A stretch of 64,000 nucleotides of DNA from Candidatus Multivoradales bacterium (GTDB lineage: Bacteria; Acidobacteriota; Thermoanaerobaculia; Multivoradales; J023): NCBI GenBank assembly GCA_965248925.1, contig CBDFLE010000005.1, positions 192,001 to 256,000 of the forward strand, given 5' to 3'. This document shows, piece by piece, positions 1 to 64,000 of this stretch; positions within the stretch are counted from its first letter, which is position 1, and every line of letters starts with the position of its first letter. The translations under genes were made by a program, and so were the position numbers. The notes under the pieces are model-generated. The model made no database searches. It was not told where the DNA came from and was given only the letters and a program-made list of their open reading frames with translations.

Positions 1-1
1 G

Positions 2-133
2 GCCCTGTGGCCAGAGTCGTTCTTTCGCGAGGGATACCACGAAGACCTGGTGGCCGGTGTCGCCGAAGTGGTGGCTGACTTCGAGCAGGTTCGGGCTCAG
101 CTCGAAGCCGAGTTTGCTGACTGCCAGGGTTGA
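2..133 (+). CDS. 3' end of a CDS entering from the left edge (hypothetical, partial)
   Basis: Open frame ALWPESFFREGYHEDLVAGVAEVVADFEQVRAQLEAEFADCQG ending TGA 131-133 with GC3-rich codons; converges on the next gene. Confidence 0.6.
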   Translation, partial: ALWPESFFREGYHEDLVAGVAEVVADFEQVRAQLEAEFADCQG

Positions 134-193
134 TGGGCAGGGAGACTCGCGGTGCAAACCGCCGGTGATAGGTGCCGGTGTTAGGAGCCAGTT

Positions 194-1333
194 CTAGCGG
201 AGCTTGGCTGCGAGGTGCTCGGTGGAGTCCGGTCGGCCGAGATGGTAGCCCTGGCCAAACTCGAAACCGAGTGCCTGACAAGCTTGGGCCTCGGCCTCAT
301 TCTCGACTCCCTCGGCGACGGCGCTGGATCCCATCTGCACGACCATCTGCACCAGAGACTCGATCAGCGCATGTTTCCTGCGGGAGGCCTGGTGCAGATC
401 CTTGATCCAGGTGCCGGCAAATTTGACGAATTTGGGCTGCAGGTCAGTGAGTTCAAGCAGACGATTCTGGCCGGTACCAAAATCATCGAAGGCGATGTCG
501 ATGTCGAGCGGTTCGAGGGTCCGTCGTAGCTTGCCAAAGGCCGCGAGATCCGCCACCGCTGCTTCATGAATCTCGAGCACCATTTGCAGCTTGGGGAATT
601 CCCGCCGCAACTCGATCAGCGAGGCACAGAGGTCATCCTCCTGATTGAGTTCGTTAGGGTGGGTGTTGAGGAAAATCAGCGGCTTGCCAGGTAGCTGTTT
701 GCCAGCGCTGGCTCCGAGCTGGCGCAAGGCAACGCTGAGTCGGTTCTCGAGGGCTAGGGACTCGGCGATCGAGAAGAGTTCGTCTGGCGGAAGATCAGTA
801 CCGCTGAGAGTGCAGCGGCTGAGGGCTTCGTAGCCGATCACCTCACCGCTGGTCAGCCGCACCAAGGGCTGCAACAAAACCCCAAAGCCCTTGCCATCTT
901 CGAGGGCCTGCTGCAGTTGGCGGCCGTGGCGCAGCCTGGCCAAGGAGATGTCCGAGCTGTGAAGCGTCAGAGTCTTGGCCGGGTTCGGGGTCTCGTAGAG
1001 CGGAAATTGAGTGGCGACCAAGCGGAATTGAAAGTCGGCGAACTGCACGATGTCGCCAATCTCCAGGCGATGTTCGCCGTCGTTAGAGATGCGCTGGCCG
1101 TTGATGAAAGTGCCGTTGGTACTGCCGAGGTCGCGGACCCAGATCTCTTGCCGTTGTAGGAATAGTTCCGCGTGGCGCTGCGAGATGAGCTGAGAATCGG
1201 GAGCCAGATCCGATCCTTGGCGCCGGCCGACGCGGAAGGGAAATGTTTGCAAGGCGGTATGCACCGCCCGCAGCCCATGTTGGAGCTGACCTTCTAGGTA
1301 CCAGGTGTTGGCAGTATCTTCCCCAGGATTCAC
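194..1333 (-). CDS. FHA domain + EAL domain protein (c-di-GMP phosphodiesterase)
   Basis: FHA motifs VGRR, ISQRHA, DLGSTNGTFING; EAL motifs YEALSR, FLN, LEIHE, DDFGTG, VAEGVE, GQGY. Start taken at GTG 1333; ORF is open to 1459. Confidence 0.88.
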   Translation of the reverse strand: MNPGEDTANTWYLEGQLQHGLRAVHTALQTFPFRVGRRQGSDLAPDSQLISQRHAELFLQRQEIWVRDLGSTNGTFINGQRISNDGEHRLEIGDIVQFADFQFRLVATQFPLYETPNPAKTLTLHSSDISLARLRHGRQLQQALEDGKGFGVLLQPLVRLTSGEVIGYEALSRCTLSGTDLPPDELFSIAESLALENRLSVALRQLGASAGKQLPGKPLIFLNTHPNELNQEDDLCASLIELRREFPKLQMVLEIHEAAVADLAAFGKLRRTLEPLDIDIAFDDFGTGQNRLLELTDLQPKFVKFAGTWIKDLHQASRRKHALIESLVQMVVQMGSSAVAEGVENEAEAQACQALGFEFGQGYHLGRPDSTEHLAAKLR

Positions 1334-1542
1334 GGTCTTCCCCAGGATCCTTGTTCTGCAATCATGGAATAATTTGGCTTCAAGAATAGCTACCTGATTG
1401 TATACCGATTCTGCGACGACAGTAGAGATCTCGCCCGCTGGACTTGCTGCCGGCCCCACGCGCCCCTTGGCGTGGGTAGCTCCAGAGCCCAGAATCGATG
1501 GCTGAGCGCCAAACCCAGGACTTTGAGTCGAGGAGAGAGCAG

Positions 1543-1596
1543 ATGAGGATCTTGGTCCGAGGCAACCCTACCTGTCGCCGCGGCGGTGGCCGCTGA
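1543..1596 (+). CDS. Putative leader peptide ([17 protein letters not shown]) translationally coupled to pncB
   Basis: SD AGGAG at 1531-1535, ATG 1543, stop TGA 1594-1596 overlaps the pncB ATG (TGATG). Confidence 0.35.
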
Positions 1597-3065
1597 TGCG
1601 CCATAGCTCCTTGGCGACCGACCTTTATCAGTTGACCATGGCGGCCGGCTATTGGCGTCAAGGCTTGGCCGATCGGCGGGCGGTATTCCACCTGTTTTTT
1701 CGCCGGCCTCCCTTCGGTGGCGCTTACGCTATTGCCTGTGGTTTGGCGCCTGCGTTGGAGGCCCTGGCCGATCTGCGCTTCGCCAGCGACGATCTGAGCT
1801 ATTTGGCCACACTGCGCGGCAACGACGGCAAGGAGCTGTTTAGCGCCGATTTTCTCGACTACCTGGCGGGGTTTGAGCTCCGCTGCGACCTCGATGCGGT
1901 GGCCGAGGGGACGGTAGTGTTTGCCGGTGAGCCTTTGCTACGAGTCACCGCGCCGCTGCTAGAAGCACAGTTGCTGGAGACCCCGCTGCTCAACGCGCTT
2001 AATTTTCCTAGCCTGGTGGCGACCAAGGCGGCTCGGGTGTGCTGTGCGGCCGGTGGCGATCAGGTGCTCGAGTTTGGTCTGCGCCGCGCTCAAGGGCCGG
2101 ACGGCGCTGCCAGTGCTAGCCGGGCAGCCTGGCTGGGGGGTTGCGCGGCAACCTCGAATGTACTTGCTGGCCAGCGCTGGGGAATCCCGGTCCGCGGTAC
2201 CCATGCCCATAGCTGGGTGCAAGTGTTCGCCGAGGAAGAGGCGGCATTCACCGCCTATGCCGAGGTGATGCCGAACAACTGCGTTTTCTTGGTTGACACC
2301 TATGACACGGTAGGCGGTATTCGCCGAGCTATCGCTGCGGGTCGAGAGTTGGCGCGCCGTGGGCATCGGCTGCTCGGCCTGCGCTTAGATTCGGGTGATC
2401 TTCTTCGCCTGAGTCGCCTTGCCCGGCAGCAGCTCGACCAGGCTGGCTTCACCGCGGCGAAGGTCATCGCTTCGAACGATCTCGACGAATATCGCATCAC
2501 CGAGCTCAAGGCTGCCGGGGCGGCCATCGATGTTTGGGGAGTCGGCACCCGCTTGGTGACCGCCTGGGATGAGCCAGCTCTTGGCGGGGTGTTCAAGCTC
2601 GCCGCCCTCGAGCGAGCAGAGGGCGGCTGGCGGCCGGTGATCAAAGTGTCGGACGACCTGGCCAAGTGCTCGACTCCGGGACGGCAGCAAGTGCGTCGGT
2701 ACTATCGAGATGAGACAGCGGTTGGCGACCTGATCTATGATCTGGACGCTGGCATCGACGACTCGGCGGCGGATTTCGAGACTGGGCCGACGGGACAGCA
2801 GCGGGTAGCAGGCGACCGTTGGCGGGATTTGCTGCAGCCGGTGCTGCGCGGCGGCGTGCAGATTGATCAGCCGCCGCCGCTCAGCGACAGTCGGCAACTC
2901 GTTGCCAGCGAGCTCGCCTCGATGCCCTCCGCAGTGCGCCGTCTGCGCGGTGCCGCGGCTTACCCTGTGCGGTTGGAGGCCGAACTCGACCGCCTCCGCC
3001 AACGCTTGATCGCCGAGCACCGGGCCGTAGACCAAAGTCTTGCAGAGACTGGAGAGAGAGCATGA
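1596..3065 (+). CDS. pncB: Nicotinate phosphoribosyltransferase
   Basis: [54 protein letters not shown] motifs. Confidence 0.95.
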
Positions 3066-5053
3066 AGTTGATCAAAGTCGGAGCCGCCGTGCTCAACCAA
3101 ACACCACTCGATTGGCTAGGCAACCAGCGTCGTATTCTGCGTGCTGTTAAGGCGGCGCGCGAAGAGCGCACGGCGATACTCTGCCTACCGGAATTGGCAA
3201 TCACCGGTCACGGTTGCGAGGACGCCTTCTTGTCGCCGCAGGTACAGCATGCGGCTCTCGACATGCTGGTCGAAGTGGCTGAAGAATGTCATGAGATGGT
3301 GGTGGCGGTGGGCTTGCCCTTGCTCTACCGCAAAGCCCTTTTCGACGTCGTCTGCCTGGTTGCGGAGGGGCGTATCGTCGGTTTTACCGCCAAACGCTAC
3401 TTGGCCGGCGACGGGCTTTACTACGAGCCGCGTTGGTTCAAGGCCTGGCCCGAAGGTGAGCAAGGTGAGGTCGAGATCGCTGGTGAACGCTATCCGATCG
3501 GCGATTTGACCTACGACTGCGGCGGTGTGCGTCTTGGTTTCGAGATCTGCGAGGATGCCTGGGTGGCCGAGCGGCCGGGGAGTCAGCTGGCCGCTCGCGG
3601 CGTCGATCTGATCTTGAATCCCAGCGCCAGCCATTTCGCTTTCGGCAAGTACCGCATCCGGCGCCGCTTCGTCTTGGAAGGCTCGCGCGCCTTCGCCGCC
3701 GGCTATATCTATGCCAACTTGCTCGGCAATGAAGCTGGGCGGGCGATCTTCGATGGCGGTGCGTTGATCGCTTCTGGCGGTCGCATGTTGGCCGAGGGCT
3801 CCCGTTTCTCGTTCTCGGAATTGGAATTGACCACGGCGGTGATCGACGTCGAGCGCAATCGCATGCTGCAAAGTCGGGTGGGCAGCTTTCGGCCTGACAC
3901 CGGCGCCGGCCCGGCCGAAATTCATGGCCCGCTCGAGTTGCCGGACATCTGGTTGGCGGAGACCGAGGGTGACGACGGGGTGATGGTGACCGCCGAGCAC
4001 GAGAAAGAGGAAGAATTCACCTATGCGGTGTGCCTCGGCTTGTTCGACTACTTGCGCAAGAGCCGCTCGCGGGGATTTGTGGTGTCGCTATCCGGCGGCG
4101 CTGATTCCACCGCGGTCAGCTGTCTGGTGGCCACCATGGTGCGCCTGGCCGAGAGTGAGTTGGGGCGAGAGCGGCTGCGGCGGCGCTTGCGCCAAATTGC
4201 CGACCTGGACCAAGAAGGCGAGGTCGAAGACTTGGTTCACCGCCTTCTGCTGTGCGTTTACCAGGCCAGCCAGCACAGCTCCGAGGAAACTCGTGGTGCC
4301 GCGCGGACGGTGGCCGAAGCCCTCGGCGCCGAGTACGTGGTGCTGGAAATCGAGCCCCTGGTAGAGAGCTATACCGAACTGATCTCCAAAGCCATAGACC
4401 GCCAGCTGAACTGGGAAGACGATGACATCGCATTGCAGAACATCCAAGCACGAGTGCGCTCGCCGGGCGTTTGGCTGTTGGCCAACCTGCGTGGTGCCCT
4501 GCTCCTGGCGACCAGCAACCGCTCTGAGGCAGCGGTCGGCTACGCCACCATGGACGGCGACACTAGTGGTGGACTGAGCCCGATCGGAGGTATCGACAAG
4601 GCGTTTCTGCGCCATTGGTTGCGGTGGATGGAAGAGCATGGACCCATGGGCTTGGCGCCGATTCCTCAACTGGCGGCGGTGAACTCTCTCGAGCCCACGG
4701 CTGAACTGCGTCCTGCCGCGGCGGGTCAGACCGACGAACAGGATCTGATGCCCTATGATCTGCTCGACGCCATCGAGCGGGCAGCGATTCGCGACAAGCG
4801 GGTTCCAGTCGAGGTCTACCGCGTGATGCGGGCGCGCTTCCCGCGCCTCCACCGGCAACAGCTCGCCGAGTGGATCGAGCGTTTTTTCCGCCTGTGGTGC
4901 CGCAACCAGTGGAAGCGCGAGCGCTACGCGCCATCTTTCCACCTCGACGATCAGAATTTGGACCCCAAGACCTGGTGTCGCTTTCCCATTCTCTCGGGCG
5001 GTTTCGAGCGCGAGTTGATGGAACTCAGCGCCTTCCTAGCAGCCGAAGGGTGA
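3062..5053 (+). CDS. nadE: Glutamine-dependent NAD+ synthetase
   Basis: N-terminal nitrilase-fold glutaminase (LPEL, K, EICED) and C-terminal synthetase ([25 protein letters not shown]); ATGA overlap with pncB. Confidence 0.95.
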
Positions 5054-5101
5054 GCCTTCTTCAGGTGTCAGCGGGCGTCTCCCCGTCAGTGATTGTCGTT
5101 C

Positions 5102-5154
5102 TTATGCTCCGGATGAGCTTAACTGTGATAGGGTTATGCTCTTCCTGAGCCTAA
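5102..5154. promoter_or_regulatory. Two tandem 21-bp palindromic operators (NadQ/NrtR-like) flanking a probable extended -10 upstream of pncA
   Basis: TTATGCTC-CGGAT-GAGCTTAA (5102-5122) and TTATGCTC-TTCCT-GAGCCTAA (5134-5154); TGaTAGGGT at 5126-5134. Confidence 0.7.
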
Positions 5155-5178
5155 TGAACGTTGACGGAGGACAGCCAG

Positions 5179-5841
5179 ATGGAAGCCTTGATCTTGGTCG
5201 ATGTTCAGAACGACTTCCTTCCCGCGGGTGCATTGGCGGTTCCGACGGGTGACGAAGTCGTGCCGGTGCTCAATCGGCTGCAGGAGGTGTTCTCGCTGAT
5301 CGTTGCCACCAAAGACTGGCATCCCGCTGACCACGGCAGCTTCGCCGCCCAATATCCAGACCGCGAGATCGGCCAAGTGATCGAACTTGGCGGCTTGCAG
5401 CAGGTGCTGTGGCCAACCCACTGCGTGCAGTGGACCGCCGGAGCTGATTTCGCTCCTGGCCTCAAGACCGACAAGCTGGCCCGAGTCTTCACCAAGGGCG
5501 ACGACCCAGGAGTGGATAGCTACAGCGGTTTCTTCGACAATGCCGCCGATCGAGCTTCGGCTCGTGCCACGGGACTCGATGCTTTTCTTCACCGCCGTAG
5601 TGTCGAGCGGGTCTACGTCGGCGGGTTGGCCACTGACTACTGTGTCAAATTGACTGCTCTCGACGCCGTGGCTCTGGGTTTCCAGACCGTGCTGGTGCAG
5701 GACGCCTGTCGGGCGGTAAATCTACGGCCGGGAGACGGTCAGCGGGCCATCGCCGAGATGGCTAGGGCAGGAATCGAGATCCTCGACAGTCACCAGCTGC
5801 TGACCCACCGAACAGCACGAAGTGTCGCCGCCAGCGCTTGA
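5179..5841 (+). CDS. pncA: Nicotinamidase/pyrazinamidase
   Basis: VDVQNDF, DWHPADHGSF, WPTHCVQ, KG..PGVDSYSGF, GLATDYCV; SD GGAGG at 5166-5170 before ATG 5179. Confidence 0.95.
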   Translation: MEALILVDVQNDFLPAGALAVPTGDEVVPVLNRLQEVFSLIVATKDWHPADHGSFAAQYPDREIGQVIELGGLQQVLWPTHCVQWTAGADFAPGLKTDKLARVFTKGDDPGVDSYSGFFDNAADRASARATGLDAFLHRRSVERVYVGGLATDYCVKLTALDAVALGFQTVLVQDACRAVNLRPGDGQRAIAEMARAGIEILDSHQLLTHRTARSVAASA

Positions 5842-5989
5842 GTCCACCCCTCCGAGAACGGGTCTTAGCCCTGCCCCAAAGCGGTTAGACGATCTGCGAT
5901 ACCGTCCTCCGCGCGGCGTCACACCACACCGGGGCGCCACCGCGATATGATCCGCCGCACCAATATTCTGCTTCGCCGGCGGGGGAGAC

Positions 5990-7693
5990 ATGTCGCGAAT
6001 TCTCATCACTAGCGCCTTGCCGTACATCAACGGCATCAAGCACCTTGGAAACTTGGTCGGCTCGATGTTGCCAGCCGATGTATACGGCCGTTTTGAGCGC
6101 CAACGCGGTCGCGAGGTGCTGTTGATCTGCGCCACCGACGAGCACGGTACTCCGGCCGAGTTGGCCGCCGCCGAAGCCGGTTTGGAAGTCGAGGAATTCT
6201 GCCTACAACAGCATCAGGCGCAGGCCGAGATCGGCCGCCGTTTTGGCTTGTCCTGGGACTTCTTTGGCCGTTCGTCCTCACCGCAGAATGCCGAGCTAAC
6301 CCGCCATCTGGCAAGTCGTTTGGAGGCCAACGACCTGATCGAGGAGCGGGTCACCGAGCAGGTCTATTCGATCGATGACGGCCGCTTCTTGCCCGATCGC
6401 TACATTGTCGGCACCTGCCCCCACTGCGCGTACGACATGGCCCGCGGCGACCAATGCGAGAATTGCACCCGGGTGCTCGATCCCACCGACCTGCTCGAAC
6501 CGCGCTCGGCGGTGTCGGGCTCGACGAATCTGGAAGTGCGCGAGTCCAGGCACTTATTTTTGCGCCAGTCGCAGATGGTTGGCCGTCTCCGCGAGTGGAT
6601 CGACTCCCACGCCGGCTGGCCGCCGTTGGTCAGTTCGATCGCTCGCAAATGGCTCGACGAAGGGCTGCACGATCGCTGCATTACCCGCGATTTGTCCTGG
6701 GGCATTCCGGTCGATAGGCCAGGTTTCGAGAACAAGGTTTTCTACGTCTGGTTCGACGCTCCGATCGAGTACATCGGTGCCACTCGTGAGTGGGCCGAGG
6801 AGCAGCCGGCGCGGCAGCGCGACTGGAAGTCGTGGTGGTTCGGGGCTGACGACGTGCGCTACCTTCAGTTCATGGCCAAGGATAATGTGCCATTCCACAC
6901 CGTCGGATTTCCGGTCACCTTGATGGGTTCGGGGGAGCCTTGGAAGCTGGTCGACTACGTCAAGGGCTTCAACTGGCTGACCTACTACGGCGGCAAGTTC
7001 TCCACCAGTCAGAAGCGGGGCGTGTTCATGGATCAGGCGCTCGACCTGTTGCCGGCCGATTATTGGCGCTACTATTTGATGGCTAATGCTCCGGAGTCGG
7101 GGGATAGTTCCTTCACTTGGGAGACCTTGCAATCGACGGTCAACAAGGATCTGGCCGACGTGTTTGGCAACTTCGTCAACCGTACGCTTAAATTCTGTGC
7201 GGCTCGTTTTGGCACTGAAGTGCCGGCCGGCGGCAAGACCGGAGCCGTGGAGGCCGAGCTCGAAATAGCCCTGCAGCAGGGAATCGAGGCCTACACCGCC
7301 GAACTCGAAGCACTGCAATACCGCAAGGCGATGCGCCAGTTGCGCGCCTTGTGGGTGCTCGGTAACGACTATTTTCAACGCTCCGAGCCGTGGGCGGTGA
7401 TCAAGCAAGATCCCGATCGCGCGGCGATGATTCTGCGCACCGCCATCCAGTTGGTACGCCTCTTTGCTCTGCTTTCCTGGCCGGTGATTCCACACCGCGC
7501 CGAGCACCTGCTGCACGCCCTCGGCCAGGCTCCCGAGGGCGTTCCTGACTGGCCGGCCAGCGCCGCCGAGGCGCTCCGCGCTTTGGCCCCAGGCCATCCC
7601 TTCGAGGTGCCTGAGGTCCTGTTCCAGAAGCTCACCGACCAGCAAGTGGAGGAGTGGGCGGAGCGCTTCGCCGGTGAGCCGGGCAAGGGTTGA
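5990..7693 (+). CDS. metG: Methionine--tRNA ligase (short form without C-terminal tRNA-binding appendix)
   Basis: [13 protein letters not shown] (HIGH), TDEHGT, CPHC/CENC Zn knuckle, [15 protein letters not shown] (KMSKS). Confidence 0.95.
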
Positions 7694-7703
7694 ACACCCG
7701 ATC

Positions 7704-8720
7704 TCAGGTTGGGCCGAATACCAGCAGGCCATGGTACTTCGGCCCTTCGCCGCAGCCCGCAAATCCGTTCGTTGCCCAGGCCGCTGACAATTCGAGGGCT
7801 TCGGTAGCGGTCGGTAAATGAGCGAGTAAGGTGGTCAACCAGTCGAGCCCTGGTCCTATTGGGCCGGCTGGCCGAACAAAACGATTGCGCTTGTAGTCGG
7901 CCAGAACCTCAGCCGGCCGCCGGCGGTGGGCGCGTTGGCGGTAGACCTCGAGCAGCAGCGATTGCAGCTCCGTAGGGCGCAGTTTCTCGGCGAGGATTGT
8001 CGCCAGATTCTCAATCCCGGCAAGGCGCTCGGCGCGGTGTTTCAAGAATCTTTCGAGGTTGCGTAGTCGGCGATGGTCGATGTTGGCGTCGGCCTCGGCG
8101 ACGCCGTAGGCGGTTGCATCGAGCAGGATGTCTTGATGGATCAACTGTTGCAGGTCGAAGCCACTGTGACGGTAGGCGCGCACCACCACGTCAACACCGC
8201 AGCCTACCGCCCAGCCGGGGTCACCGCCGGGGTAGGGTAGTTCGCTGTAGCTGGCGTCGTAGCGCGGTCCCTGCTCCACCGACAGGCGGGCTCCCGAAAC
8301 CAGCCGAGCGAGCTGGCCGTGAAGCGCTGCCTGGCCAGCGAAGCGCAGCTCTAGCACCCCTCCCGGCAGGATCTCGAATTGGGGATTTGCGGCGCTGGTC
8401 AAGGAGAAGGTGACTCGAGTGGCCGGCTCCGCAGCGTCGATCGGTTCCACCCACACTTTGTCGACCGTTCCCCCGCCGGCTAACTGCCGGGCCTGCGTCA
8501 CCCGCACTGGCCGCAGTTCGACGGCGACCCCGCTGAGGCCGTCCGGGGCCACTCTGTAGTCAACTTCTTGGTCGGTTCGTATCCGCGCCACGGTCTCCTC
8601 GGCACTTACTTCTATCTCGACTCCTAGAAGTTCTGCCGCCGGCAGATGGACGGTGGGCAGCGCGGCCAAGAACAGGCCGAGCAATGTAACGCGGAGGATA
8701 CTGTTGGCGAGTGTGCTCAT
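7704..8720 (-). CDS. Secreted protein: AMIN-like N-terminus + truncated DUF1287 (YijF-like) domain fused to an unrelated tail; possibly chimeric or a pseudogene
   Basis: Signal peptide; RYDASY..LPYPGGD..G.CxDVVVRAYR..GFDLQQLIHQD..DANIDHRR is the DUF1287 N-half, but the expected GDIV/HIGI C-half is missing. Confidence 0.6.
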   Translation of the reverse strand: MSTLANSILRVTLLGLFLAALPTVHLPAAELLGVEIEVSAEETVARIRTDQEVDYRVAPDGLSGVAVELRPVRVTQARQLAGGGTVDKVWVEPIDAAEPATRVTFSLTSAANPQFEILPGGVLELRFAGQAALHGQLARLVSGARLSVEQGPRYDASYSELPYPGGDPGWAVGCGVDVVVRAYRHSGFDLQQLIHQDILLDATAYGVAEADANIDHRRLRNLERFLKHRAERLAGIENLATILAEKLRPTELQSLLLEVYRQRAHRRRPAEVLADYKRNRFVRPAGPIGPGLDWLTTLLAHLPTATEALELSAAWATNGFAGCGEGPKYHGLLVFGPT

Positions 8721-8927
8721 CTTTGGCTTGGCGGTGAGCGCTGGTCATGGCAGCAACGCCGCCCTACTTCTACCCGGCGGAGGTTACGAATCTGCTTACT
8801 ACTTCTCTAATTTTCGGTTTTGGCTGGTGAGTGGTTCGCCGATCATATGCGATAGCACCAGAGGGCAGAACTCGGCACTCGCCCAGCAATGCTGACCGTG
8901 ACCAGACCTTGAATGGAAAGCGCGGGC

Positions 8928-11186
8928 TCAGTCTCCGTTTGGGGCGGTCGGCCGCGGTGCCAGATGCTCGGCGAAGAAACTCATGATGCGGCCATAGAGG
9001 CGTTCGCTGACCAGGGGGTCGGGAACCATGTGGGTGAATCCCGCCAAGGCCAGGAAGTCGTGCTGTTTGCCGGCGCGAAAGAGGGCGTTCGACATCTTCA
9101 AGGCGTGCATGAAATAGACGTTGTCGTCGGCGGTGCCGTGGATGATCAGCAGTGGCCGTTCGAGTTTGTCGGCCTGGCTAAGTACTGAGGTCGAGCGGTA
9201 GCCCTCGGGATTTTCCGCCGGCAGCCCCATGTAGCGCTCGGTGTAGTGGGTGTCGTAGTCACGCCAGTCGGCTACCGGCGCGCCGACCACCGCGGCGTGG
9301 AAAACATCGCCGCGTTGCATGGCCGCGTGGGCCGAGAAGTAGCCGCCGAACGACCAGCCATAGATTCCCACCCGTTCCATGTCCATCTCGGCGAAGCGTC
9401 GGCCGAGGCTTTGCAAGACAGCGACTTGGTCGACCAGAGGCAGGGTGATCAAATCATGGCGGATGCTGCGTTCCCAGGCGCGGCCGCGGTGCGGAGTGCC
9501 TCTGCCGTCGATCCACAGCACGATGTAGCCGTGGTCGGCCATCCACTGGTCGAAGACGAATCGGCTCGCCTGCCGGGTGACGCGCTGGGAATGCGGGCCG
9601 CCATAGACATGGAGGACCACGGGGTATTGGTGCGTGGGATCGAAATCCCGCGGTCGCAGCAAGGCGGCGTGGTATGTGCGGCCATCGATCTCGGCGCTGA
9701 CCCATTGGGGATTCGTTGAAAAGTTCGGCTGGTCGGCCACCGAGTGCAGCTCGGCGCGCTGGCGGCCACTGCCATCGGTGACGATCCAATCGTCCACACC
9801 GGTGGCCGGCGAACGGTGCAGCATGCGCAGCCGGCCGGAAGTCGAGAATTTGCCATCGACGATGCCGTCGTAGTCGCCAATCTTGCTCGCCGTGCCGCCG
9901 TTGAGTGATAGGTGGTAGAGGTGAGCGCGGGTCGGATCGTTGCCGCTGGCCTGGATGAACACTTCGCCGCGTTCTTCGTCGAGGTGGACAAAGCTGCGGT
10001 AGCCCAGCTCCGGGGCGGTCAGGCGGCCGAGGGGAGAACCGTCGGCGGCGCGGCGCTCTAGACACCAGGCGCCATCGCGCTCGCTGGTCCACAGGAAGCT
10101 GCGGCCGTCCGCTAGCCAATGGGGCATCTGGGGGTCGAGGTTGATCCACGCGGTGTCGGTCTCGACCAACAGCTTGCGGCTGGCACCGATTTCGGGGTCG
10201 ACTACTAGGACGGCGAGTTCGGTCTGCTGGCGGTTCTGCACCACCAGGGTCAAAGGTGCGTCTTGCTCCCAGCGTACCCGGGTCAGATAGGGATAGCGCT
10301 GCTGGTCCCACTGCGCCCATACGGTCTTGCCGCCAGCGATCGGCAGGATGCCCAGTTTGACCTTGACGTTCTTTTCGCCTGGACGGGGATAGGGCGATTC
10401 TTGAACCGGCTGGGTGGGATCGGCCGGGTCTGCAATGCGGAAGGTCTCCATGCCCTCAGTGTCGTTGCGTTGGTACGCCAGGTGGCTGCCGTCCGGCGAC
10501 CACCAGAAACCGTGGTGCCGGCCCATCTCCTCTTGGGCGACGAACTCCGCCGCGCCATAGCTGATGTGGGGCGAGACGCTGAGGGTCAGCCGGTGGTGCT
10601 GGCCGCTCTCCAGCTCGACCACCCACAAATCTCGGTGGGCGACGTAGGCTATGCGGTCGCCGGCCGGAGAGAGCTGCGGGTCGATGGGGAAGCCGGCCGC
10701 CACTTCGATCTTGCGCACCGCGCCATCGCTGCGTTGGTAGAGATAGAGGTCGCCGGAAAGGGGGGCGAGAATCTGGCTTTCATCGGCTGACAGGCTGTAG
10801 CTGGCGATGCCGCGAGTGGCGAGTCGCTGACGTTCGCGGCGGGCTTGTTCTTCGGCGGTGAGTTCTTCTGCGGCGCCGCCGAGCAGGTCGGCGGCGGTCA
10901 GCAGACGGCGTTCTTTGCCGGTCGCCGGGTCGAGTTGCCAGAGATCGGTGACGAAGCTGCGCGGCTCGGAGCGGAGGAAGAAGATCGCGTCGTTGGCCAC
11001 CTCGATCGCGGTGGGTTGACCGAGACGAAAGCTCAGGGTCTCGGCGTAGTCGCGCAAGAAACTCGAATCGGCGACCTCGGCCTTGGCGTTGGTTGCTAGC
11101 AAGCCAACCCACAACATGGCGCAAGCCACAGTGCTTACAAACCTCGGGCCGGTGGTCAATCGCGCGAGTAGCGAAGGATTAGACAA
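8928..11186 (-). CDS. S9 family (dipeptidyl peptidase IV-like) serine peptidase, exported
   Basis: DPP-IV beta-propeller, VYGGP, GWSFGG nucleophile, HGTADDNV, FTH; SD AGGAGG before TTG 11186. Confidence 0.9.
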   Translation of the reverse strand: MSNPSLLARLTTGPRFVSTVACAMLWVGLLATNAKAEVADSSFLRDYAETLSFRLGQPTAIEVANDAIFFLRSEPRSFVTDLWQLDPATGKERRLLTAADLLGGAAEELTAEEQARRERQRLATRGIASYSLSADESQILAPLSGDLYLYQRSDGAVRKIEVAAGFPIDPQLSPAGDRIAYVAHRDLWVVELESGQHHRLTLSVSPHISYGAAEFVAQEEMGRHHGFWWSPDGSHLAYQRNDTEGMETFRIADPADPTQPVQESPYPRPGEKNVKVKLGILPIAGGKTVWAQWDQQRYPYLTRVRWEQDAPLTLVVQNRQQTELAVLVVDPEIGASRKLLVETDTAWINLDPQMPHWLADGRSFLWTSERDGAWCLERRAADGSPLGRLTAPELGYRSFVHLDEERGEVFIQASGNDPTRAHLYHLSLNGGTASKIGDYDGIVDGKFSTSGRLRMLHRSPATGVDDWIVTDGSGRQRAELHSVADQPNFSTNPQWVSAEIDGRTYHAALLRPRDFDPTHQYPVVLHVYGGPHSQRVTRQASRFVFDQWMADHGYIVLWIDGRGTPHRGRAWERSIRHDLITLPLVDQVAVLQSLGRRFAEMDMERVGIYGWSFGGYFSAHAAMQRGDVFHAAVVGAPVADWRDYDTHYTERYMGLPAENPEGYRSTSVLSQADKLERPLLIIHGTADDNVYFMHALKMSNALFRAGKQHDFLALAGFTHMVPDPLVSERLYGRIMSFFAEHLAPRPTAPNGD

Positions 11187-11229
11187 GGCTTCTACCTCCT
11201 CGGAGTGTGATGCGATGTGAGTCGGGCGC

Positions 11230-12423
11230 TCAGTCGGACAGTGCTTGGTCGAGATCGGCCAACAGGTCGTCGATGTCTTCGATGCCAGCACTGACTCGCA
11301 CCAGATCGTCGTCGATTCCCAGCTTGGCACGCTTCTCAGCCGGTACTGAAGCGTGGGTCATGGTGGTCGGGTGGTTGATCAAGGACTCCACGCCACCGAG
11401 GGACTCGGCGATCTGGAACAGGCGCAGCTTCTCGAGGAAACGGCGCGCGCCCGCGAATCCCCCCTGAGCATAGAACGAGATCATGCCGCCGGCACCACTC
11501 ATCTGGCGACGGTAGAGTTCATACTGGGGATGGGAAGCCAAGCCGGGGTAGATCACTTTGCCGACCCGCGGGTCGTCTTCCAGCCATTGGGCGATGCGTT
11601 GGCCGTTGCTGCTGTGACGCTCGATTCGGATTGCCAGGGTCTTGATGCCGCGCAGGGTCAAGTAGGCATCGAAAGGTGCCATGATCGGACCGCTCGAGTT
11701 TTGCAAAAAGCGCAGCCGTTCGGCCAGCGCTGGGTCGCCGGTGACCAGCACGCCGCCCACCGAGTCAGAATGACCGTTGAGATATTTGGTGCTCGAGTGC
11801 ATGGCGATGTCGAATCCGTGGTCCAACGGACGTTGCAGCATCGGTGAACCGAATGTGTTGTCGCAGATCAGCAGGACCTCGGGGTTGATCTCCTTCGCCT
11901 GGCTCGCGATGGCGCTGAGATCGGCGAGTTTCATCATCGGATTGGTCGGCGTTTCGACCCACACCATACGGGTGTCGGCGGTCATCGCGCCGCCAAAGGC
12001 GTCGAGATCCGCGAGATCGGTGTAGATCGGCACTAAACCTTGAGTTCGCTCCCGCACCATGCTCAGCAAGCGCCGCGAGCCGCCGTAGAGGTCGTCCATC
12101 ACGACTAGGCGGGAGCCTTGATCGAGCAGATCGAGGGCCACTGACATCGCCGCCATGCCGGAGGCGAAGGCGAATCCTCCGCGGCTAGGATCAGTTTCTT
12201 CGCTGATTCGCGAGCCTTCGAGAGTCGCTACCAACCGCTCCAGGGCATAGCGGGTAGGGTTGTGGGAGCGTGAATACTCGTAGCCCTGGTGGGCGCCGGG
12301 CGAATTCTGAGCATAAGTCGAGGAGAGAAAAATGGGCGGCATCACGGCGCCGGTGACGGGCTCTGCTTGTTGGCCGCCGTGCAGCGCCATGGTGCCCGGC
12401 TTGTGGTCGGGATTATGGGTCAT
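11230..12423 (-). CDS. Cys/Met metabolism PLP-dependent enzyme (cystathionine gamma-synthase/gamma-lyase family)
   Basis: YEYSRSHNPT, FASGMAA, ETPTNP, DNTF, SSTKYLNGHSD (PLP Lys), AESLGGVESL. Confidence 0.93.
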   Translation of the reverse strand: MTHNPDHKPGTMALHGGQQAEPVTGAVMPPIFLSSTYAQNSPGAHQGYEYSRSHNPTRYALERLVATLEGSRISEETDPSRGGFAFASGMAAMSVALDLLDQGSRLVVMDDLYGGSRRLLSMVRERTQGLVPIYTDLADLDAFGGAMTADTRMVWVETPTNPMMKLADLSAIASQAKEINPEVLLICDNTFGSPMLQRPLDHGFDIAMHSSTKYLNGHSDSVGGVLVTGDPALAERLRFLQNSSGPIMAPFDAYLTLRGIKTLAIRIERHSSNGQRIAQWLEDDPRVGKVIYPGLASHPQYELYRRQMSGAGGMISFYAQGGFAGARRFLEKLRLFQIAESLGGVESLINHPTTMTHASVPAEKRAKLGIDDDLVRVSAGIEDIDDLLADLDQALSD

Positions 12424-12509
12424 CTAATGGGGCTCCTGAGGATCGGACCGGCGGCGCATCCCAGCGGTCGCGGCGCATTATACGCTGGCCGGAAGAGCAG
12501 ATAGCCGGC

Positions 12510-14273
12510 TCAGGGCAAGGAGCTGGTCCAACTCGTCAAATCGCCACTCTCGAAACCATCAGCGAAGATTGGATCAGCGAAAAAGCAGCCGGCGAAGCGG
12601 AAACTGCACACTCGGGTGGACCAGCTCGAAGCGCTGGTGGTGGTGAGGTATTGGGAAGTCAAATAGAAAGTGCAGTCGTCGGCCGGATCGACGCTGATCG
12701 AGGCGTGGTCGCCCCAGCGCGGGTTGACGATCTGTGAGCCGCCGCCGGCGACGCAGCTGACCTCCGCTTGCAGGGTGCCGGCGGGGTCGCTGGCGGCGCG
12801 ACCGCTGTAGCGGATCGCTGGGGCGGTGCTGGCGCTACCAATCGAGAATCCGATGCCGAGGTTGCGCGCGAAATCGAGGGCGGCGGTGGGCAGCCAGCGA
12901 TTTTCGCCGTCGGCGGGAGCGAAAGTACCTTGGTCGAGCACTGACTCCGCGATCAGATCGAGTTCGACCCAGCGCACTCCGGCGCGGTCGCTACCGACAT
13001 CGACAGTGTGGCTGAGCATAGTCACCAGGGCGGGGGTGGAATCGCGCCAATAGCGGGTCGAGGCGCGATAAGAGGTGAAGTCGGCGTGGGTTTCGAGCAG
13101 GTTGGCGGTGCCGGGTTGGGGGATGCAGGGCAGAGAGCCGCAGAGTTCGCTATCGTAGTCCACCCCAGCGTCGATCAGCGTGGGGATGCTCAAGGTGGAA
13201 GCCGCGGGCGTGGCCCAATCGGGACATAGCTGCCATAGGCGATAGCCATCGGTGGGCGCGGTGGGACCGGTGAGGACGAAGAATTCATCGTCCCACTGTT
13301 GCAAGAATCGTGGGCAGCTGCCGGCGGGTACTGGATAGGGGCCGGTCAGGTGGGCTGGCAGCACACCGAAGAACACCTCTTCGACGCTGGACAGTTGGCG
13401 AAAACGTACCATTGCCGGCGCCCCGCCTCCAGCCAGCATCACTTCGCGCTCCAGAGCGGCCAGCGAGACGCCGGTGAAGTCACCGCTGCTGCTGACATAA
13501 TCATTGCTGGTCAAGGTGTAGGCCGAGGCCGAGCCGTCCTCGTCGACCCAGATGCCGAGCTTAGGGCGATCATTGAATAGGCTATCGCTGTAGACCAGCT
13601 CGTAACGATGGAACGGGCCCAGTGGACTGCCACCAGTGCTGATGGCGAAGCATTGGCGGCCGTTGGCGAAGCCGGAACCAACGTGCTGGCTGAATACCCA
13701 GCGGGCGGCAAAACGGTCGTAGAGCACCAGCGGCAGGCCGGCGTTTTCGCTTTGGCAGGGGCCGCCGAAGCCGGCCCAGAAAGTGTTGCCGGCGAAGGGA
13801 CCAGCGATCCGCGCACCGCTGATTTTGTTGAGCACCAGCCAGCCTTTGTTGACATATTGGACGAAAAAGTTACCACCGACATCACCGTTGGCCGCCGGTG
13901 GCACGGTTGTGCCTGCGTTGTCGGTGCTGTCGTAGCCATCGACGCTCAGCATCAAGGCGGGGGCGCGCAGTGCACTTTGGCTGAGCTGTACCGGGTCTGA
14001 GCCGTCCGGCGAGCGCCGCCCTCCTCTCAACAGGGCGGCCGGGCGCCGCGGTCCGGCTTGCACCTGAGTGACGCTGTCGGCTTGCTCGCTGGGTTGTCGG
14101 GAGTGGATCTCGAGCAGCCCAGCGAGGGACGGCGACAGATCGTGGCGGATGGCATGGCCAACCTCGGGTGAGGTGCTTGCCAGGGCGGGCAGGGTGCCGC
14201 CAAAGGCCAGGCTCAAGATGAGCAGGAGGATTGCTGTTTGCAATCGGTTCGAGGGGTCGCTCCACTGCTGCAT
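12510..14273 (-). CDS. Secreted hypothetical protein with C-terminal IFADGFESGD tag
   Basis: SD GGAGG before ATG 14273; signal peptide; several Cys and an RWGD motif; ends IFADGFESGDLTSWTSSLP. Confidence 0.8.
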   Translation of the reverse strand: MQQWSDPSNRLQTAILLLILSLAFGGTLPALASTSPEVGHAIRHDLSPSLAGLLEIHSRQPSEQADSVTQVQAGPRRPAALLRGGRRSPDGSDPVQLSQSALRAPALMLSVDGYDSTDNAGTTVPPAANGDVGGNFFVQYVNKGWLVLNKISGARIAGPFAGNTFWAGFGGPCQSENAGLPLVLYDRFAARWVFSQHVGSGFANGRQCFAISTGGSPLGPFHRYELVYSDSLFNDRPKLGIWVDEDGSASAYTLTSNDYVSSSGDFTGVSLAALEREVMLAGGGAPAMVRFRQLSSVEEVFFGVLPAHLTGPYPVPAGSCPRFLQQWDDEFFVLTGPTAPTDGYRLWQLCPDWATPAASTLSIPTLIDAGVDYDSELCGSLPCIPQPGTANLLETHADFTSYRASTRYWRDSTPALVTMLSHTVDVGSDRAGVRWVELDLIAESVLDQGTFAPADGENRWLPTAALDFARNLGIGFSIGSASTAPAIRYSGRAASDPAGTLQAEVSCVAGGGSQIVNPRWGDHASISVDPADDCTFYLTSQYLTTTSASSWSTRVCSFRFAGCFFADPIFADGFESGDLTSWTSSLP

Positions 14274-14341
14274 GGTCTTCCTCCGACTTGCTGTGATGCG
14301 GCCCACCGTCGGCGGTGGCTGAATTGAAGGGCCGCGAGTGC

Positions 14342-15016
14342 TTACACCTCGTCGCGCTGGAAGGCGGTGGCCAGGGCGTCGGCGTACTCGTTCCAGCGGC
14401 AGCCGTTGTGAGCCTTGATCCAGCGCAGGCTGGCTTTGGGGCGGGTGTGCTTGAGGCGCCAGGCTTCTTGCACCAGTTCGAGGTTTTCTACCGGCCCGGT
14501 CTTGCGTTTCCAGCCCAAGCGCTGCCAGCCGGCGGCCCACTCGTTGAGGGTTTTGACGCAGAGGTTGGAGTCGGACCAGAGGGTGACTTCATCTTCGGCG
14601 CCGATCATCTTGTAGGCTTCGATCAGCGCCAGCAACTCCATCCGATTGTTGGTGGTGTGGGCGTCGGAGCCGTAGCGGCGGTCGTGGACCTCGCCGTCCT
14701 TGACCCACACCGCGCCCCAGCCTCCTGGGCCGGGGTTGCCGGTGCAGGCGCCGTCGGTGAAGACTCCGTCTTGCGGTCCCTCGGTGTACTTTTCCAGCAC
14801 CTGGGCGGTGGTGTGGCCGTCTTCGGGGGGCTTGGTGCGGCGGCGACTTCTCTTTTTCTTGGCCGGTGGCTTCTTGGCACCGGGGGCAGTCTTGCTGCTC
14901 TTGTTCTTGCAGGGCAGGCAAATGGAGGGCTGCCAGCCGGGAAAGCGGGCGAGAACGTCGTCGCGGACGGAGAATTCCGTGCTGCACTGACGGCAGGTGA
15001 AAGTCTTGCTAGCCAT
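14342..15016 (-). CDS. rnhA: Ribonuclease HI with N-terminal zinc-ribbon and Lys/Arg-rich linker
   Basis: FTDGACTGNPGPGGWG, TTNNRMEL, SDS, WIKAH, NEYADALA; N-terminal CRQC-x21-CLPC. Confidence 0.9.
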   Translation of the reverse strand: MASKTFTCRQCSTEFSVRDDVLARFPGWQPSICLPCKNKSSKTAPGAKKPPAKKKRSRRRTKPPEDGHTTAQVLEKYTEGPQDGVFTDGACTGNPGPGGWGAVWVKDGEVHDRRYGSDAHTTNNRMELLALIEAYKMIGAEDEVTLWSDSNLCVKTLNEWAAGWQRLGWKRKTGPVENLELVQEAWRLKHTRPKASLRWIKAHNGCRWNEYADALATAFQRDEV

Positions 15017-15234
15017 GATGCTCCTACTTTGCTTGGGACCGGCGGCAAGGTATCACAGCCTGGGCGGAGGAGTGCCCGGAAGCCGCACGCGGCGGGTTTG
15101 CCGTAGTTGGGCGAGTGCGGCTACCGGGCAGCTGGTGGGCGACTCGCTCGGCTGATCTCTGCTTGACCTCTTTGGTTGGATCACCCAGACTCAATTCTCG
15201 CTGCCGCTAATCGTGATCAACGCGTGGGGTTCGA

Positions 15235-16317
15235 ATGAAGAGTTCTATTAGGGCTACTGTCCTGCTCGTCTCGGTGTCGTCTTGTTGCTGGCTCGCCGGC
15301 TGCCAGCCGGCGGCTACTTCTTCCTCGGCTACTTCTTCACCGGCTGCTGAGAAGCCAGCTGTGCCTCGGGTGGCTTGGGCTTTGGCTATCCACGCCGGTG
15401 CCGGGGTGATTCCCAAGGATATGGAAGAGGAGCGCAAGCAGGAGTATTTCCAGGCGCTGGAGGATGCTCTGAGCTTGGGGCGTGATTTGCTCGCCACAGG
15501 CACCCCGAGTCTCGATGTAGTGGAGCAGGTGGTGCGACAGCTGGAGGATGTACCTTTGTTCAATGCCGGCAAGGGGGCTGTGTTTACGAGTGAGGGCACC
15601 AACGAACTCGATGCGGCGATCATGGATGGCTCGACGATGGCCTGTGGCGCGGTCTCGGGGGTCAAGACGGTGAAGAATCCGGTACTGCTGGCGCGCAAGG
15701 TGATGGAGGAGACCCGCCACATCTTGCTGGTCGGCCGTGGTGCCGAGACTTTTGCCGCCAGTCAGGGCTTAGAGATGGTCGAGCCGGCCTATTTCTTTAC
15801 CCAGCGGCGCTATGACCAGTGGCGCGAAAGGGTGGAGCAGGAGGCGGCTGATTCCGGGGCGGGTAAGGCTGAACCCAAGTTCAAGTGTGTTGATCCGGCT
15901 GGAGAAGACAAGCGCGGTACTGTCGGGGCGGTGGCGCTGGATCAGTTTGGCAACCTGGCCGCTGCTACCTCGACCGGTGGACTGACCAACAAGCGCTTTG
16001 GCCGGGTTGGCGACACGCCGATTGTCGGCGCTGGGACCTATGCCAACAACCGCACTTGCGCGGTGTCGGGCACTGGCATCGGCGAGCAGTTCATGCGCCA
16101 TGCGGTGGCGCACGACATCTCGGCGCGGATGGAGCATGGCGGGCTGGGCTTGCAGGAAGCGGCGGAGGCGGTGATCCACGGAGTTTTGGCTGCGGGCGAT
16201 GGGGGGGTGATTGCAGTCGGTCGCGATGGCCAGATCGCCTTGGTTTTTAACTCCGCTGGCATGTTCCGCGGCGCTGCGGATTCGAGCGGGCGATTCGATA
16301 TCGCAATTTGGGAGTAA
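15235..16317 (+). CDS. Isoaspartyl peptidase/L-asparaginase (Ntn hydrolase), lipoprotein
   Basis: [33 protein letters not shown] (Thr nucleophile), ATSTGG, GRVGD; lipobox LAGC. Confidence 0.9.
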
Positions 16318-16321
16318 TGCT

Positions 16322-18592
16322 ATGTCAGAGATTCCTGTTGACGGCGCTCGGCTGAATCGGCTGGCGCGCGAGGCTAGCCCTTATTTGCTCCTGCACCAGG
16401 CCAACCCGGTGGATTGGTATCCCTGGGGCGAGGAGGCTTTTGCTCTGTCCCGCCGCGAGCAGCGGCCGATATTCCTCTCGGTGGGTTATTCGACCTGCTA
16501 TTGGTGCCATGTCATGGAGCGCGAGTCGTTCGCCGACTCGGCTACCGCTGAGCTGATGAACCGCCTCTTCGTCAACATCAAGGTCGATCGTGAGGAACGG
16601 CCGGAGATCGACGAGATCTACATGGCCGCCACCCAGTTGATCACGCAGCAAGGAGGTTGGCCGAATTCGGTTTTCCTAACCCCGGAGCTGAAGCCGTTTT
16701 ACGCTGGAACTTACTTCCCACCCTCGCCGCGTCAGGGTATGCCGTCGTTCCAGCAGCTGATCGGTGGCTTGGCCGATGCCTGGCAAAGTCGCCGTGACGA
16801 AGTGCTGCAACAGGCTGAGCAGATCGCAGAAGGGATGCGGCAGTTCCTCGAGGATCGTGGTCAGCCGGAGGAGCAGCCGCCGCCAGCGGCGGTGGCGGAG
16901 CAGTCTTTCGCCGCTTTGACGCAGCGTTTCGACGAGCGCTTTGGCGGCTTTGGCGGCGCGCCGAAATTCCCGACCCCGGCGAACCTCTTTCTGCTCTTGG
17001 AGCTGGCTGGTGAGCAGCTCGACGCCGCCCGCATGCTCACCACCACTCTCGATCGAATGGCTCGCGGCGGGATCTACGACCAGCTGGCCGGCGGCTTCCA
17101 CCGCTATTCGGTGGATCGCGAGTGGCTGGTGCCGCACTTCGAGAAGATGCTCTACGACAACGGCCAACTGCTCGAGGTCTATGCCCGTGAATTCGGCCGT
17201 AGCGGTGATCTGGAAGCAGCGCGAATCGTTCGTGAGACGGCTCATTTCATCGCCGCGGAACTCGGCGCGCCGGAGGGCGGTTTCTGGAGCGCAATCGACG
17301 CTGAGATCGATGGCCATGAGGGCGCCCACCACGTTTGGGCCGAGGCTGAATTGCGCGAGCTGCTGGGGGCGGAGGGCTTTGCCTTCCTGGCACCGCTCTA
17401 CGGCTTTGAAGGGCCGCCTTCTTTCGAGGGCCAACACTACGTCCTGCACCTGCTGGCGCCGCTGGCTGCTCAAGCCGAGCGTCGGCAGGTGTCCTACTCC
17501 GCACTACTGGAGCAGATCGAGCCGCTCAAGCAACGTCTACTGCAAGCGCGTCGCGAGCGCCAGATGCCGTTGGTTGACGACAAGGTGCTAACCGATTGGA
17601 ATGGCATGGCGATTACTGGCCTAGCCCTGGCCGGCGAGCTGCTCGGAGAGCCTGCTCTGGTCGACCGTGCTGCCCTGGCGGCTGAATTTGTTCTGCGAGA
17701 GCTACGGCGTGGAGACGGTACGTTGCTACATGCTTGGCGCCAAGGCCAAGCCAAGATCGAGGCATATTTGGCCGACTACGTCCACCTGGTGCGCGGCCTG
17801 CTGGCATTGGCTAGTGCCACTGGCGAGGGGGCTTGGCGGCGCCATGCCGAGCAGCTCACCCGCCAACAGATCGAGCGTCTGGGAGATCCGGTCGGGGGTT
17901 TCTACACCGCCGGCGAGCGTCCCGACGTGCTGTTTCGCAGCAAGGAGGTCTTCGATGGCGCGCTGCCGTCGGCCAATGCGCTGGCGGTGCTCAACTTGGT
18001 CGAGCTGGCGGCGACCGCACCCGCTGATCAACGCGGTGAGTGGCTGGGAGAGGCTGAGTCAGCGCTCAAGGCGTTGGCGATGTTCACCCGCAAGCAGCCC
18101 GATGCGGCCCGCATGTTGTCGATCGCTGCCCGGCGTTTTGCCCGGCTCGAGGCGAGCAGCCTGGCGATGGCCGAGCTAGCATCTCTGCCGGCGGAGACGG
18201 CACCCAAGGCGGTGATCGAGGAGCTTCATCCGGTCAATCCCCAAAGCCTGGTTTCGGCGCTCATCCAGAGCGGCAAGCCAGGGGGAGATGGCTGGCGATC
18301 GTTCGCCGTAGAGGTCGAAGTCGAGGCTGGCTGGCACATCTACGCCAATCCCAGCGGCGATGATCGCCTAGAGCCCGCCACCCTGCGCGGCGAGGGGGCC
18401 GAGCTGGAGGCCTTGCGCTATCCCTCGGGCCATCAGGCAGAAGAGGGTGGGCCGCGGGTCTACGACGGGCAAATCGAAATCACCGGCCGCTTGCGCCCCG
18501 GTTCCGGATCTTGGGCTCTGCTGCTCGAGTTCCAGCCTTGCGATAGCCGGCGCTGTCTGGCGATAACTAGCTTGCGGTTGCGGGGGCGCTGA
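16322..18592 (+). CDS. YyaL/SSP411 (DUF255) thioredoxin + glycosidase-like protein with C-terminal DsbD-N-like domain
   Basis: [52 protein letters not shown]; C-terminal GWHIYAN...FQPCDSRRC. Confidence 0.9.
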
Positions 18593-18667
18593 GCTGATGG
18601 TTTCTGACGCCGGGACCTAGTGGGTTGGCGCCAGGATCTTGCAGCTTGAGCCCAGCTGGCAGACGGA

Positions 18668-18693
18668 TACCGGGGTCATTGCAAGCCCCGGTA
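18668..18693. terminator. Hairpin between convergent genes
   Basis: TACCGGGG-N10-CCCCGGTA; no long U-tract. Confidence 0.4.
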
Positions 18694-18704
18694 CTAAGTC
18701 TAGC

Positions 18705-19445
18705 TCAGGGCTTGCCTTCGTAGGTCAGCATGACTTGCGACTCGCCAGTCTCTGAGTCGAGGGAGGCGGTGGCGTTGACCATGCGGCCGTTGGTGTGATT
18801 GCCGACGATGAAACGTATGTTGGCATCATCGCCCGACATGGCTTGGGTGGTGACCTCGTAACCGGCATCCTCGAGCTCTTGCTGGAAACCCGCGGCAAAT
18901 TTGTCGAGGCTGTCAGCCGTCTTGAAACCCACCGAGCCGGCGACCTTGCCGTCGGCATTCGAACTGTAGATACCTTCGGGATTGCTGCCGGGGTAGTGCG
19001 GCACCCAGTCGGGGAGGGAGGCGACTCCGGCACCGCTGCCGAGACGAGTCTCGCCGTCCGGAGTGGAGACGATCACCGAGCCATCGCCGTTGCCGTCGCC
19101 ACCAGCGGAGAAGCTGGTGGTGCCTTCGTCGGTGGTGATGCTGAACTTACCCTCTTTGATGTCGTTCCAGTTGAGCGTCACTTCCTCGCCGTTGTCCTTG
19201 TTGCGGATAGTCATGGTGCCGGCGTCGTCGTCACTCGAGACCAGCTCGATGTCTGGATTCAATCGTACTGCCAGCTCGGCGATGGCCTTGGTGGGATTGC
19301 CGTCGGCATCTTCGACCACGTCACTGACCTTCTTGGCGACGAATAGACCGCCGCCGACCACTACCACCAGCCCCAAGACCACCAAGACACCGCAGCCGAT
19401 ACCGACCCAAGCCAAGGGGTGGAGTCCTTTTCTTCCGTTGCTCAT
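18705..19445 (-). CDS. Hypothetical membrane-anchored protein
   Basis: N-terminal TM helix (LAWVGIGCGVLVVLGLVVVVGGGLFV) and acidic extracytoplasmic domain with LPDWVPHYPG. Confidence 0.8.
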   Translation of the reverse strand: MSNGRKGLHPLAWVGIGCGVLVVLGLVVVVGGGLFVAKKVSDVVEDADGNPTKAIAELAVRLNPDIELVSSDDDAGTMTIRNKDNGEEVTLNWNDIKEGKFSITTDEGTTSFSAGGDGNGDGSVIVSTPDGETRLGSGAGVASLPDWVPHYPGSNPEGIYSSNADGKVAGSVGFKTADSLDKFAAGFQQELEDAGYEVTTQAMSGDDANIRFIVGNHTNGRMVNATASLDSETGESQVMLTYEGKP

Positions 19446-19620
19446 TCCTTTTCTCCTCAAATCTTGTCCACCGCGCGTAGCCGGGCCGAACGAAATGCAA
19501 GGCCGGGTATTTCGGTGGCAAGGGATGGAACGAGTATGATTGTAGCCTTATCAGCGGGCCGGCGTCGCCGCTTGGCCGTAGACATTCCTAGGAGCCGTTC
19601 TCCCTGGCATCCTGGAGACT

Positions 19621-21288
19621 ATGAAATTGCCTGCGCTATCACCTTTCAGCCGCTGCCTTCTGCTCCCAGGAGTGGTGTGGCTACTCCTGGCTGGCTGGGT
19701 TGCTAGGGCTGTTGCCCAACCTGCCGATCTGGAGGCATGGTTTGAGTTCCGGACGCCAAACTTTAGCCTCTACAGCGATGCTGAGCCCGAGCGGGCGGCG
19801 GCTATCCTGCTCAGCCTGGAGCGTTTCCGGGCGGTCTTTGCCGGCCTGGCACCGGGAATAGAACTGGTTTCGCCAGCGCCGACCCGGATTTTTGTCTTTC
19901 GTGACGAGTCTTCCTATGCTCCCTACAAGACCACCGGGGGCAGGGATGGCGGCCGCGTTCTGGGGCAGTTTCTCGCCCATCGAGACGGCAACTTCATCAC
20001 CCTGAACGGTGGCGCGCGGGGGGTGGGCAGTTATGCGGTGGTCTACCACGAGTATGTGCACTACTTCGTGCGGCACAACTTCCCCAGCGTGCCTTTGTGG
20101 TTCAACGAGGGCCTAGCCGAGTACTACAGCACCTTCGCGGTGGAGGAGGAGAGCGCCTACCTGGGTCGACCGGTCGAGCGCCATGTCCGTTGGCTGAAGC
20201 GTGGTGGCGAGATCGTCCTCGACGATCTATTGGCCAAGTCCAAAGGGCGCTCGAAGTACCACGAAGACGGCCGGGTGGGTGATTTCTACGCCGTCTCATG
20301 GGGCCTGGTGCATTACCTGATGAGTGCCGAGAAGGGTCTCGAGCGGCTCGGCGACTTCCTAATCAAGGTGGAGGACGGCGAGGAGCCGGAAGCCGCCTTC
20401 GAGCAGGCTTTCGATCTGCGCTTGCGCCGCTTAGAGACCGTGCTCGCCGAGCACATGCTGGCCAATACGGCGATCGTCGCCAAGATCCCCCTTGCCCGCC
20501 TACCGGCGCCGGACGCGGTAGACCTCTACCGGCCACCGCCGGCAACTCTACTCGTTGAGTTAGGCGAGTTGCTCGCTCAAAGCGGGCGCCGAGAGGCCGC
20601 CGAAGATCATTTCCAGCTCGCCCTCCAATTCCAGCCCGACAACTCTCGCGCCCACGGTGGCTTGGCCTATCTGCGCGACCTGGTGGGTCGGTTCGACGAG
20701 GCGGCGGTGCTCTACCACGATGTGCTCCGCCTCGGTTGTCAGAGTGCCCTGATCCATCTGCGCCATGGTCGCCACTTGCTGCTGCAAATGAACCAAGCTC
20801 GCAGTAGCGCGGAGAAAATTGCTTTGGCCGCCGCCGCCCGCCAGGCACTGTCCAGAGCGGTCGACTTGGCGCCCGACTTCGCCGAGGCCCGCGCCACCCG
20901 AGGCTACGCCCATCTCTTTGGAGATGCCGACCCGGCAGCAGGCATCAGCGATCTCGAACGAGCCGTAGCGGTATTACCGGAGCGCATGGACGTGGCCTAT
21001 CAGCTGGTGCAGCTCTACGTCGCCGCCGGGCGATTTCATTCTGCCGCCCAGGTGACCGAGGGAGTACTGGCCCGCGGTGCTGATCCAGAACTGGTGATCG
21101 AAGCCCGCCAGCTGATCGAGCGCACCCGCCTTACCCGAGCGGCCGAGAAGGCCCTCCAAGAAGGCCACGGCGAAGAAGCCTTGGAACTCTACGACCGAGC
21201 GATCGAGGCCACCAGCGACCCGCTCCTGCGCGAGCGCATGGAAGAGCAGTTGCTGAACTTGCAAGAGAGCCTGCGGCAGGTTTCCTAG
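19621..21288 (+). CDS. Exported gluzincin-type (DUF1570/peptidase MA-like) domain + TPR protein
   Basis: Signal peptide; HEYVH...PLWFNEGLAEY; C-terminal TPR-like helices. Confidence 0.8.
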   Translation: MKLPALSPFSRCLLLPGVVWLLLAGWVARAVAQPADLEAWFEFRTPNFSLYSDAEPERAAAILLSLERFRAVFAGLAPGIELVSPAPTRIFVFRDESSYAPYKTTGGRDGGRVLGQFLAHRDGNFITLNGGARGVGSYAVVYHEYVHYFVRHNFPSVPLWFNEGLAEYYSTFAVEEESAYLGRPVERHVRWLKRGGEIVLDDLLAKSKGRSKYHEDGRVGDFYAVSWGLVHYLMSAEKGLERLGDFLIKVEDGEEPEAAFEQAFDLRLRRLETVLAEHMLANTAIVAKIPLARLPAPDAVDLYRPPPATLLVELGELLAQSGRREAAEDHFQLALQFQPDNSRAHGGLAYLRDLVGRFDEAAVLYHDVLRLGCQSALIHLRHGRHLLLQMNQARSSAEKIALAAAARQALSRAVDLAPDFAEARATRGYAHLFGDADPAAGISDLERAVAVLPERMDVAYQLVQLYVAAGRFHSAAQVTEGVLARGADPELVIEARQLIERTRLTRAAEKALQEGHGEEALELYDRAIEATSDPLLRERMEEQLLNLQESLRQVS

Positions 21289-21387
21289 GGGCTTTGATGG
21301 CCGCTGTCCTAAGCAGAAGACCGAAGCCACTCACCTGCGTATCCCTGCCTGAAACCTAGTTCGTTCACTCGTCTAGTTTCCTGGCTC

Positions 21388-21428
21388 TTGACGTTTCTGA
21401 CGCTCTGGCTGTAGCATTGTAGGCGTCA
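21388..21428 (+). promoter_or_regulatory. Sigma70-type promoter with inverted repeat upstream of the TA pair
   Basis: TTGACG (21388-21393), 18 bp, TAGCAT (21412-21417); TGACGC (21398-21403) / GCGTCA (21423-21428) inverted repeat. Confidence 0.5.
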
Positions 21429-22126
21429 TGGCGATGCCCCAGAGATCTCACCAGCCCATTCCGGCGTCGGATTCGAGCCCAGCACGGCGACGACTTCTTA
21501 AAGCACTCAAACGGCGACTATTGCGTAAAGCATTCGTGCGTGAGCTTTCCGCAGTCGAGGCGCTTGACCTGGCCGCTCATATCGCGACCGAGCACCCTAT
21601 GTTGGCGACTCGCTACCGCGAGTTGCGGTCGCTGCTCAGGATCCAGGCGCAGTGGAACTCTACCGTCGAGCAGCTGGCGGGCGAGCCACAGCGCCTGCTC
21701 TCTTTAGAGGATCTGGCCGATGGCTCGTTAAAGCAGGCCCGCATCGCCGGCGAGGCGGTAGCGGCGATCTGGGATGAAGAACTCTTGCCGTCTTCCGAGG
21801 TCGCCCGCAGATTCGGCGCCAAACCGACGAATCGAGAGAAGGTCAATGCCCAGCGCCGACGTTCCCACCTCCTCGGACTACCCCGCGAAGGTGGCAGGAT
21901 GTACCTCTATCCCGCGTTTCAGATCGACGCTGCGCGCCAAGAGATCTACCCTGAGGTCAGCAAGGTCAACCAGCTATTTGACGCCTACTCAGATCCCTGG
22001 GGCGCCGCCTCCTGGTGGGTGTCCGACAACGCCCGGCTCGGAGGTCGGCCGATAGATCTGATCGGCACAGCAGAGTCGCCGTCCGTGTTGCGAGCGGCCG
22101 AGGCGCTGCTCGAGCCCATTGGCTGA
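21428..22126 (+). CDS. Putative antitoxin (MbcA/Xre-like C-terminal domain)
   Basis: YPAFQ..., DPWGAASWW.SDNARLGG.RPIDLI; directly upstream of and overlapping a RES gene. Confidence 0.7.
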   Translation: MAMPQRSHQPIPASDSSPARRRLLKALKRRLLRKAFVRELSAVEALDLAAHIATEHPMLATRYRELRSLLRIQAQWNSTVEQLAGEPQRLLSLEDLADGSLKQARIAGEAVAAIWDEELLPSSEVARRFGAKPTNREKVNAQRRRSHLLGLPREGGRMYLYPAFQIDAARQEIYPEVSKVNQLFDAYSDPWGAASWWVSDNARLGGRPIDLIGTAESPSVLRAAEALLEPIG

Positions 22127-22808
22127 GAGCCGGCTGATCTCGGTGCCAAACCTCCAGCCTCCCTGCAGCTACGACGGCACGCCCCGGCGTAGCGTGCTTG
22201 GCGCCGGTACAGTTCTCACCCGTGTCCATCAAGACCGCTTCGCGGCGACCGCCTGGAATCCCAAGCCAGCCGACACCCACTGGGGCGGTGGCCGGTTCGA
22301 TGCCACGACCGATGATCCCTACGGCTTCCTCTATGCCGGCAGCGACGATACTTGCGCCGTCGCCGAGGCGCTGCTGCGGGATCTTCCGGTCACTGATTCG
22401 GGCTCGCGGCTGTTGCTACGGAAAGCCCTTGCCGACCGTCGCATTAGTTGGATCGCACCCACCGTAGATCTGCAGCTTGTCGTTCTGCGGGATGGTAAGG
22501 AGTTGGCGGCCGTCGGTCAGGATTCTTGGCTCACCAAGAGCGAGCCGAGAGACTATGCCTTCACCCGCCGCTGGGGCCACCGGATCCGCGCCTGGGCGCC
22601 ATGGTCGCAAGGTTTCATCTGGCGCTCGCGGCTCGAAGAGGCAAGCCTGGCCTACGTTTTCTTTGCCGACCGCTGCCCGGCGGGCGCATTCGGAGAGATC
22701 CTCCAGCCCGGCTTGGAGCCGCCGAATCACAACCGCCTCGACTACGAACCTGGAAAGAGTTACATCTTGAAGTTGTTGGCGGAGTACAACGTCACGGTTT
22801 ATCGATAG
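22119..22808 (+). CDS. RES domain toxin (NAD+-targeting family)
   Basis: GRFD...FLYAG...AVAEALLR...Y..TRRW...GFIWRSR carrying the R-E-S signature. Confidence 0.85.
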   Translation: MAESRLISVPNLQPPCSYDGTPRRSVLGAGTVLTRVHQDRFAATAWNPKPADTHWGGGRFDATTDDPYGFLYAGSDDTCAVAEALLRDLPVTDSGSRLLLRKALADRRISWIAPTVDLQLVVLRDGKELAAVGQDSWLTKSEPRDYAFTRRWGHRIRAWAPWSQGFIWRSRLEEASLAYVFFADRCPAGAFGEILQPGLEPPNHNRLDYEPGKSYILKLLAEYNVTVYR

Positions 22809-22900
22809 CGAGGCAACGCGGTCGTCTAAGTGGTGCCTTGGAGTGACTTGGCATCGCTCTTCCGGCACGCAACGGGATTGGCGGCACTTTGTCGGGCCTT

Positions 22901-25204
22901 TCACGGCGCTACGCCCAGCGCTTGCAAGCGGAGCTTGGCGCGTGGTGCAACTCTTGGCCCGTCGTGGTGATAGAGGCGGGCGTTGGGGTCGGCGGCGGCA
23001 CGGGTGAGTGCTTGTTCAGCGCTGGCGCGGAGGCGCGGGCCGGTGTTGGCGAGGGCTACCCCGAGCCAGTAGTCAACGGTCGCGGTGCCGATTCCGCCCG
23101 CCACCGCTGGCAGACTCAAGCCGCGTAGCAGACGCACGGCTGCTGCCCAGCGCCCGGCACGGATCTGCAACATCGCTTGGTTGAAATGTACTACCCAAGT
23201 GGGGGTCAGGGGCTCTGGGCGGTCTTCGAGCAACATCAGCTGGGCGTAGGTCAAGGCGATGTGCGACTCCTCGGGCCAGCGCTCGAATAACCTTGGACTG
23301 CTGCCGAACTCGACATTGACGACCCGGGTTCCCTGCCGTGATCGGACGACGAATTCCGCCGTCTGCCCACTTCCGACCCGGCCTAGTTGGCGGTCGAGTT
23401 GGGCGCGACTGGTGACTTCGGATTGGGCGACTGCGACAATGCGGTCACCGACCTTTAGACCGGCAGCGGCGGCAGGCCCTTTGGCGGTTAGGTGGGCGAT
23501 GATCGGGTTGCCGTCGGCGGTGCTGTCGATCACCAATGCGCCGAGCCAAGAGCGCTGCAGCTGAAGGTCGCCAGCGAGCTGCTGCGCTAACTCATCGATG
23601 GCTGCACCTTGGTCGTCGAGCTGCAAGCGGATGCGGTCGGGCTGGGCCGGTGCTGGGGCGGCGGGCCAGACCCACAGATCGGCATGGGTTGCCAGGAGAT
23701 CATTGGCTAGCACGGCCAAACCGTAGAGCAAGCCTGGGAAGCGCTCGCTGACTGCTTGGCGAAAGGCTTGCCAGTCAATCTGCGGGTCGTTGTCGGGATC
23801 GTCGTCGGCTAGCCGACGCAATGCGCTGGCGGTGAGTCCGAGTTCGCCGGCCAGGGCCAGACCTGCCGCCGAACGCTCCAGCACCGTCCAGCGGTCGCTG
23901 GCGGCTAACTTGCGTTGCAGCTGATGACGCAGGGTGCCAGCTTGATTGTCGTCTTGGCCGAGCACTCCGAGCAGCACCAGGCCCGGTCGGGGCTTGATGT
24001 CGATTTCGATACTTTGGCGATCGGCGAGGTCGAGGCGGCGTTCGAAAACGTAGCGCCCGCGGTCGATCACCACCAGATGCCAGGTGTCGGGCGGTAACTC
24101 GAGCCGATCGCGACGAGTTTCTCTGCTGCTCGGCGGCGGGTTGCCGTTGAGCAGCACTCGAGCGCCGTCGGGCAAGCCGCGCAACAGCAGCGTGCCGCGC
24201 TGCAATTCCAGCGGCACCGGTGGCATGCGGTAGTCCTGCAGCTGATCAAAATCGAGGTTGGCACGGTAGGTTCTGTAGCCGTCTTTGACCACTTCGAGGA
24301 GGTGCTGGCCCAGTTCTAACCCCTCAACCACCAACTCGGCAGAGAAGCCCGGCGGGGTGGCGCCAGGTCGACCCTGACGGCGGGCAAGTTCGGCCGCGCT
24401 GGCGGCTACCGTCTGGCCAACCGCCAAGCCATCAAGACGCACCTCGGCGCCACTTGGCCGTGAAGTAACGCGCAACACCGGGCTGATCCGATCGAGGGCG
24501 AAATCAAGAGGCAGGGTGCGCCCGGCTCGCACCTCGAGTGGTTGCACTAATGGGGTGTAGCCGGGGCGCTGGACTTCGAAAGTGTGGATTCCCGCCAACA
24601 CTCCCAATGGCCCGGACCGGTGGTCTAGCAAACGGCCACTGATCCTGACCTCCGCATCGCTAGGTTCGATGGTCAGTTCGAGCAGTCCGAGGACTTTGGC
24701 CCGCAGCTCGTCGAAGCGCTCGGCGAGCTTGGGCGATACTTCGTCGCGAGCCAGATCGAAGGTTGGCTGGACACCGATCACCCGGCCGAGATCGTCGTCC
24801 GCTCCTGAGCTATCGCCGAAGTTGAAACGCACCCGGGCGCGGTAGGCCAGGCTGCGGGCCAACAAACGCCGACCGCGGTCGCCGAGGGTGCCGTTCTCGT
24901 GCCGCGGTTCGAGAGTATCGATGACGTAGGAGAACAGCGATTCGGCCTCGGGTTGGAGCGCCGAGAGAAAGACGTTTTCGGCGTCGCTAAAGTCGCTGGC
25001 CAAACGCTTGAGATCGAGGCCGGGGTCGACGATCGGCGCCGCCTCGAGTTCTTGGTCGGCCAGATCTTGCTCTTCGATCGAGTTGTCGGGCAACTGGGCG
25101 GCGGCGGAGTAGCCCAGCGTGGCCAGGATCATAGCGAGTCCCAGCAGCGGCCAACGGAGAGAGACGTAGGGAGGTTTGCAGCGCATCGGTTTGCTCTCAG
25201 TCAA
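22901..25204 (-). CDS. Exported PEGA-repeat + PDZ + TPR-like protein
   Basis: Signal peptide; PEGA units (IEPSDAEVRISG, SRPSGAEVRLDG); PDZ (GPAAAAGLKVGDRIVAV). Start may be ATG 25186. Confidence 0.8.
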   Translation of the reverse strand: MTESKPMRCKPPYVSLRWPLLGLAMILATLGYSAAAQLPDNSIEEQDLADQELEAAPIVDPGLDLKRLASDFSDAENVFLSALQPEAESLFSYVIDTLEPRHENGTLGDRGRRLLARSLAYRARVRFNFGDSSGADDDLGRVIGVQPTFDLARDEVSPKLAERFDELRAKVLGLLELTIEPSDAEVRISGRLLDHRSGPLGVLAGIHTFEVQRPGYTPLVQPLEVRAGRTLPLDFALDRISPVLRVTSRPSGAEVRLDGLAVGQTVAASAAELARRQGRPGATPPGFSAELVVEGLELGQHLLEVVKDGYRTYRANLDFDQLQDYRMPPVPLELQRGTLLLRGLPDGARVLLNGNPPPSSRETRRDRLELPPDTWHLVVIDRGRYVFERRLDLADRQSIEIDIKPRPGLVLLGVLGQDDNQAGTLRHQLQRKLAASDRWTVLERSAAGLALAGELGLTASALRRLADDDPDNDPQIDWQAFRQAVSERFPGLLYGLAVLANDLLATHADLWVWPAAPAPAQPDRIRLQLDDQGAAIDELAQQLAGDLQLQRSWLGALVIDSTADGNPIIAHLTAKGPAAAAGLKVGDRIVAVAQSEVTSRAQLDRQLGRVGSGQTAEFVVRSRQGTRVVNVEFGSSPRLFERWPEESHIALTYAQLMLLEDRPEPLTPTWVVHFNQAMLQIRAGRWAAAVRLLRGLSLPAVAGGIGTATVDYWLGVALANTGPRLRASAEQALTRAAADPNARLYHHDGPRVAPRAKLRLQALGVAP

Positions 25205-26792
25205 CGACGATCAGTTCCGCTAGACGGCTGTCGGCGATGAACAGGCGGCCGGCTCCATCGACCGTCAGGTCCACAGGGTTGCGCAGTTCGAGGCCGCCGG
25301 CTAACTGCGGCCCCAAGCTGCGGACGGCTTGGCCATCGGGGCCGTAGATATCGACTCGACGATTGCCCCGATCGAGGACGAAAACATAGCCCAACCCGTC
25401 GACGGCGAGTGCCAACGGGCGTTTCCAATTTCCCCGTGCCACGGTGCCGGTCGGTTGGCCGTTGAGTCCTACCCGCAGAACTTGTTGGCCATCGGCGTCC
25501 AAGATGTAGATGCGGCCGCGATTGTCGCGCGCCAAGTCCACCAGTTGCGGACGGGTGGTGGCGTAGAGTTCTTTCGGCGGGGCATCCTGGCTGGTGAAGT
25601 GAAGTAGGCTGCGGGCGCTCTTTTGCAGCACGAACCAGTCGCCGAAGGGGCCGCGCTCGGCAGCGGCCAGACTGCGCAGGGGAGCGCCGCGACTGGAACC
25701 GGGGTCGGTCAGTTGGACGCGGGCACCGGTGAGTGCTCGCATCAGGGTGTCGCTGAGCACCAACCAGGGCTCGCCGTCAAAGCTCCACCAGGGTCGGTCG
25801 GCACCGCGCACGGAACGAGTCCGCAGCAGTTCGCCAGCGGGGGAAATCACCGCGGCGATGCTCTGGCGGTCGTCGAGTAGGAGGATGCGACCCCGATGGT
25901 CGGCCGCTACACCCGCCGCCGCTCGCAACTCCAAACCTCGAACTGGGAAACTCAGTACCCGGCCAAAGGGATCCTGGCCGGCGAGCGGCCTCAGCACCCG
26001 CCGCTGGATCAAGCCGAGTAGCTGGCGGGCCTGCCAAGCGATGTCCTGCCGCAGCTCCTGCTCGGAGTCGGTGGGCTGATCGGGCGGTTGACTGTCGATC
26101 GCTTGTTGCAAAACTTCACTGGCGGTAAGCCATTCGCCGCTGCGCAGCAAGGCTTGGCCGAGGATCAGCAAGCCGCGGCTGTTCCAAGAACTGGGAGGCT
26201 CGTCCTCTACCGCGCTGAGGGCGGCAACCGCGGCGGCTGTTGGGTCGTCGAGCAGCAGATCGATCTCGGCGGCACGGATCAGGGCTTGTTGGCGAGCGGC
26301 GAGACGGGGATAGCGCTCCTGGCCGAAGAGTAGGGCAACTCGGCGCAAGCGGGTGCGGACCTCTTCGTAGGTGGCGCGAGAAGAGGAGCCGGCGAGCCGT
26401 ATCTCGGCATCGAGCAGGCTGGCCTCGGCAGCTTGCGGCGCCTGGGGATAACTGGTCACCAACCGATCGAGAGCGCCGCGAGTGGCATTCAGATCGCCGA
26501 TCAAGCGATTCAGCTGGGCGCTCTGCAACCAGGCGTGGGGTGCCAGGGGGTCGTCGGCGAAGCGTTCGGTCAGAAGGCTTAGCTCACCTACCGCGGCGGC
26601 CGGATCGCCGGCCTTGGCTAGCCGCGCGGCTTCAGTCCACAGGCGCTGGGCAGCCGCGCTCTGGGCATCGAGAGGGGGCGCGAGCAGCAGGGCGAGCATC
26701 GCCAATCGCGCTAGCCTAGCGCAGAGCCGGCGCAAACTAGCGTGCCCCATGAAAGGCTGGTGATGGTGGAGATTTGGAATTGGCGACTCCAT
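25197..26792 (-). CDS. Exported TPR + NHL beta-propeller protein
   Basis: Signal peptide; BamD-like TPRs (LVTSYPQAPQA); NHL units (PLALAVDGLGYVFVLDRGNRRV, PVDLTVDGAGRLFIADS). Confidence 0.82.
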   Translation of the reverse strand: MESPIPNLHHHQPFMGHASLRRLCARLARLAMLALLLAPPLDAQSAAAQRLWTEAARLAKAGDPAAAVGELSLLTERFADDPLAPHAWLQSAQLNRLIGDLNATRGALDRLVTSYPQAPQAAEASLLDAEIRLAGSSSRATYEEVRTRLRRVALLFGQERYPRLAARQQALIRAAEIDLLLDDPTAAAVAALSAVEDEPPSSWNSRGLLILGQALLRSGEWLTASEVLQQAIDSQPPDQPTDSEQELRQDIAWQARQLLGLIQRRVLRPLAGQDPFGRVLSFPVRGLELRAAAGVAADHRGRILLLDDRQSIAAVISPAGELLRTRSVRGADRPWWSFDGEPWLVLSDTLMRALTGARVQLTDPGSSRGAPLRSLAAAERGPFGDWFVLQKSARSLLHFTSQDAPPKELYATTRPQLVDLARDNRGRIYILDADGQQVLRVGLNGQPTGTVARGNWKRPLALAVDGLGYVFVLDRGNRRVDIYGPDGQAVRSLGPQLAGGLELRNPVDLTVDGAGRLFIADSRLAELIVVD

Positions 26793-26813
26793 CAGCTAGG
26801 TTAGTCGGTGGTG

Positions 26814-26873
26814 GTCGATCACAGCGTCGATCAAGGTGTCGGTCACGGTCAAGATCACGGTCAAGATCACGGT
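26814..26873. repeat. Degenerate 6/12-bp-period tandem repeat
   Basis: GGTCGATCACAGCGTCGATCAAGGTGTCGGTCACGGTCAAGATCACGGTCAAGATCACGG, containing two exact copies of TCACGGTCAAGA. Confidence 0.6.
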
Positions 26874-28924
26874 GCGGCCACGAAGATGCGCTGTGCTGGC
26901 TGGTTGATGTCGATGGTGATTCTCTTGCTGCGTTGCAAGCGGGGCCAATCAAACAAGAACTCGTGCTCACCCGCGGCCAGACGGCGGTCGTGGATAGGCG
27001 TGAAGTCGACCACCTGCCCGTCGATGCTGACTTGGCAGTTGGCCGGCGAGGCGACGATCCGCACCGCATAAGCGACCGGCACCGCTAATTTTTCGTGCTC
27101 ACCGCTGCGCAGCGCGACTTGGTAAGTCTGCCTGAAGAAGAAAGCCTCTGCAACCAGCTCGATGCGGTAGTCGCCGGGAGGCAAGTCGATCCGCTGACGC
27201 TCTGCAGCTGGCCAGCGTTTGCCGGCGACGCGGACCGCGATCGGGAAGTTGGCATCGATAGCGATCACCCCCGCGGGGATAACCTGTCGCAGGGGAAGGT
27301 GCAGCCGGCCGCTGGCTGCTTGACTGTCGTCGAGGTGGTCCAGGTCGAGGACCCAGCTGGCTGGGTGATAGCCGTCGAGCTGGAGTTCAAGTTGGTACTC
27401 GCGGTGGCGCTCGAAAGTGATCTCGGCCGGGGTTAGTTGCTCGCTGGCCACGCCATCGATCAGCAGCCGAGCCCCTGCCGGGGCGGTGGTCACGGTGAGC
27501 AAGCGCTGCGCTGGCGGCGAGGCGTTCCAAGCCGGGGGTAGTTCAGCGCCGAGGACGAAAGTTCGCTCGGCAATCAGTCGCTGCCCATCGCGCACCGCCA
27601 GGCGGATTTCGCTGCCGAGTTCACCGTCGAGTTCGATCTCGGCTGGAGTTACCAAACCACTGTCGACACCGTCGCGCCAGATTGCCGCACCCTCGATCTC
27701 GGAGATCACCGGCAGGCGGTAGGGGCCGGCGGCTTGCTCCGCCGGTGCTGCAGTCGCGGCCAAGCCTGGGTCGACGGTGGCCGCAGTAGTTGGCGTGTCT
27801 GTGGACTTGTTGGTCGGCTCGGCAGAGTCGGTGGCACCGCCGCCGAACCACCACCAAGTGGTGGTCGCACTCATCGCCAATAGCGCCAGGCCCAGCCCCA
27901 CGTTGCGGACCAAGTGGCCGCTGCCGGCGGTTGCACGTGCACGCTCGGCAATCACTTGCGGTTCGTTAGCGGCGCCGATCTCGAGCCCCAGGTCGAGATC
28001 GGCGGGAGGCCGCTGATCGAGAACATGGTGGGTGTCGATGGGTTGGGTCACGAGAATGCTGGCGGACGGGTCGGCGGGCGTTCCGAGTGCTTGCCGCTGT
28101 TGCGCTCCCAGAGCTTCGGCCAAGGCTGCGACCATTTCGCTACAGCTTGAGAAGCGGTCGCTCGGGGCCTTGGCCAGGGCGTGGAGCAAGACCTCGTCGA
28201 CCGGCGAAGGCAGCGCGTGATTCTTCAGCTGCGGCCGCTGCGGCTCTTCGTGGACGATACGGTAGAGCACCGAGGATGGATGCTCGCCAGCGAAGGGCTG
28301 GCTGCCGGTGAGCATCAGGTAGAGGATGACCGCCAGCGAGAATTGATCGGCCCGGCCATTGACTGGCTGTCCGAGGATCTGTTCCGGCGCCATGAATGCC
28401 GGGGTACCCACCGTGCGGCCGGTTTGGGTGAGCTGGGCCGAGCGCAGCTTGGCGACGCCGAAGTCAGTGATCTTGGCGTTGCCGCCTTCGTCAAAGAGGA
28501 TGTTGGCCGGCTTGATATCGCGGTGGACAATGCCTTGATCGTGAGCATAGTCGAGGCCACTGGCGATTTGTTGAGCGGTCTTCAGCACCTCGCTCGCGGG
28601 CATTGGGGCACCGCGCAGGCGTTGGTCGAGGCTGTCTCCCTCGATGTATTCCATGGCGATGAAGTAGCTGCCATCGCCGCTGCCGACATCGTAGATGGTC
28701 ACGATGTTGGGATGCGACAACCTGCCGGCGGCGCGAAACTCTTGCTCGAACCGGGCCTCGATCTCAGCTCGCTCGGGGGTGGAGAACGCGGCGTCAAGGC
28801 GCAGTTCCTTGATCGCTATCGTACGACCAATCAGCGGATCGTGAGCTTGGTAAACCGTGCCCATGCCGCCACGTCCCAACACACCATCGGTTTTGAACCG
28901 GCCAAATCGCTTGCTCTCGGTCAC
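26867..28924 (-). CDS. Hanks-type Ser/Thr protein kinase with TM helix and extracytoplasmic PEGA domains
   Basis: LGRGGMGTVY, AIK, HPNIV, HRDIKPAN, DFG, GTPAFMAPEQ; TM VGLGLALLAMSATTTWWWF; PEGA-like repeats. Confidence 0.92.
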   Translation of the reverse strand: MTESKRFGRFKTDGVLGRGGMGTVYQAHDPLIGRTIAIKELRLDAAFSTPERAEIEARFEQEFRAAGRLSHPNIVTIYDVGSGDGSYFIAMEYIEGDSLDQRLRGAPMPASEVLKTAQQIASGLDYAHDQGIVHRDIKPANILFDEGGNAKITDFGVAKLRSAQLTQTGRTVGTPAFMAPEQILGQPVNGRADQFSLAVILYLMLTGSQPFAGEHPSSVLYRIVHEEPQRPQLKNHALPSPVDEVLLHALAKAPSDRFSSCSEMVAALAEALGAQQRQALGTPADPSASILVTQPIDTHHVLDQRPPADLDLGLEIGAANEPQVIAERARATAGSGHLVRNVGLGLALLAMSATTTWWWFGGGATDSAEPTNKSTDTPTTAATVDPGLAATAAPAEQAAGPYRLPVISEIEGAAIWRDGVDSGLVTPAEIELDGELGSEIRLAVRDGQRLIAERTFVLGAELPPAWNASPPAQRLLTVTTAPAGARLLIDGVASEQLTPAEITFERHREYQLELQLDGYHPASWVLDLDHLDDSQAASGRLHLPLRQVIPAGVIAIDANFPIAVRVAGKRWPAAERQRIDLPPGDYRIELVAEAFFFRQTYQVALRSGEHEKLAVPVAYAVRIVASPANCQVSIDGQVVDFTPIHDRRLAAGEHEFLFDWPRLQRSKRITIDINQPAQRIFVAAP

Positions 28925-29505
28925 TCGGGAATCACTCCGCAGGGTCTGCGCCTGAAGATTGGCGCCGGATGAGAGGCTGATTGTAGCGCGGGTGGGGTGG
29001 GTGCGGCGTCAATTCGATCGACTCGAAGCCAGCTTCGGCGGCCCACCGCTGGGTGAGTAAGAATGGGCTTGCAAAGTTGAATATTTCAATAGCTGCTGCG
29101 CCAGAACGTAGGACCTACTTGCTGCCGTAGCGGCGACTCCGAGCGGAAGTGATTGGCCAATGAATAGCTCCCTTGGGACTAGCAATTGCCCACGGATCTG
29201 GCACAATGCCCAGGCAGAGAGAGCTAAATTTTCTTTTTTCGAGCTTCTGGGGAATCCTCCCACGAGCCAGCGTCTGGCAGCGTCTTCAGATCTATGCGGT
29301 AGATCTATCCGGGGTCCGAAGGCGCGCAACACTGCGGACCCGCCTTGCCCGCTCGCCTTGATGGCACTTGGCAGCGGTGTGGGGAGAGACAAGTTCACTG
29401 ACCGACCTCGTAGTCGGCGTGCGGCTTTTTGGTGTTCGTCCGAGCCGAGCTGTAGTTGGCAGCCGGGCAACGCTGGAACCACGCGCTTCGGGGAGGAGAT
29501 CGACC

Positions 29506-32500
29506 ATGAATCGTAGACTGCTGGTGCCGCTGGCTCTGTCCCTATTGCTCACCTTGATGTTCGCTAGCGCTGCTTCGGCGGTAGATTTTCTGGTCTATCT
29601 GGATCTTGACGATGATGCGGCCAGTGGCTGCGCGGTGGCTACTGCCGACGGTCCTTTCCCCGGCGTCGAAGAGATTCTCGTGACCACCGTAGAGACTGGC
29701 CAGGTGATTGCCTTGGCGCGCCAGACCTGCGTCGACCCGGGAACTGATACTTTTTCGGCGCCGGTCGCCATCGGCGCCCCCTTTGCCCCCCCATGGCCGG
29801 TTGGCTCCGGCCTAGGCACCTTCGGCAGCGATGTGGTCGAGACTTTTTATCCGCTAGACGCGGGCTGTGATGTGGTGCGCTTGGGTTATGCCTCGGCGAT
29901 CGCGGGAGCAAGCGGCGACGCTCTGCTGACCGTCGATGGCAGTGGCGGCGGCTCGCCGATCCGGCTCGATTGCCGCGGTGTGTTAGAGATCCCCACCCTG
30001 TCGCAGTGGGCGTTGATGTTGCTGGCCGCCTTGCTGAGCATCGCCGCCTGGCGCTTGCTGCGGCGCCATCCGTCGAGCACCGCCGCCCTGGTCTTGGTAG
30101 CGGTGCTAATGAGCGCTTTCGCCGGTGTGGTGTGGGCGATGGTGATGCTCGACGGCGACCCCGGTGATTGGGTGGGTCTCGACGCCACCTTGGCCGACGA
30201 TGCCACTGGCGACGCCCCGACCAGCGGCGACATTCTGGCCACGTTCGCCTCGCAGGATCTCGATCAAGGGGTGATTTTCTTCCGCTTCGACGTCACCACC
30301 AACAGTTCACCGATCGCGGTGGACGATGTCTTTGCCACCGACGAAGACACATTGCTGATGGGCGACGTCTTGGCCGCCAACCCGACCACTGCCGATTCCG
30401 ATCCCGACGGCGACCCGCTGAGCGTGGTCGAGGTCGATGGCAACGGCGCTGATGTCGGGGTGCAGATCACCCTGAGCTCGGGCGCTCTGCTGACTTTGAA
30501 CGCCAATGGCACCTTCGCCTACGACCCCAACGGTGCCTTCGAATCGATGGGCGATGCCGATAGCGCCCAAGACGTTTTCGACTACACCATCACCGACGGC
30601 AATGGTGGCATCGATACGGCGACAGTGACGATTGATGTTGCCGGCGTCAACGACTGCCCAGCGGCGGTGGACGACGCGGTGTCAACCGGCGAGAGCACGG
30701 TGTTGAACGGCGATGTGCTGGTGGCCAACCCGACCACGCCGGACAGCGATCCGGAGGGCGATACGCTGATCGTGACCGAGGTCGACGGCAATGCCGCGGA
30801 TGTCGGCGTACAGGTCACCTTGGCTTCCGGAGCCTTGCTGACGGTCAACGCCAACGGCACCTTTACCTACGATCCGAACGGCGCTTTCGACAGCCTGGGT
30901 GATGGCGAGAGCGACACTGACAGCTTCACTTACACCGTCGACGACGGCTCGGGCACCTGCTCGGCGACGGCGACGGTGACGGTGACCATCAACGGCAACA
31001 ACTCCTGCCCGACGGCGGTGGACGACGCGGTCAGCACCGACGAGGACTCGTTGCTTAACGGTAATGTTCTAGTCGCCAACCCGACCACGACCGACTCCGA
31101 TCCCGATGGTGATCCGCTGACGGTGATCGCGGTCAACGGCAACCTGGCCAACGTCGGGGTGCAGATCACTCTCGCTTCGGGGGCTCTGCTGACGGTCAAC
31201 GCCAATGGCACCTTCAGCTACGACCCCAACGGCGCCTTCAACAGCCTCGGCGTCGGCGACAGCGATAGCGATAGCTTCACCTACACCGTCGACGACGGCT
31301 CAGGCACCTGCTCGGAGACGGCAACGGTGACGGTCACCATCTCCGGCGTCAACGACTGCCCGACGGCGGTGGACGATGCGGTGTCGACCGACGAAGACAC
31401 GGTGCTCAACGGTGATGTCACCACCGCCAACCCGACCACTGCCGACAGTGATCCCGAAGGCGACACCCTGGTGGTGACGGCGGTCAATGGCAATGGCGCC
31501 AACGTCGGCGTGCAAATCGCTTTGGGCGCCGGCTTGGTGACGGTCAATGCCAACGGCACCTTCAGTTTCGACCCCAACGGTGGTTTCGATTCTCTGGGTG
31601 TGGGCGAGATGGCGACTGAGATGTTCACCTACACCCTCGATGACGGTTCGGGCACCTGCTCGGAGACCGCCACCGTGACGGTGACCATCATCGGTGTCAA
31701 CGACCTGCCGATGGTGGCGGGGGAGACCTTCGACGATGTGGCCAACACCTTGCTACAGGTGGCGGCGAGCCAGACCTCGACCCCCTCGGTCTTCGTCATG
31801 GGTTCGCTGTTGTCCAACGACAGCGATGGCGATGGACCTAGCCCGCTGACCGCTTCTCTCAACACGGCGACTGTCGGGGCGGTGGTGACGGTGGCCGCGG
31901 ACGGCACCTTCACTTACCTGCCGCCAGCCGGGATGACCGCTAGCGACTCCTTCACCTACGACGTCAGCGATGGCTCAGGATCGACCACGGCGACGGTAAC
32001 TATCACCTTCTTCAGCCGGGTTTGGTACGTCGACAACACGGCGGCGGCGGCGGGCCTGGGCCGCTCGGCCGATCCCTTTGACACCCTGGTAGAGGCTGAA
32101 ACCGCGCACGGCGCCAACGACATGATCTGCGTCCGCACCGGCGATGGCACTACCACCGGCCACGATGCCGGTATCGAGATCAGCTTCTCGGGCGTGTTGC
32201 TGCACGGCGAGCACCATGGCTGCGAGCCCAATGTTGGGCTCAACAGCAACGCCGCTCCCACTTCGCTAGTGCCGCCGAGCGTCGGCAATCATCCGCTGAT
32301 CGATCATTCCGCGGGTGGTGTCGGTGTTCAGGTAAGTGCCGACACCGGCGACCTCACCGGCATCTTCATCCGTGGTCTCAACCTCGATGGTGATGACAAC
32401 GCTGTCGACATCGAGGCCAGCGGCGCCAATCAAGTCGATGTCGGAGTGCAGAACAACACCCTTCGCGGCGCAGGCGGCGACGGCATCGACGTCAACCACA

Positions 32501-35500
32501 GCAGTAGCGCCGGCGACAGCCGCGTGAGGATTCTCAACAACGTCCTGGCAGCCACTGGCAATGGTGCCGATATTCGCACTACCGCTGGCGGCCTGGACGT
32601 GGTGTTCAACAACAACAGCGACATCACCGGCGCCAAGGGGGTGTTCTTCGATGGCTCGGGCGGCGGTACCCTGACGGTCAGCGGCTTCTCCGGCAACTCG
32701 GTCCATCAGGACACCAGCGGCAACGGTATCGAGATGGACACCGTGGTGTTCGATGCCGACGCCGGTACCAACGGCGGCGGCGATGCTGACTTCACCGGCG
32801 ATACGGTGGCCGGCGGTGACACTTCTGTCGGTACTGCCGGCGATGGCGTTGGCGGCGCGGGGATCCTCTTGGCCGGGGTTACCGGCGATCTCAGCTTCGG
32901 TGATCTCGACGTGGAGGCCGATGGCGGTGTCGGTCTGCAAGCGATGGCCGCGGCACCGCTCAACGCCGCGGCTGGCACCGGCTTCCGCCTGACCACCGGC
33001 GCGGGAACCAGCTTGACCGCTACTGGCGGGCCGGCCCTCGACCTCGATCCGCTCACCGCCGCGCTGACGATCAGCGCGCTGACCTCGACCAACAGCGCTA
33101 CCCAAGGCGTCTCACTTAACGATGTCAGCGGCTCGGTGACAATTACCGGCGGTTCGATCGTCAACGCGGCCGCCATTGCCTTCTTGGTCGACGGCGCCGC
33201 GCCGACGGTGAGCTACGGTGGTTCGATGACCCTCGGCGACACCACCGCCGTGTCGGTGACCAACACCACCGGTGGCTCGGTGACCGTCGACAATGGCATT
33301 TTGAGTACCGATGGTGGCAACTTCGCCGCCATCCAGGCCACCAATACTGATGGCGCGGTCAACGTCACCAACATGGGCGTCAGCCACTCGAATGGCCGGG
33401 TGATCGTGTTCGACGATGTTGATGGCGGTGCCAGCTTCAGCGGTACGACGATCTCGACCACCAACCACCACGGGGTCAGCGTGCAGAACAGCGCCGGCGC
33501 CCTGACTTTCCCCAACATAGTGATCGCCGTCGGCACCCCGGCGCCGGTCGATGCGGTCTTCCTCAACGCCAACGGCACGGCGACGATCAACTTCTCACGA
33601 ATCGCGGTCAACACTAACGGCGCTGGCGTGCGCGGCCTGGTGGCGACCAGTTCGGGTACCGTCAACGTCACCGACAACACCAGCTTGATTGCCGCAACCG
33701 GCGGTCCGGCGGTGGTGATCAATCCGACTACCGTGGGTATGGTCTTCGCCAGCGTCAGCTCAAGCAACAGCAATGGGGTCGGCGCGAGCTTCGTCGGCGT
33801 GAGCGGCAGCTTTGTCGCCAGCGGTGGCTCGATCAATGGCGCTGCTGGCACAGCTTTCGAGGTCGGTAACGGGACCGCCAACTCGGGTAGCAACGGCACC
33901 ATCACCTACGCCGGAGGGATCACCAACGCCGCCGGGCGGGCAGCAGTGGTGCAGGATCGCACGGGCGGAACGGTGACCATTTCTGGCGCTGTTGTCGACA
34001 CTGGGGCCACCAACAGCGGTATCTTGGTCGACGATAACAATTCCGGCAACCCGCTGGTGCGTTTCACCGGCACGGTTGATATCACCAACACTTCCGGCAG
34101 CGCGCTGACGGTGAGCGACAACACCGGCGGCCGGGTGCAGTTCGCGGATCTCGACATCGTCAACGACACGGCGGATCAGGTAGGCCTGTCGGCCACCAAC
34201 AATGGGAGCGGGGGGCGCCTCGATGTCGATACCGGCACTGTCGATAGCGGCTCTGCTACTGCCATCGACATCGACAACACGGTGCTCGGTAACAGCGGTA
34301 ACACGACCGCTGGACTGACCCTGGTCAGGGTCACCTCAGACGAGGCCAGTGCCAACGAAGGGATCAACTTGGCCTTCACTACCGGCGCCTTGACGGTGAT
34401 CGGAGACGGTGCAGCGGGTGCTGGATTGGCGGCCAACAACGGCTCTGGCGGGACGATCAGCAATAAAACCGGCGATTCAGTGGTGCTGAACTCGGTCACC
34501 AACGTGTCGCTGAACTACATGAACATCACCAACGGGCTGGGTCATGGCATCAACGGCACCGCCGTCAACGGTTTTGTCCTAACCCGCAGTAACGTCACTA
34601 ACCATGCCGACACCAATGGCGAAGCGCCACTGTTCTTCCGCGGCTTGACCGGCACGGCGGCAGCCAATCCGGAGTTGGAGGGGGGCAGCAACCAGACATT
34701 GATCGCCAACTCGCTGATCGCCGAGGGCGACGAGGACAACATCCAGATCAAGAATGAGACCGGCACCCTGGCCCGGCTGGTGGTCCGCGACAGCACCATC
34801 GGCAGTACGACCTTCGGCGATCGCAACGAGAACGATGGCATCAACTTTGAGGGCCTCAGCTCCGGCGGGGGTAACGCGGTGATGAATCTGCGGGTGGAGA
34901 ATTGCAACTTCATCGGCAACGCTGGCGACCACATCAACCCGTTCCACAACGGCGCCAGCGGTTCGATGGACATCGACATATTTGGCAGCGATTTCCGTGG
35001 CAGCGCGTCGCACGGGTCCGGTGTCGGTGGCGGCATCACCATCGCCGCCAACGATGCCTCGGTCGGTTCGGGCAACAATGTCACCTATGTGGTCGACAAC
35101 AACGATTTCCGCGATGTCGTGCTGGTGGCCATCGACACCAACCTGGTGATCTCCAGCGGTACCATGGCGATGTCGGGGACCATCAACAACAACCGCATCG
35201 GTACTAGCGGCGTGTTCGGCTCAGGGTCTTCGACCGGTGTCGGCATTCGGGCGCGGTCGAATAGGGCGGGTACTCACACCGTGGCGATCACCAATAACAC
35301 CATTCGCAACTGGGTCAACGGTGGCGGCATCACGATCCAGCAGCGCGACGGCAACGGCACCCTCAATGCTACCGTGACCGGCAACACTGAGGTACACGAC
35401 GCGGGTGGGTTCCCCTTCGGCAGCGGTCTGCAAGTCGAGTCTGGAGCGGTGGCTGCCGACATGGGCACCGTGTGCATCGATATCGGGGGTGCCGGCGGGC

Positions 35501-35760
35501 TGGCCAACACCTTGACGGAGCCGAATGCATTCGACCCGGCCATTCTGGTGTTGCAGAACTTCGCGACCACGATGAGATTCCCGGCCTACGCCGGAGCCGC
35601 GACCAACCCGGCCGCGCACACCGACCTCAATACCTTCCTTGGCGGTCGCAATACATTGAGCGCCAATGGAGTAGCGGCGGATGCGGTGGCACCCACTTTC
35701 CAGGGCGCCATCGCATCCGGAGTCTCGGGCGGCATGCCGAATACCTGTCCACAGCCTTGA
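29506..35760 (+). CDS. Giant surface protein/adhesin (2084 aa): signal peptide, internal IPTL-CTERM-like segment, tandem Ig/cadherin-like repeats, long beta-helix region
   Basis: SD GGAGGAG before ATG 29506; IPTLSQWALMLLAALL; P.AVDD...NANGTF.YDPNGAF...DSFTYTVDDG repeats; VWYVDN...PF.TL beta-helix entry; Gly/Thr/Asn/Asp-rich. Confidence 0.9.
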   Translation: MNRRLLVPLALSLLLTLMFASAASAVDFLVYLDLDDDAASGCAVATADGPFPGVEEILVTTVETGQVIALARQTCVDPGTDTFSAPVAIGAPFAPPWPVGSGLGTFGSDVVETFYPLDAGCDVVRLGYASAIAGASGDALLTVDGSGGGSPIRLDCRGVLEIPTLSQWALMLLAALLSIAAWRLLRRHPSSTAALVLVAVLMSAFAGVVWAMVMLDGDPGDWVGLDATLADDATGDAPTSGDILATFASQDLDQGVIFFRFDVTTNSSPIAVDDVFATDEDTLLMGDVLAANPTTADSDPDGDPLSVVEVDGNGADVGVQITLSSGALLTLNANGTFAYDPNGAFESMGDADSAQDVFDYTITDGNGGIDTATVTIDVAGVNDCPAAVDDAVSTGESTVLNGDVLVANPTTPDSDPEGDTLIVTEVDGNAADVGVQVTLASGALLTVNANGTFTYDPNGAFDSLGDGESDTDSFTYTVDDGSGTCSATATVTVTINGNNSCPTAVDDAVSTDEDSLLNGNVLVANPTTTDSDPDGDPLTVIAVNGNLANVGVQITLASGALLTVNANGTFSYDPNGAFNSLGVGDSDSDSFTYTVDDGSGTCSETATVTVTISGVNDCPTAVDDAVSTDEDTVLNGDVTTANPTTADSDPEGDTLVVTAVNGNGANVGVQIALGAGLVTVNANGTFSFDPNGGFDSLGVGEMATEMFTYTLDDGSGTCSETATVTVTIIGVNDLPMVAGETFDDVANTLLQVAASQTSTPSVFVMGSLLSNDSDGDGPSPLTASLNTATVGAVVTVAADGTFTYLPPAGMTASDSFTYDVSDGSGSTTATVTITFFSRVWYVDNTAAAAGLGRSADPFDTLVEAETAHGANDMICVRTGDGTTTGHDAGIEISFSGVLLHGEHHGCEPNVGLNSNAAPTSLVPPSVGNHPLIDHSAGGVGVQVSADTGDLTGIFIRGLNLDGDDNAVDIEASGANQVDVGVQNNTLRGAGGDGIDVNHSSSAGDSRVRILNNVLAATGNGADIRTTAGGLDVVFNNNSDITGAKGVFFDGSGGGTLTVSGFSGNSVHQDTSGNGIEMDTVVFDADAGTNGGGDADFTGDTVAGGDTSVGTAGDGVGGAGILLAGVTGDLSFGDLDVEADGGVGLQAMAAAPLNAAAGTGFRLTTGAGTSLTATGGPALDLDPLTAALTISALTSTNSATQGVSLNDVSGSVTITGGSIVNAAAIAFLVDGAAPTVSYGGSMTLGDTTAVSVTNTTGGSVTVDNGILSTDGGNFAAIQATNTDGAVNVTNMGVSHSNGRVIVFDDVDGGASFSGTTISTTNHHGVSVQNSAGALTFPNIVIAVGTPAPVDAVFLNANGTATINFSRIAVNTNGAGVRGLVATSSGTVNVTDNTSLIAATGGPAVVINPTTVGMVFASVSSSNSNGVGASFVGVSGSFVASGGSINGAAGTAFEVGNGTANSGSNGTITYAGGITNAAGRAAVVQDRTGGTVTISGAVVDTGATNSGILVDDNNSGNPLVRFTGTVDITNTSGSALTVSDNTGGRVQFADLDIVNDTADQVGLSATNNGSGGRLDVDTGTVDSGSATAIDIDNTVLGNSGNTTAGLTLVRVTSDEASANEGINLAFTTGALTVIGDGAAGAGLAANNGSGGTISNKTGDSVVLNSVTNVSLNYMNITNGLGHGINGTAVNGFVLTRSNVTNHADTNGEAPLFFRGLTGTAAANPELEGGSNQTLIANSLIAEGDEDNIQIKNETGTLARLVVRDSTIGSTTFGDRNENDGINFEGLSSGGGNAVMNLRVENCNFIGNAGDHINPFHNGASGSMDIDIFGSDFRGSASHGSGVGGGITIAANDASVGSGNNVTYVVDNNDFRDVVLVAIDTNLVISSGTMAMSGTINNNRIGTSGVFGSGSSTGVGIRARSNRAGTHTVAITNNTIRNWVNGGGITIQQRDGNGTLNATVTGNTEVHDAGGFPFGSGLQVESGAVAADMGTVCIDIGGAGGLANTLTEPNAFDPAILVLQNFATTMRFPAYAGAATNPAAHTDLNTFLGGRNTLSANGVAADAVAPTFQGAIASGVSGGMPNTCPQP
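30301..32010 (+). repeat. Five tandem 348-351 bp intragenic repeats (Ig/cadherin-like, VCBS/Big_9-like)
   Basis: Units start at about 30301, 30649, 31000, 31351 and 31699; units 2-4 are very similar at DNA level and carry a Cys pair (NxCP...GSGTCS). Confidence 0.85.
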
Positions 35761-35810
35761 TTGAGAGAGCTAGCAGGGACCTTGTAGACAACTTAACGGA
35801 AGGAGGCACA

Positions 35811-36323
35811 ATGTCAGAACCTTTCCTCGCCGAAGTTCGTATCGTCGGCTTCAATTTCGCGCCCCGTGGCTGGGCGTTCTGTGATGGGCAGATCTTGCCC
35901 ATCAACCAGAACCAGAGTCTGTATTCGCTCCTCGGCACGACCTATGGCGGTGACGGACGTACCAGCTTCGCGCTGCCCGACCTGCGGGGACGGACGCCGA
36001 TTCACGTCGGCCGTAGCAATGGTGGCGACTCTCATCGACTCGGCCAGAAGAGCGGTGAGGAGACCCACACGCTGAGTGCCGCGGAGATGCCGCAGCACAA
36101 GCACGTTGCGAGAGCTAATGACACCGCGGGGGATAACCCAATCCCGACCACCCATTCACTGGCCCGGGCCAACAACCTCTACCGGGATGCCAGTAACTTG
36201 ACCGAGCTGCGTTCCGGCACTGTCACCAACGTTGGTGGCAGCCAGGCGCACGACAACATGCAGCCGTACATCGCGGTGAACTTCTGTATCGCACTACAGG
36301 GCCTGTTCCCGTCGCGGAACTAA
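35811..36323 (+). CDS. Phage tail collar domain protein (MdpB-like), paralog 1
   Basis: SD GGAGG; MSEPFLAEVRIVGFNFAPRGWAFCDGQ...GTTYGGDGRTSFALPDLRGR, HxH, HDNMQPY...FPSRN. Confidence 0.92.
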   Translation: MSEPFLAEVRIVGFNFAPRGWAFCDGQILPINQNQSLYSLLGTTYGGDGRTSFALPDLRGRTPIHVGRSNGGDSHRLGQKSGEETHTLSAAEMPQHKHVARANDTAGDNPIPTTHSLARANNLYRDASNLTELRSGTVTNVGGSQAHDNMQPYIAVNFCIALQGLFPSRN

Positions 36324-36338
36324 GGAAAAGGAGACACG

Positions 36339-36857
36339 ATGTCCGAACCTTTTGTAGGTGAGATCCGCATGTTCGCGGGCAACTTCGCGCCCCGCGGCTG
36401 GGCTTTTTGCGACGGTCAGCTGCTGGCGGTGTCCCAGAACGATGCCTTGTTCAGCCTGCTCGGAACGATTTACGGCGGCGACGGCCGGACGACTTTTGGC
36501 TTACCTGAGATGCGCGGCCGGATCCCTATCCATGCCGGCTCTGGTCCGGGCTTGAGTCCACGGCGACTCGGAGCCAAGAGCGGTGTGGAGAAGGTCACCT
36601 TGACCGTCAACCAGCTGCCCTCTCATACCCACCCACTCAATGTGTCTCAGGACCTGGCCGATCAGGCCAGTCCCAGCGGCCGGCTGCCGGGCAATTCGCC
36701 CTCGATCGACCTGTACCGCGAAGAAGCGTCGACCCAGGATATCAACTCGGGCTCGGTACAGAACATAGGCGGCAGCCGCAGCCACAGCAATTTCATGCCC
36801 TACCTCTGTATCCACTTCATCATCGCTCTGTTCGGGATCTACCCGTCGCGGCACTAG
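36339..36857 (+). CDS. Phage tail collar domain protein (MdpB-like), paralog 2
   Basis: MSEPFVGEIRMFAGNFAPRGWAFCDGQLL...GGDGRTTFGLP, LPSHTH, HSNFMPY...YPSRH. Confidence 0.92.
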   Translation: MSEPFVGEIRMFAGNFAPRGWAFCDGQLLAVSQNDALFSLLGTIYGGDGRTTFGLPEMRGRIPIHAGSGPGLSPRRLGAKSGVEKVTLTVNQLPSHTHPLNVSQDLADQASPSGRLPGNSPSIDLYREEASTQDINSGSVQNIGGSRSHSNFMPYLCIHFIIALFGIYPSRH

Positions 36858-36866
36858 GAGACCATC

Positions 36867-37388
36867 ATGTCGGAACCTTTCGTCGCGGAAATTCGCATTT
36901 TCGCCGGTAACTTCGCTCCCCGTGGCTGGGCCTTCTGCGACGGTCAGCTGCTGCCCGCCGCTCAGAACACGGCGTTGTTCAGCTTGATCGGAACCACCTA
37001 TGGCGGCGATGGGCGGACCACAACCGCGTTGCCCAATCTGAAAGGGCGAGCACCCATGCATCCCGGCCGTGGTCCTGGGCTGACCAGCAAGCGTCTGGGC
37101 CAGCGGGGAGGGACCGAGATGGTCACCCTGTCCGAAGCACAGATGCCACAGCACGACCACACCATCAAAGCGACGGCCAATCCTGGAAATCTGGGGATCC
37201 CGAGCAATCAACGGTCACTCGCCCGTACCCAGCCCGGATTTGCTTGGCAGACAGCGAACCCGGACGTCGATCTTGCGGCAGCGGCACTGCCCAATGCCGG
37301 TGGCAGCCAACCGCACAACAACCTGCAGCCCTTCCTGACGATGAACTTCATCATCGCCCTGGTCGGTCTGTATCCGTCGCGCGGCTGA
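36867..37388 (+). CDS. Phage tail collar domain protein (MdpB-like), paralog 3
   Basis: MSEPFVAEIRIFAGNFAPRGWAFCDGQLL...GGDGRTTTALP, MPQHDH, HNNLQPF...YPSRG. Confidence 0.92.
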   Translation: MSEPFVAEIRIFAGNFAPRGWAFCDGQLLPAAQNTALFSLIGTTYGGDGRTTTALPNLKGRAPMHPGRGPGLTSKRLGQRGGTEMVTLSEAQMPQHDHTIKATANPGNLGIPSNQRSLARTQPGFAWQTANPDVDLAAAALPNAGGSQPHNNLQPFLTMNFIIALVGLYPSRG

Positions 37389-37399
37389 GCATTGCTCCG

Positions 37400-37429
37400 C
37401 GGCCTGGTTCCAACTACGGGACCGGGCCG
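37400..37429 (+). other. Intra-operon stem-loop after the collar genes
   Basis: CGGCCTGGTTCC-AACTAC-GGGACCGGGCCG, a 12-bp stem with G-U pairs and no U-tract. Confidence 0.5.
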
Positions 37430-37461
37430 TGTAGCGCTACCTACTTAATAAGGGAAGAAGC

Positions 37462-37971
37462 ATGCCGCCCGCCGGGTTCAGCTTACGTCCGATCAGCGAC
37501 GCCGACCAGGACTTCCTCCACCGACTCTATGCCAGCACCCGCGAGGAGGAGTTGGCGGCGGTGCCTTGGACGAAGGAATACAAAAAGGACTTCCTGCGCG
37601 GTCAATTCGAAGCCCAGCACCAGCACTACATGAGCTACTTCACCGACGCCTCCTTCGATTTGGTGTTGGCGGGTGAAGAACCCGTCGGTCGGCTCTACTT
37701 GGAGGAGCGTCTTGCCGAGATCCGCATCATCGACATCGCCTTGCTGCCGGAGCATCGACAGCGGGGCTTGGGGCGAGTGTTGTTGGTGGAGGTGCTGGAG
37801 CGCGGAGCCACGGCTGGCAAGGCGGTGCGCATCCACGTCGAAACCAACAACCCGGCGATGCGGCTCTATTTGCGGCTCGGCTTTAGTCGGATCGAGGACC
37901 AGGGGCCGTACCACCTGATGGAATGGACGCCTACCGCTAGCGGGGTCAAAGCCGCGGCGGGGGCGGATTAG
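37462..37971 (+). CDS. GNAT family N-acetyltransferase
   Basis: IDIALLPEHRQRGLG acetyl-CoA motif A; NNPAMRLYLRLGF motif B. Confidence 0.92.
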   Translation: MPPAGFSLRPISDADQDFLHRLYASTREEELAAVPWTKEYKKDFLRGQFEAQHQHYMSYFTDASFDLVLAGEEPVGRLYLEERLAEIRIIDIALLPEHRQRGLGRVLLVEVLERGATAGKAVRIHVETNNPAMRLYLRLGFSRIEDQGPYHLMEWTPTASGVKAAAGAD

Positions 37972-37974
37972 AGA

Positions 37975-38280
37975 ATGATCGACAAGCTGAACAAGGAAGA
38001 TTTCGAGGCCCATCTCAAGAGCCGCGTGACGGTGCGGTTGGAAGATCGTGGTAGCTGTGAGCTGCTTCTGGTGGAAGTGATTCACATCGGCGCCAAGCAA
38101 GCGCGGGGAGCTGCTCGCCACGCTTTTTCGGTACTCTTCAGCGGCGCTGAGGATTTTCATCTAGAGCAAATGATCTACCGTGTCGAGCATGGAGAGCTAG
38201 GCGAGATGGACCTGTTTCTGGTACCCCTGGGACCTGACCCTGCAACCGGCAAGCTGCTTTTCGAGGCGGTTTTCACCTGA
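37975..38280 (+). CDS. DUF6916-like small protein
   Basis: F..HL...LLLVEV...FSVLFSG...LEQMIYRVEHGELGEMDLFLVPLG...FEAVFT. Confidence 0.82.
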   Translation: MIDKLNKEDFEAHLKSRVTVRLEDRGSCELLLVEVIHIGAKQARGAARHAFSVLFSGAEDFHLEQMIYRVEHGELGEMDLFLVPLGPDPATGKLLFEAVFT

Positions 38281-38317
38281 TCGAGATCACCTCATAGAAC
38301 AAAGAAGGGAATCAAGA

Positions 38318-38782
38318 ATGAGTGACGAAACCCAAGAGCCCAAGGGAGAAAACGTCAGCTTGGAGGCCTGTGCCGCGGCTTGTGACGAGGCTGCCAAAGC
38401 CGCCGACGAGCGCGAGGAAGAGACCGTCGAGTGGGCTGAGCTGATCGAGAGTCCGATCGCCGAGATGACCCTCGACACTTTCAAGGGCCGGATCGGTGAG
38501 AAATTCTCAATCCAGATTTCTAGCAAGAAGCTGGAATTGGAGCTGGTCGAAGCGCACTCAATGGCGCCGACGGCAGACCTTGGCAAGAGTGCTCCGAAGG
38601 GCCGTGAGCATTTTGCGATCACCTTTCAGGAGCGCGACCCGACGATCTCTCTGTCCGCCGGCATCTACCGGTTGGAGCATGAAGAACTCGATGCGTTCGA
38701 ACTCTACCTCGAAGAGATCACGGCTCCTAATGCCGATGGCAGTGAGGCGGAGGATCAGCGTTACGAGGCGGTGTTCTCCTAA
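38318..38782 (+). CDS. Second DUF6916-like protein with acidic N-terminal extension
   Basis: Same pattern: TFKGRIGEKF...LELVE...FAITF...GIYRLEHEEL..FELYL...YEAVFS. Confidence 0.75.
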   Translation: MSDETQEPKGENVSLEACAAACDEAAKAADEREEETVEWAELIESPIAEMTLDTFKGRIGEKFSIQISSKKLELELVEAHSMAPTADLGKSAPKGREHFAITFQERDPTISLSAGIYRLEHEELDAFELYLEEITAPNADGSEAEDQRYEAVFS

Positions 38783-38804
38783 GATTCACTACCCATTGAA
38801 TTGC

Positions 38805-39260
38805 CTAGCGGCCGGGGGTGGCGCCCGACCAAGAAGTGATGTCGCCGGACTCGAAACCATCGGTGAAGATCGCCAGCTGCGGGTTGGCGCCACCGATGTG
38901 GTCGAGCGCGACCCCCTCCCAGACACTTGGCAGGGTATCGCCGATCCCTAGAACCCAGTTGGGGGAGGTGCCGGTGAGCCTGGCTGCTACCCAGTCTTCG
39001 GCGGCCGAGCCGGTGAGGAGCCCGGAGCCGCGGATCTTGCCAGGTGAGTTGGTGTCGCCGGTGATCCAAATCAGATGGGTTCCTGGGCCGACAGTGCTGC
39101 CGGGGGTGCCGCGTAGTTCGAGGTATTCGTGCAGTTGGCCGCCGCCGAGTGGGGTAAAGGGCAGCTCGTTGATGTAAATCTGCGATTGCACCGGTTGGCT
39201 GACGAGAGCCAAGAGGTGCAACAGGACTAGAGGTAGGAGGTGCTTGATTTTTTCTCGCAT
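38805..39260 (-). CDS. Small secreted protein (lamin-tail-like start) with C-terminal IFTDGFESGD tag
   Basis: Signal peptide; QIYINE...EYLELRG; ends IFTDGFESGDITSWSGATPGR. Confidence 0.7.
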   Translation of the reverse strand: MREKIKHLLPLVLLHLLALVSQPVQSQIYINELPFTPLGGGQLHEYLELRGTPGSTVGPGTHLIWITGDTNSPGKIRGSGLLTGSAAEDWVAARLTGTSPNWVLGIGDTLPSVWEGVALDHIGGANPQLAIFTDGFESGDITSWSGATPGR

Positions 39261-39378
39261 GGATCTGCCTCGCTGAGATTTGAACGGTGGCCGGAAAAGG
39301 TGTTCTTCTGACCTGTAAAGCGAGAACTATTTGGCCGACCCCCTCATCAGAGGCGACGAAGTTGCGGAGATTCCTCCG

Positions 39379-40200
39379 TTGATCGCGTACTACCGCCTGT
39401 CGGGCGGCGGCAACGACTTTCTGGCCCTGGTTGAGCCGGAGGTGCTGCCCGCAAAGTGCGATATTGCCGCCTGGTGCCGACGGGGACTGTCATTGGGCGC
39501 CGACGGCGTCTTGGTGCTCGATCGACGGGGCGAGGTGCTGCGGGTGCGCCATTTCAATGCTGACGGTGGAGCGGCGGGCCTGTGTCTGAACGGCACTCGC
39601 TGTGCCGCCCGTTTGGCGTTGGAGTTGGGATGGGCTCCCGAGAATGCTGCCTTTCCCATCACCACCGCGGTGGGCGTGCTCAGCGCTGCCTCGGTGGGCC
39701 AGGACATGATGCAGATCGAGCTGCCGGTTGCCGATCGGCCGCCGCAGCGGTGCTCGCTGGAAGTCCGAGGAGTCGTGCATGCTGGCTGGGAGGTTCTGGT
39801 TGGCGTGCCGCATCTGCTGCTGTGGGTCGAGGGCGGGCTGGCCGCTCTGGAGCTGAGGGAGTTGGGGCCGGCCTTGCGCTATCATCCGCACTTTCCAGAT
39901 GGCACCAATGTCAATTGGTTAGAGGGATGGCCGGGCGGCTTCGCTATCCGCACCTGGGAGCGCGGGGTCGAGGCCGAGACCCTGGCCTGTGGCACTGGAG
40001 TTCTCGCGGCCACGGCCGCCGGTATTGCCGCGGGGCGGTTTGATTTCCCTCTGCGGGTCGATACCCGAGGTGGCTTTGTATTCTCGGTGCAAGGAGAGAG
40101 CAGCGGAGGTAGGGTTCGCGCTTGGTCCTTGACCGGTGATGCCAGAATCGTTGCCCGCGGCGAGATTCTGGCGGGTGCTCTTGCTCAGCCAGGCATTTGA
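39379..40200 (+). CDS. dapF: Diaminopimelate epimerase
   Basis: GGGNDF, GADG, NADG..AGLCLNGTRC, GVPH, GTNVN, TWERGVEAETLACGTG. Start uncertain (ORF open from 39331). Confidence 0.9.
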   Translation: MIAYYRLSGGGNDFLALVEPEVLPAKCDIAAWCRRGLSLGADGVLVLDRRGEVLRVRHFNADGGAAGLCLNGTRCAARLALELGWAPENAAFPITTAVGVLSAASVGQDMMQIELPVADRPPQRCSLEVRGVVHAGWEVLVGVPHLLLWVEGGLAALELRELGPALRYHPHFPDGTNVNWLEGWPGGFAIRTWERGVEAETLACGTGVLAATAAGIAAGRFDFPLRVDTRGGFVFSVQGESSGGRVRAWSLTGDARIVARGEILAGALAQPGI

Positions 40201-40208
40201 TCGCTGAA

Positions 40209-41342
40209 CTAGCAAGGTGAAAACGTGCCAGCTGTGACGGCTTGTCCTACGACCGTCAGCACTTCATCGACCTCTGCGGTGGTGATGTAGTTGAAGAGGG
40301 GCAGGTTGATCACCCCGCGACACAGGCGATCGGCTTCTTCGCCACCCCTTTGACCGGCGATCCAAGGTGCGGCCCCTGGCTGCTTGGACATGGCTCCAGG
40401 GTAGACTGTGCCGTAGCCGATTTCGGCGTCGCGCAAGGCGGAAGCGAGTCCCTCTCGCTCGGCCGGGTCGAGGCGCAGGACACTCAAATAGCCGTTGTCG
40501 ACGTAGCCTGCGGGGGCTTCGATGGTGTTCAAGCCGAATTCGGCCAAGCGTTGCCGATAAAGCTGCTTGGCTCGGCGGCGGCTCTCAAGACGGTTGTCGA
40601 GATAGTCCAGGCAGAGGTCTAGATAGGCTGCGTCGAGTCCCGCCATGCGGCTGTTCCAGCCCACTAGGCCGTGTTCGTAGTGGCTGCTGCGGCCGTGGTT
40701 GCCCAGGCAACGCACGGTCTCGGCAAGTTCTGGTGAAGAGCACAGCACGGCGCCAGCGTCGCCTGCCGCGCCGAGCACCTTGGCGGGATAGAAAGACACC
40801 GTCGCGATCAGTGCGTCTCTGTAGATCGACTTTCCTTGCCACCGGGTGCCGTAGGACTGGGCTCCATCTTCGATCAGGGCTACGCCACGCCGGCGGCAGA
40901 GGGCGCGGAAATCGTCCAACCGCGCTGAACCCCAGCCGTAGAGGTGGACCAAGATTGCTGCTTTTGGCTGGTGCTCGTCGAGGGCTTGGCGGAAGAGTTC
41001 AAAATCCATCTCCAGATCGGCTGGGTCGACATCCACCGTCACCGGCCGTGCGCCGACGTTGACCACCGCTTCGAAGGTGGCCCAGAAGGTGGCGTCTGGC
41101 AGCACCACGGTGTCTCCTGGGCCAACCTCGAGCGCTCGCAGTGCGAGTTGCAGGGCATCCGTGCCGTTGGCGCAGCCCACCACCGCCGAGCAGCCGGTCT
41201 CGGTGGCCATGCGCTGCTCCAGGCGAGTCACCCAGGGACCGCCGACGAACGCGGTGGCCTCGCTGACTTGCCGGCATCGTTCAAGCCAGCGATCCATGAA
41301 ATCGGTCTCGAAGCGGCGCAGATCAATGAAGGGAACGGCCAT
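40209..41342 (-). CDS. DegT/DnrJ/EryC1/StrS family sugar aminotransferase
   Basis: MAVPFIDL, NGTDAL, VHLYG, IEDGAQSYG, SFYPAKVLG (PLP Lys), GWNSRM. Confidence 0.92.
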   Translation of the reverse strand: MAVPFIDLRRFETDFMDRWLERCRQVSEATAFVGGPWVTRLEQRMATETGCSAVVGCANGTDALQLALRALEVGPGDTVVLPDATFWATFEAVVNVGARPVTVDVDPADLEMDFELFRQALDEHQPKAAILVHLYGWGSARLDDFRALCRRRGVALIEDGAQSYGTRWQGKSIYRDALIATVSFYPAKVLGAAGDAGAVLCSSPELAETVRCLGNHGRSSHYEHGLVGWNSRMAGLDAAYLDLCLDYLDNRLESRRRAKQLYRQRLAEFGLNTIEAPAGYVDNGYLSVLRLDPAEREGLASALRDAEIGYGTVYPGAMSKQPGAAPWIAGQRGGEEADRLCRGVINLPLFNYITTAEVDEVLTVVGQAVTAGTFSPC

Positions 41343-41634
41343 GGGATCAACAACTCCAATCTCGAGAACTCTCGCCTCGGGCTCTGTTCGATGCCTCGTG
41401 CGTGCCAGGCCGCGCATCAAGATGTAGTCTTGGCTTGACGAGGGTGGGTTGCAAGCCACCTGCGCGGCTCGCGGCGGTAGGCTACCAGATCGGCACCCTA
41501 TGATACCGGGCCCAATTTCCGTCTCAGGTCTCTTTGTAGTAAGATCAAACTTGATGGATTCGCCGGAAGCCTAGCCCGGCCAGGGTAGGTGAGTGCAGGC
41601 AGAAAGCGTCAGGAGGTCAACCCTGACGCAGGAT

Positions 41635-41663
41635 TTGCTCTCTTTGGAGAAGTTGCGTATAAT
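41635..41663 (+). promoter_or_regulatory. Sigma70-type promoter
   Basis: TTGCTC-17 bp-TATAAT; inverted repeat GCGTCAGG-N8-CCTGACGC just upstream at 41606-41629. Confidence 0.6.
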
Positions 41664-41752
41664 TCATGCAACTGAGACCCGCCTACTGGCAAAGACATAG
41701 GTCCGAGTTGCTAGGCAGATATACGGACTTGTCGATACGAGGAGACGGAAAT

Positions 41753-42670
41753 ATGCGGCTATCCAAGGGTGGGTTCGTCTCGGTGTTAATTTTTCTTCTA
41801 GCAGTTCCAGTGTTTGGCGCCGAGATCAGCGTGACGGTCGATGAAGTGGCGTGTTTGCCAATCGACAACAATGGCATCGGCTGGGCGACGGTCGAGAACA
41901 ACATTCCCGAGACTTCTGTGCGGTTCTTCTTCCGCCGTTTGCACGAAGAGGTCGAAGATTTTTACTACGTGGAAATGAACCCGATGGGCGAAGGGCGCTA
42001 TTGGGGGATTTTCCCGCATCCCGAGGACGAGCAGCTCGACCGCTTCAATCTGCGCGACGATGAGCTTCTACAGCAGTTTCGCGACAGCGACCCAGGCGAC
42101 GATGAGGATTACCTCTGGGCTTGGTGGTGGCGGGCCAAGGAAGCCTCCGCTGACCGTGACCCGGACGACAACTTAGATACAGACCGGATTCGCGAGCAGG
42201 CCAGTGTCGGCAAGAGCGAGCCTCGTCATTGGCTGGAGCAGCTTGACGATCCCACGTTCCAGGAATGGCTGGAAGCTCTCGAGAACGAGCCTGCCGAGTT
42301 TTTCGCGGCTGTGTACGATGTCGAGGGCCGGCGTATTGCCCGGTCGAAAACCCGTGTCACCTTGGTGCAAGAGAAGTGTGATGTCGAGCTGACGCCAAAA
42401 CAGGATGGCGAGTCCGAGAACCTCACCATTGGCGAGACCGCCAACTGGCAGAAGGGAGAGAACGTCTTCCACTGGTTATGTGACGGCATCGTTTCGCGGC
42501 TCGATCCTTACGATGTGCTGCGCGAGGATGAGCAGTGTCGCGCTTGCGTCATTGCCTGGTGGAGACGGCCTGGTTTGATCGTGGCGTTGCCGACGGTGGC
42601 TTGTGTTGGCCTCTGTGACGGCATCTTCGATGACGATCCGGGTCTGCCGATCTCCCCTTCGGCACCGTAA
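41753..42670 (+). CDS. Hypothetical exported acidic protein with C-terminal hydrophobic segment
   Basis: SD GGAG before ATG 41753; signal peptide; ends WWRRPGLIVALPTVACVGLCDGIFDDDPGLPISPSAP. Confidence 0.8.
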   Translation: MRLSKGGFVSVLIFLLAVPVFGAEISVTVDEVACLPIDNNGIGWATVENNIPETSVRFFFRRLHEEVEDFYYVEMNPMGEGRYWGIFPHPEDEQLDRFNLRDDELLQQFRDSDPGDDEDYLWAWWWRAKEASADRDPDDNLDTDRIREQASVGKSEPRHWLEQLDDPTFQEWLEALENEPAEFFAAVYDVEGRRIARSKTRVTLVQEKCDVELTPKQDGESENLTIGETANWQKGENVFHWLCDGIVSRLDPYDVLREDEQCRACVIAWWRRPGLIVALPTVACVGLCDGIFDDDPGLPISPSAP

Positions 42671-42691
42671 TTGGGGCTATGGGTTTGTAGA

Positions 42692-42741
42692 CGAGGGGTT
42701 GAATGAAACCCCTCGCTAAGCTATGACGTCCCTGCGGGACG
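42692..42741. repeat. REP-like double palindrome
   Basis: CGAGGGGTT-GAATGA-AACCCCTCG and CGTCCC-TGC-GGGACG. Confidence 0.55.
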
Positions 42742-42839
42742 AGGAGATAGGCGCCCAAGTGCTGGGCGCTTTTTCTGTTTTGGTGGCGATTAGGCGGCTT
42801 CGGTGGGCGCAGGTCTTGGGTTTGGTTGCCTTCCTCGAC

Positions 42840-42930
42840 CGGCAGGGCTGCTGCCGCCTTATCGACTTCGAGAGCTGTGCTGTAGCGATCGTCCGGCCGC
42901 TTGGCTAGCAAGCGTTCAACGAAGGCATTC
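42840..42930 (-). pseudogene. Remnant of a Ser/Thr kinase catalytic-domain C-terminus
   Basis: Translates NAFVERLLAKRPDDRYSTALEVDKAAAALP (subdomain XI-like) with no upstream kinase motifs. Confidence 0.45.
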
Positions 42931-43071
42931 CGGCGGCTCCTTTGAATTCTTGCAGAGTCTCTAGACAATACCGCGGTGACCCGCGGTTGATGGAGTATGG
43001 CAGATCCTCTCGTTGGGCTGTGCTGCGCGTCTGGATTTGACCAGGCCGGCACGATCCGCGAAACTGTCGCC

Positions 43072-44427
43072 ATGGAACAGCTCGACAGCCTTCTCGCCGC
43101 CGCCGTGGATCTGGCTTGGGGGCCGCCCCTGGTGATCTTGTTGATCGGCGGTGGCCTCTACTTGACCGTACGCTCACGCTTGCTGCCTTTCTTCGGCGCT
43201 GCTCACGGCTTGGCGATTCTCACCGGGCGCTATGATTCTAAGGCTGATCCCGGCCAGCTGAGCCACTTTCAGGCTCTTTCTACCGCGCTGGCTTCGACCA
43301 TTGGTCTGGGCAACATCGGCGGGGTAGCCATCGCTATTACCCAGGGTGGCCCCGGGGCGGTGTTCTGGATGTGGTTGGCGGCTCTCCTCGGCATGGCGAC
43401 CAAGTTCTTCACTTGCACCCTGGCGGTGATGTATCGCGGCCGGGATAGCCAGGGCGTGCTACAGGGCGGGCCGATGTACACAATTGAAGTGGGCCTGGGC
43501 AAGCGGTTCAAACCGCTGGCGATGCTCTTCGCCGCCTGCGGCATGGTCGGGTGCCTAAGTATTTTTCAGAGCAACCAGGTGGCTGAGATCTTGGAGACTA
43601 CCTATCAGCTGCCGCGGTGGGGGACCGGGATCGTCTGCGTCGCTCTGGTCACGGCGGTCACTTTTGGCGGCGTGGCACGGCTCGGCATGGTCGCCAGCCG
43701 CTTAGTGCCTTCGATGTGCGTGCTCTACTTGCTCGGGGCGTTGGCCATCATGGTGCGCAACTTCGAGCTGGTGCCGCAGGTCTTCGGCCAGATTTTCCAC
43801 GACGCCTTCCAGGGCTCGGCGTTGGTCGGCGGCGGCACTGGAGTAGCCTTTGCCCAAGTGGTGAAGATCGGTGTCAAGCGAGCAGCCTTCTCCAATGAGG
43901 CAGGAATTGGTACGGCACCGCTGGCCCACGGGGCGGCCAGGACCAGCGAACCGGTGCGTGAAGGGTTGGTGGCCATGTTGGGCCCCTTCATTGACACGAT
44001 CTTGGTGTGTTCTCTGACCGCCTTCGTGATCCTCTCGACCGGCCTTTGGCAGGGCGAAGCTGGGATCGAGGGAGTTGCTTTGACGGTGCGCGCTTTCGAG
44101 CAGGGCCTGGGAGCTCCGGGAAAGATGTTGTTGGTGCTAGTGGCCTCTATGTTTGGATTCAGCACAATGATTGGTTATGCCTACTACGGCCGCAAGTGCT
44201 TTGCCTATCTATTTGGCGCTGAGTGGGCGCGGATCTACGACCTGTTTTATCTCGTCATGCTCTTTCTCGGCGCACTCTGGAGCATTCGGGTGGTCATCAA
44301 CTTGATGGACACCGCTTTTGCTCTGATGGCGGTGCCAAACATGATCGCCACCCTGATCTTGGCGCCGAAGGTGGTGGCGGCGACTCGCGATTACTTCCGT
44401 CGCCGGCAGGAGAATGCCGTGGGTTGA
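43072..44427 (+). CDS. Alanine/glycine:cation symporter (AGCS/AlsT family)
   Basis: FQALSTALASTIGLGNIGGV, GGPGAVFWMW, GGPMY, FSNEAGIGT, FIDTILVC. Confidence 0.93.
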   Translation: MEQLDSLLAAAVDLAWGPPLVILLIGGGLYLTVRSRLLPFFGAAHGLAILTGRYDSKADPGQLSHFQALSTALASTIGLGNIGGVAIAITQGGPGAVFWMWLAALLGMATKFFTCTLAVMYRGRDSQGVLQGGPMYTIEVGLGKRFKPLAMLFAACGMVGCLSIFQSNQVAEILETTYQLPRWGTGIVCVALVTAVTFGGVARLGMVASRLVPSMCVLYLLGALAIMVRNFELVPQVFGQIFHDAFQGSALVGGGTGVAFAQVVKIGVKRAAFSNEAGIGTAPLAHGAARTSEPVREGLVAMLGPFIDTILVCSLTAFVILSTGLWQGEAGIEGVALTVRAFEQGLGAPGKMLLVLVASMFGFSTMIGYAYYGRKCFAYLFGAEWARIYDLFYLVMLFLGALWSIRVVINLMDTAFALMAVPNMIATLILAPKVVAATRDYFRRRQENAVG

Positions 44428-44450
44428 GCCGGCCACCGCTCGGTGGACGC

Positions 44451-45584
44451 TCAGCGCGGGTTGGAGAGGAAGCGCCGAGCTGCTCCCAGCGCCTCGCGAA
44501 AGTCCTCGCGAGCCCCGCCTTGGACCGCGTCGACCAGTTCGCTGAGGGCATCGCGAGTGGCTTCGTAGACCTCGCCGCGGTGGGGATTGAGGCTTTGGAT
44601 ATCGAAGTAGAGGTCGGGATCTTCGAGCAGCACCGAAAGCGCCGTCGAAGCCTGCCGATTGTAGGTCGTCGAAGCACAGGTGGCGAGCAGTTCGGCGCCC
44701 AGTCCGGAGCGCGTCAGGGCACAGCCAAAGAGCATGCCCGAAAGATGGCCGAGGCCAAGTAGCCAGCCCATGAGGCGGTCATGATGGTCGAAGGGGACCG
44801 GCACCAGGTGGGTGTAGGGATGCTGCAACCAACGCTCGATGCGCTGGCGTTCTAGCAGCGGATCTTGACGACAGGCGAGGACGAAGGTCAGGGGTTCGTA
44901 TGGGGATTTCCCAGGTCCGAACATTGGGTGCAGCGAAGCCAGCTCGACCCCCTGCTCGGTGGCGGCGGCGAAGGAGGGTTCTAGATGGTCTTTGATCGAC
45001 GCAATCTCGATCACCAAGCCGCGCGGCCGGCGAGCGATGACCGCCGCCAGAGCGTCATTCATCTTGCCCAAAGGAACAGAGACCAGAATGGCGTCGTAGA
45101 CGTCCAAGTCGTCGATTTGCTGCAGCGTGGCGAAACGCCCAGGCTGGTGCGGTAGGGGCGCCATCGCCGGGTCGACGATCTCCGAGCTGTGGCCGAGCAG
45201 ACCGCTGAAGCGGTGAAACCACTCGCCCATGTTGCCGGCACCGCCGAGGATTAGCAGGCGATGGCCGCCGGCGGCGCGGAGTTCGATGCCCACCCGATGC
45301 TGACGCTCGATCGAACCGCGCATCACGGCATCGAAAATCGACTCCATCACGTCTTCGGAAATGCCACAGGCTTCGGCGTGCTGCCGCGCTCGCGTGAGCA
45401 CCCGGTCACCAGCCTTTTGGACGACGATCGGGCGCTTGGCGGAGGCTTTTAGGCGGCCCACGTCGCCGGCTAATTCCATCCGCCGACGGATCAACTCGAG
45501 CAGCGAGCGGTCGACTTCGGCAATCTTCTCACGCAGCTTGGCAAGAGGCTGATCCGCGCCGCCTTGTTGGGAGTCTTCTTGCAC
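44451..45584 (-). CDS. tyrA: Bifunctional chorismate mutase / prephenate dehydrogenase
   Basis: LREKIAEVDRSLLELIRRR (AroQ-type CM); ILGGAGNMG Rossmann motif, IASIK, LHPMFGP, HDRLM; GTG start 10 nt after the actin stop. Confidence 0.85.
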   Translation of the reverse strand: MQEDSQQGGADQPLAKLREKIAEVDRSLLELIRRRMELAGDVGRLKASAKRPIVVQKAGDRVLTRARQHAEACGISEDVMESIFDAVMRGSIERQHRVGIELRAAGGHRLLILGGAGNMGEWFHRFSGLLGHSSEIVDPAMAPLPHQPGRFATLQQIDDLDVYDAILVSVPLGKMNDALAAVIARRPRGLVIEIASIKDHLEPSFAAATEQGVELASLHPMFGPGKSPYEPLTFVLACRQDPLLERQRIERWLQHPYTHLVPVPFDHHDRLMGWLLGLGHLSGMLFGCALTRSGLGAELLATCASTTYNRQASTALSVLLEDPDLYFDIQSLNPHRGEVYEATRDALSELVDAVQGGAREDFREALGAARRFLSNPR

Positions 45585-45594
45585 GGTAGAGATC

Positions 45595-46620
45595 CTAGTG
45601 AGCCAACTTCTCCCAGTCGCTTTCGGCGGCGTCCTGAGCCAGGGATAGACCGCCGTCGGAACCGACAAAAACCGGGTCTTTGACCATTCTTACCTTGCCA
45701 CCACCGAGGTTCGATAGGCGATCCTGGAGAGCGGCGCGTAGGCCCGAGATCATCGATGAACCCCCCGACAGGATGACGTTCTGACGTACCTTGGCCTGGT
45801 ACTCGGGCTCGACTCTGGGCAGCAGGTCGAGCATCGCTTCGGCGACCGGCTGCAACAAGCTCTCGCAAGCCGCCCGCATTTCTTTGGTGATGTCGAGCTT
45901 GGTGGGTTTGCCATCGAACGGCGCGGTCACCACCACTTTGGCTTGAGGGGCGCCGACGAAGCCGTGTTGCTCCTTCCAGGTGCGCACCATGTGGATCGAG
46001 AACTGCGCTTTTGGATAACGTTCGGCGATCAAAGTAGCAAGGTACTGGTCTATGGAATCACCGGCAATGGTCAGGGTGCGCTGATCTTCGTCTCCCGGGA
46101 AGTGGCCCATCATGATGCAGAAGTCACTGGTGCCGGCACCGATGTCGATGATCATGGTGTGCAGCAGGGCGTCGAGGCCGTAGGCCACGGCGAAGGGCTC
46201 GGAGACGATCATCAAGCCATCGACCACTCCTTTAAGGGCGCGGCGAATGGGCTCTTGGTTGACCCGCATGGCCTCTGCCGGGACGCCGACCACGGCGCGT
46301 ACCGGCGTTTCTTTGCCGTTGCCTACTCCGGCGAGATCCAGCAGATGGACGAGAATCTCGCGTACCGCCCGCAGGTCCTTCTCTGAGGCCTCCTTGATCA
46401 GGCCGCGCTCCAGGGGCCGGTGCAAGTCAAGCATGGTGCGGTTCTCGAGCGCCTCGGATCCCACCAAAACATCGCGCTTGAGCACTTTGCGCGACACCAT
46501 GTCAACCGGCCAACCGACGTAGCTCTGGACCACATGCCGCTGGCCGTTGGAGGCGGAGATCGAGCTACGCGAGGTGCCGAGGTCGATGCCGACAGTGATT
46601 GGTTCCGTTTTCTTACCCAT
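45595..46620 (-). CDS. mamK: MamK-like actin-family ATPase
   Basis: GIDLGTS, VGWP.D, RPLERG, VVGVPA, VSEPFAVAYGL, IIDIGAGT, PGDEDQ, KEQHGFVG, NVILSGG and C-terminal W..L match MamK as I recall it rather than MreB; orthology not established. Confidence 0.8.
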   Translation of the reverse strand: MGKKTEPITVGIDLGTSRSSISASNGQRHVVQSYVGWPVDMVSRKVLKRDVLVGSEALENRTMLDLHRPLERGLIKEASEKDLRAVREILVHLLDLAGVGNGKETPVRAVVGVPAEAMRVNQEPIRRALKGVVDGLMIVSEPFAVAYGLDALLHTMIIDIGAGTSDFCIMMGHFPGDEDQRTLTIAGDSIDQYLATLIAERYPKAQFSIHMVRTWKEQHGFVGAPQAKVVVTAPFDGKPTKLDITKEMRAACESLLQPVAEAMLDLLPRVEPEYQAKVRQNVILSGGSSMISGLRAALQDRLSNLGGGKVRMVKDPVFVGSDGGLSLAQDAAESDWEKLAH

Positions 46621-46668
46621 AGCAGGTTCCTCATCAGGCGGGCGGCGGATTGCTTACCCGGAGCCGGC

Positions 46669-47670
46669 TTAGCCGGCCTGGTTGACTTTGTGGGCGTAGG
46701 ACTCGATGCCCTTGAAAAGAGCTTCGGCGATGTGCTCCCGGTAACGAGGGCGGCCCAGCAATTCGACTTCGTGGGCATTCGACAGGCACGACACCTCGGC
46801 CAGGATGGCGGGCATCTCGGTTGCTACCAAAACGATGAAAGGGGCGGTCTTGACCCCCCGATTGCGCACTCCGGGTTGGAATTCGTCGATCGAGCGAAAT
46901 AGCGCCTGCTGCACGCTCTCGGCGAGGCCTCGCGATTGGTTCTGGCGGACATCGGCGTAGATTCCCTCCAGCAAGCGCCGCATGTCGGTCAGGGTATAGC
47001 CGGACGCTCGGTTCTCTTGCTGGGCCAGGTGACTGAGCGCTGGGTCGCTGGTGGGGCCGAGAAAGTAGGTCTCGACACCGCGGACGTCGCGGGTCTCGAT
47101 CCAGTTCAGATGGATGGAGACGAAGATGTCGGCGTGCTGCTGGTTGGCCAGGTCGACCCGTTCTTTGAGTGATACCGAGTGGTCTTGGTCGCGGGTCAGC
47201 AGGACTTCGTACTTGGCCTCAAGTAGCCTGCGCTGCAACCGCTGAGCGATGTCCAGCGCGACGTCCTTTTCGATCAAGGGGCCACCGATGCCAGCTCCGT
47301 GGTCGTCGCCACCGTGCCCCGGGTCAAGCACGATGCGGCGAATTGCCAGCGGCAGCACCTTGGGGTCGATCGGCCGCGGAGCCGAGAACGTGGGCTGCTG
47401 CAACGGCATTTCGATCGCCACAGCATTGGCGGTCGACGGAGGCCGGCCAGCGAGTGCCCCCGAGGTGTCCGCCGGAGTGCTCGGCAACAGCAGCTGAGCG
47501 ACCGAAATACCAGCGAAGGGCAAGGCAAAGACGAACGCCGCGCCCAGCCGCCGGCTGGAGCGGCGAGCGGTCTTGCGCAGTAACCGTTGGCGGCGCTCAT
47601 CGGCGCTCTCTAGATTGCTAACTACCGCCTGGGCGAGAAGCTTGCGCTTGATCTCTCGGTCTCTACTCAT
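46669..47670 (-). CDS. N-acetylmuramoyl-L-alanine amidase (Amidase_3) with N-terminal TM anchor
   Basis: VLDPGHGG, EKDVALDIA, LTRD, FVSIHLN, GVETYF, PAILAEV; basic N-tail followed by a TM helix. Confidence 0.92.
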   Translation of the reverse strand: MSRDREIKRKLLAQAVVSNLESADERRQRLLRKTARRSSRRLGAAFVFALPFAGISVAQLLLPSTPADTSGALAGRPPSTANAVAIEMPLQQPTFSAPRPIDPKVLPLAIRRIVLDPGHGGDDHGAGIGGPLIEKDVALDIAQRLQRRLLEAKYEVLLTRDQDHSVSLKERVDLANQQHADIFVSIHLNWIETRDVRGVETYFLGPTSDPALSHLAQQENRASGYTLTDMRRLLEGIYADVRQNQSRGLAESVQQALFRSIDEFQPGVRNRGVKTAPFIVLVATEMPAILAEVSCLSNAHEVELLGRPRYREHIAEALFKGIESYAHKVNQAG

Positions 47671-47795
47671 CCTTTGCTCACCGCTGGGGCTACGACTCGA
47701 ACAATCTCAATGGGTTTTTCGGCGCCCACTTATTCCCCTACCGTCGGGGCGCACATTACCCCTTGTCGATATGGGCGAAAGAGCATGCTAACAGA

Positions 47796-47916
47796 AAACC
47801 GCTGCGGAAACCGCTGCGGCTGAAACGGTGTCTTGATCGCAATTTACGGCCCAAGGCGAGGGCGGGGATAATCTGACAAGCGACTCGACAGCGGGACTCA
47901 ACGGCGGGACTCAACG
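47796..47916. repeat. Short direct tandem repeats upstream of the amidase-actin operon
   Basis: AAACCGCTGCGG x2 (47796-47819); GACTCRACRGCGG x2.7 (47882-47916). Confidence 0.6.
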
Positions 47917-47919
47917 CAG

Positions 47920-47945
47920 AACAGCCCGCCGACTTGCGGGCTGTT
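47920..47945. terminator. Hairpin downstream of the DUF4126 gene
   Basis: AACAGCCCGC-CGACTT-GCGGGCTGTT perfect 10-bp stem. Confidence 0.55.
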
Positions 47946-47981
47946 GTCGGGGTGTTTGAAAGACTCGTTCCAGCAGCCGTC

Positions 47982-48596
47982 CTAGGCGGCGGTCTCAAGG
48001 GTGGCTTCAACGGCGGTTTCGACGCTACTGCGGCGTCGTAGCAGCCTGCTGGCGACGAAGTAGATCAGGGCCAGAGCGGCGACTAGCGCCACCAACGGTA
48101 CGAACACCGCCAGCAGCGAGAAGAGCACCGAGGCGGCAGCTTCGCCAGTGGATACCAGCGGGTTGCCGAAGCCGCCGGTGGTCAAGGCCGAAGCGTGACG
48201 GGTCAAGCTGGTCATTCCCTGGATGGAAGCTGCCAGACCGCCGCCGCCGATGATCGCCATCGACCAGCCGAGCATCGGATTCAGCTCGCCGACCTGGGAA
48301 GCGGTGGCTACCACTCCGGCGACCACCGCGGCGGGAGTCGCCACGGTGTCCAGGAGATTGTCGATCAGCGGCAAGTAGTAAGCACCGATCTCTAGAGCGG
48401 TGGCGCTAGCCAGGGCGATCAGGGCCGGGGTCGAGCCGATCCACTCGAAGCTGCTAGCCAGCGACAGGTAGCCGGCTTTCGTAGCGATGCTCATCACCAG
48501 CATCGGTACGAAGATCCGAAATCCGCAAGCGGCGCTCAAGCCGAGGCCGACGGCGACGCTGAGCAGGGTTCCCATGAGTTCAGGCTGAGTGTCCAT
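47982..48596 (-). CDS. DUF4126 family membrane protein
   Basis: GLGLSAACGFRIFVP, LEIGAYYLPLIDNLLD, TTGGFGNPLVST.E. Confidence 0.85.
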   Translation of the reverse strand: MDTQPELMGTLLSVAVGLGLSAACGFRIFVPMLVMSIATKAGYLSLASSFEWIGSTPALIALASATALEIGAYYLPLIDNLLDTVATPAAVVAGVVATASQVGELNPMLGWSMAIIGGGGLAASIQGMTSLTRHASALTTGGFGNPLVSTGEAAASVLFSLLAVFVPLVALVAALALIYFVASRLLRRRSSVETAVEATLETAA

Positions 48597-48755
48597 CAAA
48601 AACCTCCTGGACTTGCCGCGGGCCGATACGACCTCGCATATGCCATTATACGCGGCTGGATTCGCTACTATTCGCTCGCCGGAGCATGATTCTTCGCCTC
48701 ACAGTCTGTTGGCAACATCCGTCAATCCCAGCCCTGGACCCGCGGAGACACCGAT

Positions 48756-49301
48756 TTGCGCTTCTTATTGAGAATTTCACGCGCCATCGACCGGCTCAAT
48801 GAGCGCCTCGGCCGGGCGGTGAGCTGGCTGCTGCTGGCGATGGTGCTGATCGGCGCCTACAATGCGGCGGTGCGCTATTTGGGGCGCTTCATGGGCTGGA
48901 ATTTGAGCTCCAACCTCTACCTTGAGTTGCAATGGTATCTGTTTGCCATGGTCTTCTTGCTCGGTGCCTCCTACACCCTGCGCGGTGGTGGGCATGTACG
49001 GGTGGATGTGCTCTACGCTCGATTGTCGCGCCGCGCACAGGCCTGGATCAACATCCTCGGTAGTGTGTTCTTGCTGCTACCGTTCACCGCTTTCACGTTT
49101 TTCTTGTCGCTGCCCTCGGTGCGCAATTCGTGGCGGGTTCTGGAGGGCTCCCCGGATCCGGGAGGCTTGCCGCGGTATCCGATCAAATCGATGCTGCTGG
49201 TGGGGCTCGGGTTGCTCTTCTTGCAGGGCCTGTCGGAACTGTTCAAGGAGGTGGTGGTGCTGCGCGGCCACCCGCTCGGGGACGGGGAGGTTGGCGAGTG
49301 A
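48756..49301 (+). CDS. dctQ: TRAP transporter small permease
   Basis: Four TM helices; ELQWYLF, HVRVDVLY, EGSPDPGGLP. Confidence 0.9.
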   Translation: MRFLLRISRAIDRLNERLGRAVSWLLLAMVLIGAYNAAVRYLGRFMGWNLSSNLYLELQWYLFAMVFLLGASYTLRGGGHVRVDVLYARLSRRAQAWINILGSVFLLLPFTAFTFFLSLPSVRNSWRVLEGSPDPGGLPRYPIKSMLLVGLGLLFLQGLSELFKEVVVLRGHPLGDGEVGE

Positions 49302-50617
49302 GTGGCGAGTGGCTCGGTCCCTTGATGTTCCTCTGTGTTCTGCTGCTGATCTTCAGCGGCTATCCGGTGGCCTTTGCTCTGGGTGGCACGGCTTTGCTCT
49401 TCGCCGCCCTCGGGGTGGCGGCGGGGTTCTTCGATTGGGCACTTATGTTCGCCTTGCCGGAGCGGATTTTCGGCATCATGGCCAATCAGGTGTTATTGGC
49501 GGTGCCATTTTTCATTTTCATGGGCACCCTGCTCGAGAAAGCCAAGTTGGCGGAGGATTTGCTAACCACCATCGGCAAACTCTTTGGACCGTTACGTGGT
49601 GGTTTGGCTTTGGCGGTGGTGGTGGTGGGGGCGCTTCTGGCCGCCGCTACCGGCGTGGTGGGTGCTTCGGTGGTGGCCATGGGAGTGATTTCGCTGCCGG
49701 TAATGCTGCGCTATGGGTACTCGACCGAACTGGCCACCGGCGTGGTCACTGCAGCTGGCACTTTGGGGCAGATCATTCCGCCCTCGGTGGTCTTGGTGGT
49801 GCTGGCTGATCAGCTCGGCATCAGCGTTGGTGATCTCTTTGTCGGCTCGCTGTTGCCGGGTCTGATGCTAACCGGGATGTATTGTCTGTATGTGCTGGGG
49901 GTAGCGATCTTTCGGCCGCAGGCGGCGCCGGCGTTGCCGGCGGCGGTAAGGACCGACAGCGCCCCGCAATTGGCTCGGCAGGTAGTCTTGGTGATGGTGC
50001 CGCCGCTGTGCTTGATCTTGGTGGTGCTGGGATCGATCTTCGCCGGCATTGCCACCCCCACCGAGGCCGGTGCCCTGGGAGCGGTAGGGGCCATGCTGTT
50101 GGCGGCTTGCCATCGGCGGCTCAACCTCAAGGCGCTGCGGGCGTCCCTTGACGCGACCACAAAGCTGACCTCGATGGTGATGGTTTTGCTCATCGGTTCG
50201 ACGGCATTTGCGCTGGTGTTCCGCGGTCTCGAGGGTGACTTGTGGATCGAGGGCCTGCTAACCGATCTGCCGGGAGGGGCGGTGGGCTTGCTGGTGGTGG
50301 CCAATCTGGCGATCTTCGTGCTTGGTTTCTTTATCGATTTCTTCGAGATCGCCTTTATCGTTGTTCCCTTGGTGGCTCCGGCAGCCTCGCTGCTGGGCAT
50401 CGACATGGTGTGGTTCGGGGTGATGATCGGCCTCAACTTGCAGACCTCGTTCCTGACCCCGCCCTTCGGCTTCGCGCTGTTCTATTTGCGTGGGGTGGCG
50501 CCGCCAGGGGTTACCACCGGCCAGATCTACCGCGGCGTGCTGCCGTTTATCGCCATCCAGCTGCTGGCGTTGGTTTTGCTGATTCTGTTCCCGGGACTGG
50601 TGCGGGCGCTGTTGTAG
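49298..50617 (+). CDS. dctM: TRAP transporter large permease
   Basis: GYPVAF, LLAVPFFIFMG, GTLGQIIPPS, GIATPTEA, TSFLTPPFG; GTGA overlap with dctQ. Confidence 0.92.
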   Translation: MSGEWLGPLMFLCVLLLIFSGYPVAFALGGTALLFAALGVAAGFFDWALMFALPERIFGIMANQVLLAVPFFIFMGTLLEKAKLAEDLLTTIGKLFGPLRGGLALAVVVVGALLAAATGVVGASVVAMGVISLPVMLRYGYSTELATGVVTAAGTLGQIIPPSVVLVVLADQLGISVGDLFVGSLLPGLMLTGMYCLYVLGVAIFRPQAAPALPAAVRTDSAPQLARQVVLVMVPPLCLILVVLGSIFAGIATPTEAGALGAVGAMLLAACHRRLNLKALRASLDATTKLTSMVMVLLIGSTAFALVFRGLEGDLWIEGLLTDLPGGAVGLLVVANLAIFVLGFFIDFFEIAFIVVPLVAPAASLLGIDMVWFGVMIGLNLQTSFLTPPFGFALFYLRGVAPPGVTTGQIYRGVLPFIAIQLLALVLLILFPGLVRALL

Positions 50618-50632
50618 GCCGGGGCTGCCGCC

Positions 50633-50728
50633 GGTCTACCCTCCTCGCGTGCCTTGCGGTGGGTCTACTGCCCTCGCCGTGCCCTGGCCAGGGTCTATGT
50701 ACGGGCGCACGGCGTGTGCCCGTACATA
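50633..50728. repeat. REP-like palindrome preceded by degenerate ~30-bp repeats
   Basis: TATGTACGGGCGCAC-GGC-GTGTGCCCGTACATA (50696-50728); GGTCTAY at 50633, 50662 and 50692. Confidence 0.55.
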
Positions 50729-50742
50729 AGTGTACGCGGCGG

Positions 50743-51603
50743 TCAAGCGCGCTGGATGATCTCGATGTCAGTGGCCTGCAAGCCGTCGCCGCGCTCGGAG
50801 GGGCCAACTTCGAATTCGAAGACGTAATCGCGATTTGGTAGATTCGCCGGTCGCACGTCGCTGGGCAGCAGAGAAGCGTGGAAGAACGCCGTTTCGAAAG
50901 GTGATTCCGGATGCCGCGCGTCGGTGAACCACAAGCCAGGAGCGATCTTGGTGAGAAAGCGCATGTAGCCGAAACCACGTTCGGACTCGTACCAGTAGCA
51001 CCAACCGCGGACCCGCGAGCCCTCTTCACCCCAGATCGGTCGCTGGGTGTTGGGGGGCGGCGTGACAGTGCCGCTGCGCAACATGGGGATCATGTTGGGA
51101 ATGCAGAAGCCGGAGAAGAACATATCGGCCTCACTCTGCAAGGTGCGCGAGCTGTTGTTAAGGCCAACGATCTCGACCCGCAGCCCCTTGTTTTGGAGCG
51201 CTCTGATGACGTTGGCGAAGTCGCCGTCGCCGGTGGCGATCAGCACCTTGTCGAGGTTTTCCGACTGCAGCAGTGCGTCGACTGCCAGGTCAAGATCGGC
51301 GTCAGCCTTGCCGTAGTGGTTGCCAGCTTCGTCGCGATACCAGTTGATTTCCTTGACCACCACTCTGTAGCCGTAGTCCCGGAGCTTGGAGTGGAAGCTG
51401 GTGGCGCCGTCACGGTAGGTGTGATCGCGCTTGGCGCGCTCTGCGTCGAAGGTCACGTAGGCGTTGAGTCGTAAGGGATCTGCCTGATCACGACAGGCAA
51501 ACTCTCGTAGCACGTCGTACTGCAAACGCTGACCGCCGTTGCGGTACATATTGGCGACATCGGCGTAGACCCCGACCTTCGATCTCGACTTGGGAATAGT
51601 CAT
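50743..51603 (-). CDS. NYN (LabA/DUF88) domain protein with C-terminal cold-shock-like OB domain
   Basis: YADVANM, KADADLDLAVD, ATGDGDF, GLRVE, AD.F; C-terminal RGWCYWY..ERGFGY...FFHAS. Confidence 0.85.
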   Translation of the reverse strand: MTIPKSRSKVGVYADVANMYRNGGQRLQYDVLREFACRDQADPLRLNAYVTFDAERAKRDHTYRDGATSFHSKLRDYGYRVVVKEINWYRDEAGNHYGKADADLDLAVDALLQSENLDKVLIATGDGDFANVIRALQNKGLRVEIVGLNNSSRTLQSEADMFFSGFCIPNMIPMLRSGTVTPPPNTQRPIWGEEGSRVRGWCYWYESERGFGYMRFLTKIAPGLWFTDARHPESPFETAFFHASLLPSDVRPANLPNRDYVFEFEVGPSERGDGLQATDIEIIQRA

Positions 51604-51835
51604 CTTTCTTTCTCCAGATTTCTAGTCGTCGATCACCCGCGAAGCCCGAGCCCCGAGCTGTGTACCGCGAGGATCCACGACACCCCGACCACCGGCCGGA
51701 GTAAAGCGACTTAGAAATTAATCGCAGAGTAAATGTCCGACCTCTCTAGCTGGCCGGATCGCGAAGTATAGACGGCGGAGGAGCCAGGGTCACCCGAGTT
51801 CACGACACTTTCTCTGGAGCATTCCACATGTTCTC

Positions 51836-52951
51836 TCAGATGGTTGAAAAAGCAAATTCAGAATAGGCCAATTCGGCGGTGGCAAACCACTGGTATGCCT
51901 CCTTTCGTACTTTGCTCCAGGCCTCGTAGACCTTGCGATAGCTGGCGTCCGCCGCCGCCTGATCGGCGAGCATTTCCAAAGAGGTACGGCGGGCCGCCTC
52001 TAGTAGATCGTTGGAGAAGCGGCGTATCTTCACCCCATCGGCGATCAAGCGGCCGAGGGCCGCCGGGTTGAGCTGGTCGTAGCGCGCCTGCATGGTAACC
52101 GCCGACTCGCTGGCCGCGCTGATGAAGATGTCGCGAAAAATCGCTGGCAGCTGGTCCCAGGCACGACGATTCACCAAGTAAGACAGGGAGGGGCCTGGCT
52201 CCCACCAACCTGGGTAGTAGTAGTTGCGCGCTACCTTGTGGAAGCCGAGCTTCTCGTCGTCATAGGGCCCAACCCATTCGGTGGCATCAATCGCCCCGCG
52301 CTCGAGAGCGGGGAAGATCTCACCGCCGGGTAGCACCTGCACCGTCGCGCCGAGCCGGTTCATTACTTCGCCGCCGAGTCCGGGGATGCGTATCTTGAGG
52401 CCGCGCAGGTCGGTGGCTCTGTCGACTGGTTGTTTGAACCAACCGCCCATCTGGGCGCCGGTATTACCGGCCGGAAAATTGATGATGCCGAAATCGGCAA
52501 AGAGCTGCTGCATCAGCTCAAGGCCGCCTCCCTGGCTCAGCCAGGCCGTCTGCTGGCGGGAAGTCAAGCCGAAGGGTACACAGCAATCAAAGGCCAGTGC
52601 CGGATTCTTACCGGTGAAGTAGTAGCTCGCCGTATGCCCGATCTGTACCGTGTTCTGCTGCACGGCGTCCATCACTTGCAGGCCGGGCACCAGCTCACCT
52701 GCGGGATGAACGCGAATACGAAAATCCCCGTCTGACAGAGCCTCGACCCGTTGCGCCAGAACTTCAGCGGCGCCGAAGATGGTGTCCAGGGCGCGGGGAA
52801 AGCTCGACGCCAGCCGCCACCTCACCGCGGTGCGAGTGTGAACCTCCGGAGCGCCATCCTGAGAGCCGCCGCTATCGCTGGCGCAAGCGCCAGCTAGGCC
52901 GGCCCCGGCCGCCCCGAGCAGAGCCCGGGAGAGGAAATCTCTACGTTGCAT
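51836..52951 (-). CDS. dctP: TRAP transporter substrate-binding protein (TakP-like), Tat lipoprotein
   Basis: MQRRDFL twin-Arg and LAGAC lipobox; WRLASSFP, GNTGAQMGGWF, IRIPGLGG, EWVGPYDD, YYYPGWWE. Confidence 0.92.
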   Translation of the reverse strand: MQRRDFLSRALLGAAGAGLAGACASDSGGSQDGAPEVHTRTAVRWRLASSFPRALDTIFGAAEVLAQRVEALSDGDFRIRVHPAGELVPGLQVMDAVQQNTVQIGHTASYYFTGKNPALAFDCCVPFGLTSRQQTAWLSQGGGLELMQQLFADFGIINFPAGNTGAQMGGWFKQPVDRATDLRGLKIRIPGLGGEVMNRLGATVQVLPGGEIFPALERGAIDATEWVGPYDDEKLGFHKVARNYYYPGWWEPGPSLSYLVNRRAWDQLPAIFRDIFISAASESAVTMQARYDQLNPAALGRLIADGVKIRRFSNDLLEAARRTSLEMLADQAAADASYRKVYEAWSKVRKEAYQWFATAELAYSEFAFSTI

Positions 52952-53116
52952 TGCCTGCCCCTCTGGCCGCCCACCGCGGGTCTCGCGCAGCTGCTCTAAC
53001 TGGCTGCCCTCGGCCAGCGGAGAGTCGATGAGTGGGTGAAAGAAAGTCCAGCTGAAGTGTAGCACCGCGCCGTGGGCACCCTTGCAGAGCGCTAGTTCTA
53101 GCCTCTGGGCCGCGGG

Positions 53117-53656
53117 CTACTTGCGGCGGCGCATGCGCTGCATCACCGATCGCTGGTCGGAGTAACCAGAGCGGAGGCGCCGAAAATCATTGTCGCTGAA
53201 GCCCAGCTCTTCGGAAATCATGCGGATCTGAGCTTCTTCGACCCCGGAGATCGATCCGTCTGCGGCACCGACTGCAAACAGACAATCGAGCAACTGCTCT
53301 CGCTGTTCGCGATCGGCAAGGTTGGCGAACTGCCGCGTTACCTGATAGTTCTCGGTGCCGCCCATCAGCCGATTCTGCGCTTTGGCAATCTCCACCACCA
53401 TCACCGCCTGCTCTTCCGGCAGGCCGCCGAGGCCGCTGACGATTTGCTCCATCTCGAGGCTTTCTTGCTCGCTGATGTCGAGATCGGCGTTGGCCACTCG
53501 ACCGAGGATGTAGGCGAAAGCAGCGATGAAACGCGCTTGTTGCGGCTCCAGCGCATCAAGTTGGCGGACGATCTTGCGCACCGTGGCGGTGTCAGCCTGA
53601 TGATCGGCAGTGGAGTCGCCACGGCCGAGGCCGAGGAAATCGAGTAGAGACTTCAT
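53117..53656 (-). CDS. TerB-like family protein
   Basis: RVANADLDISEQE and LFAVGAADGSISGVEEAQIR motifs. Confidence 0.8.
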   Translation of the reverse strand: MKSLLDFLGLGRGDSTADHQADTATVRKIVRQLDALEPQQARFIAAFAYILGRVANADLDISEQESLEMEQIVSGLGGLPEEQAVMVVEIAKAQNRLMGGTENYQVTRQFANLADREQREQLLDCLFAVGAADGSISGVEEAQIRMISEELGFSDNDFRRLRSGYSDQRSVMQRMRRRK

Positions 53657-53724
53657 CGGCCGCTGAGGACAATCCGGCAATCGGGGTGGGCGGTAGCCGG
53701 CTTTAGGAGCGGCGCGACGGGCAC

Positions 53725-54273
53725 TTACCCTGCCTGCGAGATGGGATTGAGGATCATGATCATCTGCCGCCCTTCGAGGCGACTGCGATGCTCGACAACT
53801 GCGATGTCGGTGGTGCGCTCGGTGACCTGGTCGAGGATGGCGACGCCGAGTTCCGGTCGACGCAGCTGCCTATAGCGGAAAAAGACGGTGATTTTGACCT
53901 TCTTGCCTTTCTTCAGGAAGCGAATTCCACGCTGTAGCTTGATCTCGAAGTCGTGCTGGTCGATGGTCGGCCGGAATTTAACTTCCTTGACCTCGATCGT
54001 CACGGCCTTCTTCTTCGACTCGCGAGCTTTCTTGTCGCGCTCGAACTTGACTTTGCCCCAGTCCATGATCTTGCACACCGGCGGATCTGCGGTGGCGCCG
54101 ACCTCGACCAGATCCAAACCCTGGTCTCGGGCACGAGTCTTGGCGTCCTCTAGCGCCACGATGCCGAGCTGGGTGCCGTCGTGGTCGATCAGGCGAACCG
54201 GGCTCTTGCGGATCTGATTGTTGGTTCTGGGCCCGGCTTGGACTCGAGGTCCGAAATACCTTGGTCTACGAAT
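53725..54273 (-). CDS. infC: Translation initiation factor IF-3 (non-canonical ATT start)
   Basis: SD AAGGAGG, 5 nt, ATT at 54273; NNQIR..PVRLID..G.QLG, LDLVEV, PPVCKIMDWGK, KEVKFRP; the ORF track misses the N-terminus. Confidence 0.93.
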   Translation of the reverse strand: MRRPRYFGPRVQAGPRTNNQIRKSPVRLIDHDGTQLGIVALEDAKTRARDQGLDLVEVGATADPPVCKIMDWGKVKFERDKKARESKKKAVTIEVKEVKFRPTIDQHDFEIKLQRGIRFLKKGKKVKITVFFRYRQLRRPELGVAILDQVTERTTDIAVVEHRSRLEGRQMIMILNPISQAG

Positions 54274-54587
54274 TACTTCCTCCTTGGGCTTAACGCCACT
54301 TCGGTCTGCTGTGGGAGCGGGCGATCCGCTCTAGTTGCTCGGTATCCATACCAGCAACAAAACCGGCAGGGAAACGGCGCGGCCGATCATACTACCAACG
54401 GCCCTCTGACGTGCCACTGTTAGGCACAGCTTTTTGGACTCTATTCTGAGCGCTCCTCCCGCTCTCTCCGGGTCAGAGGTTGGGTCGCCCAGTGCTTTCG
54501 GTTGTAGAGCACTCGCCGGTGCGGGCTCTCGCAGTCAGCCGTATCTCGGTGCCGTAGCCAGCGTCAGGTTGAGATAGGCTTCGCACC

Positions 54588-56375
54588 ATGTTCGACATCG
54601 TACTGGTCTGCACCATCATTGTTGCCGCCTTCGCCCTCTTCGCCTCCGAGAAGATGCGGGTCGATCTGGTGGCGCTATTAATCCTCGCCTCTTTGGCCCT
54701 GATCGGGCAACTGCGACCCGGCTTCCTGTCGGTCGAGGAAGCCATTTCCGGGTTTAGCGACAAGGCGACGGTCACCATCGGCGCGATGTTCATTCTCAGC
54801 AGTGCGCTGACCAAGACTGGGGCGCTCGGCTGGATCAGTCGCAAGATGTCGGAGCTCGCCCATGGCAGCGAACTTCGACTGACGATCATTCTGATGACCA
54901 TCGTCGGGGTCGCTTCGGCCTTCATCAATAACGCCGCGGCGGTGGCGATCTTCCTGCCGATCACCGTCTCCCTGGCTAAGGACAATGGCATCAGCCCCTC
55001 GAAGCTCCTGATGCCCCTCTCCTTTGCCTCTATCGCTGGTGGCACCTGCACCTTGCTCGGCACTTCGACCAACATCCTGGTGAGCTCGCTTGCCGCCAGT
55101 CGCGGCCAGCCCGAGTTCTCGATGTTTGAGATGACCAAGCTCGGCGTCGTCTTCTTGGTCGTCGGTTTGGCCTACCTGGCACTGATCGGCCGCAAGTTGC
55201 TGCCTGATCGCGACGCCAGCAGCCTGACCCGCAAATACAAGCTGGCCCGTTATTTGACCGGACTGGTTGTTCTGGACGATTCCAAACTGATCGGCAAGAG
55301 CCTCTCAGATGTGAAGCTCGGCGAACTTTACGATGTCACGGTGCTTGAGATCATCCGTGGAGAGAAGCGCATCTGGTCGGGTTTGGGGACCGCCAGGCTC
55401 CAGGTCGGCGACCATTTGCTGGTGCGCGGTGCTCTGGACGGCATCCTTGAGATGAAAAGAGTGGAAAGCGTCGCCATTCGCTCGGAGGTCAAGTACGCGG
55501 ACCAGGCACTGACCTCCGAGGACACGGTGTTGATCGAGGGCATCGTCTCGCCTTCCTCGTCCCTGGTCGGTCAGAGCCTCAAGGAAGCCAACTTCCGCCA
55601 CCGTAGCGGTGTCTTTGCGTTGGCTATCCGCAAGCACGGCGAGACCATCAGGGATCTTGTTGGCAAGATCACCCTCGAGATCGGCGACACTCTGCTGCTC
55701 CAGGGCCGGCGCGGCTCGGTCGAGCATCTGGCGGACAAACCCTATTCGCTGGTTCTGCAGCAGCTTGAGCTGCCGGAAATGAGCACCAGAAAGGCCATCT
55801 ATGCCGGTTCGATTATTGCCGCGGTGGTGGTTCTCGCGGCCACCGGAGCCTTGCCGATTCTGGTGGCGGCGATCTTGGGCTGCGTCATGGTGGTGCTGAC
55901 TCGCTGCATCTCTTTGCAGGACGCCTACGACTCCATCGACTGGTTCGTGATATTTCTGCTGGCAGGAATGATTCCTCTCGGACTCGCCATGGAGAACACG
56001 GGCGCCGCGGCGGTCATAGCTTCGGGCATTCTCGATCTCACCAGCTCTTGGGGGCCAACGATTTTACTGTCGGCCTTCTATCTGCTGACCACCCTCTTCT
56101 CATCAGTCATGTCGCACAACGCCGCGGCGGTCGTCCTTGTGCCCATCGGCATGGCCACGGCACAGGAGCTGGGTCTGGATCCGCGACCCTTCCTGATTGC
56201 GATCACTTTTGCCGCCTCCTCTTCCCTGGCAACCCCCTTCGGTTATCACACCAATCTGATGGTCTATGCTCCGGGCGGCTACCGCTTTTCTGACTACCTG
56301 AAAGTCGGGATCCCGCTCAATCTTCTGTTCTGGCTGATCGCCTCGATCCTGATTCCGATCTTCTGGCCCCTGTAG
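54588..56375 (+). CDS. SLC13 family permease with two TrkA-C (RCK_C) domains
   Basis: SAFINN, PSKLLMPLSFASIAGGTCTLLGTSTN, central soluble domains, TPFGYHTNLMVYAPGGY. Confidence 0.92.
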   Translation: MFDIVLVCTIIVAAFALFASEKMRVDLVALLILASLALIGQLRPGFLSVEEAISGFSDKATVTIGAMFILSSALTKTGALGWISRKMSELAHGSELRLTIILMTIVGVASAFINNAAAVAIFLPITVSLAKDNGISPSKLLMPLSFASIAGGTCTLLGTSTNILVSSLAASRGQPEFSMFEMTKLGVVFLVVGLAYLALIGRKLLPDRDASSLTRKYKLARYLTGLVVLDDSKLIGKSLSDVKLGELYDVTVLEIIRGEKRIWSGLGTARLQVGDHLLVRGALDGILEMKRVESVAIRSEVKYADQALTSEDTVLIEGIVSPSSSLVGQSLKEANFRHRSGVFALAIRKHGETIRDLVGKITLEIGDTLLLQGRRGSVEHLADKPYSLVLQQLELPEMSTRKAIYAGSIIAAVVVLAATGALPILVAAILGCVMVVLTRCISLQDAYDSIDWFVIFLLAGMIPLGLAMENTGAAAVIASGILDLTSSWGPTILLSAFYLLTTLFSSVMSHNAAAVVLVPIGMATAQELGLDPRPFLIAITFAASSSLATPFGYHTNLMVYAPGGYRFSDYLKVGIPLNLLFWLIASILIPIFWPL

Positions 56376-56424
56376 CAGCGACCCAAGGCGGTCGCTTGAG
56401 CCAGGACAACGCCTGGGCTTCGCC

Positions 56425-59064
56425 CTAGAGCGCACCTGGATGTGGTGGCCAGAGGTGGCGCTCGAAGAGGGCGAAGATTCGCCGGTACTCGTTCAGCCAA
56501 CTGGCCGGACGACGAAAGCCGTGCCGTTCTTGAGGATAGATGGCGACTTCCCAATTCTCTTTCTCGAGCTCGATTAACCGTTGCGCGAGGCGGACGGTGT
56601 CCAAGAACAACACGTTGTCGTCGAGCATGCCATGGCAGATCAGCAGCGGTTTGGTCAGTCCCTCGGCGAACTCGATCGGCGAGCTGCGGGCATACGCCTC
56701 GGGATCGATCTCCGGGGTGTTGAGAATGGCCGAAGTGTAGCCGTGGTTGTAGTGTGCCCAATCAGTCACTGGTCGCAGGGAGGCGCCGGCGGCGAATAGC
56801 TCGGGGGTCTTGAACAGGGCCATGAAGGTCATGAAACCACCGTAAGAGCCACCGTAAATGCCAATCCGCCCCGGGTCGACAGCGTGGTTGTCGATCAGCC
56901 AGCTACGGCCATCGACATAGTCTTCGAGTTCCGGGGTGCCCATCTGGCGGTAGATGGCGGTGCGCCAATCGCGGCCATAGCCCCGCGAGGCCCGATAGTC
57001 GAGATCGAGCACCAAGTAGCCGTGGTGGGCGAGTAGGGAGTGGAACATGAATTCACGGAAATAGCCCGACCAGCCCTGATGAGCGTTCTGCAGGTAGCCG
57101 GCGCCATGGACGAACATCACCGCCGGGCGTGGCCCATCGCCGACGGCTGTCCGAGCTTCGGCCGGCGGCAGATACAGGCGGCCGTAGATCGGTCGTGACT
57201 GGTGACTCGAGGGCACCTTGACGAAGATCGGCTCGACCCACGGCAAGCTCTCGAACTCTTCGCTGACGGTGTGGGTGAGGCGCCGCGTCGGGGCGCCGGG
57301 GCGGGCGTCTTGGACGAAGAGTTCGGGCGGCCTGCCGGCGCTCGACTGGCGGATCAGCAAGCGCTCGCCGTCCGGCGACAGCCAGGACCGCGAGGTGCCA
57401 CCCAATTCGGTCAACTGTTCCGGCTCGCCGCCTTCGACGGCAACCCGATACGTCTCGTAGATGCCCGGATGGTGGAGATTGGAGCGATAGTAGAGCCGCC
57501 TACTGTCGGCGCTGGCCTGGGGATACTCAACCACCTGCTGGCCGTCGGTGAGCTGGCGTAGCTCTTTGGCCTCTAGGTCATAGAGGTAGAGCTGGGAATA
57601 ACCGGTGGCTTCTGAGAGCAAGAAGAAGCCGCTCGAGTCTGGCAACCAGCCGAGCTCGTTGTGGTGCCAGTTGATCCACCCTTCATCACTCAGTCGGTGG
57701 ATTACCCGCAGGGGTTGCTCGGCGGCCGGAGTGACCAGCAGAGTCCAGCGGTCTTTGTTGTCTGCCGACAAGGCGTGGAGCACCGCATGACGGCCGTCCG
57801 GACTCCAGCTCAGACCCTCGAAGGTCACCGCACGCTGTTCCGGCTCGTCTTCGTCCTGCTCGCTGGCCTGTTCGCTGGCCTGCTGTGCCGCCGCTCGTCG
57901 GGCTGCCTTTTTTTGCCGTCGGCTCTGACGGTCAGACGGACCGCCGTCAGCAGGCTTTCCAACAAGATCGCTGTCAACAGGGTCGGCCGCGGTTTCGGCG
58001 TTGGCATTGGCGTCCTCGGCTTCTTGGCGACGTTGCGCGGCGGCATGGCGCAATTCTGCCAAAGGGTCCTGACGGATGCCTTCGAGCAGATCCAGGTCGA
58101 GATCGTGGCGCTGATGCTGGACCAGATCAAGGAGTACCAGCTGGGTAGCAATCGGCTCGCCGCTACCGACTTTGGGTCGCACTTCCTCGATATCGACGTA
58201 GCCATCCTCGGTGACGAAGACCGGCAGGTTGTCGCGCTCACCCAGTTGTGCGGCGGCGGGTTGCAGGGTGATCAGCATGGCTTCTGTCGAGGGCGACAGA
58301 GCGGCCGCCGTGACCTCGATCTCCTCACCCAGATACCAGGGCTCGGGACCCAAGCTGGCGTCGGCTGCTCGTTGTTGATGTTGGCGCTGTCGGTGAGCTT
58401 GGCGTTTGGCCTTGTCACGGCGCAGGGAGTCGAAAAGGTCGAGCTGCTGCTGCCCTAGATAGTCCGCCGGTTCGTCGTCTTCGTCCTCGGGTGCCGCTTC
58501 GTTGCGCAGGTCGGCAGCTTGGTGTTCGAGGCCGCTGGCCAGGTCGCGCACCAGCACGACTTGTTGCCGGCTGAAGATCACCCCGCGTCCATCGGCGGTG
58601 AACAGTGCGGCGGATTCCTCATCGGCGGTGCGGGTGAGTTGGATGACCTGGCCACTGGCGAGATGGCGGACGAAGACATCACCATGGCGCTGGTAGACCT
58701 TGTGTTGCCGGTCCGCGCTCCAGACTCCGCCCGCCGTGTCGGCAGTGGCGAGGGCCGCCAGATCCACCGCTTGCGGGTCGCCACCGACGAGTTTGATGGC
58801 GACTAGTTCGCGGTCGTCTTGGTCTTGGAGGTTGCGGAAGAAATAAACTGTCTCGCTATCGGCGGACCAGTAGGGGGCGAGGGGAGTGTCGGCGATCCAC
58901 AGCGGATCGGCCATGATGCGTTCCAGGGTGATGGGACCCTGGCCAGGGACGGCGAAGCTGGTGCCGGCGATCGCCAGAAGCACCAGCAGCATCAGACTGC
59001 GAGGCAGCCGTAGCCCGTGGGCAAGCGAATCTTGGTGCGCCAATCCTCGGTGGTCAGCAGCCAT
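56425..59064 (-). CDS. S9 family serine peptidase (prolyl oligopeptidase/DPP-IV-like), exported
   Basis: FVHGAGYLQN, DYRASRGYG, GGSYGG, HGMLDDNV, ERH; beta-propeller; low-complexity insert. Confidence 0.92.
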   Translation of the reverse strand: MAADHRGLAHQDSLAHGLRLPRSLMLLVLLAIAGTSFAVPGQGPITLERIMADPLWIADTPLAPYWSADSETVYFFRNLQDQDDRELVAIKLVGGDPQAVDLAALATADTAGGVWSADRQHKVYQRHGDVFVRHLASGQVIQLTRTADEESAALFTADGRGVIFSRQQVVLVRDLASGLEHQAADLRNEAAPEDEDDEPADYLGQQQLDLFDSLRRDKAKRQAHRQRQHQQRAADASLGPEPWYLGEEIEVTAAALSPSTEAMLITLQPAAAQLGERDNLPVFVTEDGYVDIEEVRPKVGSGEPIATQLVLLDLVQHQRHDLDLDLLEGIRQDPLAELRHAAAQRRQEAEDANANAETAADPVDSDLVGKPADGGPSDRQSRRQKKAARRAAAQQASEQASEQDEDEPEQRAVTFEGLSWSPDGRHAVLHALSADNKDRWTLLVTPAAEQPLRVIHRLSDEGWINWHHNELGWLPDSSGFFLLSEATGYSQLYLYDLEAKELRQLTDGQQVVEYPQASADSRRLYYRSNLHHPGIYETYRVAVEGGEPEQLTELGGTSRSWLSPDGERLLIRQSSAGRPPELFVQDARPGAPTRRLTHTVSEEFESLPWVEPIFVKVPSSHQSRPIYGRLYLPPAEARTAVGDGPRPAVMFVHGAGYLQNAHQGWSGYFREFMFHSLLAHHGYLVLDLDYRASRGYGRDWRTAIYRQMGTPELEDYVDGRSWLIDNHAVDPGRIGIYGGSYGGFMTFMALFKTPELFAAGASLRPVTDWAHYNHGYTSAILNTPEIDPEAYARSSPIEFAEGLTKPLLICHGMLDDNVLFLDTVRLAQRLIELEKENWEVAIYPQERHGFRRPASWLNEYRRIFALFERHLWPPHPGAL

Positions 59065-59723
59065 TACGGCTGCTCGACGCTGCGTAACATGGCTGAGAAG
59101 GCATCGTGCTCGGCAGCCAGAGTTGCCGCCGGTCCGACCACCTTGAAGAACCAGGGACCGCTCGTGCCTTCGACCACCGCGCCGAGCAAGCCGCTGTCGG
59201 GCTGTGGGGTGGTGGGGCCGGTCCCCATCATGCTGGGTTTGAGAGTGCCGTCGACGGCGATGGTGTGGACTTTGAAGGCGCCGACCTCGAAGTCACCTCG
59301 TTGCTCGGGCGAGGTGGCCTCGATCTGACCGGCCCAACGGTTGAGATTGTCCGTCACGCCACCGCCACCGCCGGGGCCAAAGTAGAAGACGGTGAGCTGA
59401 GCTTCGCCAGCGCTGCCAGGAATCCGCGCTTGCGCCAGCCGCATGGTCTGGGCCGGAGCCTCCCGCTGCCAGTTCTCAGGCAAGGTGAAGAGGGCGCCGG
59501 GGGCCACCAGCACGCGACCCTCGGCGGCTGGAAGCTGTGCCGTGGACCCGCTTGGGGACGAACCGTGGCGTGAAGAGATAGGTTCGATCGGGCTCGGATC
59601 GCTAGTCTCGGCAGGCGTACGCGGCGGCGCTGAGGTGTCGGCATTCGGCGTCGGTTGCTCGGCCGTGCAGGCCACCAGCAACCACGAGATGAGAAGGGCG
59701 CAAATAACGCTCAATAGGCGCAT
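59064..59723 (-). CDS. Conserved hypothetical lipoprotein
   Basis: Lipobox LLVAC; MRLAQARIP, FYFGPGGGG..DNLNRWAGQ, GPWFFKVVGP; TAATG coupling to the peptidase gene. Confidence 0.8.
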   Translation of the reverse strand: MRLLSVICALLISWLLVACTAEQPTPNADTSAPPRTPAETSDPSPIEPISSRHGSSPSGSTAQLPAAEGRVLVAPGALFTLPENWQREAPAQTMRLAQARIPGSAGEAQLTVFYFGPGGGGGVTDNLNRWAGQIEATSPEQRGDFEVGAFKVHTIAVDGTLKPSMMGTGPTTPQPDSGLLGAVVEGTSGPWFFKVVGPAATLAAEHDAFSAMLRSVEQP

Positions 59724-59898
59724 GCTCGAGTCTCCTGAGGTTGGTCGAAGGAATAGGCTCTATTCTAGGTCGGCCGATGGTATGGGCACCAGGACTTATT
59801 GATCTGTGGCATGATTCAGAGCCCGAAGAGCAGCACCGCTGCGCGGCCGACGACTGATTCCAATTCGCCGGAGAAAGACTGGCAAAAGAGCTGATGTG

Positions 59899-60246
59899 AT
59901 GAGCGAACTACACAAACTGACTTCCGTCGATCAAGTCGAGCCTCTGCTAGAGCAGTCTCGCCAGCAGGCGGTGCTGATCTTCAAGCACAGCCTTACCTGC
60001 CCGATCTCCAATGCCGCTTTCAAACGCTACCAGAGCTACCTCGGCAGCCTCGCCGAGGACGACTCAACCCATCACTCTCTGGTCGAGATCCAGCGCGTTC
60101 GCGAAGTGTCCAAAGAAGTGGCGCGGGCGGTCGAGATCAAACACGAGTCGCCGCAAGCTATCTTGCTCCGCGATGGCGTAGTTGCCTGGCACGCCAGCCA
60201 TTGGGAAATTACCGAAGAGACCCTGCGCGACGCGATCGACGGCTGA
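59899..60246 (+). CDS. ytxJ: YtxJ (DUF2847) monothiol thioredoxin-like protein
   Basis: IFKHSLTCPIS, HESPQ, WHASHWEI. Confidence 0.88.
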   Translation: MSELHKLTSVDQVEPLLEQSRQQAVLIFKHSLTCPISNAAFKRYQSYLGSLAEDDSTHHSLVEIQRVREVSKEVARAVEIKHESPQAILLRDGVVAWHASHWEITEETLRDAIDG

Positions 60247-60288
60247 AAACCGCCCCGAGAAGCGCTTGGAGCCCTTTTAACCATGTAA

Positions 60289-60309
60289 TTTGTAAGGTAG
60301 ACTTACGAA
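60289..60309. promoter_or_regulatory. Palindrome abutting the start codon of the AAA/DUF4143 gene
   Basis: TTTGTAAG-GTAGA-CTTACGAA, then ATG at 60310. Confidence 0.5.
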
Positions 60310-61500
60310 ATGCATGGTTACATCCAGCGCAGCGCGGCGGTAGCTATTCTGCGGGACCTCGACGAATCACCCGCGGTGGCGCTGCTTGGACCGCGTCAAT
60401 GTGGCAAGACCACGCTGGCCCTGGAGATTGTTCGCCAACATCCGTCGGCGGTATACCTCGACTTGGAGCTGCCCTCGGATCTGCGAAAACTGGCGGATCC
60501 CGAGCTCTACTTCGGCACCCAGCGAGGTCTCGGGCGAGCGACCTTGTTCTGTCTCGACGAGATTCAGCGTCTGCCCGATCTCTTTCCCACTCTGCGCAGC
60601 TTGATCGATCAAGCAGGGCACGCTGGACAGTTTCTATTCCTCGGCTCGGCGTCCCCAGGTTTGCTGCGGCAGACCTCCGAGAGCCTCGCAGGTAGAATTC
60701 TCTACTTGGAATTGACTCCGCTGCTGTTCTCCGAATTGGGAGTGTCGAGCCTCGCCGAGTCGAGCCGGCGTTGGTCTCGCGGTGGCTTTCCCCGCAGCTA
60801 TTTAGCCACCAACGATGCCAGCAGCCTGCGCTGGCGGGAAAGCTTAGTCCAGACTTTTCTCGAACGAGAAATCCCCGAAATGGGTCTCGAGTTGTCTGCC
60901 GAGCAGCTGCGCCGGCTGTGGCGGATGCTCGCCCACCACCACGGCCAGTTGCTCAACAGCTCCCGCCTCGGCGGCTCATTGGGTCTCAGTCACAATACGG
61001 TGCGCTCTCACATCGAGCTGCTGCGAGGAACCTTCATGGTGCGCTTGCTGGAGCCGCTCGAAACCAATCTGAAGAAGCGCCTGGTCAAATCGCCTAAGGT
61101 CTACATCCGCGACAGCGGGATCCTGCACGCTCTGTTGGAGATCGCCGACGCTGACGCGCTGCTCGGACATCCGGTCTGCGGCCCCTCATGGGAGGGATTG
61201 GTGATCGAAGAGATTATTGCCGCCTTGCCCGAATGGCGCCCGAGCTTCTACCGCACCAGCAACGGCGCCGAGATCGACCTGGTGATGTCCCGCGGCCAGC
61301 GCCACCTGGCATTCGAGTGCAAAGCCTCGACCGCGCCGCGGCCCAACCGCGGTTTCTGGACCGCTTTCGCTGACATCGGCGCCGAACGAGGGTGGATCGT
61401 GGCGCCAGTGAATGAAGCCTATCCGCTACGCGAGAAGGTCGAAGTCACGCCGCTGGTGACACTAGTAGAGCAACTCCGGCAACTGGTGCCGCAGGTTTGA
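60310..61500 (+). CDS. AAA_14 ATPase + DUF4143 protein
   Basis: GPRQCGKT Walker A, LDEIQ Walker B, LGSAS, ESLAGR, GGFP, KSPKVY.RDSG, EIDLV..FECK. Confidence 0.92.
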   Translation: MHGYIQRSAAVAILRDLDESPAVALLGPRQCGKTTLALEIVRQHPSAVYLDLELPSDLRKLADPELYFGTQRGLGRATLFCLDEIQRLPDLFPTLRSLIDQAGHAGQFLFLGSASPGLLRQTSESLAGRILYLELTPLLFSELGVSSLAESSRRWSRGGFPRSYLATNDASSLRWRESLVQTFLEREIPEMGLELSAEQLRRLWRMLAHHHGQLLNSSRLGGSLGLSHNTVRSHIELLRGTFMVRLLEPLETNLKKRLVKSPKVYIRDSGILHALLEIADADALLGHPVCGPSWEGLVIEEIIAALPEWRPSFYRTSNGAEIDLVMSRGQRHLAFECKASTAPRPNRGFWTAFADIGAERGWIVAPVNEAYPLREKVEVTPLVTLVEQLRQLVPQV

Positions 61501-61514
61501 CCGTCGCCAACTGC

Positions 61515-62525
61515 TCAAGGCCGCAGCTCGTACCTGGCGAGAGCCCTGGCCGCCTGGCGGAGGTTTCTCTGCACTTCGGTCAGCTGCCGATCAACCTGGT
61601 CGAAGCGGCCGACTACGCATTGGCCGGCGAGTAGTTTGAGGTCGGCGTAGGAGCGACGTAGGGAACGGTTGACGGCTGGATCGATGGAGCGGAACAGGCG
61701 CTCGTTGTCGAGCACTTTCAACACTTCTGCCGACAGGGTGCGGCAAGCGGCGGCAATGGCTTTTGGATTTCCTTGCTGGCGGCCACGGAGGAAGCTGCCT
61801 AGAGCCTGCTTGGCCGGCGCCACAGCGGGGGCGTAGGTCTTGTACCAAACTCGCATCAAGTCTGTGACGGTACGCGGTTTGGGTTTCGGAGTGTTGCGGT
61901 CGATGTAGTCGGCGTACTCGCCCTCGGCTTCGATTCCGGCCAGTTGAATCGGCAGCAGGAAGGCGTCGAGCAACTGTTCTAGCTGTTCTGGATCGGTCAC
62001 CAGGTGCAGGCCGAGTTCCTGTTCTTCGAGCTGGATGGATCGGCCGAGACGATCGATGGTGGCGGCGAAGTCGTGGCGCGGAGCGCGGGGAAAAGCTACG
62101 GTGTCGCAGAGTTCGATCTGGAGTTCGTAGAGCTTTCTCAAGGAACCGCTGATGGTGGCTCCGGCTTCGACGCGAGTCCCTTTCTCGAAACGGTGGATCA
62201 AATCGCCGGCGGCGCGTGCCGCTGCCAAGTCGGAGCCGCCATCCCGGAGAGCGAAGTCGCGAATCTTCTGCTCCTCGCCGGCGGGTAGCTGCTGCCAGTA
62301 GTTCAGCACGTCGGCGGCGATGTCCTGGCAAATCTGGCGGTTGAAGCGCAGCAAGGCTAGCGAACTGCGCGCCCATTGGTCGGTTTCGGGCTCGGGAGCA
62401 GACACCGCAGCGGTGGCCGAAGTCGGACTCAAGCCGAGCAGCGCAACAAAGAAAAAAGCGCGAAGTAGGCCGAGTGGCCGCGCGGCCACGGCTCTGATGG
62501 TGCTGATGGATCGAATCGTCTTCAT
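61515..62525 (-). CDS. Hypothetical exported helical protein
   Basis: Signal-like segment AFFFVALLGLSPTSATA; long ORF in series with its neighbour; Cys pairs. Confidence 0.7.
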   Translation of the reverse strand: MKTIRSISTIRAVAARPLGLLRAFFFVALLGLSPTSATAAVSAPEPETDQWARSSLALLRFNRQICQDIAADVLNYWQQLPAGEEQKIRDFALRDGGSDLAAARAAGDLIHRFEKGTRVEAGATISGSLRKLYELQIELCDTVAFPRAPRHDFAATIDRLGRSIQLEEQELGLHLVTDPEQLEQLLDAFLLPIQLAGIEAEGEYADYIDRNTPKPKPRTVTDLMRVWYKTYAPAVAPAKQALGSFLRGRQQGNPKAIAAACRTLSAEVLKVLDNERLFRSIDPAVNRSLRRSYADLKLLAGQCVVGRFDQVDRQLTEVQRNLRQAARALARYELRP

Positions 62526-62585
62526 GGCCAAAGTCCCCTCGCGGATCATACCGCTGACTCGGGAGTCTGCGCCTGGTCGGCTCGC

Positions 62586-64000
62586 TCAACCATTCTTCGA
62601 GCGATCCTCCAGGCTGTTGGCCAAGGCGGTCTTGCCTTGGGCTCGGGCCTGGGTCGCTGCTCGCTTGGCAACTCGGCGCGCCTCGCCGTGGTGGCCGTTG
62701 GCGGTCAGGGCGGCGCTGAGGGTCTCGAGAATCTCGGGTGCTTGATGCTGGGTGAGGTCGGCGGCTTGCTGGGCTAGCCGCAGTGCCTCGGCCGGATCCG
62801 CCAACTCTTCCGCGGAAGTAGAGACGAGCAGCCAAGCGAGGTTGTTCAACGCGCCGACATGTTTGGGATCAGCTGCCATTAGCCGCCGTAGCTCGACCGC
62901 TGAAGCCGCGGGCTCGCCCGCCAATTGTAGCGCCGCGGCCAGGTTGTAGCGCCCCTGATGGTTGGCGGGGTCAAGTTCCAGGCCGCGGCTGTAGGGCTCG
63001 ACGGCGGCCGTAGCGCGGGAATTCGAAAGCAGCAGGTCGCCAAGATTAAACCAGGCTAATCGAAAGCTTGGGTCGACTTCCAGGGCGTCGCCGTAGGCTT
63101 GTTCGGCGGCGGCGGCGTGGCCTTGTTCGGCGAGGGCGAAACCGAGACTGTTGTGCGCCAGAGCTAGGTCTGGACGCAGTTCGATGGCGCGACGATATGC
63201 TTCGATGGCTGCTGCCTGGCGGCCCAATTGGCTGAGTGCCGCGCCGAGATTGAGCTGGCCGCGGGCGTGGCTCGGATCGCGTTCGATCAACCGGCGTAGG
63301 GCTAGTCGTGCTGCCTCGCCGTCGCCTCGCTCAAGGTAGGCGGTGCCCAAGTTGAAGAGCACGGTGCTGCTGGCGGACTCGCCGTTGGCGGCTTGTTGGA
63401 GTTCTTCGAGGGCGCCGTCGCGGTTGCCTTGGCGAGCTAGCAACTCGGCGCGGACGGCAGCTAGGGGAGTCTTGCCGGCTCCCCGTCGCGCCACCTCCGC
63501 AAACTCAGCCAAGGCTGCTTCAGGGTGGCCAGCATCGGCCAGGGCATAGGCCAGGCTGCTGCGCCAGCCGGACATGGCCGGCAGCCGATCGATCAGCGGT
63601 CGCCAGATGTCGGCGGCGGCGGTGGGCTGCTGGCTGGCCGCGAGCAAGAGGGCATAGCGATTGGCCAGTAGCAAGTCGTCAGGGTGTTTGGTGAAGGCTT
63701 GATGGTAGGCGCGGCGGGCCTCCGCCAAGCTGTTGGCATCGAGCTGTAGGGCAAGCTCGGCGACCCGGCGGCCGGCGCGCCGCTGGCGCTGGGCGAAACC
63801 CAGCTGGCCAGTAAAAGGAGGACGGCCGGTCAATTCCAGCATTTCGCTGTTCAGCGAATGGCGATCAAAGAGAGTCCAGGGCAGTTGGTCGGCCAAATCC
63901 GGGATCCCTTGGCGAGGGTCTGCAACGGGCGGGCCTAGGCGCTCGACCAGGCGCTGGAGGAATGCCTCGGCCAGCAGGAGGTTGCCGGCGAAACGCAGAT
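62586..64000 (-). CDS. TPR-repeat protein, probably with an upstream SGNH hydrolase domain (5'-partial)
   Basis: Frame stays open to the window edge (..LRFAGNLLLAEAF.., resembling SGNH block V); multiple TPRs; ALNNLAWLL. Confidence 0.8.
   Translation of the reverse strand, partial: LRFAGNLLLAEAFLQRLVERLGPPVADPRQGIPDLADQLPWTLFDRHSLNSEMLELTGRPPFTGQLGFAQRQRRAGRRVAELALQLDANSLAEARRAYHQAFTKHPDDLLLANRYALLLAASQQPTAAADIWRPLIDRLPAMSGWRSSLAYALADAGHPEAALAEFAEVARRGAGKTPLAAVRAELLARQGNRDGALEELQQAANGESASSTVLFNLGTAYLERGDGEAARLALRRLIERDPSHARGQLNLGAALSQLGRQAAAIEAYRRAIELRPDLALAHNSLGFALAEQGHAAAAEQAYGDALEVDPSFRLAWFNLGDLLLSNSRATAAVEPYSRGLELDPANHQGRYNLAAALQLAGEPAASAVELRRLMAADPKHVGALNNLAWLLVSTSAEELADPAEALRLAQQAADLTQHQAPEILETLSAALTANGHHGEARRVAKRAATQARAQGKTALANSLEDRSKNG

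Follow-up and report, generated by a model that had tools for sequence, protein, structure and literature searches.

Seven genes in a Candidatus Multivoradales genome make up one copy of a bacterial cassette that is non-viral, as yet unstudied and widespread, occurring in many phyla. It encodes a giant surface protein, three small proteins with a phage-type Collar domain (col1, col2 and col3), a GNAT acetyltransferase and two DUF6916 proteins (Table 1). In our best reading, to which we give about an even chance (roughly 0.5), the three different collar chains would together form a binding knob in the envelope, which the GNAT and DUF6916 proteins would modify and which would act together with the sorted giant protein.

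Table 1. Genes of the cassette; positions are counted from the first letter of the window, i.e. the whole stretch of 64,000 nucleotides that was analysed.
Feature	Coordinates	Strand	Description
Giant surface protein	29506..35760	+	2084 aa; ATG start downstream of GGAGGAG
col1, Collar paralogue 1	35811..36323	+	170 aa; collar domain and putative gp10/gp12-like head; HxH in QHKH, H96/H98
col2, Collar paralogue 2	36339..36857	+	172 aa; HxH in SHTH
col3, Collar paralogue 3	36867..37388	+	173 aa; HxH in QHDH
GNAT acetyltransferase, dedicated	37462..37971	+	169 aa; intact RxxGxG acetyl-CoA motif; TAG stop at 37969-37971
DUF6916 copy 1	37975..38280	+	101 aa; small six-stranded beta-barrel (model)
DUF6916 copy 2	38318..38782	+	154 aa; acidic extension of about 49 aa without a Tat motif, then DUF6916 domain

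Translation confirmed that the seven co-oriented open reading frames on the + strand, described earlier in a sequence-only reading, are real. The gaps between them (50, 15, 9, 73, 3 and 37 bp) fall inside the range of 3-73 bp given there, and its statement that phage genes are absent nearby also held: among the open reading frames scanned with Pfam between 12.5 and 51.6 kb of the window, no phage family was found. A search for promoters and terminators between positions 28800 and 39500 revealed one promoter-like and 10 terminator-like sites, which is not above shuffled sequences and is uninformative on operon structure. Comparison of 8 proteins with PADLOC-DB 2.0 matched 0 families at E values up to 0.01, and a literature search found no paper on this cassette. 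The stretch is present in four DNA sequencing runs, all of them from one sample, and no RNA run containing it is listed.

Neighbourhood and genome searches established that the genes of the cassette co-occur across genomes, as the sequence-only reading required, both where they are linked and where they are not. The order giant–col1–col2–col3–GNAT–DUF6916 was recovered within 10 kb in 16 of the 20 loci of relatives. A wider survey, anchored on the GNAT gene, covered 80 loci from many phyla, 58 of which carry at least three collars and 73 a DUF6916 gene. When only the 49 loci flanked by 4 kb or more on either side are counted, at least three collar genes are present in 43, DUF6916 in 48 and a relative of the giant protein in 37. 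The giant gene adjoins the others and points the same way in most loci, with two gene orders seen, and the scaffold is conserved across phyla at 50-83% identity.

The set is inherited in an all-or-none manner among relatives. Where its parts are unlinked, three tandem collars and one specific GNAT were found in 5 out of 5 genomes, one of which has a fourth collar match. Relatives without DUF6916 had no GNAT (0/10), and collars were matched in 2/10 (one match below the cut-off and one odd single gene). Among 401 Acidobacteriota, all 32 GNAT-positive genomes fall within the 52 that are collar-positive. Three of the observations that weigh against our best reading belong here: in one closed genome (G253) three collar matches were found and DUF6916 was not, the giant relative was undetected in 12 of the 49 well-flanked loci, and in one cyanobacterium the large neighbour is Rhs/SpvB-like (weak matches).

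Assignment of the three small proteins to the Collar family (PF07484) is clear, with E values of 1.5e-28, 3.2e-29 and 5.8e-28 and scores of 99.0, 101.1 and 97.1 bits for col1, col2 and col3, respectively, at a gathering cut-off of 24. They share 48-55% pairwise identity. The motifs noted earlier (QHKH, SHTH and QHDH, and the H.N..P...[FY]PSR ends) are present in the translations, and so are the N-termini without a signal peptide, which read MSEPF and follow the pattern M-[S/A/G]-[E/D/Q]-P-[F/Y] across relatives. The collar domain begins at residues 7-8, and the N-terminal fibre shaft is absent. PHROGs tail-protein families match the collar proteins over residues 7-165, while PDB matches of col2 include the T4 gp12 entries 1ocy, 1pdi and 5iv5 as well as 8kec. 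The Gp10_C head domain (PF21939) is close to its cut-off of 27 bits in col1 (26.8) and lower in col3 (22.2), with no match in col2. Both histidines of the HxH motif, H96 and H98, are invariant in 49/49 rows in each of the three collar classes. In the gp12 structure such pairs coordinate a metal located on the three-fold axis, and the collar motifs may bind a metal as well. Column conservation is 0.88-0.89 over residues 1-65 vs 0.39-0.42 over residues 99-141.

The three collars are ancient paralogues kept in a fixed order. Gene position agrees with paralogue class in 55, 55 and 50 of 58 triplets, and positional labels placed on the collar tree require 5, 5 and 7 changes vs approximately 49 in shuffles. 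Copy numbers of 6 and 9 were also seen. Additionally, the best 120 long relatives of col1, which made up our survey of single-chain proteins, are mostly chains with three Collar modules: 74 are circularly permuted, 40 have three full modules and 6 are of other types. In the three-Collar chains every module has an HxH motif, and the one that we modelled forms a single compact body (pLDDT 87.0, pTM 0.80). Another relative (P0358) is a col1–col2 fusion with 60% identity. The tips of the single-chain forms are very short, and identity to col1 is 41-54% (with two outliers at 61-63%); they are cousins of col1 and not the same proteins, which counts against our best reading.

These observations suggest that col1, col2 and col3 probably fold into one three-part knob. 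The earlier proposal of a mixed trimer is backed indirectly by gene order, positional clades, copy numbers in multiples of three, single-chain relatives and a virophage precedent; a 1:1:1 assembly of these three particular chains is predicted. The collar classes have only 3, 2 and 2 class-diagnostic residues, and in no column does conservation reach 90% inside every class while the residue changes from class to class; with so few such residues, an obligate mixed trimer is not proven by sequence alone.

For the GNAT, the match to PF00583 has an E value of 1.5e-11 and 45 bits against a cut-off of 20.7. Its acetyl-CoA motif is RQRGLG, in which G102 and G104 are unchanged in 17/17 rows, and its nearest solved relatives are protein N-acetyltransferases. 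It was also compared with RimI (TIGR01575) and rejected as such, with 36.5 bits against an equivalog cut-off of 86.4. The two proteins previously called DUF6916-like proved to be true members of the family (PF21880; 83.9 and 62.5 bits against 27). The GNAT gene and DUF6916 copy 1 lie in one frame, separated only by the TAG stop and one further codon, an arrangement observed at this locus and in two other genomes. Natural GNAT–DUF6916 fusions form five clusters that are mutually 51-89% identical, and one such fusion was seen on 7 contigs from three sources. The partnership of the two proteins is backed by these five natural fusions.

DUF6916 itself is a large family (10,083 cluster representatives at E values up to 0.001), and the literature that we searched does not mention it. 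The model of copy 1 has a pLDDT of 90.4 and a pTM of 0.81. In VIA-align it superimposes on the PilZ/YcgR-N split beta-barrels of MotI, YcgR and PP4397 with Z of 8.0-8.4 and rmsd of 2.4-2.6 Å over 76-89 residues, where a best Z of 7-8 is typical without a clear match. Foldseek returned nothing at E values up to 0.001 for the same model; its best E was 0.068, and the weak rows mix Hcp, tail-tube, neck and PilZ proteins. A profile search against PDB sequences gave a best E of 0.41, and the ESM Atlas returned DUF6916 clusters alone. A search for longer DUF6916 proteins gave no match, which is weak evidence. Complex predictions of col1-3 with a DUF6916 partner scored 0.21 and 0.15 against a mark of 0.32; run without controls, they speak neither for nor against binding. 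As suggested earlier, the GNAT may modify the collar proteins, and DUF6916 may chaperone or export them.

The giant protein starts with a Sec-type signal peptide and a conserved N-domain, followed by an IPTL signal, a second hydrophobic helix, five Big_9/cadherin-like repeats (five stretches of each type in Pfam) and approximately 1,150 aa that match no Pfam family. The part conserved among orthologues is approximately aa 750-2050. The beta-helix earlier read into the C-terminal 1,185 residues is putative: Pfam and a search of PDB sequences (0 hits) returned nothing for them, and one orthologue has a weak Beta_helix match (E 0.0081). The sorting signal occupies aa 162-187, includes a transmembrane helix and RR, and scores 31.4 bits with TIGR04174 (cut-off 20.5). 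Its mid-chain position is as in midcut-by-XrtH proteins and recurs in open reading frames of at least 800 aa at 18/50 loci; the family model itself (NF033207) gives 38.1 bits, under its cut-off of 45. The host genome encodes exosortase XrtH (TIGR04177, 114.6 bits vs 86) and an XrtH-associated protein (37.3 bits vs 35). The knob could sit on this 2084-aa protein, as was suggested before.

Neither of the DUF6916 proteins in the window has an export signal. DUF6916 paralogues with a Tat signal exist in other lineages, and 14/100 loci have a 250-aa Tat protein, of which the host genome has no relative; in 66/100 loci both a second DUF6916 and this Tat protein are unseen. We considered the 250-aa protein as kin of DUF6916, but an hhalign comparison (probability 5.6%, E 0.0069, 52 columns) did not establish kinship. 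Among the single-chain collar proteins, 70/120 have a signal-peptide-like N-terminus and 19/120 a PEP-CTERM match in Pfam, and in another relative (P0376) three collar modules lie between HYR and Big_9/cadherin domains. The lack of export signals on the collar and DUF6916 proteins of the window, and of a relative of the 250-aa protein in the genome, counts against our best reading, in which the signal-less collar chains would leave the cytoplasm.

Several other explanations have to be weighed against the mixed knob in the envelope. The collars might form three separate homotrimers, a small repertoire of lectin-like knobs with differing specificities. T4 gp12 and most phage fibre tips are indeed homotrimers, and gp12 is among the PDB matches; the few class-diagnostic residues fit this idea as well, and the HxH pair kept in all three chains would allow each its own metal site. 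Nevertheless, we regard it as unlikely: it does not account for the strict one-of-each content and fixed order across phyla, for copy numbers in multiples of three, or for single chains with exactly three modules, many of them permuted in such a way that both ends of the chain come together inside one module, with one of them modelled as a single body. The virophage precedent is also a mixed trimer. An equally unlikely possibility is that the triplet, the GNAT and DUF6916 act in the cytoplasm, for example as a regulatory or enzymatic metal-containing complex, and that the giant protein is a mere frequent neighbour. The GNAT needs acetyl-CoA and thus works in the cytoplasm, neither it nor the collars and local DUF6916 proteins have a signal peptide, and 12 of the 49 loci show no giant relative. 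However, the Tat-signal paralogues of DUF6916, the signal peptides and PEP-CTERM anchors of single-chain relatives, the P0376 fusion of collar modules with Ig-like surface domains and the co-directional giant gene in two gene orders all argue against a purely cytoplasmic role.

That the cassette assists a secreted toxin or bacteriocin system, with the knob directing a large exported protein towards other cells, appears improbable. The fibre-tip fold serves as a targeting device in phages and tailocins, the collar tip loops are variable, and the triplet of Symploca is followed by a gene whose product, of at least 2,608 aa, weakly matches SpvB, RHS and DUF6443; the SpvB and RHS matches are, however, below or just at the Pfam cut-offs. 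The usual large partner consists of Ig repeats and a long repeat region in which no toxin family was detected, the locus clusters hold no conserved immunity-like gene, and the scaffold is unusually conserved across phyla. We find it very improbable that the GNAT and DUF6916 are a self-standing toxin–antitoxin-like or resistance pair which travels with the collar genes. GNAT toxins exist, the pairing is tight (48/49 loci), and in one genome (G046) the pair lies 97 kb from the collars; yet stable natural fusions are at odds with a toxin whose antidote is labile, the GNAT always came with collars in the genomes tested, DUF6916 adjoins collars in four genomes without a GNAT match at E 1e-30, and PADLOC gave no match. 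The neighbours of the GNAT gene are a Collar gene and a DUF6916 gene, with no RHH/DUF1778-type antitoxin gene beside it. Least credible of all is the view that the collar genes provide surplus fibres for a prophage or contractile injection system elsewhere in the genome, which was named earlier as a possible refutation. One sheath match and baseplate-J matches do occur approximately 1.65 Mb away on the same contig, and PHROGs places the three proteins in tail-protein families. Against this, 17 of 51 DUF6916-positive relatives have no sheath match, including two single-contig genomes (G041 and G050), the scanned flanks are free of phage families, and the host has exactly three Collar genes, all inside this cassette. 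Viral relatives are at most 50% identical among the full-length top matches, and 68 viral loci include a GNAT in 2/68 and DUF6916 in 0/68. The collar module may still have been domesticated from a phage.

Returning to the mixed envelope knob, its mechanism can be sketched as follows. Each of col1, col2 and col3 would give one module to a three-module knob of the T4 gp12/gp10 type, in which one HxH pair per module most likely holds a shared metal ion. The 40-residue, lineage-variable stretch after HxH could serve as the ligand-binding face, and our most likely candidate for the ligand of the knob is a sugar polymer. The GNAT and DUF6916, a putative split beta-barrel protein, would act as a unit, with DUF6916 as its docking module, most likely acetylating a protein of the cassette in the cytoplasm; as the putative target we would first guess the N-termini of the collar chains, with their conserved Ser/Ala. 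The giant protein would be exported by Sec, cut or sorted at the mid-chain IPTL signal by XrtH and anchored in the envelope. There, the knob presumably contacts it, and both together might work as a recognition or adhesion device. A bolder and rather doubtful version makes DUF6916 a universal docking module: as a fused or separate partner of the GNAT it would present the folded, metal-stapled knob for acetylation, forms extended at the N-terminus by a Tat signal or otherwise would export the knob piggyback, and the knob would be mounted on the exosortase-sorted giant adhesin. If that were true, it would be an undescribed assembly line by which many phyla equip bacterial surface fibres with a receptor-binding head of phage type.

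Collar proteins of the MdpB/COG4675 type, to which no function has been assigned, are widely encoded by bacterial genomes. From this locus and its relatives comes a hypothesis that can be tested at the bench, namely a three-chain complex with a dedicated acetyltransferase, an adaptor and an envelope partner. It is built on several independent lines of comparison, namely gene fusions, single chains with permuted modules, variants with export signals and inheritance of the set as a whole or not at all. If it is correct, bacteria of many phyla have turned a receptor-binding head of phages to use on their own surface, and the exosortase pathway, possibly also Tat export, gains a new type of client.

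How does the cassette compare with known systems? The single-chain three-Collar proteins (e.g., P0271, P0270 and P0314) use the same module, three per unit and each with HxH. Unlike the cassette, they are one polypeptide, often permuted, with very short tips and export and exosortase signals of their own. In the only such genome checked (G413, n = 1), no GNAT or DUF6916 match was found. The sources name these proteins only "microcystin-dependent protein" or "tail fiber protein", and no published work on them is known to us. Tat "hitchhiker" export of folded complexes, as in HybO/HybC and DmsA/DmsB of E. coli, resembles the situation at other loci, where signal-less folded subunits stand beside a small partner with a Tat signal (the DUF6916 paralogues or the 250-aa protein). 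It differs in that the window has no Tat-signal component, and binding of DUF6916 to collars is hypothetical. With the T4 gp12/gp10 tip (1OCY, 1PDI, 5IV5) the cassette has in common the collar domain and the HxH pair, while similarity of the head is weak; the cassette lacks a fibre shaft and a place in a virion, and it has three different genes where the T4 tip is one homotrimer.

Cellular Collar proteins are already on record in COG4675, which is labelled "MdpB, microcystin-dependent protein" (PMC5579227), and in the rhiABC(D) operon of Rhizobium, where, in the portion of the account available, RhiB has a Collar domain and RhiA and RhiC do not (PMC13133039). Like the cassette, these are Collar proteins in cellular genomes with no function assigned there. 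As described in that portion, rhiABC(D) has no triplet, GNAT or DUF6916, and RhiABC was rejected as the same system because the domain is in RhiB only. A further likeness is provided by the virophage DSLV2 (J Virol 2025, PMC12724248). As far as the accessible text describes them, its genes are viral and next to capsid genes, without a GNAT, DUF6916 or giant protein, whereas the cassette is chromosomal, occurs in many bacterial phyla and is inherited all-or-none together with its GNAT and DUF6916; the likeness is drawn from the published description. According to the same text, DSLV2 has three consecutive small collar-domain proteins in positional clades, with a variable "head patch" after the collar domain, and they co-purify as a complex of approximately 55 kDa. 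Three consecutive collar genes in positional clades and a similarly small protein size are thus common to both systems.

All seven co-oriented genes that the sequence-only reading had placed at 29506-38782 are present in the window, separated, in order, by 50, 15, 9, 73, 3 and 37 bp. Its description of the three collar paralogues can likewise be read directly from the translations: HxH motifs (QHKH, SHTH and QHDH in col1, col2 and col3), [FY]PSR at the end and no signal peptide. The N-termini read MSEPF. The paralogues share 48-55% pairwise identity. The 8.0-Mb genome contains exactly three Collar and two DUF6916 matches, all of them within the cassette.

Genes of the collar-GNAT-DUF6916 cassette (window positions)
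Gene	Position	Strand	Length	Pfam match
Giant protein	29506-35760	+	2084 aa	
col1	35811-36323	+	170 aa	Collar, E about 1e-28
col2	36339-36857	+	172 aa	Collar, E about 1e-28
col3	36867-37388	+	173 aa	Collar, E about 1e-28
GNAT	37462-37971	+	169 aa	GNAT
DUF6916 copy 1	37975-38280	+	101 aa	DUF6916, 83.9 bits vs cut-off 27
DUF6916 copy 2	38318-38782	+	154 aa	DUF6916, 62.5 bits vs cut-off 27

The ORFs scanned at 12.5-51.6 kb of the window are otherwise ordinary chromosomal genes. They encode a Ser/Thr kinase, PEGA/PDZ and TPR proteins, a RES-domain protein, transporters, an amidase and a DegT aminotransferase, and no phage families were found among them. At 21428-22808 (+), the RES-domain protein (229 aa; PF08808, E 1.3e-16) and a 232-aa ORF without a family overlap at the latter's end, which looks like a RES-type toxin-antitoxin pair. 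Upstream of the cassette lies a divergent block (22901-28924, -) encoding a PEGA+PDZ protein (767 aa), a TPR/NHL protein (531 aa) and a Ser/Thr kinase with PEGA (685 aa). A kinase cluster was also found in 13 of 100 related loci, probably as lineage synteny. Downstream, a 151-aa ORF in convergent orientation (38805-39260, -), whose start resembles a signal peptide, gave no matches in Pfam, NCBIfam or PADLOC.

The cassette recurs well beyond this genome. DUF6916 was found in 51 of 61 relatives, and the same gene set is present in 16 of 20 relatives' loci (20 kb each); giant-col1-col2-col3-GNAT is its usual order, and DUF6916 may point either way. Scanning the GNAT alignment against one genome per GTDB species gave 575 relatives. 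The best 80 of these loci include Chloroflexota, Cyanobacteria, Gammaproteobacteria, Gemmatimonadota, Planctomycetota, Bacteroidia, Calditrichia and Myxococcota, among others; three or more collar genes occur in 58 of them, one or two in 4 and none in 18, and DUF6916 in 73. Among the 49 loci in which GNAT has 4 kb or more of sequence on each side, the corresponding collar counts are 43, 1 and 5, DUF6916 is present in 48, and a relative of the giant protein in 37 (23 of which include its C-terminal region). Where the parts are unlinked, three tandem collars and one high-scoring GNAT were still found in all five relatives, one of them with a fourth collar match. The earlier proposal that these genes co-occur across genomes is thus borne out in both linked (43/49 for collars, 48/49 for DUF6916) and unlinked (5/5) arrangements.

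Absences follow the same pattern. None of the 10 relatives without DUF6916 carries GNAT; eight also lack collars, one has a match below the cut-off and one has an odd single collar in an 81% complete genome. In an even sample of 401 Acidobacteriota, all 32 genomes with GNAT fell inside the 52 with collars, the GNAT threshold (E 1e-30) being so near the scores of one family that some GNAT-negative calls may be threshold effects. Among the collar-positive, GNAT-negative genomes that were checked, DUF6916 lies directly beside the collars in four, and two (one of them closed) lack it. It is also absent from four checked genomes with a single collar match, one of which is a single-chain form, i.e., one polypeptide with three Collar modules.

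A literature search of main texts, covering few subscription journals, found no published description of the cassette, no mention of DUF6916 and none of tail collar, acetyltransferase and heterotrimer in combination. The partly available literature on the tail collar domain and microcystin-dependent protein likewise held no description of the gene set, and COG4675 appears in a soil metaproteome table (PMC5579227).

The three collar genes appear to behave as one unit. Paralogue class coincides with gene position in 55, 55 and 50 of 58 triplets, and on a tree of 177 collar proteins (FastTree) the positional labels change 5, 5 and 7 times, versus about 49 in shuffles. Loci with six or nine collar genes keep copy number a multiple of three. 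In a Lysobacterales locus (L080), two triplets flank GNAT. On the other side, only 3, 2 and 2 residues distinguish the classes, so sequence alone does not prove an obligate mixed trimer. Within each class the scaffold is strongly conserved, with column values of 0.88-0.89 over residues 1-65 and 0.73-0.85 over the final 30; they fall to 0.39-0.42 in the 40 variable residues after the HxH pair (H96/H98 in col1).

When longer proteins related to col1 were searched for, 1,439 came up at E up to 1e-20. Of the best 120, most unite three Collar modules in one chain; by layout, 74 of the 120 are circularly permuted, 40 contain all three modules whole, and 6 differ from both. Pfam recognized three Collar stretches in all five single-chain proteins checked. 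The permuted order runs from a signal peptide through a module's last ~30 residues, two whole modules and a module's first ~98 residues to an anchor, a layout that is sensible only where the three modules form a single closed, ring-like body. The model of one representative (P0271; 51 aligned sequences; pLDDT 87.0, pTM 0.80) supports such a body. Its pLDDT drops below 50 at residues 1-4 and in the three linkers between modules; the signal-peptide and anchor helices at the two ends mostly score 50-76. Single-chain forms retain only about 13 residues in the stretch after the HxH pair. Within the same best 120, the start resembles a signal peptide in 70, a regular expression finds a PEP-like motif close to the C-terminus in 52, and Pfam PEP-CTERM matches 19. 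One protein (P0358) is a col1-col2 fusion (60% identity). In another (P0376), three collar modules lie between an HYR domain and a Big_9/cadherin domain; the window's giant protein has these Ig families too.

The GNAT protein keeps its acetyl-CoA motif. Its nearest solved relatives by sequence (6wqb/6wqc and 7wx5, then Naa50 and RimI) are protein N-acetyltransferases; a study of a Legionella acetyltransferase effector reportedly cites 6WQB. RimI itself is ruled out by a score of 36.5 bits against a cut-off of 86.4. Five clusters (P0080, P0151, P0152, P0154 and P0155; 260-270 aa) are natural GNAT-DUF6916 fusions with both Pfam domains in each, and are 51-89% identical to P0080 at 98-100% coverage; P0151 occurs on 7 contigs drawn from three sources. 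Fusions of this kind are usually taken to mean that both proteins work together. In the window, GNAT and DUF6916 copy 1 share a frame, with a TAG stop and one codon between them, and a single-stop in-frame layout also occurs in two other Acidobacteriota genomes. The conserved collar N-termini, M-[S/A/G]-[E/D/Q]-P-[F/Y], would shed the initiator Met, leaving a small residue exposed; this is compatible with N-terminal acetylation without proving it.

DUF6916 is a family of 10,083 representatives (E up to 0.001), mostly stand-alone and about 100 aa long. It was modelled as a short helix and a six-stranded barrel (pLDDT 90.4, pTM 0.81). In structure, YcgR-N/PilZ-type split barrels come closest, at Z 8.0-8.4, a level common for models without a true match, and Foldseek returned nothing at E up to 0.001, so the fold gives no function. 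Some DUF6916 paralogues carry twin-arginine signals (in loci L069, L070, L087, L106, L126, L130 and L132 and clusters P0001, P0013, P0066 and P0132). Both copies in the window lack a Tat signal; the acidic extension of copy 2 is common to a few relatives. A separate 250-aa protein of no family, with an invariant RR signal (alignment A7), lies between col3 and GNAT in 14 of 100 loci (e.g., L036:10780-11556, -), never together with a second DUF6916. Compared with DUF6916 by hhalign, it gave a probability of 5.6% (E 0.0069 over 52 columns), which does not establish kinship. It was not found in this genome.

The giant protein starts with a Sec-type signal peptide and has five Big_9/cadherin-like repeats (Pfam). 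Residues 162-187, which include a transmembrane helix, score above the TIGR04174 cut-off as an IPTL sorting signal, and the protein resembles the 'midcut-by-XrtH' family at a score below cut-off. The mid-chain signal recurs in large-protein ORFs (at least 800 aa) of 18 of 50 loci. Exosortase H (XrtH) itself is encoded on another contig of the source genome (C6, 4,786,000-4,787,200, locus L136; 114.6 bits vs cut-off 86), adjoining an XrtH-associated membrane protein gene, with pyrR alongside. The conserved core of the giant protein spans about residues 750-2050. Its last 1,185 residues matched nothing in Pfam or PDB sequence searches, and their 'beta-helix' label traces to a single weak match in one orthologue. 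In a Symploca MAG (L099:12629-20452, +), the collar triplet is followed directly by an ORF that encodes 2,608 aa or more and runs off the locus end; it has weak SpvB, RHS-repeat and DUF6443 matches and stands in for the usual Ig/repeat giant.

The earlier reading had allowed that the collars might be fibres of a prophage or eCIS encoded elsewhere. One sheath and two baseplate-J matches do occur in the source genome (contig C5, about 1,882,700-1,900,400 and 2,075,300), which suggests that a contractile tail-like locus lies some 1.65 Mb away from the window. A sheath match is absent, however, from 17 of the 51 DUF6916-positive relatives, including G041 and G050, each a single contig. Viral loci, too, often hold collar genes in tandem arrays of three or four, but GNAT occurs in only 2 of 68 viral loci and DUF6916 in none. 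Full-length collar relatives on viral contigs are at most 50% identical, versus 50-83% among cassette orthologues, and no PADLOC model was matched by any cassette protein. The cassette is not part of a phage or eCIS.

Most likely, it is an envelope recognition or adhesion device. Col1-3 would build a three-chain, gp12-like knob, presumably as a 1:1:1 assembly stapled by a bound metal, with lineage-specific tip loops that may contact a ligand. The GNAT/DUF6916 unit would process this knob, perhaps by acetylating it. Once exported, the knob could act in the envelope in contact with the XrtH-sorted giant Ig/repeat protein, the two together forming the device.

Among viral contigs, L138 (5,456 bp) carries nine tandem collar genes as three triplets back to back, and L140 six as two. 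Many of L161-L195 have three or four collar genes ~690 bp apart without GNAT or DUF6916, and these arrays may be of a virophage or phage tripartite type. The closest published case to the cassette's triplet is the virophage DSLV2: its three consecutive collar proteins co-purify, giving a band of about 55 kDa, and are reported to bind Synechococcus cells, and the 'head patch' of their complex matches the variable stretch after the HxH pair (PMC12724248).

Follow-up and report, generated by a model that had tools for sequence, protein, structure and literature searches.

A conserved gene pair of a MamK-like actin and a putatively bitopic peptidoglycan amidase points to possible steering of wall cleavage from inside the cell

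In a 64,000-nucleotide stretch of DNA from a Candidatus Multivoradales bacterium (the window), a gene for a MamK-family actin-like ATPase directly follows one for a peptidoglycan amidase, and this pair recurs across phyla together with a conserved motif in the N-terminal tail of the amidase. On computational grounds, we lean slightly towards a two-gene module in which the actin filament holds or positions an activator-dependent amidase, and the pair points to an undescribed way of steering wall cleavage from inside the cell. The genes and their parts are as follows:

46669-47670, minus strand: gene for a putatively bitopic peptidoglycan amidase, 333 aa (ORF; Pfam Amidase_3; AF2 model)
47605-47655, minus strand: conserved, presumably cytoplasmic motif, codons 6-22, in the window EIKRKLLAQAVVSNLES
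47485-47547, minus strand: presumed membrane helix, codons 42-62, an uncharged hydrophobic stretch after an Arg/Lys run
47341-47484, minus strand: variable linker, presumably periplasmic and probably disordered, codons 63-110 (pLDDT 51-64, without secondary structure)
46702-47334, minus strand: Amidase_3 catalytic domain, codons 113-323 (invariant H119, E134, H187 and E292)
46930-47058, minus strand: putative AmiA/B/C-type regulatory insert, codons 205-247 (blocking helix with invariant E219, and interaction helix)
46621-46668, minus strand: amidase-actin spacer, 48 bases (GAGGAA 8 bases before the ATG)
45595-46620, minus strand: gene for a MamK-family actin-like ATPase of an amidase-linked subfamily, 341 aa (NCBIfam, PDB match, clade)
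44451-45584, minus strand: tyrA, chorismate mutase fused to prephenate dehydrogenase (Pfam CM_2, PDH_N and PDH_C; NCBIfam PRK11199)

The ORF list and the sequence both bear out the gene order given by the initial annotation, with all genes on the minus strand. The amidase stop codon (TAA, 46671-46669) is followed by the 48 bases that contain GAGGAA, in which no promoter-like or terminator-like site was seen, and then by the actin ATG at 46620. Beyond the actin stop codon (TAG, 45597-45595), 10 bases precede a GTG at 45584 in the tyrA frame; since the longest tyrA ORF starts from a TTG at 45668 and overlaps the actin gene by 74 bases, the 10-bp gap described earlier stands with the GTG start and falls with the TTG start. 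The earlier placement of tyrA in the operon did not hold up, as only 14 of the 80 related loci have tyrA 3' of the actin, a lineage-specific linkage; the gene is a neighbour outside the amidase-actin module.

Against the NCBIfam MamK model (NF040964) the actin scored 377.3 bits (E = 5.9e-113; 377.6 bits in the genome search), which is below the curated cut-off of 400 bits, and representatives of the amidase-linked clade (P0121) and of its sister clade (P0125) scored 392.7 and 425.2 bits. The cut-offs of the BeeR model (NF053558; 222.8 bits, cut-off 530) and of two MreB models (TIGR00904, 46.7 bits, cut-off 365.75; PRK13927, 64.8 bits, cut-off 293) were not reached, and models of DnaK and HscA gave weak matches of about 20-30 bits. 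The best solved relatives were MamK structures (5jyg and 5ljv, 274 bits, the former over query residues 7-339), followed by 8r2n, which we take to be BeeR, at 172 bits, and by MreB at about 39 bits. The translation holds GIDLGTS, VGWPVD, RPLERG, GVPA, VSEPFAVAYGL, DIGAGT, PGDEDQ and KEQHGFVG, and the MamK strings that the initial annotation had quoted occur in the aligned PDB MamK (vvsepfmvgygl, digagt, pgpedq, keqfsfvg). The protein is thus MamK-type and not MreB, as first proposed, and the match is not a chance resemblance. Most homologues carry the label 'rod shape-determining protein MreB' in public annotation, and NCBI names one sister-clade member 'MamK family actin-like protein'. The ATPase motif columns D13, G15, E141, D159 and G161 are invariant in the actin alignment, and the MamK-related actins BeeR (PMC11929497) and saltatorellin (bioRxiv 10.1101/817700) polymerise; by these invariant motifs and this analogy, the actin described here probably polymerises as well.

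The window contains no mam or mre genes apart from the actin, as had been noted, and the genome-wide check for separate mre genes that had been proposed found an mreB (500 bits) with mreC adjacent on another contig (C6). Furthermore, profile searches gave no match to MamI or MamQ anywhere in this genome, which is 96.9% complete, and the best score for MamP was 40 bits against a cut-off of 300; the MamI and MamQ models did match, at 78 and 105-119 bits, in two control genomes with a high-scoring MamK (G723 and G413). These results place the actin outside a magnetosome cluster, in line with the initial annotation. Two identities were accordingly judged very unlikely for the protein, namely a second MreB, given its MreB scores of 47-65 bits against cut-offs of 293-366 and the genome's own mreB-mreC, and a true magnetosome MamK, given the missing MamI and MamQ.

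The linkage to the amidase, noted at first at a single locus, proved to be conserved across phyla. Of 80 related genome loci, whose record titles include Acidobacteria, Binatia, Methylomirabilota/Rokubacteria, Entotheonellaceae, Eisenbacteria, 'delta proteobacterium' and others, 79 have an amidase gene immediately upstream in the same orientation, as do 73 of 80 metagenome loci from a sister clade (~50% identity). In none of the 8 exceptions does the upstream DNA exceed 333 bases, so that the pair is kept in 152/152 loci with enough of it. By comparison, none of 18 other MamK-like loci has an amidase within 1.5 kb, and the neighbourhood comparison found no other gene conserved alongside the pair.

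Phylogeny mirrors this distribution. In a 64-row tree, a single branch (SH-aLRT 90) has all 31 amidase-linked actins on the same side, and the linkage requires one change of state, a count as low as this being reached in 0 of 500 shuffles. The amidase-linked clade has an SH-aLRT support of 100% in one tree, and both subclades together have 90% in the 64-row tree. The PDB-type MamK representative P0144 (463 bits to PDB MamK) shares a different clade, supported at 98%, with the cluster-linked L188 and L194, outside the amidase-linked clade; the window actin does not lie inside the clade of magnetosome-linked MamK. Because the amidase-linked actins form a separate clade and the deeper forks are unresolved, an ancestral role of MamK, as first suggested, is not readable from these trees. 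In relatives, the product of the third gene, 3' of the actin, is often a PilZ protein or one that carries a SPOR domain at its C-terminus, a domain that binds amidase-processed peptidoglycan (PMC7822825); the window locus has neither, and tyrA follows instead.

The conserved part of the amidase outside its catalytic domain is its N-terminal tail, which carries the family consensus K-R-R-L-L-R-x-A-V-x-[DE]-N-[LV], or K-x-x-L-L-x-x-A-V-x-[DE]-N in its shorter form. Among 58 sequences, residues K8 and N19 reach a conservation of at least 90%. The pattern occurs once per locus in 64/80 and 51/80 loci, always at the amidase N-terminus, and a six-frame search of 1.3 Mb gave no match elsewhere. As described earlier, the tail is long and basic (14 K/R and 5 D/E in residues 1-41) and precedes a hydrophobic block, which is present at the position of the presumed membrane helix in all alignment rows; we infer from the positive-inside rule that the tail is cytoplasmic. 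In the AF2 model of the amidase (mean pLDDT 86.6), residues 2-59 form one continuous helix. The linker that follows differs in length and sequence among homologues, while the tail motif is conserved.

Pfam finds only Amidase_3 (PF01520; 161.3 bits, residues 113-323) in the protein, confirming that AMIN and LysM domains are lacking. H119, E134 and H187 are invariant in 58/58 sequences and align with His65, Glu80 and His133 of AmiA (8c2o), which are the zinc ligands of that enzyme (PMC10268282). Residues 205-247 match 3ne8, 8c2o and 4bin continuously, and the match is split in 5emi, 4rn7, 1jwq and 7rag, comparison amidases without the regulatory insert. In the sequence alignment only, E219 corresponds to AmiA Glu167, the zinc-binding 'latch' of the blocking helix, and L233, L234, I237, Y238 and V241 correspond to AmiA Leu184, Leu185, Val188, Leu189 and Leu192; the AF2 model places insert helices at 210-220 and 227-236. 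Judged by these features, the amidase belongs to the autoinhibited AmiA/B/C type that depends on LytM activators, a point that the initial annotation had missed. The genome has four Amidase_3 genes, this one included, and it stays below the equivalog cut-offs for AmiA (108 vs 400), AmiC (100 vs 700) and AmiB (80 vs 532).

The proposed complex prediction of the actin with the amidase tail placed the motif on the actin. Three runs with tail residues 1-45 gave ipSAE values of 0.85, 0.83 and 0.85, the best of 3 controls giving 0.01, and these values may partly mirror likeness to known complexes, since helical peptides in the same groove have already been solved for ParM-ParR and crenactin-arcadin-2 (PMC5173319). 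In a benchmark, ipSAE came up to this mark for 58 of the 80 solved complexes and for 2 of the 110 mismatched pairs. The runs have at least 91% of their contacts in common, with a partner pLDDT of at least 71. The predicted contacts join tail residues 7-20 (all tail residues in contact being 4, 7-20 and 22-23) to actin residues 136-153, 172-174 and 327-339, which, by motif alignment to actin numbering, would line the groove between subdomains IA and IIA. F143, Y147 and G172 among them are common to all MamK-like proteins. Conservation does not clearly set the contact residues apart from the remainder of the actin (identity to the window: 0.73 vs 0.65 for clade 1 and 0.44 vs 0.49 for clade 2). 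A point in favour of the contact is that, from one clade to the other, tail residue 16 changes from V to Y while its predicted contacts 331 and 335 change from A to M and from D to Y. As the same groove takes the next subunit in actin-like filaments (PMC5173319), the tail may fit only a filament end or a monomer, and the predicted site suits capping, nucleating or sequestering as well as positioning.

Combining these results, we outline what we regard as the most likely mechanism. The tail motif, in helical form, would dock in the hydrophobic IA/IIA groove of the actin, the cytoplasmic polymer would set the membrane location of the autoinhibited amidase, and a periplasmic activator would free the enzyme, such that peptidoglycan would be cut where the polymer had placed it. 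The likely setting would be septum splitting or a related local remodelling of the wall, the only hints of a division role being the amidase type and the PilZ and SPOR third genes of relatives. As the amidase appears to be of an autoinhibited, LytM-activator-dependent type, direct activation by the actin is less likely than placement. A bolder version, which we hold tentatively and regard as rather doubtful, would make the module a third actin-based bacterial wall system, next to the elongasome with MreB and the divisome with FtsA. The amidase helix would be gripped in the barbed-end groove of a dynamic MamK-type filament, as in ParM-ParR, and the growth or treadmilling of that filament would carry the enzyme along the membrane or confine it there. 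Such a cytomotive placing of cleavage would have a single, ancient origin and a spread across many phyla.

The evidence also bears on other readings, of which the nearest reverses the coupling. The amidase tail could serve as a membrane adaptor for capping, nucleating or sequestering the actin, like ParR with ParM and arcadin-2 with crenactin, the amidase controlling or anchoring a filament with another main task (cytoplasm organisation, membrane pushing). We know of no membrane binding by MamK-type actins themselves, which favours such an adaptor. The predicted site does so too, being the groove where the next subunit, ParR and arcadin-2 bind (PMC5173319), but the partner always appears to be a catalytically intact amidase rather than a mere anchor (zinc ligands in 58/58), and the pair has no further conserved neighbour. 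This reversal, which we judge unlikely, overlaps with filament-guided placement, and both need the same contact. Less probable still is inside-out gating, in which the actin's nucleotide or polymer state would pass through the membrane helix and switch the amidase on, much as FtsEX-EnvC links cytoplasmic ATP to AmiA/B. The retained blocking-helix E219, which leads one to expect an enzyme that is off by default, and the invariant ATPase motifs of the actin would fit; against them stand the ~50-residue linker, which is disordered by prediction, highly variable and a poor transmitter of conformational change, and an interaction helix that keeps the hydrophobic face for LytM activators and so points to a periplasmic activator.

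The amidase N-terminus might also be a long Tat or Sec export signal, with the actin-fold ATPase as a pre-protein escort or chaperone akin to Hsp70-type signal-peptide binding. Hsp70s have an actin fold, the DnaK and HscA models match weakly, AmiA and AmiC are exported by the Tat route in E. coli, and the window sequence SRR-LGAAFVF before the hydrophobic stretch resembles a twin-arginine motif. The paired arginines are not conserved, however, many homologues having TRW, ARW or EITLLR there; the conserved part is the far N-terminal helix, usually not conserved in signal peptides, and 377 bits with MamK stand against about 20-30 with DnaK and HscA, so that we find an export signal hardly credible. 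We give just as little credence to expression-only neighbours whose products make no contact, or to an actin that is a second MreB or a true magnetosome MamK as public labels would have it. The former is opposed by the pair's retention in every locus with enough upstream DNA and by the conserved tail motif, and the latter by MreB scores far below their cut-offs, by the genome's own mreB-mreC together with an MreB in 5/5 other carrier genomes tested, and by the lack of MamI and MamQ matches in a genome of this completeness, the same models matching in two MamK-bearing genomes.

The placing of wall cutting in bacteria is much less understood than that of wall building, the known routes being periplasmic activators (EnvC, NlpD) and, in one case, a bactofilin. 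If filament-guided placement is correct, the direct connection of a nucleotide-driven actin to an amidase would amount to a new principle by which hydrolysis is placed, and would give a function to the widespread 'orphan' MamK-like actins of non-magnetotactic bacteria. The predicted contact offers residues for bench tests (tail K8, L12 and N19; actin D330), and the public MreB label on most of these actins is corrected. By record titles, carriers of the module include Thermoanaerobaculia, Binatia, Methylomirabilota and Entotheonella relatives, abundant and poorly studied lineages of soil and sediment.

Our literature search found no description of a MamK-like actin paired with an amidase. Saltatorellin (bioRxiv 10.1101/817700) and BeeR (PMC11929497) are MamK-related polymerising actins of non-magnetotactic bacteria and show roles of the superfamily outside magnetosomes; the word 'amidase' occurs 0 times in each of the two texts. 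Magnetospirillum MamK itself (PDB 5JYG, 5LJV, 5LJW) shares with the window actin a full-length match of 274 bits and the motifs VSEPF..YGL, DIGAGT, PG.EDQ and KEQ..FVG. The window actin differs in falling under the MamK cut-off and into a separate clade, in a genome where no mam genes were found, and its conserved partner is a peptidoglycan amidase and not a magnetosome protein.

The predicted contact resembles ParM-ParR and crenactin-arcadin-2 (PDB 4A62, 5LY3; PMC5173319), in which a partner helix occupies the IA/IIA groove; ParR and arcadin-2 are DNA-binding or soluble regulators, whereas here the helix would belong to a membrane enzyme. In MreB-RodZ and FtsA-FtsN (the latter PMC7613929), too, a bacterial actin organises wall enzymes by way of the cytoplasmic portions of bitopic proteins. 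They direct synthases and use other actin families, and the genome described here keeps MreB-MreC as well. Their contacts lie at other subdomains.

The FtsEX-EnvC-AmiA/AmiB system of E. coli (PMC10268282) shares an apparently autoinhibited catalytic domain (E219 corresponding to Glu167), the interaction-helix hydrophobics and the linking of a cytoplasmic ATPase to periplasmic amidase action. AmiA and AmiB are soluble periplasmic enzymes controlled by EnvC, whereas here the amidase itself presumably spans the membrane and carries the predicted cytoplasmic contact.

The nearest functional analogue of the amidase-actin pair is BacA-LmdC, in which a cytoplasmic polymer is reportedly coupled to a membrane-anchored hydrolase through a cytoplasmic tail, the two being encoded by a conserved gene pair. 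The bactofilin BacA there cooperates with the M23 endopeptidase LmdC of Hyphomonas neptunium (PMC10945521). That polymer is a bactofilin, which works without nucleotide, and its partner is an M23 endopeptidase, whereas the pair described here joins an actin to an amidase.

The amidase and the actin belong to a run of four consecutive genes on the window's minus strand:

47982-48599, minus strand, DUF4126 gene
46669-47670, minus strand, Amidase_3 gene (Pfam), 333 aa
45595-46620, minus strand, actin-fold gene, 341 aa
ending at 44451, minus strand, tyrA, a chorismate mutase fused to a prephenate dehydrogenase

The initial annotation had paired these two genes, and we confirmed that observation, with all of the actin motifs it quoted present in the translation. 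The 48-base gap it gave between the amidase and actin genes also holds, with GAGGAA found 8 bases ahead of the ATG, while its 10-bp gap between the actin and tyrA holds only for an in-frame GTG start 10 bases past the actin stop, as the longest tyrA frame overlaps the actin. The tyrA start is ambiguous within 45584-45668: the choice lies between TTG at 45668 (a 74-base overlap) and GTG at 45584, which has no obvious ribosome-binding site, and tyrA homologues align from approximately residue 31-42 of the long form. A promoter and terminator scan of 44200-48800 returned nothing informative within the gene pair. Elsewhere in the window, 41666-42670 (plus strand) holds a 334-aa ORF with no assigned family, acidic and tryptophan-rich with a hydrophobic N-terminal stretch, and a homologue at 50% identity lies near the module in one related locus (L014).

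The actin had been assigned to the MamK type and not to MreB, and profile searches bear this out: it scored 377.3 bits against the NCBIfam MamK model (cut-off 400), versus 64.8 and 46.7 bits against MreB models (cut-offs 293 and 366), and 222.8 bits against the BeeR model (cut-off 530). The closest solved structures were 5jyg, 5ljv and 5ljw (271-274 bits, residues 7-339), which we take to be MamK, followed by 8r2n (172 bits), presumably BeeR, and then by MreB at about 39 bits; the PDB titles of the first four read just 'actin-like ATPase' or 'actin family protein'. The MamK strings that the initial annotation cited are visible in the alignment to solved MamK. A full-library search, which merges the window's actin group into a single 50%-identity representative (P0121), returned 1041 MamK-like proteins in many groups at E up to 0.001. 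The MamK cut-off was passed by 6 of the 20 representatives scanned, among them P0125, which is 52% identical to the window actin and whose cluster includes a member named 'MamK family actin-like protein [Nitrospira sp.]'. The module is outside the families under which it is usually annotated.

We then examined how widely the pairing is kept. Taking one genome per species, we collected 80 loci with actins 63-73% identical to that of the window (clade 1), from records titled Thermoanaerobaculia, Holophagales, Terriglobia, Binatia, Methylomirabilota/Rokubacteria, Entotheonellaceae, Eisenbacteria and 'delta proteobacterium', among others. In tblastn searches with the window proteins, the amidase immediately preceded the actin, on the same strand, in 79 of the 80, the sole exception (L049) being a locus whose actin begins at base 3 of the sequence. 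The same arrangement occurred in 73 of 80 metagenome loci of P0125 relatives (clade 2), and in the remaining seven the upstream DNA extends no further than 333 bases. The synteny thus extends beyond Acidobacteriota, and the pairing is genuine and strongly conserved. The linkage proposed for tyrA fared differently, as tyrA follows the actin in 14/80 clade 1 loci and DUF4126 precedes the amidase in 9/80, marking both as lineage-specific neighbours. In the window's phylum (401-genome sample), 30 genomes from 18 of 228 genera gave matches with E values up to 1e-40, chiefly within the window's own order and class. A sample of 401 genomes from another phylum gave 21 MamK-like loci in 17 genomes; the amidase was present in only three, those that group with clades 1 and 2, and no amidase was found within 1.5 kb in the other 18.

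Crude ORF clustering across 81 regions yielded no third conserved gene beyond the amidase and actin, and the flanking genes are lineage-dependent housekeeping genes (S1, LigA, UbiD, M24 peptidase, tyrA). The actin is followed, in 14-16 Thermoanaerobaculia-type loci, by a gene for a protein of approximately 460-545 aa whose N-terminus carries a PilZ domain (5/5 members tested), a c-di-GMP-binding domain, and in a Holophagales MAG this position is taken by a protein whose C-terminus carries a SPOR domain:

L064:7068-8657, PilZ-protein gene after the actin
L083:7036-8454, PilZ-protein gene after the actin
L072:7035-8408, PilZ-protein gene after the actin
L047:5284-6711, PilZ-protein gene after the actin
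L067:3372-5009, PilZ-protein gene after the actin
L077:7014-8609, gene for a C-terminal SPOR-domain protein after the actin

The PilZ and SPOR proteins occur in subgroups only and share no mutual similarity; in the window tyrA occupies their position. Pfam detected no AMIN domain at E up to 1 in the post-actin proteins scanned. Since SPOR domains bind amidase-processed peptidoglycan (PMC7822825), the SPOR neighbour hints at septal or otherwise amidase-trimmed wall.

Two trees place the amidase-linked actins. Tree 1 (quick IQ-TREE, SH-aLRT only) held 90 rows: the window, 18 loci chosen for taxonomic spread, 70 of 150 representatives (those matching at least 300 query residues, with 80 fragments excluded) and the genome's MreB as root. 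The amidase-linked rows formed a clade with 100% support, including the long-branch P0138, with P0125 as its sister (93%), and P0144, a representative scoring 463 bits to PDB MamK, fell in a different clade (99%). Tree 2 held 64 rows: the window, 11 clade 1 and 16 clade 2 loci, all hand-chosen, 20 of the 21 other-phylum loci (L190 was excluded as split), 15 representatives and MreB. Every one of the 31 amidase-linked rows lay on one side of a single branch (90%), requiring one state change versus a shuffled mean of 14.2, and 0/500 shuffles were as low. Two loci beside MamI and MamQ (L188, L194) sat with P0144 (98%). The amidase-linked actins are thus a clade of their own, apart from the MreB root and from P0144-type MamK, and the trees, resolved only in their shallower forks, say that the amidase link had a single origin in a lineage separate from magnetosome MamK, with either role possibly the older.

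Within the amidase-linked clade branches are short, and the actin tree departs from record-title taxonomy at L030, L037, L057, L061, L068, L075 and L076: Eisenbacteria and 'delta proteobacterium' rows are nested among Binatia rows, one 'Proteobacteria' row is paired with Entotheonellaceae, and a Rokubacteria row sits with Holophagales and Terriglobia. This mismatch suggests either that the module moved horizontally or that the MAG labels are unreliable. Among the other MamK-like representatives in tree 1, P0181 (768 aa) carries a complete FtsZ (Tubulin and FtsZ_C, residues 4-307) fused to a C-terminal MamK-like actin domain and groups with P0144, a PDB-type MamK. A separate clade (99%) of 14 representatives (P0133, P0135, P0137, P0139-P0143, P0145, P0148-P0151, P0153) consists of MamK-like actins with N-terminal extensions of about 190-900 residues, and a Pfam scan of 8 of these 14 detected no domain in their extensions.

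To place the actin relative to magnetosome genes, we searched the window's genome (7.98 Mb, 6 contigs, 96.9% complete), in which neither the MamI nor the MamQ model had a match and the MamP model gave only a 40-bit domain match. Because the MamI model had matched in no control genome, both models were run as a positive control on five other-phylum genomes with high-scoring MamK, and two of these (G723, G413) gave MamI at 78 bits and MamQ at 119 and 105 bits, in G723 on the same contig and a few kb from two MamK copies. The searches can therefore detect magnetosome clusters, and the claim that this actin stands outside a magnetosome island is upheld. A true mreB (500 bits), adjoined by mreC, was found on a different contig of the same genome, and a true MreB was kept in 5/5 carriers tested from other lineages, indicating that the MamK-type actin is an addition and not a replacement. 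Tandem MamK-like gene pairs also occur at G625:C12:35725-38342 (both copies about 492-494 bits), G683:C1:2982895-2985700 and G734:C23:213271-216029, with no MamI match in G625 or G683.

The physical link to the amidase would run through its N-terminal tail. As the initial annotation described, a long basic segment (residues 1-41; 14 K/R versus 5 D/E) precedes a hydrophobic, uncharged stretch (42-62). The segment that follows, residues 63-110, is variable both in its length and in its sequence. An AlphaFold2 model (mean pLDDT 86.6) has a single helix over 2-59, an unstructured low-confidence segment to 111 and then the domain. Unlike the linker, the far N-terminus is conserved, with a clade 1 motif of K8-R-R-L-L12-R-x-A15-V16-x-[DE]-N19-[LV], whose K8 and N19 both reach at least 90% conservation in a regex-free alignment, and a clade 2 counterpart of [KR]-x-x-[IM]-L-[RQ]-x-V-Y-E-[ED]-N-L. 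A pattern written after inspecting the alignment, on which per-position tallies are conditional, matched once per locus in 64/80 clade 1 loci, always 963-1284 bases ahead of the actin, and in 51/80 clade 2 loci, and a six-frame reading of 1.3 Mb gave no further match. Of the 21 other-phylum loci, the pattern matched only the three with the amidase, and this strict pattern was absent from the short flanks (1.5 kb) of the 18 amidase-less loci. We give a low probability to the alternative that the tail is a twin-arginine signal. Structure prediction supports binding of the tail to the actin. In one job combining the actin (actin alignment A2) with amidase residues 1-45 (amidase alignment A1), the tail, as scored partner, reached ipSAE values of 0.85, 0.83 and 0.85, versus 0.01 for the best of three controls, with at least 91% of contacts in common between runs and partner pLDDT of at least 71. 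The ipSAE mark was reached by 58/80 solved complexes and 2/110 mismatched pairs, counts that are rough because custom alignments were used.

The predicted contacts involve tail residues 4, 7-20 and 22-23 and actin residues 123, 136-139, 143, 147, 150, 152-153, 172-174, 327, 330-331, 335 and 338-339, with tight pairs formed by K8 (147 and 330), L12 (327, 330, 331), A15 (137, 139, 143, 327), V16 (331, 335, 338, 339) and N19 (136-138). Between clades 1 and 2, tail position 16 changes from V to Y and its predicted actin contacts 331 and 335 from A to M and D to Y, a single event that agrees with co-evolution; the contact residues had no clear conservation excess over the rest of the actin. By motif register with actin, in which we take Y147 to correspond to Tyr143, 172-174 to Glu167-Tyr169 and the C-terminal helix to form a third wall, these residues presumably line the hydrophobic groove that lies between subdomains IA and IIA. 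One structural study describes this groove as the site bound by ParR and arcadin-2 helices and occupied by the next subunit in filaments (PMC5173319). The solved ParR and arcadin-2 complexes may partly account for the ipSAE score and, since the next subunit fills the groove in filaments, a bound tail may be compatible only with a filament end or a monomer. Of the earlier proposal that a MamK-family filament positions the hydrolase through this tail, the tail-actin contact is thus predicted, with good computational support, while its filament setting carries this caution.

The catalytic domain offers clues to regulation. Pfam detected Amidase_3 alone (residues 113-323), in agreement with the reported lack of AMIN and LysM domains, and H119, E134, H187 and E292 are invariant across 58 aligned sequences (the window and 57 of 79 loci, the rest being missed by the ORF filter or cut at a contig end). 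Residues 205-247 match AmiB (3ne8), AmiA (8c2o) and AmiC (4bin) without a break, and the match to amidases lacking the regulatory insert (5emi, 4rn7, 1jwq and 7rag) splits there. We read the AmiA alignment against residue numbers from PMC10268282:

Window amidase residues and their AmiA counterparts, with roles from PMC10268282
H119, E134, H187: AmiA His65, Glu80, His133, zinc ligands
N189: AmiA Asp135, fifth ligand, released on activation
E219 (invariant): AmiA Glu167, 'latch' tying the blocking helix to zinc
L233, L234, I237, Y238, V241: AmiA Leu184, Leu185, Val188, Leu189, Leu192, hydrophobic face of the interaction helix, binding the EnvC LytM domain

Because the latch glutamate and interaction-helix residues align with those of AmiA, we expect the window amidase to be inactive by default and dependent on a periplasmic LytM-type activator. 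The genome holds four Amidase_3 genes including this one, the others encoding proteins of 552 aa, 641 aa (with LysM) and 212 aa.

Combining these results, we infer a cell-biological role in which the actin would place an activator-dependent amidase, probably at division, and we rate the module as a case of cytoskeleton-guided wall remodelling. Within the main texts of the MamK, bacterial actin and BeeR papers searched, we found none describing an amidase-MamK-like pair; the word 'amidase' is absent from the saltatorellin preprint (bioRxiv 10.1101/817700), the BeeR paper (PMC11929497) and a 2023 mBio study on orthologues of MamK. The nearest analogue that we found is a bactofilin with the M23 endopeptidase LmdC (PMC10945521).
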